This document shows positions 1 to 64,000 of a DNA stretch of 64,000 nucleotides, in pieces. Position numbers and translations under genes: made by a program. The notes below the pieces were generated by a model. That model made no database searches. It saw nothing but the letters and a program-made list of their open reading frames with translations, and was not told where the DNA came from. Each line of letters starts with the position of its first letter. The first letter of the stretch is position 1. Source of the stretch: Mobula hypostoma (Eukaryota); contig NC_086104.1 in the NCBI RefSeq assembly GCF_963921235.1, positions 95,728,001 to 95,792,000 of the forward strand, given 5' to 3'.

Positions 1-3000
1 CAAAAGTAGGACGGGAAAAATATATTAAAAGCTGCAGAAACCATCTAGAGATAAAAGTCTTGACCGTATAAGTTAATAATGATGCGGTAAAATGAGGAAA
101 AATAATGTTCAGATTTAAAAGGAGGCTTGTTAGTATTTTTGTTTAGTCTTAAAATGCGATGCTAATGGTCAAGAGTTTAAGAAGTTTATTGAAGATTTAC
201 CAAGTAAACCTTATGTTTTGTGTGTACAGAAAAACCTGGTTGAAACCGTGACTAAATTTTAAGATATAAGGTTATGTTGATTTCAGACTCAATCAGAAAT
301 TGGGCAATGGAGGAGTGACTAGCTTTGTCAAAAATGGGATAGTGCTTAAGAGTTTTGGAGATTGGAGTTGTTTATGAACCAATTGCGATTGAAATTTGAG
401 GAAAGAATAATAAAATTTTATGAACGGTTGTGAAAGGTTAATACCTGATAGATTGGAGATGGGATAAATAAGATTATACGGTGTGGGGATTGTAATGCTC
501 AGTACTATGTGTGACACTAACATGCACGTGACAGTGGTGGAAGACTTTCTGAAAGTAAAGTGTTTTATGTGCTTGAATTATGGTAGAAGCACAAGGATAA
601 ATCTATTTAACAACGCTTTCTGCTATTGACCTTACACTGGTATCTGAGGATGTATAACTGGGAAATGTATAATGACACAACAATGGGGAGTGTCATTTCC
701 CCATTATCTGTACAATGGAATAGATGTCTGTCAGAAGAAAGGCTCTCCTATATCCAATGGAATTTTAAAAAGGCAAGTCGGGCCATATGTGATGATTCAT
801 GTGAAAGCAGATTTCCTGATCATGTGGTTTTCGAGGCTCAGTAATAATACCTTTGAGGTCTGCACTCAACTCCACAGCCAAGGAATCAATTCCAAATCAT
901 TGGGAGATAATAAAAGGGGAGCTGTTCCCTGGTGGATGGATGAATGTAAAAGAGCTGTGAAGCAGCGGAATAAAGCTTTTAGGGAAGTTAGGCAGTGATA
1001 CTCCAATTCACCTTTTGTACAATTTAAAATAACAAGCTGTAATTAGAAAAGTAGTGGGAAGGGCAAAGAAAATGCATTGTGATACAAGTGACTATGATAG
1101 CATTGGGGGATAGATCTGTGTCGGGGAAGTTTGATAAAGAAACTGCGGGGAGTTAGAAAACTTGATACATTACCGATTTTGTATGGTGAGGAGAAGGTTG
1201 CAGTTACTCACTCTGGAAAAGGCAGAAGTGTTATATTATTCGGCCAGTTTAAGTAAAGAAGAGAGGTCTTACGGGGAAACAGTTTTGGCAAGCAATCCTC
1301 AGATTGCTGAGAAAAAAGTATTTTCCAGTTCCTGCTTGGATGTTGAATTTACATTGTATGGACTTAAAGGGCTATTAATGGAGCTGGTCAGATGTCACCT
1401 GGGAAAGGTGATATTTGTTTTGGTGTGCTTACACACTTATCAGATTCGAAACTTATATTGGTTTTGAAATTCTTTGATACAATTTGGGTAGAAGGGAGAC
1501 TTGCTGCTTCCTGGAAATTAGCGGTTGTTAGCGATTGAAATCTGGCGAGGATCGATCAGATCCTTCCAGTTATAGACCTACTTCAGTAACATCACATGGG
1601 CGTAAGATAATGGAATGAATGGCTTTCTTATCTTGTGGAAAGTGGTGGAAAATGAGCTGTATACCAACCTGGATTTTGTAAAGAGAGAATGACCATGGAC
1701 TGGGTGTTAAGTTTGGAACCTGATATTTGTAAGGCCCAAGTTAATAAAGAATCAGTGGTAATAGTTCCTTTGATGTGAGAAAACGTATGATACGTTATGG
1801 ACACAAGTGTTGCTGCTTAAACTGGAAAGGTGGGAATATGTGGTAGAATGTTCAACTGGATTCAAGATTTCTTATGTGACAGGAAGATACAAGTTAGGGT
1901 GGGAACAACATTGCGTAAGGAGCATGAGATAGAGAATGGGACTCTACAGGGGAGTGTGTGTAGCCCACTCCTTTTTAATATTATGATTAATTATATTTTC
2001 TTAAATGTTGGCTCAGATATTTCCAAATCGTTATATGCTGATGATGGTGTTGTGTGGAAGAGAAGCAGGAATTTAAATTATATAGTTAGGAAAATGCAGG
2101 CAGCTTTTAACGAAGTAGAGAATGGGGTCGTTGGTGGGGTGCAAAGACTCAAATTATTTGTTTTTCTAAAAGGAACATTACACCCACAATTGATCTGAAG
2201 TTATATGGGTAAATCTCTTAAATAAGAGTCAGTGGTAAAGTTTCTAGGTAGGTGGATGGACGAAAGGCTAACGTGGAAGGTGCACATGAATAAAATTTTA
2301 AAGAAGTGTAAAAAGACCCTTCATGTGCTCAGGTGCTTAGTTGTGTGTGATCGAGGTGTGAGTAGGGGGTCACTCAAACAAATGTGTATTGTTTTAAAAA
2401 GATCAGTCTTTGATTATAGACGTACTGCTCATGGATCAGCCTCACTAGCGGTCTTAAAGCCCTGAGATAAAGTTCAAACTCAAGCATTGAGATTATGTTG
2501 TGATGCTATTAAATCATCTACAATCTACACAGGTTACAATTATTAATGGTTTATTAGGTTAGTGTAAGAGCACGTAAGTTGATCATCCATTATTGGCAAC
2601 ATTAGTAGAGAGTTGGGGGCACTGCATTCGTAAGGTGTTCGGTTTTGGTTGGATGGGAAATGAATGGGCATAAAGTCTTGGGTTGTTTAATGTAGATTAT
2701 GTCCCAGTGTACCCCTTTCTGTCGCTCCTCAGTGGTTTTTCCCTTTGCCTGTGGTTGATTTGGGCCTTCAGGAAAACATCAAGATGAATGATATACTCTC
2801 ACGTTTACGTAGTGGACAAGCTATGTTGAAAATCTGCAGATGCTGGAAACCCAAAGCAACACATGCAGAATGATGGAGGCACAGCAGACCAGGCAGCATC
2901 TATGGAGAAGAGCAAACAGTCGACGTTTCAGACTGAGATCCTTCATCGTGTCTCAGCCTGAAATATCGACCTTTTTTTTGTGTGTGTTGATGAGGAGTGA

Positions 3001-3790
3001 TTGTTTATCAGTGGTACAGGGAGTTCTGCAATGTATCCAAGGCAGACATTATGGATTCATACATCCACACAGATGGTGCAAAAGATCCAGCAATAGGTCA
3101 TTCAGCTGTTACTGATTATGTTCCAAACTTTCAGGTGACATAAGAAAAAAAATCAAGCAATTTATCAGAATTCATGTCTGAGATGGTTGCTATCTAGCCT
3201 TGGAAGGGGTTGAAGAAGTACACCCTGATTATGTACTTCTGTGCTCTGATTCATTCTCGGTTTTGACACCTTTAAAAAAAAGGTATTTTAAATTGTAGGC
3301 CACATATTCTTCTTGGGATTGGACAACATCAGTTGAGGCTACAGGGTCTAGGCCTGTGTATGCATTTCATATGGATTCCTGCCCCTGTTGGGGTTGAAGG
3401 AAACAGGATGGCAGACATTCTTGCCAAAGCAATCACTTAAAATTAAGGACGTAAATGTGGTGAGCCTTTGCATAAGGGGGAGGTGAAGGCCATAATTATA
3501 AAGTATTTTCAATCACTGTGGCAACAAAGTTGGAATAAGGAAAAGAAGGGTTGGCACTTATACAAAATTCTGAGGATGATGGGAACATGCCTGGGTATTA
3601 AAGAAGGGAAGATGTTATACTCTCACATTTACATATTGGACCAGCTATGTTCAATAATTCCCCATTCAGAATTAGTATATGTAATAAGGCCATTTGTAGG
3701 GAATGAACTTGTCAAGAAAGGTGCAGCTTAAATTGTTTGATTGCCGTTCCTTTGAGGTGAAAGGAAAGATCTAATTGCTAAATTTAAATC
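1..3790 (+). mobile_element. Old, degenerate I-clade/Nimb-like LINE (endonuclease, RT and RNase H remnants)
   Basis: Fragmented ORFs contain ENGTLQGSVCSPLLFNIMIN, SLYADDGVVWKRSRN and WIPAPVGVEGN-like RNase H segments. These parallel the younger copy at 58938-61870. Many stops and frameshifts. Confidence 0.85.
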
Positions 3791-3824
3791 TTCCCTTTGA
3801 TGGGAGTTTCAGTGATATTGTATT

Positions 3825-4510
3825 CATGTGTTGATGCTGCTTCCTGCACACATGCTGAGCTCGTTGACTTCATCAACTTTGCCTCCAACTTCCATTCTGC
3901 CTCAGATTTACTTGGTCCATTTCTGACACCACTCTTCCCTCTTTTGATCTCTCTGTCTCTATCTTTGTAGACATTCTACCTACCGACATCTTTTATAAAT
4001 CCATTGATACTCACAGCTACCTGGACTACACCTCTTCCCATCCTGTCACTTGTAAAACTGCCATCCCTATTAAGTGAAATAGGGATACTGCCATGATGAA
4101 GCTAAACTCAGGTTGAAGAAGCAACACCTCATATACCATCTAGGTAGTCTCCAGCCCCTTGGTATGAATATAGAATTCTCCAACTTCCGGTAATTCCCTC
4201 CCCCTCCCTTCCCCTATCCCTATTTCACTCTGCCCCCTCCCCCAGCTGCCTATCACCTCCCTCATGGTTCCGCCTCCTTCTTCTACTACCCATTGTTTTC
4301 CTGCCTATGACGTCCCTGCTTCCCCTCCCCCACCCCTTTGTCTTTCAAATTACTGGTTTTTCAACTAAACCTACAAGCATTCTTCAAATCCTCCCCCCCC
4401 TCCTTCTTTCTTCAGTCCTGACAAAGGGTTCCGGCCCGAAATGTTGACTCATCGTTTCCACTGATGTTACCCGACCTGCTGAGTTCCTCCAGCGTGCTGT
4501 GGGTGTTGAA
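3825..4510 (+). mobile_element. Penelope-like element fragment (RT/GIY-YIG C-terminus and terminal repeat with a degenerate hammerhead motif)
   Basis: Encodes ...KQHLIYHLGSLQPLGMNIEFSNFR*, then a pyrimidine-rich tract and CTGACAA-AGGGTTCCGGCCC-GAAA at 4418-4441. Confidence 0.75.
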
Positions 4511-4559
4511 AGGATTACCCGTCAAGAACAGCATTTCCATCTAATTCTTCCCCCATATT

Positions 4560-5175
4560 TGAGGACCTACAAGTACCTGGGGGTGCACCTGGATGACAGA
4601 CTTGTGTGAAGCACCAACACAAAGGCTGTGTACAAGAAGGGCCAGAATTGCCTCTACTTCCTGAGGAGACCGAGGTCCTTTGGAGTATGCAGGCATCTCC
4701 TTCACATTGTCACCAGTACAATCTTCTATACAGTGGTGTGCTGGGGCAATGGCATCAACACGGGTATTGCCAACAGGCTCAATAAACTGATTAAAAAGGC
4801 CGGCTCTATTATAGGAATCAAACTGGACACACTGGAGACTGTGGCAGAACAAAAGTACCCTCCAGAAAACCCTGGCAATTCTGGACAATGTCTCTCACTC
4901 TCTGCGTGCCACCTTGGCTGATCAGAGGAGCACTTTTAGTGGTAGACTAAGACAACTGTGCTGTGTCAAAGAGTGCTATATGAGGTTATTAACCTCAGCC
5001 ATTAGGCTCTATAATAAGTCAACCTGTAGCCAGGAAAGTGATGGCCCCCTCCTGTTGGACTGTTTGAGGTAACTTATTTTTTATTCTTTCTACATCTCTT
5101 CTAATATTTATATCTGTGCACTTGTAATGCTACTGTCACACTGTAATTTCCTTTGGGATCAATAAAGTATCTATT
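4560..5175 (+). mobile_element. Rex1/Babar-like LINE 3' end
   Basis: YKYLGVHLDDRL..., then ORF 4628-4921 YKKGQNCLYFLRRPRSFGVC; tail GGGATCAATAAAGTATCTAT. Confidence 0.75.
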
Positions 5176-5646
5176 TGTCCTCAATATCACACATATCTAT
5201 CATCCTTAGTTAGGCCACATGACACAGTGTAGAAGTCAAGCTCCCATCATGTGAAGTAAGGGAGATTTGGAGCTCTGTCTTAGTTTGTGCTGCACACAAA
5301 CAACAAATTCACATCAAGTCAGTCAGCAATAATCATCTTGATTCTGATTCCACATCAGATGCTGCAGGGCAGCAGTGTGCCCAATCCTCAATGTGTTCCA
5401 GTATCAAAGCATTAGAATTAATGTGTTTACAGAGAATTTGCTGGACTTGATGTCACTGTTTTATCTTCAATCTCCTCTCTTGAAGGTTCCGACATGCTAG
5501 AGCTATAGATCTTCTGGAAGCTGTCAGAATCAGATTTCACATCACTGTCATATGTTGTGAAATTTGTTGTTTTACAGCAGCATTACAGTGCAATACATAA
5601 AATATGATAAATTACGATAAGAAATATATATAATTTTTTAATAAGT

Positions 5647-7918
5647 AATGTGAAAATAGTGGAATTCTTCATTAAGATGGAGAGTGACATAGTTAATTCA
5701 GAAACAAAGGTTCTGAACTTAAAGAGGGGTAACTTTGAAGGTATGAGACGTGAATTAGCTAAGATAGACTGGCAAATGACACTTAAAGGATTGACGGTGG
5801 ATATGCAATGGCAAGCATTTAAAGGTTGCATGGATGAACTACAACAATTGTTCATCCCAGTTTGGCAAAAGAATAAATCAAGGAAGGTAGTGCTGACAAG
5901 GGAAATTAGGGATAGTATCAATTCCAAAGAAGAAGCATACAAATTAGCCAGAGAAAGTGGCTCACCTGAGGACTGGGAGAAATTCAGAGTTCAGCAGAGG
6001 AGGACAAAGGGCTTAATTAGGAAGGGGAAAAAAGATTATGAGAGAAAACTGGCAGAGAACATAAAAACGGACTGTAAAAGCTTTTATAGATATGTGAAAA
6101 GGAAAAGACTGGTAGAGACAAATGTAGGTCCCCTACAGACAGAAACAGGTGAATTGATTATGGGGAGCAAGGACATGGCGGACCAATTGAATAATTACTT
6201 TGGTTCTGTCTTCACTAAGGAGGACATAAATAATCTTCCAGAAATAGTAGGGGACAGAGGGTCCAGTGAGATGGAGGAACTGAGCGAAATTCATGTTAGT
6301 AGGGAAGTGGTGTTAGGTAAATTGAAGGGATTGAAGGCAAATAAATCCCCAGGGCCAGATGGTCTGCATCCTAGAGTGCTTAAGGAAGTAGCCCAAGAAA
6401 TAGTGGATGCATTAGTGATAATTTTTCAAAACTCGTTAGATTCTGGACTAGTTCCTGAGGATTGGAGGGTGGCTAATGTAACCCCACTTTTTAAAAAAGG
6501 AGGGAGAGAGAAACCGGGGAATTATAGACCGGTTAGCCTAACGTCAGTGGTGGGGAAACTGCTGGAGTCAGTTATCAAGGATGTGATAACAGCACATTTG
6601 GAAAGCGGTGAAATCATCGGACAAAGTCAGCATGGAGTTGTGAAAGGAAAATGTCTGACGAATCTCATAGAATTTTTTGAGGATGTAACTAGTAGAGTGG
6701 ATAGGGGAGAATCAGTGGATGTTGTATATTTGGATTTTCAAAAGGCTTTTGACAAGGTCCCACACAGGAGATTAGTGTGCAAACTTAAAGGACACGGTAG
6801 TGGGGGTAAGGTATTGATGTGGATGGAGAATTGGTTAGCAGACAGGAAGCAAAGAGTGGGAATAAACGGGACCTTTTCAGAATGGCAAGCGGTGACTAGT
6901 GGGGTACCGCAAGGCTCAGTGCTGGGACCCCAGTTGTTTACATATATATTAATGACCTGGATGAGGGAATTAAATGCAGCATCTCCAAGTTTGCGGATGA
7001 CACGAAGCTGGGTGGCAGTGTTAGCTGTGAGGAGGATGCTAAGAGGATGCAGAGTGACTTGGATAGGTTGGGTGAGTGGGCAAATTCATGGCAGATGCAA
7101 TTTAATGTGGATAAATGTGAAGTTATCCACTTTGGCGGCAAAAATAGGAAAACAGATTATTATCTGAATGGTGGCCGATTAGGAAAAGGGGAGGTGCAAC
7201 GAGACCTGGGTGTCATTATACACCAGTTATTGAAAGTGGGCATGCAGGTACAGCAGGCGGTGAAAAAGGCGAATGGTATGCTGGCATTTATAGCGAGAGG
7301 ATTCGAGTACAGGAGCAGGGAGGTACTACTGCAGTTGTACAAGGCCTTGGTGAGACCACACCTGGAGTATTGTGTGCAGTTTTGGTCCCTTAATCTGAGG
7401 AAAGACATCCTTGCCATAAAGGGAATACAAAGAAGGTCCACCAGATTGATTCCTGGGATGGCAGGACTTTCATATGAAGAAAGACTGGATGAACTGGGCT
7501 TGTACTCGTTGGAATTTAGAAGATTGAGGGGGGATCTGATTGAAACGTATAAAATCCTAAAGGGATTGGACAGGCTAGATGCAGGAAGATTGTTCTCGAT
7601 GTTGGGGAAGTCCAGAACGAGGGGTCACAGTTTGAGGATAAAGGGGAAGCCTTTTAGGACTGAGATTAGGAAAAACTTCTTCACACAGAGAGTGGTGAAT
7701 CTGTGGAATTCTCTGCCACAGGAAACAGTTGAGGCCAGTTCATTGGCTATATTTAAGAGGGAGTTAGATATGGCCCTTGTGGCTACGGGGATCAGGGGGT
7801 ATGGAGGGAAGGCTGGGGCGGGGTTCTGAGTTGGATGATCAGCCATGATCATAATAAATGGCGGTGCAGGCTCGAAGGGCCGAATGGCCTACTCCTGCAC
7901 CTATTTTCTATGTTTCTA
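5647..7918 (+). mobile_element. 5'-truncated CR1 (HER1-like) LINE; ORF2 RT with one frameshift near 6945
   Basis: ORFs 5650-7167 and 7047-7829 carry KSPGPDGLHP, NYRPVSLTS, YLDFQKAFDKVPH, GVPQGSVLGP, FADD (shifted frame) and FFTQRVVNLWNSLP. Tail CCTATTTTCTATGTTTCT. Confidence 0.93.
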
Positions 7919-8667
7919 AATTAGTTAGCTGGCCTAGTTCACACAGACACGCCTCTATCTGTGGAGACACTGACTATACCTTTGGTCTGTAACCTGGTAG
8001 AGTGCAGCATTATATTACATTGCTGGATATCGTCTTGTCCGCTCAAGTAAATTTAACAAAACCCTTGAAACTTTTTTTTTAACACATCCAAGGAAGTTCT
8101 CAGAATTCTTGTTGACAGTACCTGAAAAAAACTTACTGACCTACATTAGGATTTTGCAGGTTGGGAACCTATGTAACAAGTATGAAAACTTCAAAAGTAA
8201 TTAACTATGTCGATGCTGAGAATCTGAAATAAAAAAAACTCAGCAGCTCAGTCAGCATCTGGGGAAAGAGAAACAGAATTAATGTTTCATATTTGAGGTC
8301 CAGTTCTGATAAGTAATTTATTGGGGATTTAGTGGATTGAATGTTATGGAGTAAATTATGTTTCTGGACTGATGAAAACAGAATGTGTCAAGAGTCCACA
8401 AGAACCAATATACCTCCAGTGTCCCTCCTCCTTCCCTTCCTCCTGGATCCAGGGAGTTCAATATGACAAACAAGTTTAATTGTCATTCAAGCATACATGA
8501 ATACAACCAAACCAGACAGCGTTACTCCGGGGTAAAGGTCCAAAACACAGTACTAACAGTCACACACAGCACAAAGCACACATAAGGTAGAAAGATACTG
8601 CCACTCATTAGGCCAAACTCAAGCCATCCAACATCACCTAAATCTGCAATAGAGCCTGTCTTCTGCC

Positions 8668-9583
8668 GAGTAAACTTTGTGGCAAAGATAGGTGGAGGGA
8701 TAGGTAATGCTGAGAAAGCAATGCGATTGCAGAAGGACTTAGACAAGTTGGAAGAATAGATAAAAAGTGGCAGATGGAATACAGTGTTGGGAAATGTACG
8801 ATAATGCATTTTGGTAAAAGGAACAATAGTACTGACTACTATCTAAATGGGGAGAAGATTCAAACATCAGAGGTGCAGAGGAACTTAGGAGACCTTGTGC
8901 AAGACTCTTAGAAGGTTAATTTACAGGATGAGTCTGTGGTAAAGAAGGCAAATGCAATGTTGGCATTTATTTCAAGTGGAATAGAATATAAAAGCAAGAA
9001 GATAATGCTGAGGCTTTATAAGACACTAGTCAGGTTACACCTGGAGTATTGCTAACAGTTTGGGAACCCATATCTCAGAAGGGAGGTGTCGTCATTGGAG
9101 AGAATCCAGAGGAGGTTCACGAGGATGATTCTGGGAATCAACGAGTTAACATACGAGGAGTGTTGGCCACTTTGGGTCTGTACTCACTGGAATTTAGAAG
9201 AATGCGTGGGGATCTCATTGAAACCTACTGAATGTTGAAAGGACTAGATAGGGTAGATGTGGAGAAGATGTATCCAGAACTAGAGGGCACAGACTCAAAA
9301 TTTAGGGGTGACCTTTTAGAACAGAGGTAAGCAGTGACCTTTTTAGCCAGAGAGTAGTGAATCTGTGGAATGCTCTGCCACAGACTGCGGTGGAGGCCAA
9401 GTCCGTGCCTATATTTAAGGTGGAAGTTGATCGTTTCCTAATCGGTCAGGGCATCAAAGGATATGGCAAGAAGGCAGGTGTATGGGGTTGAATGGGATCC
9501 AGGATCAGCCATGATAGAATGGCGCAGTGGACTCGATGGGCTGAATGGCCTAATTCTGTTCCTTATATCTCATGGTCTTATGG
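8668..9583 (+). mobile_element. CR1 LINE 3' fragment (degenerate)
   Basis: LGLYSLEFRRMRGDLIETY; 3' end GGGCTGAATGGCCTAATTCTG...TCTTATGGT. Confidence 0.85.
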
Positions 9584-10349
9584 TCGGGGCAGCACCGACT
9601 TCAGCCTAGACGCCATGCCATACTGCCCCCGGTGGAGCGCACCGGCACCAACGCCTCGGTCCCAGCAGCTGTAAACAGGCGGCACAGCAGCTTGAGGCCC
9701 AGTCCTTGCATATGCAAGATAGTAAGCACGTATAGGAAATCTATAGTACAATCACGCAAAATATCTATGTAGACAATCATCTAATTAAGGGCCAAACTGT
9801 CCAACTATTGATAAATCGCCATTATGCACTCTCTGTTATTTCACATAACTTTATTTTTATTACTTTTTTCCGATTTAGACATTAACAGCAAGGCCCTTGA
9901 GAAGGCCGTGGTGAACAATCTTCTTGAACTGCCTTCTTTCTGGCAAAAGTACCACTCCCAGAGGGAGCTACAAGGTTTAGACTCAGTGACAGTTTGGGAT
10001 GCTGTGTGATGTGGAGGGGAACTTGCAGGTAATGCCATTCTCATGCATCTTCTCCTGGTGAGAAGCTGCTGTGGGAGATGCCCAGAGCGATTCTTTCACT
10101 CAATGCAGCCACTCTACAATGGTATGTATAACTATGGATGGATGCTATTCAAATTTACCGTTCTGTCCGGGATTAGGCAGAGTTTTACAAACGTGTGAAT
10201 TGGTAGCAGGTCCAGGTCATTCGACCCACTGAGCGGCTTCACCTCTTCACGGATAATCCAATTGAAAGCTTAACTCCATGGTAACCTTTCACTCTTCTGT
10301 GAAGCGCTGAGTATGTCCTTCGAACCCAGCAACTCCGATTAACCATTAC

Positions 10350-10487
10350 TTAATCCCAGGACAATTCACAATCACCAATTAACCTACCCGGTACGTCTTC
10401 GGTTTGTGGGAGGAAACCAGAGCACCCGGCGAGAACCTACAGACGGCGCCGGAGCAGCAACAGCGTCGCGCTAACCGCTAACGCATT
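10350..10487 (-). mobile_element. tRNA-derived V-SINE fragment at the edge of the CpG island
   Basis: Minus strand reads TAGCGGTTAGCGCGACGCTG...GGGTGCTCTGGTTTCCTCCCACA (V-domain). B-box region is deleted. Confidence 0.65.
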
Positions 10488-10619
10488 CATCTTTGTATTC
10501 TGGCCTTTATTTTTTTTACATCGTATGCTCTAACATCTGGAATAGTAAAATAAAATTCTGTACGGTTATTAAAGTGGTCTAGATGACACGCAAAAGAGAT
10601 TTTCCTTGTAGTTCTAAAG

Positions 10620-11320
10620 CAATTGCATTAGCCACCGCAGTGAAGTCAGGTTATCCTCCAGTCCAAGGGGCTGCCTGGGAGACGGAGACGGAGAGGTTAC
10701 TCGGACATTAGCCACTCCGTTTACTGGGAGCTCGGACCACCAGCAGCCCGACCCCCGGACTCGGGACCTCCGAGCACCAGCATCGCTGCGCCCGGGCTGC
10801 TCAGGTCCGACCCACAGCTGTCCTCGCAGAATGCCTGAGGATAGCAGGCGAATGAAACTCGCCGGGCGGCAGAAACCCTTTCCCTTTCCCTTTCCCTCCC
10901 CCTTTCTCACCGTTTGCGCTAGCTTAGCCGGGCGTCGCTATCCCGGCTGCTTGCGGCGAAGGGTAAAGGTGACTTGCAGGCGAGCGCTTGGTTTGTCCCT
11001 GGCGTCAGAAGGCTGAGCCGAGGAAGAGGAAAAGCCCCTTGGCCTCCGGGAGTCTACAGGACGGTGGGGGAGATGTGCCTGGACCCTGGCCGGGGAGGCA
11101 AATTGGTCCGTGAGCGGATGAACAGAGCAACCCCAGTGCCGGCTTCAGCCCGATCTCCAGAGCATCCCTAGAGGCGGCTTCCAGCCTCCAGGCGCGCCTC
11201 AGCAAGCCCCAAAGGCGACCCCCTCTCCCCCACTCCTGCGCCCAACCCGTAACACCATGGCAGACGTCAAAGTCAAGCAAGAAGTTCCAGATCCGGCGGC
11301 ACTGGAAAACAGGTGAAAAA
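10620..11320. promoter_or_regulatory. CpG island; probable bidirectional promoter of POLR3F and a divergent gene
   Basis: GC- and CpG-rich stretch ending at POLR3F coding exon 1. Minus-strand donor AAACG|GTGAGA at 10911/10910. Confidence 0.8.
11257..11312 (+). CDS. POLR3F: RNA polymerase III subunit RPC6 (C34), coding exon 1
   Basis: Kozak ACCATGG; MADVKVKQEVPDPAALEN(R), matching human MAEVKVKVQPPDADPVEIENR; donor AG|GTGAAA. Confidence 0.93.
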
Positions 11321-11500
11321 GTTTGCTTCTGTGTGAATAACTAACTCGGGGAGAAGCTGGCACCCATTAATGTAAAAACTTGTGGTGGCAGAAGTATATC
11401 GGCTTATATGCAATTCGAGTAAAGTATTGTCGTGAGTAATTGCATCTTGTGACATGTCACAGAACCCAGCAATGGTCTTCGACAGGCTTCTCTCACTAGT

Positions 11501-11984
11501 AGAACATAGAAACATAGAAAACCTACAGCACAATACAGGCCCTTCGGCCCGCAGAGTTGTGCCGAACATGTCCCTACCTTAGAAATTACTAGGCTTACCT
11601 ATAACCCTCTATTTTACTAAGCTCCATGTACTTATCTAAATGTCTCTTAAAATTCCGTATCGTATCCGCCTCCACTACCGTTGCCGGCAGCCCATTCCAC
11701 GCACTCTTCACTCTCTGAGTAAAAAATTTACTCCTGACATCTTCTCTGTACCTACTCCCCAGCACCTTAAACCTGTGTCCTCTTGTGGCAACCATTTCAG
11801 CCCTGGGAAAAAGCCTCTGACTATCCACACGATCAATGCCTCTCATCATCTTATACACCTCTATCAAGTCACCTCTCATCCTCCGTCGCTCCAAGAAGAA
11901 AAGGCCGAGTTCACTCAATCTATTCTCATAAGGCATGCTCTCTAATCCAGGCAATGTCCTTGTCAATCTCCTCTGCACCCTTTG
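11501..11984 (-). mobile_element. CR1 LINE 3' end in POLR3F intron 1
   Basis: ORF 11595-12023 ERRRMRGDLIEVYK...FFTQRVKSAWNGLP; (TTCTATGT)n tail. Confidence 0.9.
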
Positions 11985-12145
11985 AGTATTCTTAATAAGA
12001 CGACTTGCATTTACATTTTGCACTTATGGTCTGTTTCTATGCGGGAATAGCAAAGGTTTGGCTAAAATGGTATTAATGTAGCATTTGATACCAAGTGCCC
12101 CTCTGACAGATAAGTCCCATTAACCCACCTTTGTCTCCTTCTCCC

Positions 12146-12736
12146 AGTGGCCACACATTTTAATTCCACATCCCATTCCCATTCTGATATGTCTATCCAC
12201 AGCCTCCTCTACTGTAAAGATGAAGCCACACTCAGGGTGGAGGAACAACACCTTATATTCCGTCTGGGTAGCCTCCAACCTGATGGCATGAACATTGACT
12301 TCTCAAACTTCCGCTAATGCCCCACCTCCCCCCGTACCCCATCTGTTATTTATTTATATACACACAGTCTTTCTCTCACTCTCCTTTTTGTCCCTCTGAC
12401 CCCTTGCCCATCCTCTGGGTTTTCCCCCCTCCCCTTTTTCCTTCTCCCTGGGCCTCCTGTCCCATGATCCTCTCATATCCCTTTTGTCAATCACCTGTCC
12501 AGCTCTTGGCTCCATCCCTCCCCCTCCTGTCTTCTCCTATCATTTTGGATCTCCCCCTCCCCCTCCCACTTTCAAATCTCTTGCTAGCTCTTCCTTCAGT
12601 TAGTCCTGACGAAGGGTCTCAGCCCGAAACGTCAACTGTACCTCTTCCTAGAGATGCTGCCTGGCCTGCTGTGTTCACCAGCAACTTTGATGTGTGTTGC
12701 TTGAATTTCCAGCATCTGCAGAATTCCTCGTGTTTT
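12146..12736 (+). mobile_element. Penelope-like element 3' part (GIY-YIG end and terminal repeat)
   Basis: HFNSTSHSHSDMSIHSLLYCKDEATLRVEEQHLIFRLGSLQPDGMNIDFSNFR*, followed by the terminal repeat shared with 54132-54322. Confidence 0.85.
12597..12638 (+). ncRNA. Minimal type-I hammerhead ribozyme motif in Penelope terminal repeat
   Basis: AGTC-CTGACGA(12606-12612)-A-GGG TCTCAG CCC-GAAA(12626-12629)-CGTC/AACTG. Core intact, stem I has one mismatch. Confidence 0.65.
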
Positions 12737-13212
12737 GTCTCCTTATAGTTGAGTAAAACTCCATTACAAAGTGTGTGACACTTTGATGCTGATCTCGTCG
12801 ATTCTCTGGACTACTGCATATTATTGTTACTAGTAACTCAAAACGCACATAATCCAAAGCAATGCACTGCAAAATGCTGGAGGAAGTCGGCAGGTCAGGC
12901 ACCATCTATGAACAGTTGACGTTTCAGGCTGAGTCCCTTTAGGATACATATAATTCACTTCTTTAGTCCTGACAAGTTTCCCGTGAGTTTCAAGGGAGTG
13001 CAGAATCCAGAGCCTGGTATGTCCAAGGGAACGGAGGGATCGGCACTTAGTGAGCCCGGTGCTGAACCATCACGATTCCTGATTATTGGGAATTGAAAGT
13101 CTGCTCTTTGGTTTGTAGATGTGTCCTGTTCAGAGTTGATCCAACATCGGTCCCGTTCGAATTTCCTGTACGTATTTGACGAATTATTACTGGCCCTCTA
13201 ACTGGCATAGAT

Positions 13213-13550
13213 TGTGGACAGATGGGATCTGTTTCCCAGGGTTGAAATGTATAATACCAGAGGGCATGCATTTAAGGTGAGAAGGGGCAAGTTCAAAGGA
13301 GATGTGAGGGGTAAGCTTTTTGTTTTACACAGGGTGGCGTGTAACTGGAATGTGCTGCCTGGGGTGGTGGTAGAGGCAGATACATTTGGGACTATTAAAG
13401 AGACGTTTAGATAGGCACATGAATGTGAGAAAAATGGAAGGATATGGACATTGTATAAGCAGGAGGGATTAGTTTAGTTGACCATTTGATTAATTTAATT
13501 GGTTCGGCACAATATTGTTGGCCAAAGAGCCTGTTCCTGTACTGTTCTAT
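13213..13550 (+). mobile_element. CR1 LINE 3' end
   Basis: LFPRVEMYNTRGHAFKVR...WNVLPGVVVEA; CR1-type tail. Confidence 0.8.
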
Positions 13551-13736
13551 CTCTGTTTTCTTCCTATTTTTGCCATGTACTGTAAACTGACTACTTTCCA
13601 TCATGTGAGTTTGTGATGGTTCAGTATTGACTGGTTTTGTTGCAATTTCCGAAGCACATCTAACGACGCCTTGACATTTGGATGAGAATGAATCCTCCTG
13701 TCTGATTAATTTTTTCTCTAATCTCTTCTCACACAG

Positions 13737-13854
13737 GATTTTAGAACTGTGCCAGCAGTTTCCACAAGGAATCACCGACCAGGTTATTCAGAATGACATG
13801 CCGCAGGTGGAGCCACAGAAGAGAGCAATGGTTATCAACAGGCTTCTCTCAATA
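13737..13854 (+). CDS. POLR3F: POLR3F coding exon 2
   Basis: Acceptor TTCTCACACAG|; ILELCQQFPQGITDQVIQNDMPQVEPQKRAMVINRLLSI; donor |GTAGGT; 118 nt, phase-consistent. Confidence 0.96.
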
Positions 13855-15028
13855 GTAGGTCACTTAATGTTTGTAACAGAGCATCTTGTGTTTCTGTTTT
13901 GCATTTGCAACCTTGGGCCTCTCAGTTGTTAAGGTGATTTTGAACTGTAGTGTTGCAGCCAGCTGGTATTCAGCAAGGCATCGCAAACAGCAACAGTGTT
14001 GATAACTGTACAAACAGGTGCTGGTTAGGAATGAATGGAGCCATGGATTCCTCCTTTTCTTCTGTGTGATCTTCACACCCACTAGAGAGGGCAGGCGCGG
14101 CTGCATTTGTATTTCATCTGAAAGATGGTGCCCCTGCGTTGGCTTGGTATTGCACTAGGGAGTTAGCACTGATTATGGGTTTCATTTGCTGGAGAGAAGC
14201 TTGGAACTGCATACACATGGAAACTCTCTAGCTCGGCATCCTGGGGACCGGACTGATACTGGATCACTGAAAATCTGCAACCCTCCCCCCCCCCGCCCTG
14301 CAAGGAGCTGATACCCATTTCTACAATCCCACCACAACCACTCGTTTAATGTTTATAATTGTGTCCGGCTGTTTTTCTGCTGTTGTTACCTCCAGCGGAA
14401 TATTGGGAAATCGGGAGGATGGACACTATTGTCCATGGTACAAGTATCACCCTTCTTCCTTGATTACTGGTAAATTTGTTTTTTTTTAATTTTATTTTTA
14501 TTTGGATAAGGAATTCACAATTATCATGTACTTTTTTCACACATATAACCTTTTCCATTTTTTTATATGTATAAAACTACAATTATTTATACATTCTTAA
14601 GTACACATTGAGATGATATAAAAGGAAAATAAACATTTAAATAGATAATTATGTACTGTGGTAAATCTAACCTATTAGGCTAAGTAATGAAATTAGTTGT
14701 TAAGAAAAATGGTAATAATAGTTTCCATACAACCCTTCCGGACCATTTCCACTGGTCCAAAATGTTGCATACAAGCCTATATACCAACCATTGTAGGTGT
14801 TTATATCCCAATTTGTTCGTGCTTGTTCCTGCCCGCAGACATAATTATCCAATCCCTATGTACTTATTTATTTAATTTTTTCTTTTTTTTTTATCCCTTT
14901 CCCAAATCTTTCCCTTTACTTGTGTTAATTCTCTATTTTCCAAAAAAAAACAAACATTTAGACTAGGGGTGCTTACGTTAGCAATATTACTGTGTTGATG
15001 AGAAGGGCAATATAAATCATTAGGAGAG

Positions 15029-18000
15029 TCATCTAAAGTCTGCTCGCATTGGGGATATATATTCAATCCATTTATTCCAGATTTGATAAAATGTTTCTTT
15101 TTGAGTTCTCAGGGAGTAAGTCAACTTTTCCATTTTAAATATTTCCAAGATAATTTCGTACCAATCTTCTAATGTAGGTGGTATTGGATTTAGCCATTTT
15201 CTAGTGATTGATTTCTTACTTGCCGCTAAGAGGGCCTGCAGCAACTTTATATCTTCCTTCTGTTCAAGGAACAATACATGCCCCAAATAGAGCGTCTCAA
15301 AGTTCAGAGGTATCTGGGACCTAAGTACCTTAACTAATGTTCTATGAATACCTTCCCAAAATAGACTTAATTTAGGGCAATCCCAGAAAATATGAAAATG
15401 ATTTGCCTCCTTGGAGCCACACCTTCTCCAACACATCACATTTGTATCTTTATATTTTTCCTGATATGGGGTCTTGAAGTATCTTATAATGTTTTTCCAA
15501 CAATGTTCTCTCCAAGTCAAAGAATTAGTCGAGGACCATTGAAAGCTGCAGATTTTCCCCCAAGCCTCCCCTGAAAGTACCAACCCCGCTTCTTTCTCCC
15601 ACTTCTCTTTAATATACAGTGTATTTACATTTTTAGCATGGGAGAGTGCATTATATCGGCGAGAAACTGATTTACTAGGTATTGAACTGCAAGCCGAATT
15701 CAGAATCTTGAAAAATTCTAATTCTACTGTTGATAGGTCTGTATATCTACAACTCTGGTTAACATAGTTTCGTATTTGAAGGTACCTAAAAAAGTCATTA
15801 TGTTCTAGGCCATGTTTGTCCTGCAGGATTTGGAAACTTTGTAATACTCTTTTATCTATAAATGAGAGGTAGGTTGTAAGACCTTTCTTTATCCATAGCT
15901 CAAATCTTTTATCTCCTCTGTTGGGAAGGAATTCGGTATCATATGCACACCATCTAAAGAGTTTTAACATGTTATTAATTCCACATGAATTAACCACCTT
16001 CTGCCATACTTTTAATGTAAGATTTATCCAAGCATTATTAAATTTTTCCAACTGGGCCATCAATCCTTTGTCAGCTATTGAGGCCTGAAGAGGAAAACTG
16101 TCAACTAATCCAAATTCTATTTCCTTCCATCTAGCCTTATATTCCCTATTACACCAATATAACAGAGGGGTTATCTGTGAGGCATAAAAATAATTTCTCA
16201 GGCAAGGAAGAACCATACCTCCTCCTTCCTTCCCTAACTGTAAGGTGTTATATCTAATTCTAGGTTTCCTTCCTTGCCAAATGAAGCGGGAAATCCATTT
16301 GTCCCATTCCCTGAATTGATTATCATCCATCTCCACTGGTAAAGTACGGAAAAGATATAATAACCGAGGAAGAATATTCATTTTTATAGTATTTATCCTT
16401 GAGTTTAAACTTAAAAAGGGGATAAGATTCCATCTATGCATATCTGCTTTTATCTCTGAGATTAATGGCCCATAATTTACCTGTGACAGTGTTGAAAGAT
16501 CCTTCGGCAGGGTTATTCCTAAATATTTTAATGATTTAGCTTCCCACTTAAGATCGTATGTATCCTGCAATTTTTTGGATGGTGTATAATTTAGGGACAT
16601 AACCTGCGTTTTCTTTACATTTATTTTATAACCTGATATTTTTCCAACAGTGTGAACAATCCTATAAATGATTTTTCTGGTTCACTCAGATAGACCAAAA
16701 CATCATCTGCGAATAACGCCACTTTCTGTTCAATCCCTGCCACCTTGATACCTTTTACAATTTCGCTCTGTCTTATTAGTTGGGCAAGTGGTTCAATATA
16801 TAGCGCAAAAAGGAGAGGAGAAATTGGGCATCCCTGTCTAGTGCCTCTCTCTAAAATGAAGGAGTCAGAGAGGTCCCCATTTATCTTAATTCGGGCTGTA
16901 GGGCTGTCATATAGAGTCTGAATTACTTTAATAAACCTTTCTTGAAAGCCGAATCTTCCTAACACTCTGTATAGGAATGCCCAACTAACCGAATCAAAAG
17001 CTTTCTCAGCGTCCAATCCTACTACCATTGTCTCTGTCTCGTTCTTATTAACCTGTTCTAATACGTGCAGAGTTCTCCTTATGTTGTCCTGTGTTTGTCT
17101 TTGTTGAATAAATCCAGTCTGGTCTAAATGGATTAGGCCAGGTAAAAGCTTTTCTAATCTGCGCGCTAGTATAGATGTAAATAGCAACATACATCAAAGT
17201 TGCTGGTGAACGCAGCAGGCCAAGCAGCATCTATAGGAAGAGGCGCAGTCTCTTAAATAGTAAATAGTTTGTAATCTAAATTAAGAACACTAATTGGCCG
17301 ATAATTGCCACATTCTAGTTTATCTTTACCCTCTTTAGGAATAACTGAAATAATCGCTTCTCTCCAGGAAGGTGGAGTTTCTCCTCTCTGCAAGATCCAA
17401 TTAAAGGTGTTAAGTAGTAATGGGGCTAACTGTGTCTTCAGGGACTTGTACCACTCTGAGGTAAACCCATCAGAATCCGGGGACTTTCCAGCCTTTAACC
17501 TAGAGATGGCCACGTTCAGTTCTTTGACAGTTACTGGTTCTAATAAACTTTCATTTTGTAAATCTGTAAGTTTAGGTAGATCTAAAAAATTCAATACACT
17601 GTCTATATAGGGGTCATTGGGGGCCCGGGGTTGGGAGTACATCTCTCGATAATATGTTTCAAAACTCTCTTGAATTTTCCCTATTGTACTCTCCACAAGC
17701 TTTGTCTTTGGATTCTTTATTTTATGAATTGTATTGTCTGCTTGTTGTTTTCGTAATTTATATGCTAATAATCTAGCTGATTTACCTCCTACTTCATAAT
17801 TCTTTTGTCTCAGGTAAAGAAAATTTCTTTGAGTTTCCAACGTATAAATATCATCAATTTCACTTTGCAATTTCCTAATTTCCTGTTTTCGATTTGAATT
17901 ACTTTTGTTGCTATCTCCAACTTGAAGTTGTTTTAATTTTCCTTGAAGGTCTGCTAATTTTTGTGCATTGATTTTTTTCATGTGAGTAGTAATGGAAATA

Positions 18001-18878
18001 ATTTTCCCTCTCAGTACAGCTTTCAATGTATCCCATAAAATCACTGGTGATGTTTCTCCCGTGTCATTAAGGTCTAGATATTCTTTGATTTCTCCCCTTA
18101 ATCTCTCCATTACTTTCGGGTTATTGAGTATATGTGAGTTTAGCCTCCATAGTGTTTTCCTCATTTTCCTTTCCAGGATTAGAGACATAGAGACTGGGCT
18201 ATGATCCGACAGATCAATTGTTGCAATATTACAGTTTTTTATCCTGAGTCTATCTGTATTAAAGATAAAGAAATAGTCTATCCTTGAATAAGCTGAATGA
18301 GGGAAAGAGTAATATGTATAATCTTTACTAGTAGGGTGTAATTCCCTCCAGACATCTATAATTCCCAACTCCTTCATCAATGAATTCACTTTCCGAGTCA
18401 GAGGTTTATTCTGAGTAACTATTCTTGAAGAATCTAATATAGGATTTAATCTAATATTAAAATCCCCTCCACAAATTACTACCCCTCGAGAACTGACCAT
18501 TAGGTCAAAAATGTGTCTATAAAATGACCATTCACTACCTGGAGGAGCATAAACATTCAGCAATGTTATTTCTGTACCTTCTATTCTTCCTGTGATTTTT
18601 ACAAACCGTCCTTCTTTGTCTCTAGTCTCTGAAATATGTTCATAATTAAGAGTACTTGATATTAAAGTAGCTACCCCTCTTTTGTGACTCAATTTATATG
18701 ATGAATAAAATACATGCTTAAAGCCCATTCTTTTTAATTTTCCATGTTCAGATTGGCTCATATGTGTTTCCTGGAGGAAAGCTATTTGTGCCCTCTCTTT
18801 TTTCAATTTAGACATAATCTTATTTCTTTTAATTGGATTCAAAACCCCATTAACATTATAGGAAATTATTTTTACCAA
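15029..18878 (-). pseudogene. L1 ORF2p (APE endonuclease, RT, Cys-rich C-terminus) broken into three ORFs
   Basis: SYNVNG, FLQETH, GGDFN, SRIDY, SDHSP; [21 protein letters not shown]; CWRRCG...HIFWDC. Broken by an 83-nt insertion (17185-17267) and a frameshift near 16620-16650. Confidence 0.92.
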
Positions 18879-19252
18879 TTCAGTTTGCGTTTTATTCTAG
18901 TAGAAAAAAAGCACTCTCCTTTTCTAACCAAACAGTAAGCAATCCCTTCTCAACAGTAAACCAAGACATATAACCACACCCTAGACATTTCTGAACGTAT
19001 AACATTTGAAAATTTTTCCCGACTTCCCACAGTGAGGCCTGAGCACCGACCCACCTCAGTTCAGAGGGATAACCTCTATCTTCACCCTGTGTTAGAGGGC
19101 CCTCAGCAGTTTGAATAATCATAGAGAATTTTCTCCTATTTATGTCTCGCCCATATTGCTATCATTCAAGTTATTCCGCCTAGTTTATTTTCAGTTACCA
19201 GTTTTCATTTTACTTTTAAGTCCGATTTACTCTTTTCAGTCATTTCTCTTAA

Positions 19253-20239
19253 TTAATCTGTATTCTCTGTACATTCGCGTCTGAATATTTGCAGCTTTTC
19301 CTTGTAGTTTGACACTCTGGTTTGTGTGGAGCGTCCTCGCCCCACTAACTGCCACGACTTCTGCCGAATCCTCTCCAGTAGCGACTCCGGTTGGGTGATA
19401 ACTTTAATAGGTAGTCCCCGGTCCGCCAGGTCCAACGTTGCCTCCTCCACTGTAGCGTAAGTTTTTGTCCCTTCGTCGTAAAAGACTCTCAGCCGAGCTG
19501 GATACAGGGTCTGGAATCTGATGTTGTTTTCCTTCAGGACTCTCCGTGTTTCGGTATATTCCTTCCGTCTGGCAAGAATCCCCAGTGCGTAGTCGTGGTC
19601 TAAACTGATTTTGCAGTTGTTCCACATGAAACCTTTCTTTTGCCATGCTCTTTTAAGCACCTCTTCCTTCGTTCTGTAACTGAGAAATCTGATCAGAATC
19701 GATCTGGGCTGGGCGCCTGCCGGAGGCTGTGGTGCCAACGCGCGGTGAGCCCTTTCTATCTGTAGGTCTTTTGCGGCCGGTATATCAAGGTTCTTTCTAA
19801 GCAGCTTCTCCACGAAGGGAATCATCAATCCGGGTTTACCTTCGGTTCCTTCGGGAACTCCGTAGATCCTCACATTTTCCCTTCTCGAGCGGCCTTCTTG
19901 ATCTATTAGTTTCCACTGGAGCTGGTCTTGTAGCTTCAGCATTTCTGCTATCACTTCCTCGGCGTTTTGTAGCTTCTCTTCAATTCCAACAATCCTCGCT
20001 TCTGCTTCATCTATCCGCGAGTTAGTTTTTACTATTTCTCCTTTAATATCTTCCAGCTGTTTGCTGTTATCTTGTCGGAACTCGCGAATCTCTCCGAGAA
20101 TCAAAGACAGAGTCACCGATTCCCCCTCATTATCTCCGTCCTGGCTTGCCGTGGGGGAGCTAGGCCCGTCGCCTTGCTGCATCTCTTTATGTTTATCAGC
20201 CTTCGAAGCGGACTTTTTATTCTTGTTCTTAGACATCAT
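19253..20239 (-). CDS. L1 ORF1p (coiled coil + RRM + CTD), uninterrupted, 328 aa
   Basis: EGRSRRENVRIYGVPEG, IERAHR, PRSILIRF and LYPARLRV motifs typical of L1 ORF1p. Confidence 0.9.
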   Translation of the reverse strand: MMSKNKNKKSASKADKHKEMQQGDGPSSPTASQDGDNEGESVTLSLILGEIREFRQDNSKQLEDIKGEIVKTNSRIDEAEARIVGIEEKLQNAEEVIAEMLKLQDQLQWKLIDQEGRSRRENVRIYGVPEGTEGKPGLMIPFVEKLLRKNLDIPAAKDLQIERAHRALAPQPPAGAQPRSILIRFLSYRTKEEVLKRAWQKKGFMWNNCKISLDHDYALGILARRKEYTETRRVLKENNIRFQTLYPARLRVFYDEGTKTYATVEEATLDLADRGLPIKVITQPESLLERIRQKSWQLVGRGRSTQTRVSNYKEKLQIFRRECTENTD

Positions 20240-20794
20240 CCTTGCCCCTTTTATTAATATAGTTATGCAATATTAAGTATTTGTCTAAATTCGATTTTGG
20301 GGCAGTTTACCTTCTTTTTTGTCGAGAGACCTTTTCCTTACGCCGCCATTCCCTTGATGACCCAGATTACTGGTAAATTTGATGTTGCATGTGATAACAG
20401 CAATCATCAGTAAGACTGTTTCCTTTTGGGTAATAGGGTCTGACTCTGGCACTAACTTAGCTCTTCTGCTGAAATCCTCATCCATATCTTTTTAACCTTT
20501 TTTTTTAAGATTCCAATATTTTCCCTGCTAGCCTTCCCTCCCGTAGCCCAAAGTAATCCAAAACCCTCTCTGCAGATAGTGCCAATTCCTGTTCATCCAC
20601 CACACTCTGCTTATTCTGCTGGTTTCCATTTGGGCATCTCAATGCCCCCAACTCTTCCCATCTCTAACGTCCCCCAGCCCTGCAAGTAGAGAACGACTTT
20701 CAATTCTGATCTCTTGAACATACCTGATTTTAGTAATTGCAACTTTAGCACTCTGTAAATCTCTGCATCTCCTCAAAGCTTTAGATGTGCATCC

Positions 20795-21292
20795 TAACAT
20801 GCTCATGCTGATCACCGTGTGGTGTGGAAACCACACCAGGACAGGTGACAGGAGGACTCCACAACTGGTGGTTAAATGGCCCACTGGCACCAGCCTGCCC
20901 ACCATCAAGGACATATATACAGAAAGGTTCCGGAAAAAGACCAGCAACATCATGAAGGATTCCTCCCATCTTGCTCGTGGACTGTCTGTCCTACTCCCAT
21001 CGGGGAAGAGGCTACCGAACATCCACGCCAGGACCACTGGACTCAGAAACAGTCGCTCCCCCCAGTCGTCAGACTGATCAAACCTCCATCCCACCACCAC
21101 AACGTACACATCACCGAGCGTCACGTCACCTGCATACAATCAGTCTCTGTATAGAGCAGTTACTTGTACACTGTTTTTATAGGATTGCCGTTGTAATTGT
21201 AATTATTGTGTTTGTTTTGTTTTTTAAGCTTACTGTGTTTTTATGCTTAAACTTGTATAATGAAGAATGACAATAAAACACTTGAATTTTAA
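20795..21292 (+). mobile_element. Rex1-like LINE 3' fragment
   Basis: ITVWCGN...GTSLPTIKDIYTER...LLPSGKR...RTTGLRNS; tail ACAATAAAACACTTGAA. Confidence 0.7.
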
Positions 21293-21339
21293 ATTAAATG
21301 CTTCTTCTATAATATTAAGTTCTAAGAAGCATTTTATTA

Positions 21340-21343
21340 TTAT

Positions 21344-21376
<33 letters not shown>

Positions 21377-21389
21377 ATGTGTATGTATA

Positions 21390-21423
<34 letters not shown>
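21340..21423. repeat. Compound (TG)n/(TA)n microsatellite
   Basis: Direct inspection. Confidence 0.95.
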
Positions 21424-21472
21424 CCCGTATGAAGTACATATATGAAGTTCTAAGAAGCATTTTATTACTATA

Positions 21473-23003
21473 CAGGTTTCCCCGCCATCCGAAGGTAGAG
21501 CGTTCCTACGAAACGGTTCGTAAGCCGGAATGTCGTAAAGCGAAGAAGCAATTACCATTTATTTATACGGGAAAATTTTGTGAGCGTTCGCAAACCCAAA
21601 AATAACCTACCAAATCATGCCAGATAACACGTAAAATCTAAAATAACAGTAACATATAGTAAAAGCAGGAATGATATGATAAATACACAGCTTATATAAA
21701 GTAGAAACACTTTTCCACAATCATCGCCTGAACTGTTCTCCGTAGTGAAAATCTCACACAAGCGCCATCGGCAAAAACACACACAAGCGCTCTCCAGTAA
21801 CCTTTAAGCTATGAAGCTGCCAAGTCATACCAAATAACAGGTAAAAATACACAGCCGATATAAAGTAGAAATAATGTGTGTACTGTGTAGTATCACTTAC
21901 CGGAATTGGGAAAGCACGGAGCACACTGATGATGGTGTGTTAGACTGAATCATCAGAGTTTGGGTGGTGCAGTGGCCCCCACCCTCCAGGCCGCTGAGTG
22001 ATACATTGCCGCGAAGCATGCAGTGGTCCAGCGGTAGCCGGGAGGCACACAGCACATCTTTAAGAAAAAAGCCGAAATAAACATGCTAATTAATTAGGTG
22101 CCGCCTGACACGTAATTGGCAGCCCAGATCAGTGATGATTGCTGATTGCGTCGCCTCTGATCTCAGCCGACAATTACGTGTCGGGTGCCACCTAATTAAT
22201 TAGCATATTTATTTCAGCTTTTTTCTTAAAGATGTGCTGTGTGCCTCCCGGCTACTGCTGCATTCTCTGCGAATTGATATCTGTCCGCGGCCTGGGTGTT
22301 AGGGTGGTGGGACACTGGGGTGTCATCTCATCGTTGTCTGTTTCCATTAGAGCAGGCAGCTCATCTTCTATGACTGCCCGTCTCGATGTCGAAGATCGAG
22401 GTTCGTCGTCTGCTGTGGCTGATGTGGAAGGCTTGCTTGACTGCTGAGCCTCGCACATTTTTATATCATACGGTTCTTTGTAAGCACTCAAACCATCCTG
22501 CAAATATCCCCTAAACCGATGTACTCTTTCAAAATTAAAGTCGTACTTTATCATTACCTATTCAGTTTCGATTGTTATCCTTTCCTCTTCCAATTGCATC
22601 AGCTCTTCATCTATCAGCTCTTGGTCATGGGATGCCAAAACCTCTTCAACATCATCTTTGTCAACTTCCACAAGCCAAACTCACTTCGTCCTTACTTCAT
22701 TCACCACGATTGGAGCGCTTAATTATGTCTAGTTTTACGCTAAGTGTAACACCCTTACGAGCTCTTTTAGGCTTTTCTGATACCATAGAACTCATCTTGC
22801 AAACGGCTGCTCACAGGCTCGTGTTTAAGCAATGCCGGGGAGAATGCCGTTTCGAATTTGGGGGAGAGCGGCTGCTCGGGGCGCGCGGCGCACTGCCTTT
22901 TTCATAACTGAAAACACCTTCTGTTAGCGAAAACGGTACTAATGTAGGACTTTCGTAACAGTGAGTTTCGTAAAGTGAACGTTCGAAAAGCGGGGGACAC
23001 GTG
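21473..23003 (-). mobile_element. Internally deleted pogo/Tigger DNA transposon
   Basis: Imperfect TIRs (TA|CAGGTTTCCCCGC... and ...GCGGGGGACACGTG). Minus strand encodes an N-terminal RARKGVTLSVKLDIIKR joined to C-terminal VEVDKDDVEEVLASHDQELIDEELMQLEEE and DFNFERVHRFRGYLQDGLSAYKE, homologous to the ORF at 46103-47773. Confidence 0.82.
21970..22317. mobile_element. Palindromic hAT-type MITE nested in the Tigger element
   Basis: CAGTGG...CACTG-type ends; near-complete internal inverted repeat; same family as 35774-36079. Confidence 0.75.
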
Positions 23004-23484
23004 TGTGTGTGTGTGTGTGTGTGTGTATATTGATGTATAAAGTTCTAAGAAGCATTTTATTACTAATATTTGTAAAATCTGTGCGGTCTTTGAGACAAAT
23101 CTCTGGTAACACTCCAGGGAAGCAGCTCAGAATGTTCTATTGCACTTCGTAAATACATGCGTTGTTGAAAGTTTCTAGCCTTTGTAGTTAAGCACTGTGC
23201 TTCCAGATGCCGAATCCAATACTGGAGTGCAGTACATTTCAAATCAATTGTGTGATGGCTCTTCTTTGTTTTTGAAGCCTTAATCTGTCTGGTACGGTTA
23301 GGTGGGTTGAGGAATAGGGTATGCAGAAATACTTCGTCATTTAGTTTGAAGAGCACGATTTGCCAATAGCATGTGAGATCGGTAATGTTTGCTGAAAACT
23401 TTAGTTATATTGCTGTAGCTTTGAAATGTTGATCACTTTTTAAGTGGGGAGGCTGACAAAATAACTGTTGCTGAATCATTTCAG

Positions 23485-23552
23485 GGCCAGCTAGATCTGC
23501 TGAGGGGCACTGCTGGTCTCCTTTACCGCATCAAAGATTCCCAGTCTGCAAG
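23485..23552 (+). CDS. POLR3F: POLR3F coding exon 3
   Basis: TTTCAG|GQLDLLRGTAGLLYRIKDSQSA(S)|GTGAGA; 68 nt. Confidence 0.96.
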
Positions 23553-24055
23553 GTGAGACCTTTCCCATTTAATCTCAGGGAACAGGAAAGCGCCAGCTTT
23601 GCGTCACTTGCATTTAGACTTTTCTATAGTGGAGCACATACATATACAGCAGGAAGCCATTCCAGCCTTTGGTCTTGCTCTACGGTTTTGACAGATTATG
23701 ATTGATGCATCTCTTGACTCAATTATTTTGCCTTGTGAACAATGTTGGCAATGTTCTTTTTCATTTATTCTCTTTCCATGATCTGGGCATTGCTGGCCTT
23801 TTGCCTATCCCTAATTGCCCTCAGTATGGTGGATGCCTTTCAAGGGCATTAAAGTCACCCTCGTGGTGGGCAGGATATTGTCCAGACTGGGGAAGAGTGG
23901 CTCATTTCCTCCCGTGAAGGATCAGTGAACAAGGTGGGATTTTGCTGCAGTTCTGTCATGGTGGGATTTGAATTTGGGCTCTGGATTGTCAATCCCAGTC
24001 CCTGCACCACTGGTCCAATAACTTAACCAATGTGCCGTTGTTCTACCCTTTGTTA

Positions 24056-24400
24056 CATAGAACACGACATGCTCCTCAGCCCATAATGTTGTGCTGACCC
24101 TATAACCTACATCTAAAATCATCTAACCCTTCCCTCCCACATAAACCCTCCATTTTTCTATCATCCATGTGCCTATCTAAGAGCTTCTTAAATGTCCCTA
24201 ATGTATCTGCCTCGACCACCACCCCTGGCAGAACATTCCACACACCCACCACCCCTGTCATCCCCCTATACTTTCCTCCAATCGCCTTATAATTATGCCT
24301 CCTTGTGTTAGCCATTTCTGCCTTGGGAATAAGTTTCTGGCTGTCCACTCAATCTCTGCCTCTTATCATCTTGTACACCTGATCACCTCTCATCCTTCTT
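24056..24400 (-). mobile_element. CR1 LINE 3' fragment
   Basis: WNVLPGVVVEADTLGTFKKLLDRHMD. Confidence 0.8.
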
Positions 24401-24817
24401 TGCCCCTAGCTTTCTCAAACAAATCTGCATGCATGCAAGGATAGTTAGAGGTGGGGGGGCATGAGGTGAGATATTGTTAATCAGTTTTTTCCTTGCTTCA
24501 CCGATACAGGGTTAAAAGGGAAAATTTAGGATAGATACCATAAAGAATGTCATTGTATGGATTGAAAAACACAGTTAAATGTCTGATGATCTAAATGTTC
24601 TGTGTTTTGTTCTGTGAATTGGCAGAATGAAATTTGAGGCCAACTGCTGGTTCTATTTAACTGCTGGCCTATGAATGGAATGAGCTGTTCAGTTGGTACT
24701 CAGGAATCACGAAGTTCAGTGGTTTTTTTTCAGAAAAAATTGCTGCCCTCAGTAAATAGTTTCTGTTCCTATTGTACACCGAAGTATTTCTGTTTTTTTT
24801 TGATGGAAACTCTAGTG

Positions 24818-25020
24818 CAGTGGTCCCCAACCACCGGACTGCAAGGAAATGATATGATTTGGCGATATGAAATGATATGAGTCAGCTGCACCTTTCCTCA
24901 TTCCCTGTCACGCACTGTTGAACTTGAACACCCCCCACACCCCCCCCCCAGCTGGCTAGCCCGCAAGAATATGGTCAATATTAAACTGGTCCACGGTGCG
25001 CAAAAGGTTGGGGACCCCTG
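24818..25020 (+). mobile_element. hAT-Charlie MITE (deletion derivative of the element at 35165-36324)
   Basis: TIRs CAGTGGTCCCCAACC / GGTTGGGGACCCCTG; 8-bp TSD CTCTAGTG (24810-24817) / CTCTGGTG (25021-25028). Confidence 0.88.
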
Positions 25021-25044
25021 CTCTGGTGAACACCAGACCTTTGA

Positions 25045-25342
25045 AAGGTTACCTTTATTTGTCACATTGAAACATACGGCAAAATGCATCATTTGCATCA
25101 AATCAAATCGGAAGATTTTGCTGGGTAGCCCACAAGTGTCACCACGCTTCCGGAGCCAATACACCCACATCCGGCCCAAGCTCATAACTTCAGAATGTGG
25201 GAGGAAACCAGAGCACGGAGAGGAAATCCACACGATCACTGGGAGAACGTACAAACTCCTTATAGACAGCGGCAGGAATTGCACTCTGATTGCTGATCAC
25301 TGGCACTGTAAAGTGATGTGCTAACCACTACACTACCGTACC
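25045..25342 (-). mobile_element. tRNA-derived V-SINE (HE1-like)
   Basis: A-box TAGTGTAGTGG, degenerate B-box, V-domain GTGCTCTGGTTTCCTCCCACA. Confidence 0.75.
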
Positions 25343-25905
25343 TTTTAAACACCTTGAATTCTGTGCCTGTGTCTGAGGAAATCCCTCCACTGCCTTTACC
25401 AGCTGGGAACCAAACTCTTTGTCCAACAAGTCCATGCCGATTTTCAAGCCACCCTATTTTAGTCAACGCATGTTCCTCACCAGACTGCTTTTCAGACAGG
25501 CACACTTCGTTTTCTCAAGTACGTGGACCCCAATCCCCCTCTGTCACAGGTCCTCCTTGCTTCCCCGTACCACTTTTCACAGGGATTCCCCAGTGATTAT
25601 GATTCCTTTTCAATTGTAGCATTGTGGCTGTGTTCACAATATAAATTACCATGAATTCTCTAAATACTTGTTGCTCTCTGCCCTCCTATCTTACTCAGAT
25701 CTAGAACCCACAGCCGGTATCAAGTGCTTTGCAGTTCAACCTGTTGTTTCTTTAAAACAAAAAAAGCAGATCAAATGTTGTGTCAGTCCTGGATTTGTGG
25801 CACAGAATAGTGATGTGGCAATCTGAGGATTACTGAACCTTTTTGTTTTGGAGGACTTTTACTCTTAAATGCATGCTATAACTAAATTTTTTTTTGTTGA
25901 ATCAG

Positions 25906-25973
25906 CAAGATGAAGGGATCGGACAACCAGGAGAAGCTGGTTTATCAAATCATTGAAGACGCTGGGAATAAAG
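25906..25973 (+). CDS. POLR3F: POLR3F coding exon 4
   Basis: GAATCAG|C KMKGSDNQEKLVYQIIEDAGNK G|GTACAG; 68 nt. Confidence 0.97.
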
Positions 25974-26384
25974 GTACAGTAACATCTTCAAATTGACGAC
26001 CAGCTAGGTAAAATCCCAAAGGGGCCACAGTCCATTGTCATCGGGAAACTTCCTCCAGCTGAGTATTGCATGTGGGGAGCCCGGCTCCCCGAGATCAAGA
26101 CTCAAGGGCACTGGCCTCAAAGGTTTTCCGCTGGGATATCATTCTTCCATTTCTCTATAGGACCTCCCTGGGTTACAAACACCTGGCCTATGGACAGCTT
26201 GTACGCACGATCGGGGTTTTGAGAAACCAGTGAGATGGATTTTCCAGCTGCTGTGAGGTTACAGGCATCTTCTGTTGGGTGGGCATGTGACATTTCGGTA
26301 ATGCCTTCTCTTCCCACTCATCCTCTCCTTCCTCCCCACCAGCCCATTTCTCTCCCCCCACCACATACACACCCTGAGTCATTG

Positions 26385-28720
26385 GGTAACATAAATGTAC
26401 AGAACAGAAGCAGGCTCTTTGACCCATCTAGTCCATGCAGAAATCATTTAAACTGCGTATCTCCATTGACCTGCACCGGGACAATAGCCCTCCATATCCC
26501 TACTATCCAAACTCCTCTTAAATGTTGAAATTGAGCTTGTATGCAGCTCATTCCACACTCTCACGACCTTCTGGGTGAAGTTTCACCTCATGTTTCCCTT
26601 AAACTTCTCACCTTTCACCCTTGACCTCTGGTTGTAGTCCCACCCAATCTCAGTGGGGAAAGCCTACTTGAACTTACCCTATCTATATCCCACATAATTT
26701 TGTATACGTCTATCAAATCTCCCCTCATTCTCCTACATTCTGAAGAGTACAGTCCTAATCTATTCAATCCTTCCTTTTAACTCAGGTCCTCCAGACCCGG
26801 AAACATTCTTATAATTTTTCTCTGTACTCTTTCAACCTGATTTACGTCTTTCCTGTAGGTAGGAACTGCATACAATACTCCCATTTAGGCCTCACCAGTG
26901 GCTTATACAACTTCAGCATAATATCCCATCTCCTGTAAATACATGGATTTTTGAAGGCCAATGTGCCAAAAGGTTTACGAGACTATCTACCTGTGATGCC
27001 ACTTTCAATGAATTATGGACCTGTATTCCAAGATCCCTCTGTTCTTCCACACTCCTCAGTGCCCTACTGTTCACTGTGTTAGACTTACACTGGTTGGTCC
27101 TACTGAAGTGCAAAACCTCGCACATGAAGTTGGTGCTGCTTTGTCTCAGTTCGACAAACTCTGTTTCTATTTCCCGAGTAAATACAGATGCAAAGAATTC
27201 ATTTAAGGTCTCTCCCATCGGTTTTGGCTCTACACATGGATTACCGTTCTGGTCTTCCAGAGGATCAATTTTGTCCCTTGCAATCCTTTTGCTCTTAACG
27301 TATCTGTAGAATCCCTGAGGATTCTCTTTCACCTTGTCTGCTAGAGTAACTTCGTGCCTTCTTTTAGCCCTCCCCTGATTTCTTTCTTGGGTGTTCTCTT
27401 GCATTTTTTGCACTCCATAAGCACCTCATTTATTCCTACTTGCCTATACCTGCTATGCACCTCCTTTTTTCTCTTAACCAGGGCATCAATAACTCTTGAA
27501 AACCAAGGTTTCACACACTTGTTATCTTTACCTTTTATCTGACAGGCACCTACAAGCGTGGTACTCTCAAAATTTCACTTTTGATGCCCTCTCACATTTC
27601 AAGTATACCTTTGCCAGAAAACAGCTGATCCAAACTTGCCAGATCATTTCTGATACCATCAAAATTGACCTTTCTCCAGTTTAGAATCTCAACCTGTAGA
27701 CCAGACCAATCTTTTTGCATATTTACTTTGAAACTAATGGCATTATATTCACGGGATGCAAAGTGATCCCCTCCACAAACTTCTGTCACTTGTCTCATTC
27801 CTCAAAAGCAGATCCAGTATCACATGCTCTTTCGTTGGGACTTCTATGTACTGACGAAGGAATGTTTCCTGAAAACATTTGACAAACTCTATCCCATTCA
27901 GTCCTTTTACAGCTTGGGATTTCCAGCCAAAATGTGGAAATTTAAAATCACCTACTATAACAACCTTACGTTTCTTTCAACGGTCTGTGATCCCTTTACA
28001 GATCTGTCCTCTAAATCCCTAGGACTGTTGGGTGAATGTAGCCCTATTAACGTGGCCTTATTTCTCAGTCCCGCCTATAATGCCTCACTATTTGAGTTCT
28101 CCAGTCTGTCCTGATGGACGCTGCCCTGACATTTTCCTTGACTAGTAACGCCACCCCTCCCCCTTTAATCCCTCCCACTCTGTCATGAAGAAAACAACGG
28201 AACCTTGGAATATTGAGCTGCCAGTCCTGCCAGTCCTGCCCCTCCTGCAACCAAGTCTCACTAATGGCTACAACGTCATAATTCCAGTTGCTGATCCATG
28301 CCCCAAGCTCATCTGCCTTTCTACGATGCTTCTTGCACAGCTCAGGACTCCAGTCACACCATGCTCAATCTTTTGGTTCCTGTCTTTGAGGGCTTACCAA
28401 TACCTGTCTCCACAACCTCTCCACTAACTGTTCTGGCGCTCTGGTTCCCACCCCCAGCTACTCTAGTTTAAACCCCACATGCAGCTTTAACAAACCTTCT
28501 TGCTGGGATATTCGTGCCCTTCCAGTCGAGGTGCAAACCGTCTCTTCTGTGCTGGTCCCACCTTCCCTGGAAGAGAGCCCAATGATCTAAAACTCTTAAG
28601 CTCTCCCTTCTACACCAACTCCTTAGCCATGTATTAAACTGTATAATCTTCATATTTCTGGCCTCACTAGCACTTGGCATGGGTAGCAATCCTGAGATCA
28701 CAACCCTGAAGGTCCCGCCC
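26385..28720 (-). mobile_element. Degenerate, internally deleted CR1 LINE (ORF1 esterase end, endonuclease and RT pieces)
   Basis: ISGLLPMPSASEARN...RDGLHL (ORF1); GGGVALLVKE (endonuclease); FYRYVKSKR and EEQRDLGIQVH (ORF2). Confidence 0.85.
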
Positions 28721-30789
28721 TTTTGCTTAGCTATGGCAGTTGAGCAGAGCTAGGAGCACTGAGCAGACTTGCTCGCTCCCTCACTGAAACAGTGAGGTCA
28801 GCTGGTGGCCACTCTCCTTCCATCTGCTCATTCTGCTGTCACAGCTGTTTCTGTGACCCTCTCCTACCCACAGTGTATCTGTGCTTGTTTTGCAAACACC
28901 CCTCAGGAATGCAAGCCTGTTGTAACCTAAGGAAGGTACCCGGGAGAACAACTGTAAGGCGTTTTAGAATAGTCCTACTGCAGATTACACCTGTCTCCCA
29001 CTTACGATGGTTTTAAAAAGAATGGAGGGAATGGTTCAAGATATCATCTATTTGATCTGCCTCGCCCTTTTCAAACTTACTATCCCAATTTCAGACTGTG
29101 CATTTTCATTTGTTGCAGTTGGGAGCCAAACTAAGTGCTTCCAGTATTGTTGCTTTTGTTTTGGGTATTAGAAAAGCTGAGCAGTTCAAGCAGGAAAGAG
29201 AAATGGTCAATGGTTTGTGTCTGCAACCCTTCACCAGGACCAGACAAAGAGGGGCACAAGTTAGTTTTCACTAAGTGATGGTAAGGCTCTGTAGAATTGA
29301 GGGAGAATTTATAATAGGATAAATCGAGACTCAAAACACTGCAAATACTATAATCTGGAGCAAAAGAATGAACTGCTGGAGGAAATCAGCAGATCAGGCA
29401 GCATCTGTGAAGGCAGAGGGATGATGGCTTCAGGTCTGAGTGTGTGAAGGAGTGATGGCCAGTGTGAGAGGCAGGGGTGGCAGGTGTATAGATGTAACCA
29501 GGTGAAGTGGGGCTGGTTGATAGGCAGATTGAGTTAGGTGGCACAAGGGTTGGTGGTAGAGGCAGCTGGAAGGCTGTTATGTGGAGACAAAAGGAAACTG
29601 GAGATTCTGGAATCTGATGAGGAACCAGGCAGCCTGGGTGGATCAAGAGAGAAAAGAACATGGGTTGCATGTTACCAGATTAGTTAAAATGGCTGAGCAA
29701 CAGACACAAAATGCTGGAGGAACTCAGCAAGTCAGATAGCATCTACGGAGAGGAATAAGCAGCAGGACTGTTTATTTCCCTGCACAGATGCTGCCTGACC
29801 TGCTAAGTTCCTTCGGTATTTTGCATGTGTTGCTCAAAGTTTCCAGCAAAATTTCTTGTGTCCATGTAGTTGGTGGCAGTTAGCAGCTCATTAAGTTACT
29901 AGACCTGTGTAATGAGTTGTTAATGGTCAGGTGTAGGGTCTGCCCAGCAGAGCTTTGTGCTCCTTGCTGAACAAATATTCTATTTGGAGGTTGCAGACAC
30001 TTCAGCCTCTGTGTACCATTGAAGAGAGGATGAGTTATTGAACTGGTGCCTAGGGTGTCAATCACATGGCTGCTTTGTGCAGCACGTCACTGACTATTCA
30101 TGGAATATGCTCTATAGCTGTCCTGATATCCGTTTTGGATCCAGAAAGTTTTGGCTGAACTGATCTCCTGCGGCATTGCTGATGATTATCAAGATTCAAG
30201 TTTATTTATCTTGTGTACATTGAAACATACAGTGAGAAGTGCCTTTTGCATTCATAACCAACACACCCAAGGGTGTGCTGGGGCAGCCCCCAAGTGTCAG
30301 CGCACATTCTGGCGCCAACATGGCATGCCCACAATGCTCAGCAGAACGACAGCAAGACAAGCCCTGGTTCCTCCAACACACTCAGCCCTGGTTCCTCCAA
30401 CACACTCAGTCCTCTAATCCCTAGAAGGCTATCTTCTTTGGTCTCCAGGCTCCATCGCATTCAGGCTCTCAGACACTGGTTCTTCAACTTCCCCAGTGAA
30501 CTTGCAGAGATTTGCTGACCAGGGCTCCACTCAGGGTCCTTGACTTCCGTACTCCTTAATCGACCTCCATCAACCCCAGGACCGCTGATCATCAAACTCC
30601 AGGTCTTGAATTTTGGATTCGCAGGTGCCGGGACCTGAACACTAGGCCTTGAGCTCCAGTCCCACTGATTCACAAACGTGGGGTTATCGGACCTCGCTGC
30701 TTTTGCCCGCACAGATCTCCAACTCCAGAGCTCACCGCCAACTCACTGACCTGGTTTTTGTTGGAGATGTCATTTAATGGCAAATAATA

Positions 30790-31060
30790 TTAAACATCCT
30801 GACTGATCCTTGGGCCATAATTGTTCAAAGTACAAAGGGGCTTTCAGGATGGCAGAGAGAACCTCGAAGCATGCATCAGCAGCAGAGGCGCAGAGAAAGG
30901 GGTAGAACACCTCACAAACCACCAGCCCCATCATTCACCACCTCGTGCATCTGTGAAAGACTGTGGTTCCCATCTTAACCACATTGGCCATCATGGAATC
31001 CTCAAAGCTGTCATTGAAATAAGTCACCCTTGATCCCGAGGAGCTGCTGAGGAAGAGGTG
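30790..31060 (+). mobile_element. RTE-like LINE 3' remnant
   Basis: Degenerate C-terminal zinc-knuckle-like segment (CICE..DCGSH...IGH) and a GAAGAG-type end. Confidence 0.45.
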
Positions 31061-32374
31061 GAAGAACACTGAATGTTGACAATGTGTTTATAAACCATTT
31101 CATTGTGTACTGGAATAGAACACGTTAGCAAACGTCTCTACTTCCGGTCTTTTATAGCAGGAAAGTTTTTGATGAAGCACCTGAAGGGGGTTGGTCCCAG
31201 GCTTGAGGAGGAGATGATTGAGTTTCGGCAATCACAAGCATTATCTAATTTCAGTGCAGAATCTCACCCCTGTAATCCCTTGACCATGGTCAGAAGTTGC
31301 ACTGATGTCGAGCCCAATCACTTTCACCTTACTCGGAATCCTATTTATATTTTCTCTCTGCATTAAGGTCTGCAGCTGGGTGATTCTCCTAGCCCTGAGC
31401 TCACTGCGTGTCCGCAGGTTGTTGGTGTGTGGTGATAGCTTTTTAGCACTTTAAACGAACCATTCCGACAAAGGATTGAGGACAGTCTGATGGTGTGCAG
31501 AAGTTGTTTGGAATGGATTGTGCCTGGTTTGTGTGGAAGTGACATACCTGAGAGACTTTCCACGTTGTCAGATGTTGTAGTTGTGTTGACTCAGAGTATG
31601 GCTAATTCTACAGGCAGGACAAGTGTTCAGCACAGAAATTGGGACTTTGTCAGGGCACGGCTGTGTCCAGCACACTTGGCCACATGGGATAAATAGAATT
31701 GGCTGCAATCTGACCTTGCAGGGTGAGAGCAATGTTCTCTGCAGTTATTGTGGAGTTGCCTTGCCATGTTAACTGAGTTGTTTGTCCATCACCATTCCTG
31801 GGATTTCTAAGCACCAATTTGATTTTATTCCAATACTGCTTCCACTATTTTAGTGTTAGGTTGGCACTTTATTTGGGTATTCTGCTCCCACAGAAGCTCA
31901 CTGGTGTCCTGAGTTGATGATGCTGGTAGAGTTGGGGTTATGCGAGATCACGTGGCTGTGGATTGTGGGGGAGTGTAGCTCAGCTTCGTGACAGCCGGCC
32001 GTTTCCTACGGAAGCCCAGTTTAGAGCTGCTCAGCTCTACCGTTCCCACACTTGTGCACTGATCTTGCAGTGGCACGGTCATCTTTTAGTGTGATGCCAA
32101 TTAATGGAACCACTAAGAGCCATTCCCAACCCGGGGTCCACGAAGCCTTGTTTGGGAACCCGCATGCCAAGAGGTCCTCGTGCTCAAGTCTTTCCAGCGG
32201 GTCTTGAACTCACGTCTCTGATACTGTTATTGCTAAAGATACGGTTAATACCTTTTAAGAATTCATAACATGTCTAATAATAAAATACCTTTGATCTAAA
32301 ATGGCAATGCTGAAAAATTACAAAGTGCTTAAAATCATATCTTCAGCCCAGTAATAAAAATGTTTATTTTGTAG

Positions 32375-32487
32375 GTATATGGAGCAGAGATATTCGATAC
32401 AAAAGCAACCTTCCTCTAACGGAGATCAACAAAATTTTGAAGAATATGGAAAGCAAAAAACTAATAAAAGCTGTGAAGTCTGTTGCT
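32375..32487 (+). CDS. POLR3F: POLR3F coding exon 5
   Basis: TTTTGTAG|(G)IWSRDIRYKSNLPLTEINKILKNMESKKLIKAVKSVA|GTGAGT; 113 nt. Confidence 0.97.
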
Positions 32488-32833
32488 GTGAGTATATTAG
32501 TCCGGGTTTGGATAAAATACTCTCCACCTTACCATCCCTCTCTGAGATCTCTCAACATGTAAAGAAGGCATGATTTGACTGCATAGTGCAGCACTCTTAG
32601 ATATTTTTAGATTATGGGCTTGGGTCTGTGCTTACATGTTTCAATTAAGGCAACACACACAAAATGCGGGAGAAACTCAGCAGGTCAGACAGTATCTGTG
32701 GAAATGAACAAACAATTGACATTTCAGGCCCTTCCTCAGCACTGAAGTTTGCATGGTCACCTTCAAACTGAGTGTTTTCATTCAGTATAATAAAAAATGG
32801 AATTACCTTTAATCAGTTTATACTTAACACATA

Positions 32834-33361
32834 CACTCAGTGGTCACTTTATTAGGTACAACTGTACACCTGCTCGTTAATACAAATATCTAATCAGCCA
32901 ACTCAATACATAAAAGCATGCGGACATGGTCAAGAGGTTCAGTTGTTTTTCAGACCAAATATCAGAATAGGGATGAGATGTGATCCAAGTGACTTTGACC
33001 GTGGAACTATTGTTGGTGCCAGATGGGGTGGTTTGAGCATCTCACAAACTGCTGATCTCCTGGGGTTTTCACAGTCTCTAGACCTTACAGAGAAAGGTGG
33101 AAAAACAAAAACACCCAGTGAGCGGCAGTTCTGTGGGTGAAAACGCCTTGTTATTGAGAGAGGTCAGAGGAGAATGGCCAGACTAGTTTAAGCTGACAGG
33201 AAGGTGACAGTAACTCAAATAACCATGAGTTACAACAGTGGTGTGCAGAGGAGCATCTCTGAACGCACAAGTGGATGGGCTACAGCAGCAGAAGATGACA
33301 AACGTACACGCAGTGGCCACTTTTAAGCACAGGAAATACCTGATAAACTGGCTATTGAGTG
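32834..33361 (+). mobile_element. Tc1-like non-autonomous element
   Basis: TA|CACTCAGTGG...TTGAGTG|TA; SDFDRGTIVGARWGGLSISQTADLLGFS (Tc1 HTH remnant). Confidence 0.85.
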
Positions 33362-34413
33362 TATGAAACTTCCAGTGACTTTTGTGAAAGCAATACAACT
33401 CCAGAAATTCAAAGTACAGAAACAACCCATTGTTCTGTATTTATATCAATCTCATTAATCCCACTTTCCTCAAAGCCTTACATTTTACCCCAAGTTCCCT
33501 TTTTTTTTTGAAAATTCTCCTATTAACGTTGGGGGAAATGTGAGCTATGGGGAAAGTAATTTCAATATTATTTCCAAAAATATTCCATTATGGAGGTGCA
33601 TTAAAAAATATTAACACTTGTACATTGGTTAAGGTGAGAGGCAATATTTTTCTAGAGGGGATTTTGTTGTACAAACTAATGCCTGAAACACCAACTATGT
33701 TTTAAGTCCAGTCCATGATTTTCTTGATTGGTTTTGGCTGCCTGTTGAAATTGGAGAGCAGATTTTCAGATTCTTTCCCCCACCCCGCCCCCGAGTCGAT
33801 TACTAAGATATCCTGCGCATCTGGTTGGTGATGAACTTCGCATTCTGATGTCCCAGGACACCCAGGAGCAGCGATGCAGAAGGGGAATGGGCAGCACCCT
33901 TGGTGCTAACTGAGAGATCAGAAATGTAACCCCATGTTAGTAGGTTGCGAAATTGAGTTCGGGGCAGGGCGGTGGCAGTGAGGGGGGGGAAGAAAATCTT
34001 GTGATTTGTGATGGGCACCAGGTAACTGATCATAAAATCCACGAATTATTTCAGCTGTTTACCTTGGTGCCTTTCAAAAATGCAATCAGTCCACCACATA
34101 ATTTGTTTTAAATTTACTAATGTCTGTGGATGTTGCTGGTAAGGCCATCAATTATTGTTACTCCCTCTTCTCACTTATGAGGAGGTGGTGTCGAAATGCC
34201 TTCTACAATGGCTGTTTCCTTCTGGTGAAGTTGTGTCCACAGTGCCATTAGCAAAGGAGCTCCAGCATTTAGACCTGTGACAAAGGACGGATGAAGATTT
34301 ATTTTTGACTCTCAATGTTTTAAAGAGCTGCTAGTTTCAGGGATAAATGCCTGCTTTGGCAGTAATGCACTGGAGTCAAGAGTAAGTAAAATGTCTATCC
34401 TCCCTTATTCCAG

Positions 34414-34557
34414 GCATCGAAGAAAAAGGTGTACATGTTGTATAACTTGCAGCCAGATCGGTCTGTGACTGGTGGCGCTTGGTACAGTGACCAGGACTTC
34501 GAGTCCGAGTTTGTGGAAGTGTTGAACCAACAGTGCTTTAAGTTCTTACAAAATAAG
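34414..34557 (+). CDS. POLR3F: POLR3F coding exon 6
   Basis: TTATTCCAG|ASKKKVYMLYNLQPDRSVTGGAWYSDQDFESEFVEVLNQQCFKFLQNK|GTAAGG; 144 nt. Confidence 0.98.
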
Positions 34558-35164
34558 GTAAGGCTTTAAATTCATACAAAATAAGCTGATGCTTTATAAG
34601 GCATTGTTCAGACTGCTCTTGAGAATATTATGACCAGTTTTGGGCCCCTTATCTAAAAAAGGATGTCCTGGCATGGGAGAGGGTCCAGAGGAAGTTCACA
34701 AAAATGATCTTGGGAATGATGGGGTTAGAGAGTGGGGAGTGTTTGGCTCTGCTCCTGTACTCACTGGAGTTTTGAAGAATGAAGGTGAGGATCTCATTGA
34801 AACGTCTTGATTATTGAAAGGCCTGGATAGAGTGGGCGTGGAGAGGATGGTTCCTAAAGTGAGGAAGTCTATGACTAGAGGGAAAAGCCTCAGAGTAGAA
34901 GGACATCCCTTTAGAAGGGAGATGAGGAGGAATTGTTTTAGGCAGAGGATAGTGAATCTGTGGAATTCATTGCCACAGACAGCTGTGGAGGCCAAGTCAT
35001 TGGGTGTATTTCAGACATACCACCTCTCCCGGAAGTTCCAGGAGTCTCCCGCATATCGATAGTGGCTTTCTGATGCTTGGAAATTATATACAATATCCCG
35101 GAAATAGATTTTTTTGAGCGGGAGAGGGAGACCGAGCATCCTGATTGGTCTCTCTTCATGCTAA

Positions 35165-36324
35165 GAGTGGTCCCCAACCATTGGGCCGTGAGGAAACAAT
35201 ATGATTTGGCAATATGAAACGATATTAGTCAGCTGCACCTTTCCTCATTCACTGTCACGCACTGTTGAATTTTAACACGCGAGGTCATCAGTGACCCAAG
35301 ACATGCAAAGGAATTCCATCCGTGATCCCCAGTGAATCATCCATGTCAGCGTGGGGAAAAAGATCAACTCCTCCAGCTTGCAAATGACGGCGGGCTGAAA
35401 AGTATGTTTGACATAACATCTCTGGATCAAAGTCAAGGCTGAATATCCTGAGATAGCCATGAAAACGTTGCTTCCATTTCCAACATATTTCTGTGAAGCG
35501 GAGCTTTCTGCAATGAATGCAACGAAAACTAAATTGCCGAATAGACTGGACATAAGGAACCCCCTTCGAGTATCGCTGTCTCCCATCACCCCTCGATAGG
35601 ACCATGTTGTTGCAGGAAAACAAGCCCAGGGCTCCCACTGATTCAGCGATACAGGTATTGGTCTGTTGCAATGATTTTATATATTCATACGAGGAATATA
35701 TGCACTGTGTGTTTAATATCCAAACGTTACTTAAAATGTTATGATGCTATTGACTTACAAGTGACTTACAATTCAGTGGTCCCCAGCCTCTGGGCCGCGA
35801 AGAATACGGCGGTGGCCGGGACGCACCCAGCACATCTTTCAGAGAAAAGCCAAAATAAACAAGTTAATTAATTAGGTGCCATCCGGCCCGTAAATGTCGG
35901 CCCAGATCAGAGGCAATTGCCAATTGCATCGTCTCTGATCTGGGCCGACATTTACATGCCGGGCAGCACCTAATCAATTAGCTTGTTTATTTCGGCTTTT
36001 TTCTTAAAGATGTGCTGGGTGTGTTCCGGCCATCGCTGTACCCCTGCATTCGTCGCGGCCCGGAGGTTTGGGACCACTGTTGTAACTGACTTATCACTAC
36101 ATTCATGTGAGGAAAATATGCGCTGTGTGTTTAGTATCAAATTCGTTAGATAAACCCCTTTAGAAATGAAATCGAGCATATTAGCCACTGACAAGTGACT
36201 TATGGCTGACTTATCACCTATATTCCGGTTGCGTTTAACCCCCCACCCTGTCTCATCGGCCGGTCCGCAGGAATATTGTCAATATTAGACCGGTCCACGG
36301 TGCAAAAAAGGTTGGGGTCCCCTG
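35165..36324 (+). mobile_element. hAT-Charlie/Buster element with C-terminal transposase remnant
   Basis: TIRs GAGTGGTCCCCAACC / GGTTGGGGTCCCCTG; WIKVKAEYPEIA..LLPFPTYFCEA..TKTKLPNRLDI..KQAQGSH* (hATC dimerisation region). Confidence 0.88.
35774..36079. mobile_element. Palindromic hAT-type MITE nested in the Charlie element
   Basis: CAGTGGTCCCCAGCCTC...GAGGTTTGGGACCACTG; the whole element is an imperfect inverted repeat. Confidence 0.8.
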
Positions 36325-37889
36325 ATTTAAACTAGCTGGCTGGTTGCCAAGGAGCTACGCTATTGATGTCCTACGTGATGAGGCCAAAATCCCTGTAGAC
36401 TTGCTTAAAGTTGTAATAGAATAAACATGATAATATAATATAATACAAGTACATACTTTAATCTCACATTTGCTGTATATACCCAACTTGGTTTACAGAT
36501 TAGACAAAATCATTAAACAAAGTATTACATACACCCTTGGAGGTCGACCAGGGGTGGGGGGGGATGCGCGGGGGTGCTACCTCCCTAAAATGAGTTTTTG
36601 CAGGGTGGGATGTCTGGTATTTGAAGCTGAGGTTGATAGATTCTTGATTAGTAAGGGTGTCAAAGGCAGGAGAATGGGGTTGAGAGGGACAAATAATCAG
36701 CCGTGATTGAATGGCGATACAGACTTGATGGGCCAAATGGCCTAATTCTGCTCCCATCTTGTGATGCTGTAAACTGTACAGTTTGGAGGGACAAGTCATA
36801 ATGACCTGCATTGTGGGGGATTGACAATTTTTGGATTGATTGAAGCAGGATGAGGATAAGTGATTTAACAAACAGCATGTTGAAATAGCAGGGACCAAGG
36901 GCTTGAGCTTTGCATCATTAGGGGGAGAAATTCTAAGAATTTTGTTATTCAATGTTTTGCTCCAACACAGTCGGATGAAAATATTTGAGACCCTTCGATA
37001 TCAGATAAATGAAATGTTTCACCGGTGCATGGTATTTTCTAATGTAAGTCAATGTACGATGAAATTTCACCCCCTCGAGCTATTCTGCCCAATTGTTTTT
37101 TAAATTTCCAGTCTCAGAGAGCTGAATCCAGAAACATCTGACTCAGAGGCGTGGCTGCTATCAATAAAAATTCATGTTATTTCCAGGGAGAGGAATTATC
37201 CAGATGAATGTAGTTAAAGTAATTCCCCGACCTCAATGGCCATGATTCCTGTTCTATAAATGGATTGTTGTTCCAGCCAGAGAAGGACCCAGCTCTCCCC
37301 TCTGCCTGCACATGTGAACTGGCAGCCTGTCAAGCTTCAGGGAGTTGCTCCAATCCTTACAGCAATTTCATATGTTGGAAATGAACAGAAACTGTTTGTG
37401 GAAGAGGATCGCAGGGATGGCTGTGATGGGAGAGTGAGCAGGCAGCCAGCCTCACTCACTCAGTGAGTGCTCTGTGCTCCCAGCTCTCCTCCTCTTCACT
37501 GAGACCTCGAATGTCCCAACTCGGGTGGTGAGAGAAGGCACCTGGAAATACCCCAATTCCCACCTGACAGTCGATGCCTGCACCCAATAACGCCCAGTGG
37601 CCAATAAATCTATCCCAACAGTCTCTCAAATGTTTTTTCTCTGTACAGGGCGTCCATCCAACTGGGGAAGGAACTGCATGATTGTCTGGAAATAATTATA
37701 TATTTCTCCAATCCAGCAGTCCTACAATACCCAGTGTTTATTATAGACTGATTTGTACTAGGGTAGTAATCAGTACATGCCACACACATTTACGTTGCGG
37801 AAGTGAATGGTAATATTGAATATATATTTTAAAGTCTTATTACTGGAAGTTAATCACTAATAAAGAAAGTAACCATGTGTTCCCTACAG

Positions 37890-37997
37890 GCAGAGGTGGC
37901 TCGGGAGAGTAAACAAAGTCCTATGGTTCAAAGGAACAGTTCGTTTGCTTCATCGCATGAAGTGTGGAAATACATCTGTGAATTGGGTATCAGCAAG
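37890..37997 (+). CDS. POLR3F: POLR3F coding exon 7
   Basis: CCCTACAG|AEVARESKQSPMVQRNSSFASSHEVWKYICELGISK|GTACTA; 108 nt. Confidence 0.97.
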
Positions 37998-38324
37998 GTA
38001 CTAGAATGCTGTCTGTCTCTTTTCTTTAGACCTGTGAAGATGAGGTCTGTTGTCTAGCTAAAGTGATCAGTATTCAAAAATGACATTTTTATCAAATACG
38101 GTGTCTTTAAACCACTTTACCCTGCTTTTTCCAGTTTCAGGTTTAGTGAAGTTTGCAGATATTTTTTGCCCCATCGATTATGACATTCAACCTCCTCAAC
38201 CAGTTCCTTTCCTTCCCTTTGTCCACAGACTAAATCTTGTATGTTCCCATTCAACCTAAAATCGTCCTTCCTGATTCATTAGCTTAGAAATAACAAACAA
38301 CATTTTCATCTCCTGTTCACATGT

Positions 38325-39000
38325 CCATAGATCCCTTAGAGTTGTGATGCAAGTTGATAGGGTTGTTAAGAAGGGATATGGTGTGTTGGCCTTTGTTAGT
38401 CAGAGGATTGAGTTCAAGAGCTGTGAGGTAATGTTGCAGCTCTTTAAAACCCTGAAAACAGGACACTTAGAATATTGTGTTCAATTCTGGTCACCTTGTA
38501 GGAAGGATGTAGAAGTTTTCAGAGATTTACTATGATATTGCTTGGGCTAGAGGGCATGTCTTATGAAGATAGGTTGAGCAAGCTAGGGCTTTTCTCTTTG
38601 GAGCGCAGAAGGGTAAGAGATGACTTGATAGAGATGCGCAAGATGATAAGAGGCATAGATCGAGTGAATAGCCAGAGATTTTTTTTCCCCCAGAGTGGAA
38701 ATAGTTAATACAAGGGGGCTTAATTTTAAGGCGATTGGAGGTAAGTATAGGGGGAATGTCAGAGGTAGGTTTTTTTTAAACACAGAGAGTGTGATGGGTG
38801 CATGGAACGCCCTGCCAGGAGGGGCGGTGGTAGAGGCAGATACATTAGGGACATTTAAGAGACTCTTAGATAGGCACATGGATGATAGAAAAATGGAGGG
38901 CTGTGTAGGCAGGAAGGGTTAGATTGATTTTAGAGTAGGTTAAAAGGTCATCATAAAATCATGAGTCGAAGAATTTGTACTGTGCTGTAGTGTTCTATGT
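38325..39000 (+). mobile_element. CR1 LINE 3' fragment
   Basis: QVDRVVKKGYGVLAF..HLEYCVQFWSP; WNALPGGAVVEA. Confidence 0.85.
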
Positions 39001-40548
39001 TTTGCCTTCAAGCTCATACTGCCTTGATTCCTCTGCCATCGTTCCACATTAAACCAAACTGTTGACAGTCCAGCTTCCATTTTTGGGTCCAAGGTTAGCA
39101 GAGTGTGAACATGAAAGTTGGAGGTAAAACTTTCCTGCACACCCTTCTCAACCTTTCTGTTGCCATTTACTGCTGGCCTTCACCACCACTTTTCCAGTCC
39201 AGGGGTACTGCTTTAAGTTCCCTCTGTTTTCTCATCTACAAGTCACCCCTTTGGAGATGCTTTTCAAATACATAGGCACTCTTAAATGCCTCTTCACTCC
39301 CTTGGATGGAAATAGTTGAGATCTGATAGATGCACAGAAATTTCCCACAATTAGAAATGGGTGCGGGGGGGGGGGTATTGAAACCTTTTGTCACAGATTG
39401 CTTCTTGGGCTCCACTTCAAATAAATTTGAACCAGGGCAGGAAGTTTGTGATTGCTGTCTCCCACGATCAACATTGTGGGATAACCATATACTGCTGCTG
39501 TTGCTTTTCTGTAAGGGTTATGAATGTGTTTATAATACTGTAAATCTGCTGCCCTTGGGTGGCGATGTTAAAGGCTGTGACTGCACATTCTTTATATCTA
39601 AAACAAGCCACTGGACTAGAAAATAAGATGACATTTGGTTAATGTTGTTTATTAAGTCAGAGGCAGTATATAATGCAATGCTAATGAGATAGTGCCACTA
39701 ATTATAGTATGTGGTATACTGAGCAGTTCTGTGGTATTTATCACACTAATTAGTTCTGCTGTTCGGTTACATTCTTCTGTCATAACTGTAGAATGAGCAC
39801 TTGCATATGGACACATTTTAAATCTTGGCGAATACTTTTCTTCCCCTCTTCCTCCAATCATTCTCTCACTAATCTCATTAAATAATAGAATCCAGAAATG
39901 TTTTGAAGGCACTGCAGTACTGTTGAAGTGTAGCAGCAGAATTAAGATCCCACTGACAGCGCAGATTACCAGCTAATCTGCTCTATTGATTATGGTTGAG
40001 GAAATCGCCCTGCTCTTCTCTGAATTGGTGCACTGGGACATTATGCTCACCAGAGGGCAGATGGGGTTTCCATCTGATCTCCTGCAAAAGAAAATACTTC
40101 TGATGGTCCCGCAGTGCTTCACAGGATTGTCAGCCTATATTACACGCTAAAGGTTTGAGCCAAGACCCTTCATCTGCCCTGATGAGGGGTCTCAGCCTGA
40201 AATGTTGACTGTTTATTCTTCTGCGTGGTGCTCTGGATATACAGCATCTGCAAAATCTCATGTGTTTATGTACTGAAGTCCCTGAAATGGACTTTCAATC
40301 TGGCTTCTGCGGACATTTGGTTTTGTAGCTTGCTGCTCTAGCAATGGGAAGATCTGGAATATTGGCCTTGTTTTTAAAGTCATGGTTGATTACTGTGAAG
40401 GATGTGAAGGCCTGTTACTGAAACCATTCATGGGCTAGGCCAGATGTTAATCAGTTGTTGCTTCAAATTGTAGCCTGATAATTTTGTTCAGTTCGTTTCT
40501 TCTGTTGCTCAGTAAATGAATTAACCACTAGGGCTCTTGCATTTTCAG

Positions 40549-40740
40549 GTGGAACTCTCAATGGAAGATATAGAAACTATTCTAAATACGTTGATATATG
40601 ATGGGAAAGTAGAGATGACGATTATAGCTGCAAAAGAAGGCACGGTTGGTAGCGTGGATGGACAAATGAAGCTGTATAAAGCAGTCAATCCCATCATCCA
40701 GCCCACTGGCCTGATGAGGACGCCTTGTGGGATGTGCCCA
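40549..40740 (+). CDS. POLR3F: POLR3F coding exon 8
   Basis: TTTTCAG|VELSMEDIETILNTLIYDGKVEMTIIAAKEGTVGSVDGQMKLYKAVNPIIQPTGLMRTPCGMCP|GTAAGT; 192 nt. Confidence 0.98.
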
Positions 40741-42278
40741 GTAAGTGTGGCTTCTTTGGGATCAGTGAAGTATTGTTTCATTTATATTCATGGGACATTC
40801 ATTACTCAATCTCACGGGAGAAATGATTGAAGTTGAAGAGGACAGTTTTTAAATCAATATTGGTCATGACACCAGGATGCTTCTGCCAATTTATGTAACC
40901 ACTAAAGTGGTTTAGGTAAATACTTGAGAGTATAATGTGAACATAGCCTAAAGGATTTCTGTGATTGATGGATTTCAGGAAATTATTCCCCTTCCCCTCC
41001 CCTTGCCAGTTTTGGTTCTCTGCATTTGGGTTTATTTTGGTGTTTGTGTACAACGTACTGTGATTTAATTCAATGGGTTGAACCCATCTTCGCCTTTCTC
41101 TGGCAGCAATTTTGGCCCTACATTTGGGTGTAAACATTCAAACTTCCTGAACCATTCTTCCACTTAATTTGAGTGTTTGTAGCTCTGTCAGCACCGTAAA
41201 ACCATACACCAATGTCTGGCAGCATTCAGTGCCATTGCATTGCCTTGTTTCAAAGAGGTCTATGAATAACATCTGTTTAGGACTCTAGGCTCCTAGACTT
41301 AGCAAAGGAATAAAGAGATTGCTGACAGAAGGCTGTCATGTCCACCTTCAGAGATTGCAAGATAGGCTCTGAGCTTGGATAACCCTACAGCTTCCTGTTC
41401 CTGTTACTTCCTACTGGTTCGGTAGATAATAAGGTTGAAGAATGAATGGACTGGGAGGGTGAGTAGGGTATTTGGTCATTACTGCACTTTTTGCAGTTTG
41501 TCTTTTGCCCTGTAAGTGGGAATAGTCTCAAACTCTATAAACACATTTAGGACAACAGCAAGTGGTACCTTTGACGGGGTGGGGGGGGGGGGATATACAA
41601 GGAACTTTGACGAAGAGTAATTAGAAAAAAACTGCTACTACACTCAAGGCTCAAGGTGACTGAAAGCTTGGAGGAGTGGAGATGGATGCCAAGGTTGTGG
41701 GTCTTCCAGACTGAAAGCACTGCTGTTAGTATTGAAGCTAAAGCATTTGTTGCTGTTCAGAGAGCTCATGGAGACCCTCAGTTTGTAATTACCCCATTCC
41801 CTATGTAGTTGATCACTTCCGATAAGTGGTGACATTCTGTCTAAATTATCCCTCAGCCTACCTCCATTATCTTACTCTCAGAAGGAGGCTAAGGCACTGA
41901 AAATCTGCAGGAGTCCTCCACCTCAAATAGTGAGGTCAGAATTTATTGCTCTGTATTTAAATTTTGTTTACAGCAGGAAGAAATATGTGCAAATGGTAAT
42001 TCCCAAAATACATTGCCGGAATTTTGCAAATGTCATCTCACTAGATCCACTTCCTTCCTATTTACCCAGAAAGATGTAAATATTTTACAAGTAAATCTGT
42101 TCGGCACTGCAAAAGTTGTGCATAACCTGTAAAGATGCCGAGTAAACCGTTATGAAGCTGGGGTCCCCTTCAAAATGACTCTGACCCCTCTGGTGATCTG
42201 TTGCTTCTACATATCGGTATATTCTCTCTCTTATTCAGTTTCAGACAGGAGCTCAGTTCCTCTTAATGTTTCTTCCAG

Positions 42279-42356
42279 GTATTTGACGATTGTCATGAAG
42301 GCGGGGACATCTCTCCTGCGACTTGTCTATACATGACAGAGTGGCTGGAATTTTAA
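42279..42356 (+). CDS. POLR3F: POLR3F coding exon 9 (last); completes the 4-Cys Fe-S motif
   Basis: TTCTTCCAG|VFDDCHEGGDISPATCLYMTEWLEF*. Summed CDS is 945 nt = 314 aa + stop. Confidence 0.97.
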   Translation, partial: VFDDCHEGGDISPATCLYMTEWLEF

Positions 42357-42366
42357 CCAACATTGT

Positions 42367-42747
42367 AATAAAAAGAACATTAAAAAACAATGTCAATAGA
42401 ACTTGGACGACGGACCATGTAGATTTATGAGAGGATTTGTATCAAGTCCATGGCACTGAAGCAGCTCATTCAGGCCAATTGGTTTATGCTCTGTGAGCCA
42501 CCTTTCAACTTCTCCAGCAGACACATCTTCCAATCTCTTAACTGATAATCTTGCTAACCATTATATGTATTGGAACCAAGTCAAGAGTTCTGCGGGGGAC
42601 AGATGTGCAGGCAAACGTGAGAAAACACCACAGAAAAGTACTTAAATCTGTTTTTTTTTGTTTTTACGCCTACATTTCTTTATCATCTACACAATTCTTG
42701 ATTCAACAGTTTACTTGTAAAAAAAAAAGTCATGAAAATTTAATAAA
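42367..42747 (+). terminator. Candidate POLR3F polyadenylation signals (AATAAA at 42367 and 42742)
   Basis: Two AATAAA hexamers after the stop. The distal one is followed by GT-rich sequence. Confidence 0.55.
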
Positions 42748-45700
42748 ATGTTTACTGTTTCGAAGTATGTAATTGTTTTTAAGACCACAACAATTTACGT
42801 TTGCTAGAGCATCTTTAAAGTAAAGGTACTAAGTTTTGATGGCTCACAGGAACACTGTCGGCCAAAATGGTACTGGGCCAATATGAGAGGCTACGGCAAA
42901 GAATTTCATTGTGTTAAGAGAGGAGGGTTTTAGAATACAAAGTCTGATCCATTGTGTCAATACTGAAGGTCTAGCTGTCAATATTGAGAAAAGGAAAATC
43001 TGAAATGCAGAAGTAGCCAAAATTGACTGGAAGAATGCAGAGCCGCATGTCACCAAAAACAGGCTATTAAGCCAAAACACTATGTGTCATTATTTATTCT
43101 GTACAAGACCAAGATGTGGCTTCAGAACACATGCCAAACACTAATCCTTATACATCCTGTTCATCGGCAGGTAGGGTTTGCGAATGTTGTTAGTTAAATT
43201 AGAGAAGAATTTGTAACTGGAATAAAAGGACCACGCTGCAAGAAGTTAATAGTCCCCATGATCATTCTATAAATTAGAACTGATATTTTGTTGCTGTTAA
43301 GCTGTTATTGTGAAAAACTTATCTAGTGATGGTTTAGACTTTAGAATGTACATTATTGGTTTCTAACAAACTTTTAATTGCAGTTTAAGTCCGTCTGCAT
43401 TTTCTCCCCACCGACCTTACCTCTCAATCATTTGTGATTTCTGCCCATGAAGCAAAGATGAAGGCTACTATTACTAGTGACAATTATGCTGAATTTATAG
43501 AAATCTTTGATATTGCAAAATCATTTTAAGTATCCAACTTTTGGAACAGGCACTAAAGCAGAACCAGCTTACCTTATTAATTATTTTTAAAAACATTTTA
43601 TAAGAAGCAAGATGCTGCAGTGTAGAGCAGATAACCTGATAACATTGAGAATATGGATGGCAGCTTAGACCATGAAAGGCCTGTTTCAGAGTTATCACAT
43701 GTACATGTAAATCGAAACACGGTAAAGTGTGTCCTTTGCACTAACGACCAACACAGCCGAGGAGGTGCCATGGGCAGCCCACAAATATCACCATACATTT
43801 CAACACCAACATAACATCACCACCGTGCTTGGCAGAAATACACAGAACACATCAAGCAACAAAAGAAAGACATGCCCTGTTCCTCCCTCTCACCAACGTA
43901 CATATTTGCTGTAATAATTTCTTATCCCTGCTAGGGACAGAAATATGTCTACAATGTTATTGATCTGGGAGACTATAATGAGTGCAGAATGTGGGAAACA
44001 AACCATAGATATTTGTATGTATATATAACATGCTCTGAAGGTTGCCAAAGTGTCAGCTGAATGATTTGCACCTCTATATTACCTTAAACAGCAGACGTCC
44101 ATTATTCAATGCTTATTATGGGGCGGCACAAGTACAGCACTTTCTTTGCAGTCCGAGCTGTAAGATCGGGGTTCAATTCGCACCACTGTACATTCTCTCC
44201 ATGACTGAGTGGGTTTCCTCCCATTTTTCCAAGACATATGGTTAGGGATAGTGAGCTATGGGGATGCCGGAAACATAGCATCTCTTGCAGGCTCTTTAGC
44301 ACATTTCTCGCTGATTTGATTGATAAACGACTGTGTTTCGATGTACATGTGACAAAGTTACTCTTTAAGTTTATACTTGGATAACATAATCAGTTATCAT
44401 TATGTGCAAGTCCTCATCAACATAGTGCTATCAACCCTGGCTTATTTTTGCTCTTCCCAAAATACAGATTCTCTTTGTTTATGATCAAAAGAAAGATCTG
44501 CCAGTATACAGGTCAAACCAATTTTTATTTCGTTAAGTGGTTTAGCCATAAATATTGCATTAAAAACAGAATTACAGCTGGTTGGGCAGCTTCTGTGGAA
44601 AGAGAAACACTATCAACGTGATAGCTCCAAGACACTTCGTTGCAAATGAAGAAGAGTACTGGACCCGAAATCTGAATTAACTCTGACAGCTTTTAGCAAG
44701 TTGTCGCCATACTCTCTGTAAACCAAAAGGACATAAATATAGGAATCAATAAATCCATTGTCATTTGGGCAAATGAGATTTATCATTAATATAGTACTTA
44801 TTACCTTTTAAATAAAAGGATCTGCAGCTATTTAAATCTGACCACTTCAGAGGGGATATCAAACAGACATGTGAATGGGGTTGAGAGGAATAATAAATCA
44901 GTCATGATGGAATGGGAGAACAGACTTTAAGGGCTGAATTGCCCAACCATGTTTCTACGTCTTTTGTTATTAATGTGTTCAATGATTATGGAATGGGAAA
45001 GCATACTTGTGCTGGCCCCACTACTCACCCCCTGTTTGTGACATCAATCTCAGTGATAATCATCAGAAAATCTCCCTGCTCCTCAGCAGATTAATTTCAC
45101 AGATCAACATGGGGTGTATTATCACACACTTTCCATGTTGTGGACTTGTGGAGGACAGCTCTTGTTTGAGCTGAATAGCCTTTTTCTGTGACTTCTATAT
45201 AGAGATCTGAATTCTTCCATTTCTGGCCACTTCTGTATCTCAGAGAAATGTGGAATAAGATGTACTACTTGGATTAGTCTAGAACCTTGTGAGGAGTTTT
45301 ACATGAACCAAAACATAAAAAAGGCAGAGGAGTTAAACAGGTATTTTGTAGACACTACAGCAGAAGCTGGTATCCCATTAATGCCAAAAAATACATTCGA
45401 TGGAATTAATATAGCTGGATGAGATGGTGTCCATCACTAAGGATCCCTACCACCAGAATGTACCCTTTTCTCTCTGTTACCATCAGGAAGGCGGTCCAGA
45501 AGCCTGAAGGCACGCACTCAGTGATTCAGGAACAGCTTCTTCCCCTCTACCATGTGATTTCTAAATGGACTTTGAACCCATGAACACGACCTCACTACCT
45601 TTTTATATCTGATTTTTTGCACTACTTATTTTAACAACTATTTAATAGACATATGTGTAGTCAATGTAATTAAGTGTTTTTCTCTATATTTATTTATCAT

Positions 45701-46102
45701 GTATTTCATTGTACTGCTGTTGTAAAGTTAGCACATTTCGCAACATAAGCTGGTGATATTAAACCTGATTCTGATAACTTCAGCGAGAATGGATGCATTA
45801 ATTACAATCTTTCAGCAATCCTTAGATTCTGAAGAGATACACTATATTGTTCTTCAAAACCCATCCATAAAGTGAACTCTTTTCTTCCCCCCACTGAATC
45901 CCAAGTTATAAGTGGGTGCGTTCTACAGGATTTTTTTCTCAGCAGAAGTAATAGCAACACACAAATATAGGCAGACATTTTTAAATACATAGTAAATAGA
46001 GGTAAGATAATTTAAGAATATTACTTGCAATAAATGATAGTGGTGCACAAAAACACAAGTACTAACCAGAGACGTTGTGGAGTGTTGCGTGGTGGAACAG
46101 AG

Positions 46103-47773
46103 TTAGGGAGAGGGAGGCTCTGATTTTAAGACAAGGAACGCATCAAGAGTTGATTGTTGTTTGCGACGTACTTTTTCCTTGTACATTTCCCTGTAACAGC
46201 TCATAGCGTCTTGCAGTAAGCGGCCAACCCTTAGACTACGTTCTCGGTTTGGGTCGTTCACACTAAGGATATGCACAACCTGATCAATGTACGATAAGGC
46301 ATCCGAAAGATGGTTTGTCATTATTTGAAGAGGAGCTGGTGGTGTTTCTATCATATCAATTTCTTGTGAAGCCTGCTCTTGCTCCAACAACATGAGATCT
46401 TCATCTGACAAATAATCTTCATACGAATCCAAGAGGTGAATCACATCTCCTTCGACAACATCTTCAAATCCGGCCTCATTTGCTAGTTCTACTATGTCTC
46501 TGGTAACCTTTTCTGCTGATTCTGCTGGTGGAAAGCCACTAAAGTTGTTGATGCACTCCGGCCAAATGTTTTTCCAGGCACCATTCATTGTAGAAACTTT
46601 CACTTCATCCCATGACTCAGCTATGTTATCTATTGCATTCATAATGTTAAAGCTTTTCCAAAATTCTCGAACTGTTGGCTTACCTTCTTCATCAGTTGCA
46701 TAAGTCAATTGCTTAAAAGTTTTTCTTAAATAATATCTTTTGAAAGTTGCAATTACACCTTGATCCATTGGTTGTAATAAGGCTGCTGTGTTGAGGGACA
46801 AGTACTCAACTCGCACATTATTAGAAAGATCATTTAAATTCAGTGGGTGGCTAGGAGTGTTATCCAAAATGAGCAGTGCTTTGTTGGAAAGATGATGTTT
46901 GGCACAGTACTTTTCTACAGCTGGACAGAAATAGTTGATAAACCAGTCATGAAAAATAGTCACAGTCATCCAGGCTTTGCTGTTTGAGTGCCAAATCACT
47001 GGTAGGTTAGGTTTTGCATAACCCTTGAGAGCTCTGGGATTCTCACAGCTGTACACTAGAAGGGGCTTTAACTTAAAATCACCAGCAGCATTGCCTCCTA
47101 CGAGTAGCGTCAGGCGATCATTGGAAGCTTTAAAGCCCGGGATGGCCTTCTCTTCTTTTGAAATATATGTTCTGTCAGGCATGCGTTTCCAGAAAAGACC
47201 CATTTCGCCTACATTAAATACCTGTTCTGGCATGTAAGCTCCTTCATCAATTACCTTCTTCAGTTCACTCGGATAATTTATTGCAGTACTGGCAACAGCA
47301 TTATGCACTTTATGCAAGTTGAATCGCTTTTGAAACATGTCAAACCACCCTTTACTTGCCAAGAAAGGTTTTCCTTGTGCACCGCTGCCCTCTTCTTTCA
47401 AAAGTTCATCATAGAGGCTCTTGGCCTTAGCTTGAATAACATTTGTACTTAATGGCACATTATCCTGCGTCTGGTCTTTTATCCACATGCTCAGGAGTCT
47501 TTCCATATTAAGCATCACTTTGCTATGGTGAAAGTAGAGTGTTTGAGCGTTTAATGGTGCAGCAATTTGAACACTTGTCTTAATTTCATCTCTGCTGTCT
47601 CTTATCGTTGCCACTTCAGATGTGGCTAGCCCCAAAGTTTTAGCAATTGTACTAAGTTTTTCTCCGGCATCAAACCTTCGTAAAATATCGAGTTCTATAT
47701 CCAGTGAAATTGCTTTACGTGGTTGTTTAGGTTTACAACTTGCACTTGAACTTGTTAGCCTTTTTCCGGACAT
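46103..47773 (-). CDS. Tigger/pogo transposase-derived protein (TIGD1-like; CENP-B HTH + DDE_1), 556 aa from MSGKRL
   Basis: Uninterrupted ORF: RKAISLDIELDILRRFDAGE, FLASKGWFDMFQKRF, VFNVGEMGLFWKRMP, LILDNTPSHP, LQPMDQGVIATFK. Polypyrimidine-TAGCAG acceptor at 47812-47817, just upstream of the ATG. Confidence 0.88.
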   Translation of the reverse strand: MSGKRLTSSSASCKPKQPRKAISLDIELDILRRFDAGEKLSTIAKTLGLATSEVATIRDSRDEIKTSVQIAAPLNAQTLYFHHSKVMLNMERLLSMWIKDQTQDNVPLSTNVIQAKAKSLYDELLKEEGSGAQGKPFLASKGWFDMFQKRFNLHKVHNAVASTAINYPSELKKVIDEGAYMPEQVFNVGEMGLFWKRMPDRTYISKEEKAIPGFKASNDRLTLLVGGNAAGDFKLKPLLVYSCENPRALKGYAKPNLPVIWHSNSKAWMTVTIFHDWFINYFCPAVEKYCAKHHLSNKALLILDNTPSHPLNLNDLSNNVRVEYLSLNTAALLQPMDQGVIATFKRYYLRKTFKQLTYATDEEGKPTVREFWKSFNIMNAIDNIAESWDEVKVSTMNGAWKNIWPECINNFSGFPPAESAEKVTRDIVELANEAGFEDVVEGDVIHLLDSYEDYLSDEDLMLLEQEQASQEIDMIETPPAPLQIMTNHLSDALSYIDQVVHILSVNDPNRERSLRVGRLLQDAMSCYREMYKEKVRRKQQSTLDAFLVLKSEPPSP

Positions 47774-48399
47774 CTTGAGGGTAAATAAAATGAGAAAGTC
47801 TTGAAAATAAACTGCTAGGAGAAAAAAAACTAAACCTGTTGTACTAACTGAATTCAACTGAAATCGCCACGTTTTCTGCACATGCATCAAGAAACATGAA
47901 CTGAATTTCTGAAAGAATTTGTCACTTTTTCATAATGTTGTGCCTATTTATTTACATAAGAGTGATTTTTTTTATTCTGTACCTCGGATTATTTGGTAGT
48001 GATTTGTGAATTCAGCAAGGGCAAGTTTCTGCTACCCAAACTGCGGTAATGGCAGGTTCATTATATCAAAGGATTGGAAGACTGTAAAAATTATAACATG
48101 ATTCAAAAAGGATGGAATATAAAAGGTGGTGATTTCAGGCCAGTTAACTTGATGTTAGAAAAGCACTGGCATCAATTATTATGGAAATTATAACAATAAC
48201 ATTAGGAAGATCAAAAGATTCAAAAAGGGAAGTTATTGACATTGGTTTGTAGAGTAATGAACGATGGACTGATGGAACTGCTTTGCTTGGAAGTGGCATA
48301 GACTCAGCTCGGCAGGAATGTCTCCTCCTGTATTGTATTAAGTGGTAACCTGAGCAAACATGGCTTCATGAATGTGAAATCATGTCTGACAAGTTCATG

Positions 48400-49860
48400 G
48401 AAACTGCAGTGTGGCAGACAGGAAAGCTGTACAAGACTGACCAACACATCGCTAACACCAGCCAACCTGCTACCAAGGAAAGCTGCTGGAAAGAGGCCAG
48501 CAACATAATGAAGGATCCACCCGCCCTGCTCAAGGAACATCCTCCCACCCACTCCCATCGGGGAGGAGGCTACCTAGCATCCATGCCAGGGCCACCAGAC
48601 TCAAAAACAGTTACTTTCCCCAAGCAGCAACACCTCCACCCAGCAACCCACCCCATCACACCTCCCACCAACACTACTTCATCAGTTTCTTTCAGGGCTA
48701 CCCTATGTACAGACACTCCTGTACCTAGTGTCACTTTATGGACATACAATCTGTGTATATAAGCTATCTTATGTGTTTTTATTGTGTTCTTTATCATATT
48801 TAGATTTTTTTTTGCTGCATCGGCTCCTGAGTAACAATTATTTCTTTCTCCTTGACACTTGTGTACTGGAAATGACATTAAAATATCTTGAATCTTGAAG
48901 AAAAATGAGTCCAGAGTGGATCAAAGGGAACCTCGGCTTCTGTACCTTCAAGATATCCTGGATCCTTGACTTTCTCATCGGAAGTCCACAGTCCGTCCAG
49001 GTTGGAAATAATATCTCCTCCATGTTGACAATCAATACAGGCGCACCTGAAGGAAGTGCACTCAGCCCTCTCTTCTACTCTCTCTACAGTTACCACTGCG
49101 TGGTTAGACACAGCTCATACACCATCTATAAATTCGTTGTGACACGACTGCTGTTGGCAGAATCTCAGACGGTGATGAGGTGGTGTACGGGACTGAGGTA
49201 GATCAGCTTGTTGAGTGGTGTCATAACAATAACACTTGCACTCAGCATCAGTAAGACCAAGGTATTGGTTGCGGACTTCACTAAGGGGAAGTTGGGAGAA
49301 CACAGATCAGTCCTCATTGAGGAGTCGGCAGTGGAAAGGGTCAGCAGTTTCAAGTTCCTGGGTTTTAACATCTCTCAGATATATTCTGGGCCCAACATAT
49401 TGATGCATGACAGCAGCTATATTTCATTAGGAGGTTGAAAAAGTTTGGTACATCACCAAAGACTAATAGATTTCTAGAGATGCACTGCGGAGAGGATGCT
49501 ATTTGCAGCACCGTCTGGTATGGAGTTGCCAAAGCACAGGATTGGAAAGAGCTGCAGGGCATTGTAAACTCAGTAATTCCATCGTGGGCATACGCCACTC
49601 CACAACCGAGGATATCCTCAAAACGCGGTGCCTTAAGGAGATGGCATCCATCATCATTAAAGGTTCTCACCATCAAGGACAGTCCCTCTTCTCATTCATT
49701 GCTGCCTTCATGGGTGAGGTACAGGAGCCCGAAGGAACATTCAATAATGTTTCAGGATCAGCTTCCTCCCTTCTGCCATCAGATTTCTGAATGGACCAGA
49801 AACACTACCTCACTTTTTGCACTATTTAAAACATATCTTTCTTGTTGTAACATAGTAGTT
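48400..49860 (+). mobile_element. Rex1-like LINE fragments (two adjacent pieces)
   Basis: WILDFLIGSPQSVQVG..NTGAPEGSALSPLFYSLY; SKTKVLVADF..SSFKFLG; TCTTGAATCTTGAA tail near 48890. Confidence 0.75.
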
Positions 49861-49867
49861 TTTATAT

Positions 49868-50835
49868 GACCATAAGACATAGGAACAGAATCGAGACACC
49901 TGACCCATTGGGTCTGCTCTGCCATTTCATCATGGCTGACTCATTTCCCTCTCAACTCCAATCTACTCTCTTCTCCCTGTAACCTTCTGTGTCCTGACTA
50001 ATCAGAAACCTATCAACCTCTGCCTTACATGCACTCAGTGACCTGGCCTCCACAGATTCACCGACCTCTGGCTGAAATAATTCTTCCTCATCTCTGTTCT
50101 AAATGGATGTCCCTCTGTTTTGAGGCTATGCCCTCCTAGACTCCCGCACCATATGAAACATCCTCTTCACATCCACTCTATCTAGTCCTTTTGAGAGGTT
50201 TCAATGAGATCTCCCCACATTTTTCTGAATTTCAGCAAGTACAGGCCCAGAGCCTTAAATCGCTGCTCATAAGATAACCCTTTCATTTCCGGAATCATTC
50301 TCGTGAATCTTTGAACCGTCTCCAAAACCAGCACATCCTTTCTTAGATAAGGGGCCCAAAACTGCTCACAATAGTCCAAGTGAGGCCCCACCAGTGCCTT
50401 ATACAGCCTCAGCATCACCTTCTTACTTTTACATTCTAGTCCTCTCGAAACGAATGCTAACACTACATTCACTTTCTTTACCACCAATTCAACCTTTGGG
50501 GAATCCTGCACAAGGGCTTCCAAATCTCTTTGCACCTCAGATTTTTGAATTTTCTCCGTTCAGAAAATAGTCTATGCTTTTATTCCTTCTGACCAAAGTA
50601 CATCACCATACACTTCTGCAAACTCTCTGCTTCCCCAGTACTACCTACCCCTCCACATATCTTTATATTGTCCCCAAACTTGGCCACAAAAACATCAACT
50701 TCATCATAAAATTGTTGACATACAATGTAAAGATTAGCAGTTGCAACACAGACTCCTGTGGAACACCACTTGTCACCAGCAGCCAATCTGAAAAGGATCC
50801 CTTTATTCCCTCTCTTTGCCTCCTGCCAATCAGCC
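49868..50835 (-). mobile_element. CR1 LINE 3' fragment
   Basis: VTSGVPQESVL; LYKALVGPHLDYCEQFWAPYLRKD. Confidence 0.85.
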
Positions 50836-51123
50836 ACTGCTTTATCCATGCCAGAACTGCACTGTACTCCTGCTGTAAAACAAATTTCATGTCATATGTC
50901 AGTGGTAATAAGCCTGATTCTGATTCAGTACGTGCAACATAACTGGAGTTTCTAAAGATGTTCATATAAGGTGCCATATAAAAGATTACTTTTCAAGATA
51001 CAAGCTCGAGGGATCCGAGGTACGATGTTAGCATGGAGAGAGGACTGGCTATCTGGCTGAAAGCAGTATATGGGAATAAGGGGGCTAATTTATAGTACTT
51101 CTCAAACTGTAGCTGTTGAAATA

Positions 51124-51830
51124 CACTCAGTGGCTACTTTATCAGGTACGCCTGCTTGTTAATGCAAATATATAAACAGCCAATCAGGTAGCAGCAACTC
51201 AATGCATTAAAGCATGCAGACACGGTCAGGAGGTTCAGTTGTTGTTCAGGCCAAACTTCAGCATGGGGAAGAAATCTGATCTAAGTGACTTTGACCGTGG
51301 AGTGATTGTTGATGCCAGACAGGGTTGTTTGAGCATCTCCAAAACTCCTGGGGCTTTTTACTCACAAGTCTCTGGAGTTTACAGAGAATGGTGTGAAAAC
51401 CAAAAAAACATCCAGCGAGCGGCAGTTTTGTGGATGAAAATGCCTTCATGAGAGCTCAGAGGAGAATGGCCAGACTGGTTCAAGCTGACAGAAAGGTGAC
51501 AGTAACTCAAATAAGCACATGCTACAACAGCGGTATACAGAAGAGCATCTCTGAACGTGCAACATGTTGAACCTTGATGTGGATGAGCTACAGAAGCAGA
51601 AGAGCATGCAGTGTTCCACTCCTGTCAGCTAAGAGCAGGGAACTGAGACTGTAGCAGGCTCAGGCTCAGGCTCATCAAAACCTGACAGCTGAAGACTGGA
51701 ACAACATTGCCTGGTCTGACAAATCTTGATTTCTGCTGCGACATGCCACAAAGAACTCAGGCTGTTCTGGGGCAAAGGTGGGTCCCACCCAGTACTGGAA
51801 AGGTGTACCCAATGAAGGGGCCACTGAGTG
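51124..51830 (+). mobile_element. Tc1-like non-autonomous element (same family as 32834-33361)
   Basis: TA|CACTCAGTGGC...GCCACTGAGTG|TA; MGKKSDLSDFDRGVIVDARQ. Confidence 0.87.
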
Positions 51831-51957
51831 TATACTGATGATTTAAAGGAAGTGCATACACTGTAGACCAATATCTGGATTATAAGAAGTAGTGAGAAAG
51901 CAAATTGTGATGATTATAAACAATTTACACAGAGAAATATGCAAATTAAATCTGTGG

Positions 51958-52250
51958 AGACCACGGCAGCACAGCAGTTAGCACGACATCATAGCAGTTC
52001 GGGTGTTCCAGAGTTCAATTCCAGCGCCGTCTGTCAGGAGTTTGTACGTTCTCCCTGGGAACCACTCGGGTTTCCTCCGAGTGCTCTGGTTTTTTCCCCA
52101 GAGTCCAAGGACATACCTGTTAGCAGGTTAGTTGGTGATTGTAAATTGCCCTGTGATCAGGCTAGTCGGGGGTCGCTGGACGTTGTGGCTCTTTGGGCCG
52201 GAAGAGCCTGTTCTGTGCTGTCTCTCTAAACAAAAAACAAACAAAAAAAA
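51958..52250 (+). mobile_element. tRNA-derived V-SINE (HE1-like)
   Basis: tRNA-like head with GAGTTCAATTCC, V-domain, CR1-like tail and A-rich end. Confidence 0.75.
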
Positions 52251-53029
52251 AATGTAGGGTTACTAATTTAGGAAGAAAGAGCAATAAAACCATATTACAC
52301 GTGTGTTTCGGCCTTTTGGGTAACAGAATTTCACCTTTTACAGAATTCATGAATAACTACACAAAATTTTGAGATGCAGTATAAAATTCGCTCTTCAGAG
52401 TTCAGATAAAAATAGTAAATTAATTTTTAACTCACATTTCCTGACGCAGGTGACACAGCTTTGCATGACGAAATATGGGCCATTCTTAGGATCCCCTGCC
52501 AGAACATGGGGGTCACCTGTATTTGAAAAGAAGATCGGCTACAGCACAAACAGGTCTGGGGTACTCAAATACCTGAGACAGAGAAAGCTGCAGCATAGGC
52601 ACAGCCAGGTAATCAGGAAGGTGAACACAATGCTGGCTATTATTTCAGGAGAGTTCAAATATAAAAGTAGTGAGTCTCACAAGAACTTCACAAGGGACTA
52701 CAAGACCTCACCTTGAGTACTGTGTACAGGTTGGCACCCTATTCAAGAGGGGTATACCATCATTTGAAGCATTCAGGAGATGGTTTCATGGATAGAGGGA
52801 CTGTCTTAGGAGGGAAAGTTGGACAGGTTGGGTTTGTACTTAATGGCATTTATAAGAACGAGAGGTATTCTTACTGAAACTCGTAAGGTTCTTAGGGAGA
52901 TATATAAAGTAAAACATGGGATTAGATAGTACAATGCCTGGCTTAGCAAGCACCTATTCAATATAGCGATTAGAATGAATTTCTCTGGTGAGTTTTGATT
53001 CTTTGTCTTTGAAAACTCTGGACCAAAGA

Positions 53030-53452
53030 ATTCCTAATGAACATTGATTTCTCTGTCTTCTGATAATTTCTCCCCCCTCCACCTTCTCTCTCTTTTTCAA
53101 TTCCCCATTACAGCTCCCCGCCCCCCCCTTACCCATTCTCTTCTCCTCACCTGCCTCTGATGCCCCTCCTCCTTCCCTTTCTCCCGTGGTCCACTCTCTT
53201 CTCCTATCAGGTTCCTTCTTCTTCAGCCTTTTCCACCTATCACCACCCAGCTTCTCCCTCATCTGACTTCATCTATCACCTGTCAGCTTGTGCTCCTTCC
53301 TCTCCCCCCACCTCCATATTTTAGCTTCTCCTCCCTTCATTTCTCATCCCGACTATTTTTTCCCTTCTATAGGTGCTGCCTGACCTGCCGAGCTCCTGCA
53401 GTATTGTGTGCGTTGCTCTGGATTTCCAGCAGCTGCAGAATCTCCTGTGTTT
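53030..53452 (+). mobile_element. Penelope-like terminal fragment
   Basis: ATGAACATTGATTTCTC, pyrimidine tract, GCTGCCTGACCTGC motif. Confidence 0.6.
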
Positions 53453-54131
53453 ATTCCATATGGTCTCCCCCTGTTGCTATTTGTTATGGGAATAGGAATA
53501 GGCAACTGAGCTCAGCATCTTGTCCTTTCATCTTCGAACACTGGGAAAAGGGGACAAGGGTTCCTGGAAACTGGGTCCAGTGCACTCTGTTATCATCTGG
53601 AATGCCTCAGCATCTGCACTTTCAAACAAGCACCAAATTCTGCTTTCCTCCTAGTTACCAGTGTTCTCTCTCTCAGATGCTTCATTCAAATCCTGAGCCT
53701 CAATCCCCTGAGGTAACAAACACCAGATTCTGCTGGAAGATTATTAACGTAATGAAAGATGCACTTTGGTCTTCCAATAGGAGATGTCTGTCAGTGAAAA
53801 CTGCTGATTTGCGCTGCTGCACTACAAACGGTGGTGGTAGTGTGTTCGGCCCAGTACATCATGGCTAAAGCCCTCTCAACTCCTGAGCTCATCTACATGA
53901 TGTGCTGTTGTAGGAAAGCAGCATGCATCATCAGAGATCCCTATCACCCAGGCCATGCTCTCTTCTCATGCCTGCCAACAGGTTGAAGGTACAAGAGCCT
54001 CAGGACCCACATCACCAGGTTCAAGAACAGTTACTGCCCCTCAACCATCAGGCTCCTGAACAAAAGGGGATAACTACACTCACTTGCCCATCCATTGAGA
54101 CGTTCCCACAACCAATGACCTCACTTTACAG

Positions 54132-54322
54132 CAAACAACAGGAATTCTGCAGATGCTGGAAATTCAAGCAACACACATAAAAGTTGCTGGTGAACGCAGC
54201 AGGCCAGGCAGCATCTCTAGGAAGAGGTCCTGACGAAGGGTCTCGGCCTGAAACGTCGACTGCACCTCTTCCTAGAGATGCTGCCTGGCCTGCTGCGTTC
54301 ACCAGCAACTTTTATGTGTGTT
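54132..54322 (+). mobile_element. 191-bp Penelope-derived mini-insertion: perfect 59-bp hairpin with a hammerhead motif in the loop
   Basis: 14-bp TSD ACCTCACTTTACAG (54118-54131 / 54323-54336). Arms 54170-54228 and 54264-54322 are exact reverse complements. Confidence 0.88.
54227..54260 (+). ncRNA. Minimal type-I hammerhead ribozyme motif
   Basis: GTC-CTGACGA(54230-54236)-AGG GTCTCGG CCT-GAAA(54250-54253)-CGTC^GAC; predicted cleavage after C54257. Confidence 0.72.
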
Positions 54323-54922
54323 ACCTCACTTTACAGACTCAGTATCTCATTGTCATGTTCTCGTTTTTTATTGCTACTTATTTATATTTGCATTTGTAGT
54401 TTGGTGTCTTCTACACTGATCTTTCAATGATCCTGTTATAGTTACTATTCTATAGATTTGCTAAGTATGCCTGCAGGAAACATCTTGGTGAACGTCTTCT
54501 GCACCCTCTCCAAAGCCTCCATGCCCTTCCTTGTAATGAGGCAACCACAACTGCACACAGTACTCCAAATGTTGAATCAAACATCAGCCTATGTTTGATA
54601 CAGCTCCATCATGACCGGACAACTGTTACATTCAACTGCCCAACCCACGAATGCAAGTATGCCGTAGGCTTTGCCACTCTATCTACCTATGCTATCATTT
54701 TCAGGGGGTGCATAAGTTACGGACACCTGTTCATACCAATGAGTTCTCATAAATACAGTATTAATAAAGTAAGAACTAGTCTTGAAAAAAATGTTTACAT
54801 GTGACTTGTCAACAACAATCAGATACCATTGTTTCCTAAGAATAGAGGCACCGTTTTCAATACAGAATCAACTTAACAGAGCTACTCCAGAAAATGACAT
54901 ACAATAATCTCTAATGATACTT

Positions 54923-56506
54923 ACATAGAATAGTACAGCACATTACAGGCCCTTCGGCCCACAATGTTGTGCCGACTCTCAAACCCTGCCTCCCATATGA
55001 CCCCCCACCTTAAATTCCTCCATATACCTGACTAGTAGTCTCTTAAACTGCACTAGTGTATCTGCCTCCACCACTGACTCAGGCAGTGCATTCCACGCAC
55101 CAACCACTCTCTGAGTAAAAAACCTTCCTCTAATATCCCCCTTGAACTTCCCACCCCTTACCTTAAAGCCATGTCCTCTTGTATTGAGCAGTGGTGCCCT
55201 GGGGAAGAGGTGCTGGCTATCCACTCTATCTATTCCTCTTATTATCTTGTACACCTCTATCATGTCTCCTCTCATCCTCCTTCTCTCCAAAGAGTAAAGC
55301 CCTAGCTCCCTTAATCTCTGATCATAATCCATACTCTCTAAACCAGGCAGCATCCTGGTAAATCTCCTCTGTAACCTTTCCAATGCTTCCACATCCTTCC
55401 TATAGCGAGGTGACCAGAACTGGACACAGTACTCCAAGTGTGGCCTAACCAGAGTTTTATAGAGCTGCATCATTACATTGCGACTCTTAAACTCCATCCC
55501 TCGACTTATGAAAGCTAACACCCCATAAGCTTTCTTAACTACCCTATCTACCTGTGAGGCAACTTTCAGGGATCTGCGGACATGTACCCCGAGATCCCTC
55601 TGCTCCTCCACACTACCAAGTATCCTGCCATTTACTTTGTATTCTGCCTTGGAGTTTGTCCTTCCAAAGTGTACCACCTCACACTTCTCCGGGTTGAACT
55701 CCATCTGCCACTTCTCAGTCCACTCCTGCATCCTATCAATGTCTCTCTGCAATCTTCGACAATCCTGTACACTATCTACAACACCACCAACGTTTGTGTC
55801 GTCTGCCAACTTGCCAACCCACCCCTCTACCCCAACATCCAGGTCGTTAATAAAAATCACGAAAAGTAGAGGTCCCAGAACAGATCCTTGTGGGACACCT
55901 CTAGTCACAATCCTCCAATCTGAATGTACTCCCTCCACCACCACCCTCTGCCTTCTGCAGGCAAGCCAATTCTGAATCCACCTGGCCAAACTTCCCTGGA
56001 TCCCATGCCTTCTGACTTTCTGAATAAGCCTACCATGTGGAACCTTGTCAAATGCCTTACTAAAATCCATATAGATCACATCCACTGCACTACCCTCATC
56101 TATATGCCTGGTCACCTTCTCAAAGAACTCTATCAGGCTTGTTAGACACAATCTGCCCTTCACAAAGCCATGCTGACTGTCCCTGATCAGACCATGATTC
56201 TCTAACTGCCCATAGATCCTATCTCTAAGAATCTTTTCCAACAGCTTTCCCACCACAGACGTAAGGCTCAACGGTCTATAATTACCCGGACTATCCCTAC
56301 TACCTTTTTTGAACAAGGGGACAACATTCGCCTCCCTCCAATCCTCTGGTACCATTCCTGTGGACAACGAGGACATAAAGATCCTAGCCAGAGGCTCAGC
56401 AATCTCTTCCCTCACCTCATGGAGCAGCCTGGGGACTATTCCGTCAGGCCCCGGGGACTTATCCGTCCTAATGTATTTTAACAACTCCAACACCTCCTCT
56501 CCCTTA
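54923..56506 (-). mobile_element. Young 5'-truncated CR1 LINE with an uninterrupted RT ORF
   Basis: ORF 54979-56574 (the N-terminal residues come from flanking DNA): KSPGPDG, YMDFSKAFDKVPH, GVPQGSVLGP, LADD. 6-bp TSD ATACTT (54917-54922 / 56507-56512). Confidence 0.93.
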
Positions 56507-57789
56507 ATACTTGTGCAATGATACTCCACTAAATCAGACCAGTGTAAACCCTCTCCAAAACCAGACCAGTGCAAGCCTCCCCGACAGAGCTGTTTTGGAA
56601 AACGACATGCAATAATCTCTAATGATATTTGTGCAATGATACTCCACTAAGTGGTGTAACAGTCACTGATACTTCATTGAAACCACTCTTTGTGTGAAAC
56701 GTTCTGATTCTGTAATGTAACCAGGCATGGGAGGACATAAATAACATAAATATCCATGTTAATTGGCCTTCATCAAGATCATTCCCTACGTTACTGAGGA
56801 GATATGGTTATCATATTAATTGGTATTGTGTATTTTGCAACTTAAGAATACAATTTGCTTATGGACACCCCTAAAATCATAACCTGTCCATAACCCGAAG
56901 ATCCTGGTTGTTGGTGTGCACTCCATACATCCCTGAAAGTGGAGAATAGTACAGAAGTGAAAGGATAGTACAGAAGGTGTTTGCCATGCTTGCTTTCCTC
57001 AGTCTGGGCACTGGCTGTAAGAGTTGGGAAGTCACAAGTTGCAGCTGTACAAAACCAGGTAGGCAGCATTTGGACGCCAGATTAACAAGACATGGAGGCT
57101 TTGGAGGCAGAAAGAGTTCACCAGACTTTGTCTGGATTGGAAAGAATTAGCCAGAAGGACAAACTTATGATGTTTTCTTCGGAGTGTCAGAAGCTGAGGG
57201 AATAACCCGTAGAGGCTGCTAAAGTGATAAGAGGCACACATTAGGTAGATAATCAGAATCCTTTTCCCCCAAGATAGAAATGTCAATTACTAGGGAGCAT
57301 GGGCTCATGGTGAGAGGGCGGCAAGTTTAAAGGGGATGCGTTGAGCAAGTTTTTTTTGAACATAGAGTGTGGTAGATATCAGGGGAAGTGGGCACAGCCC
57401 TCTCCACCCATGACATCTATCATTAAGGATTCCTACATCCAGGTTATGCCCTCTTCTAGTTGCCACTGTCAGGCAGGAGGCGGAGAATCCCGAAATTCCA
57501 CACTGCCAGGTTCAGGAACAGCTACTTGACTGCAACCATCAGTTTCCTGAATCGACCCTAACTCAGCAACCCAACACCTCCCGCATTACCGTGGCCTTGT
57601 CTTCAACTCTTTCGCTCTAAGGTCTTATGTAAGTAGGTATATGGCAATAAAATTGGTGGAGAGACCATACTTATGTTGAAGAGGCGTTACAAGTAGGGAA
57701 TGGAAGAATAGAGAGCAGGATGAATTGGCGTCATTAGTGTCGCTGGTCTGAAAGGCCAGATCCCATGAGAACATTGTACATATTTACAC

Positions 57790-58130
57790 AACTACCCTTT
57801 ACCTCAGCGCCGCTCACTCCCTCGCTCCCGTTAACACGAGAGACGCTCCATCACTTTGTCTCCAACACTCCGGCCTCCAGCTTACGTCACGTGATGGGGC
57901 CGAGGCCGACGGGGCGGAAGTGACGGACATCCCGAGGCGGACCCGGCTGCTCGTCGCCTAGCAACCGCGAAGCGCCGGCCTTGGAGGGAAGCAGGCGAAG
58001 TGACAGACAGCCGGGCAGAAGGGCCGGTCGGCGGGGCTTGGTCATCGGTCAGTACTGTACGTCCGCGCCGCCGCCCAGGTTAGCGCTCGGGCCTCGGAGC
58101 TGCCGTTAAAGGTGGGCTGGGGAACAGACT
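57790..58130. promoter_or_regulatory. Second CpG island; probable bidirectional promoter
   Basis: CpG-rich; CRE-like/E-box TTACGTCACGTGA (57882-57894), GC-box/ETS GGGGCGGAAGTG (57911-57922), X-box GTCGCCTAGCAAC (57953-57965). Minus donor GAG|GTAAAG (57803/57802); plus donors near 58047-58112. Confidence 0.8.
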
Positions 58131-58423
58131 AAGAGCTTATTTCTCTGTGACTTTAAACTGACGGGCTTTCAGTCTGGGAAGCTGTGCACTGATAATTAAT
58201 TGTATGTTGCAAATTGCTCCTTGTTTAGGAGGAGGGAATGATGTGATGTCAAACAGTCTCTGACAACCGGCCCTCACCTGTGGCTGAACTACTCAGCCTG
58301 ACGGAACCGTTTCTACTGACGGGAGAAGGGGCAAAGGCGGGTTACCAGTCGCGTCGGGCAGCCGTGGCTGGCAGCTCACCTCGGAGAAGGAAAACGCAGA
58401 TCTCAAACCTCCACTGCCTCGCT

Positions 58424-58680
58424 GCGCGGTAGTGTAGTGGTTAGCACAACGCTTTACAGTACTAGCGGCTGGGTTCAATTCCTGCCACTACCTGTTAGGA
58501 GTGGCCGCGCGGGTTTCCTCTGGGTGTCCCGGTTTCCTCCCACAGTCCAAAGACCGACCGGTCAGTCGGTTAGTTGATCAATGTCCCACAACTAGGCGAG
58601 GGTTAAATTGGGGATTGCTGGGCAGCACAGCTCAGTGGGCTGGAAGGGCCTATTCCACTCTGTATCTCAATAAATAAACA
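58424..58680 (+). mobile_element. tRNA-derived V-SINE with intact Pol III A and B boxes
   Basis: A-box TAGTGTAGTGG (58430-58440), B-box GGTTCAATTCC (58472-58482), V-domain, tail CTGTATCTCAATAAATAAA. Confidence 0.85.
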
Positions 58681-58937
58681 AGTACTCACTCATGGTGAAG
58701 GCTTCGGGAGGAAAAATCCAGGGCTGGAGACCCTAAGGCAGTCTAAAGTTGAGTTCAATACTATCGAGCAACTCCTGCAACGCCGCTGGTGACAAACTGC
58801 CTCTGCCGTTACTTAGGATTCATCAGCTGCTAGAGAGGGGGACCTTGCTGCGTGGACAACAGCTTCTCTCCATATCATACTGCCCTGTCTGTTGTGTATC
58901 ACGCAGACGACTAGACACAAGATCCACCGTTGACTCC

Positions 58938-61870
58938 TGTTTGTCTGTCTGTATCTTGTTTTACGGCGGTTGGCATCCAGCTTAATGGTGCATTACTGCC
59001 ACCCTCTGCTCCAGAATGTGCACTAGACATACATTCTAAATCCCTTCACCCAATCGCGCGCACACACACACATATATACAAACCTACACTTCACCCTGCC
59101 ATCTTCGACCATCCTAGTATCCTATTCCTGTTTATTTGTCATATTCTATAAAAAACCCCTGTACCCCTTAAAAACGCTAAAAATACCCGGACTTGTGCTC
59201 TCTCACCCATGCCCAGCAACCCTTTGAATGTGAATTCCTGCATCCCCAACTCCCTTAATTTATTTCTCATCATCTCTCTCTGTATCCCATACTTCCTGCA
59301 ACACAAAACTACATGTTCTACTGACTCCTCTTCCTGACATTCCTCACACAATCCTGTCTGGTGTTTCCCTATCATTTTCAATGTTTTGTTTAATGCACAA
59401 TGCCCCAGCCTTAACCTAGTCCACACAATTTCCTCTCTTCTGTTTCCATTACCTACCCTAGTAACTGCAACACTCTTTTGTATTTGATATAAATGCCTCC
59501 CTTTCCCCTCCCTGTCCCATCTTTCTTGCCACATTCGGTTGACTTTTTCCCAGATTACACACTTAACCTCTGCTTTACTGATACTAATGTGCATTTCCAC
59601 ATTTTCTTTCTTTAACGCCCTCTTTGCCAACTCATCCACCCTCTCATTCCCTTTCACCCCTACATGTGCTGGAACCCATAGAAATTTTACCTGACCTCCC
59701 TGATTTGCAATTCTTGTAACTAACTGAAGGACTTCATAAAGTACATCTTGCCGACTGTTTGTGTGAAAAGACCTTAAACTTGCTAGAACTGAGGATGAAT
59801 CTGAACATATCAATGCTTTGGCTTGTCTGGCTTTCTGCACCCATTGCAACGCAACCAACACTGCCAGCATCTCCACTGTAAACACCCCTAACTTATTAGA
59901 TGTTCTTCTGCTGATTCCAATTTCTTTTGCTGGTATTACCACCCCAAACCCTGTCACTCCTGTTTCAGGTTCCTTCGCACCATCCGTATAAATGTGAGTA
60001 TAATCACTATACTTTTCCATCACATGACAGTTAAATGCATTTACCAAATCTGTTTTATATCTTTCTTTCCTTTTTACCTCTAACAAATGCCAGTCTATGT
60101 CAGGCCATACAAGCTTCCATGGAGCTACAACCGGATAAACTACTGAAGGACTTATCCTCAGATCAAATACTCCACATTCTTTCGCGATATCATTCCCTAC
60201 CCGACTAAAGGTATCCCTCTGAAACCTCCCATTTTCCCAGCACTCCTGCAACACTCCTTTAGTAGGGTGAGAATCATTGTGCCCCTGCAAGTTAGCCCAG
60301 TAGTTTGCCATCAGTTGCATCCTTCTTAGTTCCAAAGGCATTATTCCCATTTCTACCTGTAGGGCTGACACTGGTGACGTTTTAAAAGCCCCACTGCACA
60401 CTCTCAAGGCCTGAGCCTGAATCACATCCAGTTTCCTTATAAGAGACCTAGCTGCTGATCTATATACTATATTTCCATAATCCAATACAGATCTCACTAA
60501 AGCCACATACATTCTCTTCAAAGCTGAACAACTTGCTCCCCATTCCCTACCAGTCAAACATCTCATCACATTTATTACTTTTTACATTTCTCCTCAACTT
60601 TCCTGATATGGTCTGCCCATGTTAATCATGAATCAAATATAACTCCCAGAAATTTAAATGATGCAACCCTTTCTAATTCAACCCCATACATTCTTAACTT
60701 CTTCCCTACCTCAACCCTTTTCCTGGTAAAAAATACAGTTTGAGTTTTATCTACTGAAAATCTACATCCCCAATCATAACCCCACTCCACCACTTCATCA
60801 ATTGCTTCTTGTAGTTTCCTGATTATATGGTCCATGTTCCTGCCTCTTTTCCACAAGGCCCCATCATCCGCAAACAGTGACCTACCTATATCCACTGGTA
60901 CCTTTGTGAAGACATCATTGATCATAATGATGAAAAGTAACGGGCTAATCACACTACCTTGAGGTGTGCCATTTTCCACTATGTACTGTTTTGATAATTC
61001 TGATCCAATCCGAACTTGAATTTTTCTACCAAACAAAAAATCTTTAATCCAATTAAAAACTCTCCCACCAACCCCCATCTTGTGCAGTTTAATTAATAAT
61101 CCTTCCTTCCACATCATATCATAGGCTTTTCCAATGTCAAAGAACACTGCCACTACTGACACTCTATTTGCCTGGGCCTTCCTTATTTCAGTCTCTAACA
61201 TAATCACTGAGTCCATGGAATTCCTTCCCTTTCTAAAACCACTCTGATAACTTGCCAGCATTCCCCTTTTCTCAAGCTCATATGATAACCTTTCTGTTAT
61301 CATCCTTTCCATTATCTTACATATACTTGATATTAATGCAATTGGTTAGTGGGTTTTGACAGATCCTTGCCAGGCTTCCTTATTGGAATTAGTACTGCTT
61401 CTTTCCATGCACTTGGTAATCTTCCCTCCTCCCACACTCTGTTATAAAAATGCAGCAACTTCAAGAGTGCTCTTTCTCCTAGATTTTTTAGCATCACAGA
61501 GCATATCAGATCTTTCCCTGGGGAGGTTGGTCTCGATCTCTTTATTGCTCTCACCATTTCTGCTAATGTAAATGGATCATCAATTATATCATCTTTTCCT
61601 TCCCTCCTGCTTAACACACCTGGGTGTTGGCTCATTATTCTTTCCCTTCTTCTTCTCCCTTCTTCAGACAAATTTTCTGAACTGTGTATCAGTACAAATG
61701 ACTTGGCCATGACCTCAGCCTTATCCCTACTGGAGACTGCAGTTTCCTCCTCAGATATCATTACTGGATATTCCCATTCCCTTCGATCTCCTCCCATCCT
61801 CTTAATCATTCCCCATATCTCTCCCACAGGTTTTGTTCTTCCTACCTTGTCGCAAAAACTCCTCCAACTT
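58938..61870 (-). mobile_element. 5'-truncated I-clade/Nimb-like LINE with RT and RNase H
   Basis: ORFs 61333-61827, 60626-61312 (FFDIGKAYD, GTPQGSVISP, LFADD) and 59139-60569 (IYTDGAK, CSDS, WVPAHVGVKGNERVD, CCHC). 13-bp TSD CAC(C/T)GTTGACTCC at 58925-58937 / 61871-61883. Confidence 0.92.
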
Positions 61871-62999
61871 CACTGTTGACTCCAACCAGTGGAGGGCCTC
61901 AAGAGGGAACAATCTTGGGGGAGTGATACTGACGGTGTTGGTAATTGTTTTTATTACTGTCACGTGAACGGAGATATGGTTTTGTTTTGCATGTCCACCA
62001 TGCCTCACGTAATTATATCCAGGCTGTAAGTCAAAGGAAACCAGAACACAGAATCTCGTGTTGCAGTTACAGAGAAAGTGTTCAAACGAAAGCTGAGTTT
62101 ATTGTCAGATGCACAAGCACTTCCTTGCAGCAGCATCACAGGGGTATAATATTACAGCACAACATACACTCAGCATAAATGATCCAAAATGCAAGGGTCA
62201 CCACTTGGTTGATTGAGCAATCAAGAATTTATCTTTTAGCACATGGCAGATTCTCCCAAGAGCAGCCTAGACTTGACGTCTAGGTAAAAGAAGTGGGGCA
62301 GTTACGTTGCTAATCAGGGATAGTATCACAGCTGCAGAGAGGGAGGACGTTGTGGAGGTATTGTCTACTGAGTCAGTGTGGGTGGTCAGAATCAGGAAGA
62401 GACCAATCACTCTATTGTAAGTATCCTATTGACCCCAGTAGCAATCTGTATTGAAAGGAAATTTGAAAATATGGATGATGCCAACTGATATTTCAGATCC
62501 AACTGTTTGGGAGGGGTGTGAAGACTGATTGTTTACATACTCTGTGATAACAGTGTATTTCTAAAGAGATAAATTGGAGTGGAGTGAATGACCCGGCTAC
62601 CACTGGACTTACTACTGTCCACAAAGAATAACATATACTGTATCAGCAATGTCATTTCCCCTCCAGAAATGAATATTCCAAACCACTTTTGCAAATTGTT
62701 GCAGTTAATAGAAGTAATCATGAGTCTTGTGTGATTTTTGTCTACCTTGGCTACAATACTTAGAAGTTGTCCTCCAATTTTGATACAGTTTTTGCTAAGA
62801 TCGAACTGAATAGCTGAACAGCTTGCGGACCTAAATGACTGCCGCTGCTGTTCTTTTAAGCGTGTGAACAATCACTATGAAAAGAGTAGATATTTAACAC
62901 TGCTTGGGAAAGCAGCAACTTTTTGTAGATCAGTAACTGAAGACATGAAAATAATTAGAATCACAGAGTAATCTGGCACAGAATAGGCCCTTTGATCAA

Positions 63000-63830
63000 C
63001 TAGGGAGTCGTAGCGACCAGGTCTCTAGCTCTGTGGCTCAGAAGGAAAGGGGGAAGAAGAGGAGTGCAGTGGTGATAGGCGATTCACCAGTTAGGGGAGC
63101 AGGCAAGAGATTCTGTGGACATAAAAGGGACTCCTGGATAGTATGTTGCCTCCATGGTGCCAGGGTCAGGGATGTCTCAGCTTGTGTCCGTAGCATTATA
63201 AAGGGGGGCTGATAAGCACCCAGAAGTGGTGGAACTGTACATATTGGTGCCAACAACATAGGTAGGAAAAGGGAGGAGTTCCTGAAGAAAGAACATAGGG
63301 AACTAGGTCAGAAGTTGAAAATGTAAACCTCAAGAGTAGTGATTTCTGGATTGCTGCCTGTGCCACATGCTGGATAGAATGATTTGCCAGATGAATGTGT
63401 GGCTGAGGAATTGGTGCAGAGAGCAGGGTTTCAAATTTGTGGATTATTGGGATCTCTTCTGGGTAAGGTATGATCTGTACAAAAAGGACAGGTTGCACCT
63501 GAACTTGGGGACCAATGTCTGTGTGGGCAGATTTGCTAGAGCATTTGGGGAGTATTTGAACTAGTTTAGCAGAAGAATGGCACCAGAGTGGTAGGTCAGA
63601 TGATAGGGTAGTTGCTATACATGTAGAGAGACTATGAGGAAGGATAGGTAGTTGATAGGGCAAAATTGTAGTCAATGGGATGGACTGAAGTGTCTTTTTT
63701 AAGGCAAGATGTATCAGGAACAAGGGTGATCAACATAGAGCATGGATCAGTACCTGGAACTATGACATTGTGGTCATTATGGGAGACTTGGCTGTCACAA
63801 GGACAAGAATGGCTGCTGTGTTTAGGAAGG
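63000..63830 (+). mobile_element. Degenerate CR1 piece spanning ORF1 (SGNH esterase) and the start of the ORF2 endonuclease
   Basis: VVIGDSPVRG, VCCLHGARVRD, WLRNWCREQGF, KDRLHLN; ETWL-like motif near 63785. Confidence 0.8.
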
Positions 63831-64000
63831 ATTCCCTGTTGATATGAGGAAAATTGAAATTTCTCACTAGCTGTACCCGACTGTTCTCACAACTATGTGC
63901 AATTTCTTGACACATCTGCTCTCAAGTTCCTACTGACTACGGGAGGATCGATAATAAAGTCCTACCAAAGTGTCCATCTCCTTCAGATTTCTAAATTCTA

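What the first reader, a model, noticed from the sequence alone, without database searches (positions are those of the whole stretch)
46103..47817. Candidate domesticated, catalytically dead pogo/Tigger transposase gene
Seen: a 556-codon ORF with no stop or frameshift, whereas every other DNA transposon here is broken. There is no matching TIR pair, only faint remnants near 45840-45880 and 48040-48065. The first Asp of the DDD triad is Gly (FNVGEMG; GGC at 47209-47207), while D2 (LDN) and D3 (PMDQG) are kept. The CENP-B-type HTH region is retained. A T-rich tract with a tandem TAG/CAG acceptor lies about 40 nt upstream of the ATG. Known: CENP-B, JRK and TIGD genes are single-coding-exon pogo domestications, often with a damaged triad. 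Inference: a lineage-specific domesticated DNA-binding protein at a position where no such gene is known to me in tetrapods.
Basis: partly seen in the sequence, partly recalled or inferred. Interest (0 to 1): 0.72.

Follow-up and report, generated by a model that had tools for sequence, protein, structure and literature searches.

The report
Ray-specific tamed Tigger transposase gene
This intact 556-codon reading frame is a jumping-gene enzyme (Tigger/pogo transposase) that rays and skates turned into an ordinary host gene, kept beside POLR3F in all four ray orders sampled; it is one more case of a well-known kind, and only stingrays and devil rays have lost a catalytic residue.

Summary
Window 46103-47773 (minus strand) is an uninterrupted 556-codon Tigger-type ORF (Pfam DDE_1 1.8e-44, HTH_Tnp_Tc5 2.3e-13). 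It has no terminal inverted repeats. The first catalytic Asp is Gly (GGC, 47209-47207); D304 and D337 are kept.

The domestication reading is strongly supported:
- Orthologues lie between TSNAXIP1 and POLR3F in Mobula, Hypanus, Pristis and Narcine. In Amblyraja only POLR3F was seen within the flank. These genera cover all four batoid orders.
- Pairwise dN/dS is 0.16-0.22 (bootstrap upper bounds at most 0.26), in every domain and on the Mobula branch.
- The gene tree follows the species tree.
- Skate cDNA contigs show a spliced mRNA: a 5' exon, then a canonical GT-AG intron, then one coding exon.
- The exon 1 donor, the acceptor and a CpG island are conserved in the window. This gives a two-exon gene with a 9.9-kb intron.

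- The "dead" triad is limited to Myliobatiformes. Sawfish, electric ray and skates keep D-D-D.
- The conserved acceptor lies 135 nt upstream of the ATG, not about 40 nt.
- The "faint TIR remnants" score no better than chance.

The batoid clade, which includes a second catalytically dead paralogue family, is separate from mammalian TIGD1/CENPBD1. No close shark protein was found. The gene is auto-annotated as "TIGD1-like" and I found no paper on it. It is a new member of a known kind and of moderate interest.

The parts
46103..47773 (-). Complete coding sequence: 556 codons plus a TAA stop at 46105-46103, all within exon 2. It encodes a Tigger1-like transposase-derived protein.
   Evidence: ORF list, translation, Pfam DDE_1 and HTH_Tnp_Tc5. 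The exact protein is in the public collection as an annotated product (P0269).
47207..47209 (-). Codon 189, GGC = Gly, at the position of the first catalytic Asp (FNVGEMG).
   Evidence: Sequence. The orthologous codon is GAT in Pristis, Narcine and Amblyraja. Gly is shared by two Mobula sequences and Hypanus only. The column is D in 48 of 70 family members.
46862..46864 (-). Codon 304, GAT = second catalytic Asp (LILDN), retained.
46763..46765 (-). Codon 337, GAT = third catalytic Asp (QPMDQG), retained.
47309..47506 (-). HTH_Tnp_Tc5 (CENP-B-type) DNA-binding helix-turn-helix, residues 90-155.
   Evidence: Pfam E=2.3e-13. dN/dS is 0.13-0.27 in this block.
47549..47716 (-). N-terminal psq/CENP-B_N-like helix-turn-helix, roughly residues 20-75. 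It is diverged and fast-evolving on the stingray stem.
   Evidence: CENP-B_N scores only E=0.15. AF2 predicts helices 24-35, 40-47 and 51-59. Foldseek matches CENP-B(1-129), 1HLV, at E=3.3e-3. Nine of the 31 stingray-stem changes fall here.
46574..47119 (-). DDE_1 (RNase-H-like transposase core), residues 219-400 of the Pfam match. Beta strand 1 carrying residue 189 lies just upstream of the match.
   Evidence: Pfam E=1.8e-44. The AF2 model has pLDDT 84.5. Foldseek matches Mos1, SETMAR and Sleeping Beauty catalytic domains. dN/dS is 0.12-0.20.
47774..47908 (-). 5'-UTR part of exon 2. Exon 2 begins after the conserved polypyrimidine tract and the AG at 47910-47909.
   Evidence: Skate cDNAs join exon 1 to the homologous AG (L005:9863). 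The tract and AG are conserved in four orders and in paralogue B.
47909..57802 (-). Intron 1 (about 9.9 kb, GT...AG), filled with repeats that include a LINE reverse-transcriptase ORF. Inferred by homology, not by Mobula RNA.
   Evidence: Donor GT at 57802-57801. Acceptor. RT ORF at 54979-56574. The Hypanus gene spans 10.3 kb.
57803..57882 (-). Inferred non-coding exon 1. It is homologous to the skate cDNA 5' exon. The 5' end is approximate.
   Evidence: Alignment with skate genome and cDNA: the donor GCTGAG|GTAAA is conserved. Unique match in the window. The skate cDNAs start with a template-switch oligo.
57750..58150 (-). CpG-island promoter region with conserved TCACGTGA and CACTTCCG motifs.
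   Evidence: GC 0.67-0.71 and CpG o/e about 1.1, against 0.38 for the whole window. Conserved blocks with Pristis and Amblyraja.
47812..47817 (-). It is present but not conserved, so it could at most be a lineage-specific alternative acceptor.
   Evidence: Sequence. The position is not conserved in Pristis, Narcine or Amblyraja.
48946..49023 (-). Alternative upstream coding exon used by the M. birostris isoform X1 model (MEEILFPTWTDCGL...DILK). It lies in a Mobula-lineage insertion.
   Evidence: Six-frame match. No counterpart in L001, L002 or L005; the only match is at an unrelated place in L003.
40525..42356 (+). Last two coding exons of the neighbour POLR3F (RPC34/RPC6). They lie within the frames 40525-40827 and 42267-42353 and are followed by the stop. 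POLR3F converges tail-to-tail on the gene, about 3.7 kb away.
   Evidence: Pfam RNA_pol_Rpc34 E=6.2e-13 and 9.5e-6. The same neighbour is present in five other batoid assemblies (Narcine shows TSNAXIP1 only).

Best explanation
The ORF is the coding exon of a host gene that arose when a Tigger1-like (pogo superfamily) DNA transposon inserted between TSNAXIP1 and POLR3F. The insertion happened in an ancestor of all living rays and skates.

Shown: the element lost its terminal inverted repeats. In skates its mRNA is spliced from an upstream non-coding exon; the homologous exon in the window lies in a CpG island. The gene has been under purifying selection in every batoid order since.

Inferred: the protein acts as a nuclear, sequence-specific DNA-binding factor. 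It would bind through its two helix-turn-helix motifs. The RNase-H-like core and the acidic, helical C-terminus would serve as a structural or interaction scaffold rather than as a nuclease. In stingrays and devil rays the first metal-binding Asp became Gly, which by general DDE chemistry abolishes cleavage. Selection stayed just as strong afterwards, so the selected function in this lineage cannot require catalysis. Likely targets are leftover Tigger-family ends or MITEs, or other genomic sites, as with CENP-B, the fission-yeast Abp1/Cbh proteins and other TIGD proteins. This target step is speculation.
For: Identity: Pfam DDE_1 and HTH_Tnp_Tc5. The AF2 model (pLDDT 84.5) matches human TIGD1 at E=3.8e-44, then JRKL, TIGD2 and CENP-B, and the Mos1, SETMAR and CENP-B DNA-binding-domain structures.

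Orthology: the gene lies between TSNAXIP1 and POLR3F in Pristis and Hypanus. It lies next to POLR3F in M. birostris and Amblyraja, and next to TSNAXIP1 in Narcine. The window is collinear with the Pristis locus over about 30 kb and carries POLR3F exons.

Selection:
- dN/dS is 0.16-0.22 for all orthologous pairs, with bootstrap 97.5% limits of at most 0.26.
- Every domain is below 1, and the DDE core is at 0.12-0.20.
- The Mobula branch is at 0.158, against 0.155 for the Pristis branch.
- Neutral simulation keeps the ORF open in less than 0.3% of runs at 0.1 substitutions per site or more, whereas the observed dS is 0.4-0.95.
- The CDS is 83% identical to Pristis, against 72-75% for the flanking DNA.

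Phylogeny: the codon tree follows the species tree.

Not a transposon: no TIRs in any copy.

Expression: four skate cDNA contigs begin with a template-switch oligo and are spliced from exon 1 to exon 2 across a 2.36-kb GT-AG intron. The donor, acceptor and CpG island are conserved in the window.

Catalysis: Gly189 is shared by Mobula and Hypanus only. Mobula and Hypanus still differ at only 19 of 556 residues.
Against: - No RNA evidence from Mobula itself was available. The exon 1 to exon 2 model in the window rests on homology and on automatic isoform models.
- DNA binding, nuclear localisation and targets are untested.
- dN/dS after the D189G change could not be measured directly, because Hypanus and M. 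birostris DNA could not be fetched.
- Six basic residues in the HTH region were lost on the stingray stem, and HTH1 has dN/dS of 0.5-0.6 in Mobula pairs. DNA binding in this lineage may therefore be altered or weakened.
- Three orders keep an intact D-D-D triad, so a catalytic role outside stingrays is not excluded.
- Genome-wide copy number was not measured.
Confidence: 0.88

Rival explanations
1. It is a domesticated transposase whose selected function is still catalytic (DNA cleavage or recombination). Skates, sawfish and electric rays retain that function, and the stingray/devil-ray version has shifted to a different, non-catalytic role or is a dominant-negative or regulatory variant.
For: The D-D-D triad, with DD32D spacing, is intact in Pristis, Narcine, Amblyraja and Leucoraja since the batoid radiation. 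The DDE core is among the more constrained regions (dN/dS 0.12-0.20). The stingray stem carries a burst of 31 changes at otherwise invariant positions, including D189G, T191M and six lost basic residues. It also has a long protein branch (0.11) followed by very short ones.
Against: Retention of the triad is also seen in non-catalytic domesticated pogo genes: JRK, JRKL and POGZ are reported with conserved triads (PMC7386202). The sister paralogue B lost D1 and D3 and is also conserved. dN/dS did not change on the Mobula branch. There are no TIR substrates at the locus.
Confidence: 0.15
2. It is an ordinary, not-yet-decayed copy of a Tigger transposon (or a recently immobilised one) that stayed open by chance, and it is not a host gene.
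For: It is Tigger-like along its whole length. Two of the three catalytic residues are intact. A related Tigger remnant lies in the same window. Gao et al. treated TIGD1-like sequences as multi-copy and pseudogene-like (PMC7386202).
Against: The same locus is occupied in four orders. dN/dS is 0.16-0.22. Neutral simulation gives less than 0.3% open frames at 0.1 substitutions per site or more. There are no TIRs. Skate mRNA is spliced from a separate upstream exon; its counterpart in the window lies in a CpG island.
Confidence: 0.02
3. It is the batoid orthologue of the tetrapod TIGD1/CENPBD1 gene, that is, an old vertebrate gene rather than a ray-specific domestication.
For: RefSeq names it 'tigger transposable element-derived protein 1-like'. 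The best Swiss-Prot structural match is human TIGD1 at 39% identity. Identity to mammalian TIGD1/CENPBD1 is 54-57%.
Against: In the tree the batoid A+B clade (100/100) is sister to lobster and octopus Tigger sequences (97/92). The mammalian clade sits outside. Shark TIGD1-like proteins are only 48-50% identical, group with turtle sequences, and lie inside a GTF2I-family gene, not beside POLR3F. CENPBD1 is reported as a mammal-only, recent domestication (PMC7386202).
Confidence: 0.03

Closest known systems
Mammalian TIGD1 / CENPBD1 (Tigger1-derived genes)
   Same: Same transposon family (Tigger within pogo) and the same architecture: two N-terminal HTH motifs, a DDE_1 core and an acidic helical C-terminus. 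Both have a single coding exon of about 540-590 aa and a partly damaged triad (CENPBD1 is reported as DD32G). Sequence identity is 54-57%, and the structure match to human TIGD1 is E=3.8e-44.
   Different: It is an independent origin. The batoid clade is closer to lobster and octopus Tigger sequences than to the mammalian clade. The genomic location differs (TSNAXIP1-POLR3F). The damaged residue is D1 (Gly) and only in stingrays, whereas the mammalian sequences aligned here mostly lack D3.
CENP-B, and fission-yeast Abp1/Cbh1/Cbh2
   Same: They are pogo-derived host proteins that bind DNA through the two N-terminal HTH motifs and keep a non-catalytic DDE-like core. The model's N-terminus matches the CENP-B(1-129)-DNA structure 1HLV. 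S. pombe Cbh2, Cbh1, Abp1 and human CENP-B are structural hits.
   Different: Identity is only 16-19%. No CENP-B dimerisation domain was found. A centromere or retrotransposon-silencing role is untested. The triad is unrecognisable in CENP-B (PMC7386202), whereas here it is nearly intact.
JRK / JRKL / TIGD2 / TIGD7 (other Tigger-derived vertebrate genes)
   Same: They are domesticated Tigger transposases under purifying selection, with reported Ka/Ks of about 0.17-0.21 (PMC7386202). That range matches the 0.16-0.22 found here. Structural matches are E=1e-24 to 1e-29.
   Different: Identity is 21-27%. They are mammalian or tetrapod genes, whereas this one is restricted to batoids among the annotated proteins searched.
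Active Tigger/pogo transposons (for example Tigger1, or Passer among other pogo families)
   Same: The encoded protein is homologous along its whole length. The DD32D spacing is kept in the non-stingray orthologues.
   Different: There are no TIRs or recognisable ends. The position is fixed and orthologous across orders. The host supplies a CpG-island promoter and an intron. The window's copy has Gly at D1.

Membership tests
pogo/Tigger transposase superfamily (protein homology) | DDE_1 (PF03184) RNase-H-like catalytic core | tested here: met
   E=1.8e-44, covering profile positions 2-177 of 177. The fold matches Mos1, SETMAR and Sleeping Beauty catalytic domains.
pogo/Tigger transposase superfamily (protein homology) | CENP-B-type HTH (HTH_Tnp_Tc5, PF03221) | tested here: met
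   E=2.3e-13, residues 90-155.
pogo/Tigger transposase superfamily (protein homology) | N-terminal psq/CENP-B_N HTH (PF04218) | tested here: inconclusive
   E=0.15, 12.1 bits against a cut-off of 21.2. The region aligns with relatives that carry PF04218, and the model matches 1HLV at E=3.3e-3, TM 0.56 by target.
Catalytically competent DDD transposase | All three acidic residues of the D-D-D triad present | tested here: not met
   G189-D304-D337 in the window, M. birostris and Hypanus. D-D-D in Pristis, Narcine, Amblyraja and Leucoraja.
Mobile Tigger element | Terminal inverted repeats flanking the ORF | tested here: not met
   No bracketing inverted repeat. The best flank alignment is reached by 28 of 200 shuffles. 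None in the orthologues or paralogues.
Mobile Tigger element | Multiple near-identical copies in the genome | not testable with these tools
   Only the 64-kb window is available. It holds one full copy plus one distant remnant. Among annotated proteins, each ray genome shows one A-type and one or two B-type proteins.
Domesticated transposase gene | Orthologous copies at the same locus in species that diverged long ago | tested here: met
   The TSNAXIP1-gene-POLR3F neighbourhood is seen across four batoid orders, with both neighbours or one depending on the flank. DNA collinearity with Pristis.
Domesticated transposase gene | Purifying selection between orthologues (dN/dS well below 1) | tested here: met
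   0.16-0.22, with bootstrap upper limits of at most 0.26. All domains and branches are below 1.
Domesticated transposase gene | Transcription as a host mRNA | tested here: met
   Met in skates: spliced, 5'-complete cDNA contigs from several runs. In the window's species this is only inferred from the conserved donor, acceptor and CpG island and from automatic isoform models.
Tetrapod TIGD1/CENPBD1 orthogroup | Monophyly with mammalian TIGD1/CENPBD1, excluding transposon sequences of other phyla | tested here: not met
   The batoid clade is sister to lobster and octopus sequences (97/92), and the mammalian clade is outside.

The most novel reading that the evidence does not exclude
The batoid ancestor captured a Tigger transposase that has remained a catalytically competent, host-serving nuclease or recombinase in skates, sawfish and electric rays, where the D-D-D triad is intact and the DDE core is constrained. 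On this reading, stingrays and devil rays re-purposed it in a burst of change: D189G, T191M, six lost basic residues in the DNA-binding region, and 31 changes at otherwise invariant sites. The result would be a natural before-and-after pair for how a domesticated transposase gives up catalysis.
Probability: 0.15. Interest if true: 0.7.

Novelty: new member of a known kind. Interest (0 to 1): 0.45.

Why it matters
Domestication of pogo/Tigger transposases is well documented in mammals, yeasts and insects. The main survey (PMC7386202) set aside "TIGD1-like" sequences as multi-copy and pseudogene-like, and it reported only pseudogenes of four known pogo-derived genes (JRK, TIGD5, TIGD7, POGZ) in cartilaginous fish.

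This locus shows that at least one such sequence is a real gene. It has been under selection since before the ray and skate orders split, and it has a sister paralogue family. It adds an independent domestication event in a little-studied vertebrate lineage.

It also offers a clean comparison. Three orders have an intact triad and one order has an inactivated triad, all under equal constraint. That makes the question "does the host need the catalysis?" directly testable.

Tried and rejected
- **TIR search.** Three approaches found nothing that brackets the ORF: exact-seed inverted repeats, a Smith-Waterman alignment of the flanks against shuffles, and inverted repeats in four related loci. I also tried to recognise Tigger ends by comparing with the remnant at 22.4-22.8 kb. 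That element belongs to a different family and did not help.
- **Homology boundaries as element ends.** I considered treating the A/B paralogue homology boundaries (window about 47917 to 45895) as the old element ends. The alignments at both ends were too degenerate to say so.
- **First AlphaFold run.** With 17 sequences it gave pLDDT 52.7 and was discarded. A 70-sequence alignment gave pLDDT 84.5.
- **Sequence search of the PDB.** No hit. Only fold search found relatives.
- **Ancestral reconstruction.** I replaced them with a least-squares split of NG86 distances.
- **DNA of close relatives.** Hypanus and M. birostris DNA could not be fetched because the files are too large (one search found no record). 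dN/dS after the Asp-to-Gly change therefore could not be computed.
- **Shark or chimaera POLR3F locus.** It could not be fetched, because no POLR3F protein id was obtainable without typing a spliced sequence. The two shark TIGD1-like proteins I checked lie in a GTF2I-family gene instead.
- **Sequencing runs behind the skate cDNAs.** A literature search found nothing.
Full report
**1. The observation**

The region holds one long frame on the minus strand, 46103-47890. From the ATG at 47773 it runs 556 codons to a TAA at 46105-46103.

Pfam finds DDE_1 (E=1.8e-44, full profile length) and HTH_Tnp_Tc5 (E=2.3e-13). The motif FNVGEMG is present. The second and third catalytic Asp are kept: D304 (GAT, 46864-46862) and D337 (GAT, 46765-46763). 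The spacing is G-D-32-D. In a 70-member family alignment these columns are D in 48, 55 and 40 sequences respectively.

Nothing like a terminal inverted repeat brackets the ORF. The best inverted local alignment of the two flanks is reached by 28 of 200 shuffles. The "faint remnants" are therefore no better than chance.

The window holds no other full copy. The only other match is a distant, internally deleted Tigger-like remnant at 22435-22792.

**2. What it is: orthologues and synteny**

The exact protein is already in the public collection as an annotated product (P0269). Relatives are all auto-named "tigger transposable element-derived protein 1-like":

| Species | Identity to window protein |
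|---|---|
| Mobula birostris | 99% |
| Hypanus sabinus | 97% |
| Pristis pectinata | 87% |
| Narcine bancroftii | 77% |
| Amblyraja radiata, Leucoraja erinacea | 73% |

The window is thus from a devil-ray-like myliobatiform. By inference it is a Mobula species.

The neighbourhood is the same everywhere it could be read:
- Pristis: TSNAXIP1, then the gene, then POLR3F tail-to-tail.
- Hypanus: the same three genes.
- M. birostris and Amblyraja: POLR3F on the 3' side.
- Narcine: TSNAXIP1 on the 5' side.

The window is collinear with the Pristis locus for about 30 kb. It contains the last POLR3F exons on the plus strand at 40525-40827 and 42267-42353 (Pfam RNA_pol_Rpc34). The POLR3F stop is about 3.7 kb from the gene's stop.

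All four batoid orders therefore carry the same insertion. From general knowledge, not tested here, the batoid crown is on the order of 200 million years or more.

**3. Selection**

Nei-Gojobori dN/dS between orthologous copies:

| Pair | dN/dS |
|---|---|
| Mobula-Pristis | 0.158 |
| Mobula-Narcine | 0.202 |
| Mobula-Amblyraja | 0.163 |
| Pristis-Narcine | 0.220 |
| Pristis-Amblyraja | 0.168 |
| Narcine-Amblyraja | 0.188 |

Codon bootstraps give upper 97.5% limits of 0.21-0.26.

These are copies at one fixed locus, so the constraint is host-level. It is not selection on an active transposon lineage.

All domains are constrained: DDE core 0.12-0.20, C-terminus 0.08-0.22, HTH_Tnp_Tc5 0.13-0.27. 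A least-squares split of the distances gives 0.158 for the Mobula branch and 0.155 for the Pristis branch. There was no relaxation after the Asp was lost.

In a neutral simulation the frame stays open in 0.3% of runs at 0.1 substitutions per site, and never at 0.2. The observed dS between orders is 0.4-0.95.

The CDS block is 83% identical to Pristis, while the flanking non-coding DNA is 72-75% identical. The codon tree is ((((Mobula, Pristis), Narcine), Amblyraja), B), which is the accepted order-level phylogeny.

**4. Expression and gene structure**

Public run assemblies hold about 2-kb contigs that encode the skate orthologue. The look-up indexed it in 55 blocks; 24 contigs were read.

Four of the five contigs I examined begin with the template-switch oligo sequence GGTATCAACGCAGAGTACATGGG. 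I recognise this from general knowledge as a SMART cDNA 5' adaptor. They align to the Amblyraja genome in two blocks:
- a 107-nt GC-rich exon at L005:7401-7507;
- then L005:9863 onwards.

The junction is ...GCTGAG|ATACTC..., across a GT...AG intron of about 2.36 kb. This is direct evidence for a spliced, 5'-complete host mRNA in skates.

The acceptor (a polypyrimidine tract plus AG, about 135-138 nt upstream of the ATG) is conserved in Mobula, Pristis, Narcine and Amblyraja, and also in both B paralogues. In the window it is the AG at 47910-47909.

The exon 1 donor is conserved too: GCGCTGAG|GTAAAGG in the window, with GT at 57802-57801. It lies in a CpG island at about 57750-58150, with GC up to 0.71 and CpG o/e of 1.1 against 0.38 for the window. 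The island carries conserved TCACGTGA and CACTTCCG motifs.

The inferred Mobula gene is therefore:
- exon 1, about 57882-57803;
- a 9.9-kb intron full of repeats, including a LINE RT ORF at 54979-56574;
- exon 2 from 47908, containing the whole ORF.

The 10.3-kb span of the Hypanus gene fits this model.

An exon used by the M. birostris X1 isoform model (window 49023-48946) lies in a Mobula-lineage insertion that has no counterpart in the other orders.

**5. The catalytic residue**

Gly189 is shared by both Mobula sequences and Hypanus. Pristis, Narcine, Amblyraja and Leucoraja have Asp (GAT) and a complete D-D-D triad. Domestication therefore came first, and loss of the Asp happened later on the Myliobatiformes stem.

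That stem carries 31 changes at positions that are invariant in the other three orders. They include T191M next to D189G and six lost basic residues in the HTH region: R17Q, K27E, R77Q, R83H, R146M and R148Q. Nine of the 31 lie in the first 75 residues. HTH1 has dN/dS of 0.5-0.6 in Mobula pairs, against 0.25-0.28 for the pairs that include the skate and 0.44 for Pristis-Narcine.

After that stem, change nearly stopped. Mobula and Hypanus differ at 19 of 556 residues, only one of them in HTH1. The protein-tree branches are 0.11 for the stem and 0.003-0.022 for the tips.

I read this as a functional adjustment followed by renewed constraint. A formal branch test needs DNA that I could not fetch.

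**6. Relationship to known genes**

A maximum-likelihood tree puts the POLR3F-linked genes (A) and a second batoid family (B) in one clade (100/100). That clade is sister to lobster and octopus Tigger sequences (97/92). The mammalian TIGD1/CENPBD1 clade lies outside, and shark, turtle, lamprey and hagfish sequences lie further away.

No shark or chimaera protein above 50% identity appeared among the hits. The two shark proteins I checked lie inside a GTF2I-family gene, not beside POLR3F. The domestication is thus batoid-specific as far as annotated proteins show, and it is independent of the mammalian genes.

The AlphaFold model (pLDDT 84.5) has the expected layout: two three-helix bundles, an RNase-H-like beta/alpha core with residue 189 on the first strand (E185-194), D304 at the end of strand E299-304, and long C-terminal helices. 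Its best matches are human TIGD1, JRKL, TIGD2, TIGD7, JRK, CENP-B and the fission-yeast CENP-B homologues. In the PDB it matches Mos1, the CENP-B(1-129)-DNA complex, SETMAR and Sleeping Beauty.

**7. Mechanism**

- **Shown:** it is a transposase-derived host gene, fixed, spliced (in skates) and constrained.
- **Follows from established DDE chemistry:** the stingray protein lacks one of the three metal-binding carboxylates and should not cleave DNA.
- **Inferred:** it works as a DNA-binding protein through its HTH motifs, with the dead core and C-terminal helices as a scaffold, as in CENP-B and other TIGD/JRK proteins. Its targets are unknown. Relic Tigger ends and MITEs are the obvious candidates.

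An alternative I cannot exclude (about 15%) is that the D-D-D orthologues in the other three orders still use catalysis.

**8. Novelty and literature**

Gao et al. 2020 (PMC7386202) list 12 pogo-derived vertebrate genes. They excluded TIGD1-like sequences as multi-copy and pseudogene-like, and in cartilaginous fish they reported only pseudogenes of four of these genes (JRK, TIGD5, TIGD7, POGZ). Their Ka/Ks values for accepted genes (about 0.17-0.21 for the Tigger-derived genes, about 0.09 for CENPB) are in the range found here. Full-text searches found no paper on a ray or skate TIGD1-like gene.

The gene is therefore a new, uncharacterised member of a well-known kind, already auto-annotated in RefSeq.

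I did not test whether it is the B paralogue.

Noticed in passing
L003:10001-11695 (Pristis), L004:10001-11686 and L004:5005-6186 (Amblyraja); proteins P0005, P0006, P0007, P0015: A second batoid family (B) is sister to the POLR3F-linked gene. It has D1 changed to Ala (or Glu) and D3 changed to His (or Glu). It shares the same conserved acceptor about 140 nt upstream of the ATG and has no TIRs. dN/dS between Pristis and Amblyraja is about 0.09. Amblyraja has two copies 4 kb apart, and Pristis has at least two loci. It looks like a second, catalytically dead domesticated gene family.
   Followed up: partly
Scyliorhinus canicula and Carcharodon carcharias loci of P0083 and P0072 (no DNA held): Both sharks carry a 560-aa Tigger-derived ORF nested on the same strand inside a GTF2I-family gene. 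The two proteins are 92% identical and have lost D3 (Thr in Scyliorhinus, Ala in Carcharodon). This is a separate candidate domestication or nested gene.
   Followed up: partly
window 22435-22792 (-): An internally deleted Tigger-like remnant keeps only N- and C-terminal transposase pieces (48% and 44% identity to the gene). It has an in-frame stop and belongs to a different Tigger family.
   Followed up: partly
window 22029-22260: A 104-nt inverted repeat (90% complementary, 24-nt loop) lies just downstream of the Tigger remnant.
   Followed up: no
window 48946-49023 (-): This exon, used by the M. birostris isoform X1 model, adds 26 residues. It lies in a 2.5-kb Mobula-lineage insertion that is absent from the orthologous loci of the other orders. 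It is probably a minor or spurious isoform.
   Followed up: partly
window 54979-56574 (-) and 59139-61827 (-): A LINE-type reverse-transcriptase ORF of 531 aa lies inside the gene's inferred intron 1. Further ORFs lie upstream of the CpG island: one with an RNase H match (59139-60569) and two RT-like ones that I did not scan (60626-61827).
   Followed up: partly
window 57803-57882 (-), L005:7401-7507: Exon 1 carries a short upstream ORF whose start context GTGATGGA is identical in Mobula, Pristis, Amblyraja and the skate cDNA. It may be a conserved uORF.
   Followed up: no
proteins P0008, P0074 (Homarus), P0009, P0010 (Octopus): Lobster and octopus Tigger proteins are 60-61% identical to the ray gene. 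That is closer than any shark or mammalian sequence, and hints at horizontal spread of this Tigger lineage among marine animals.
   Followed up: no
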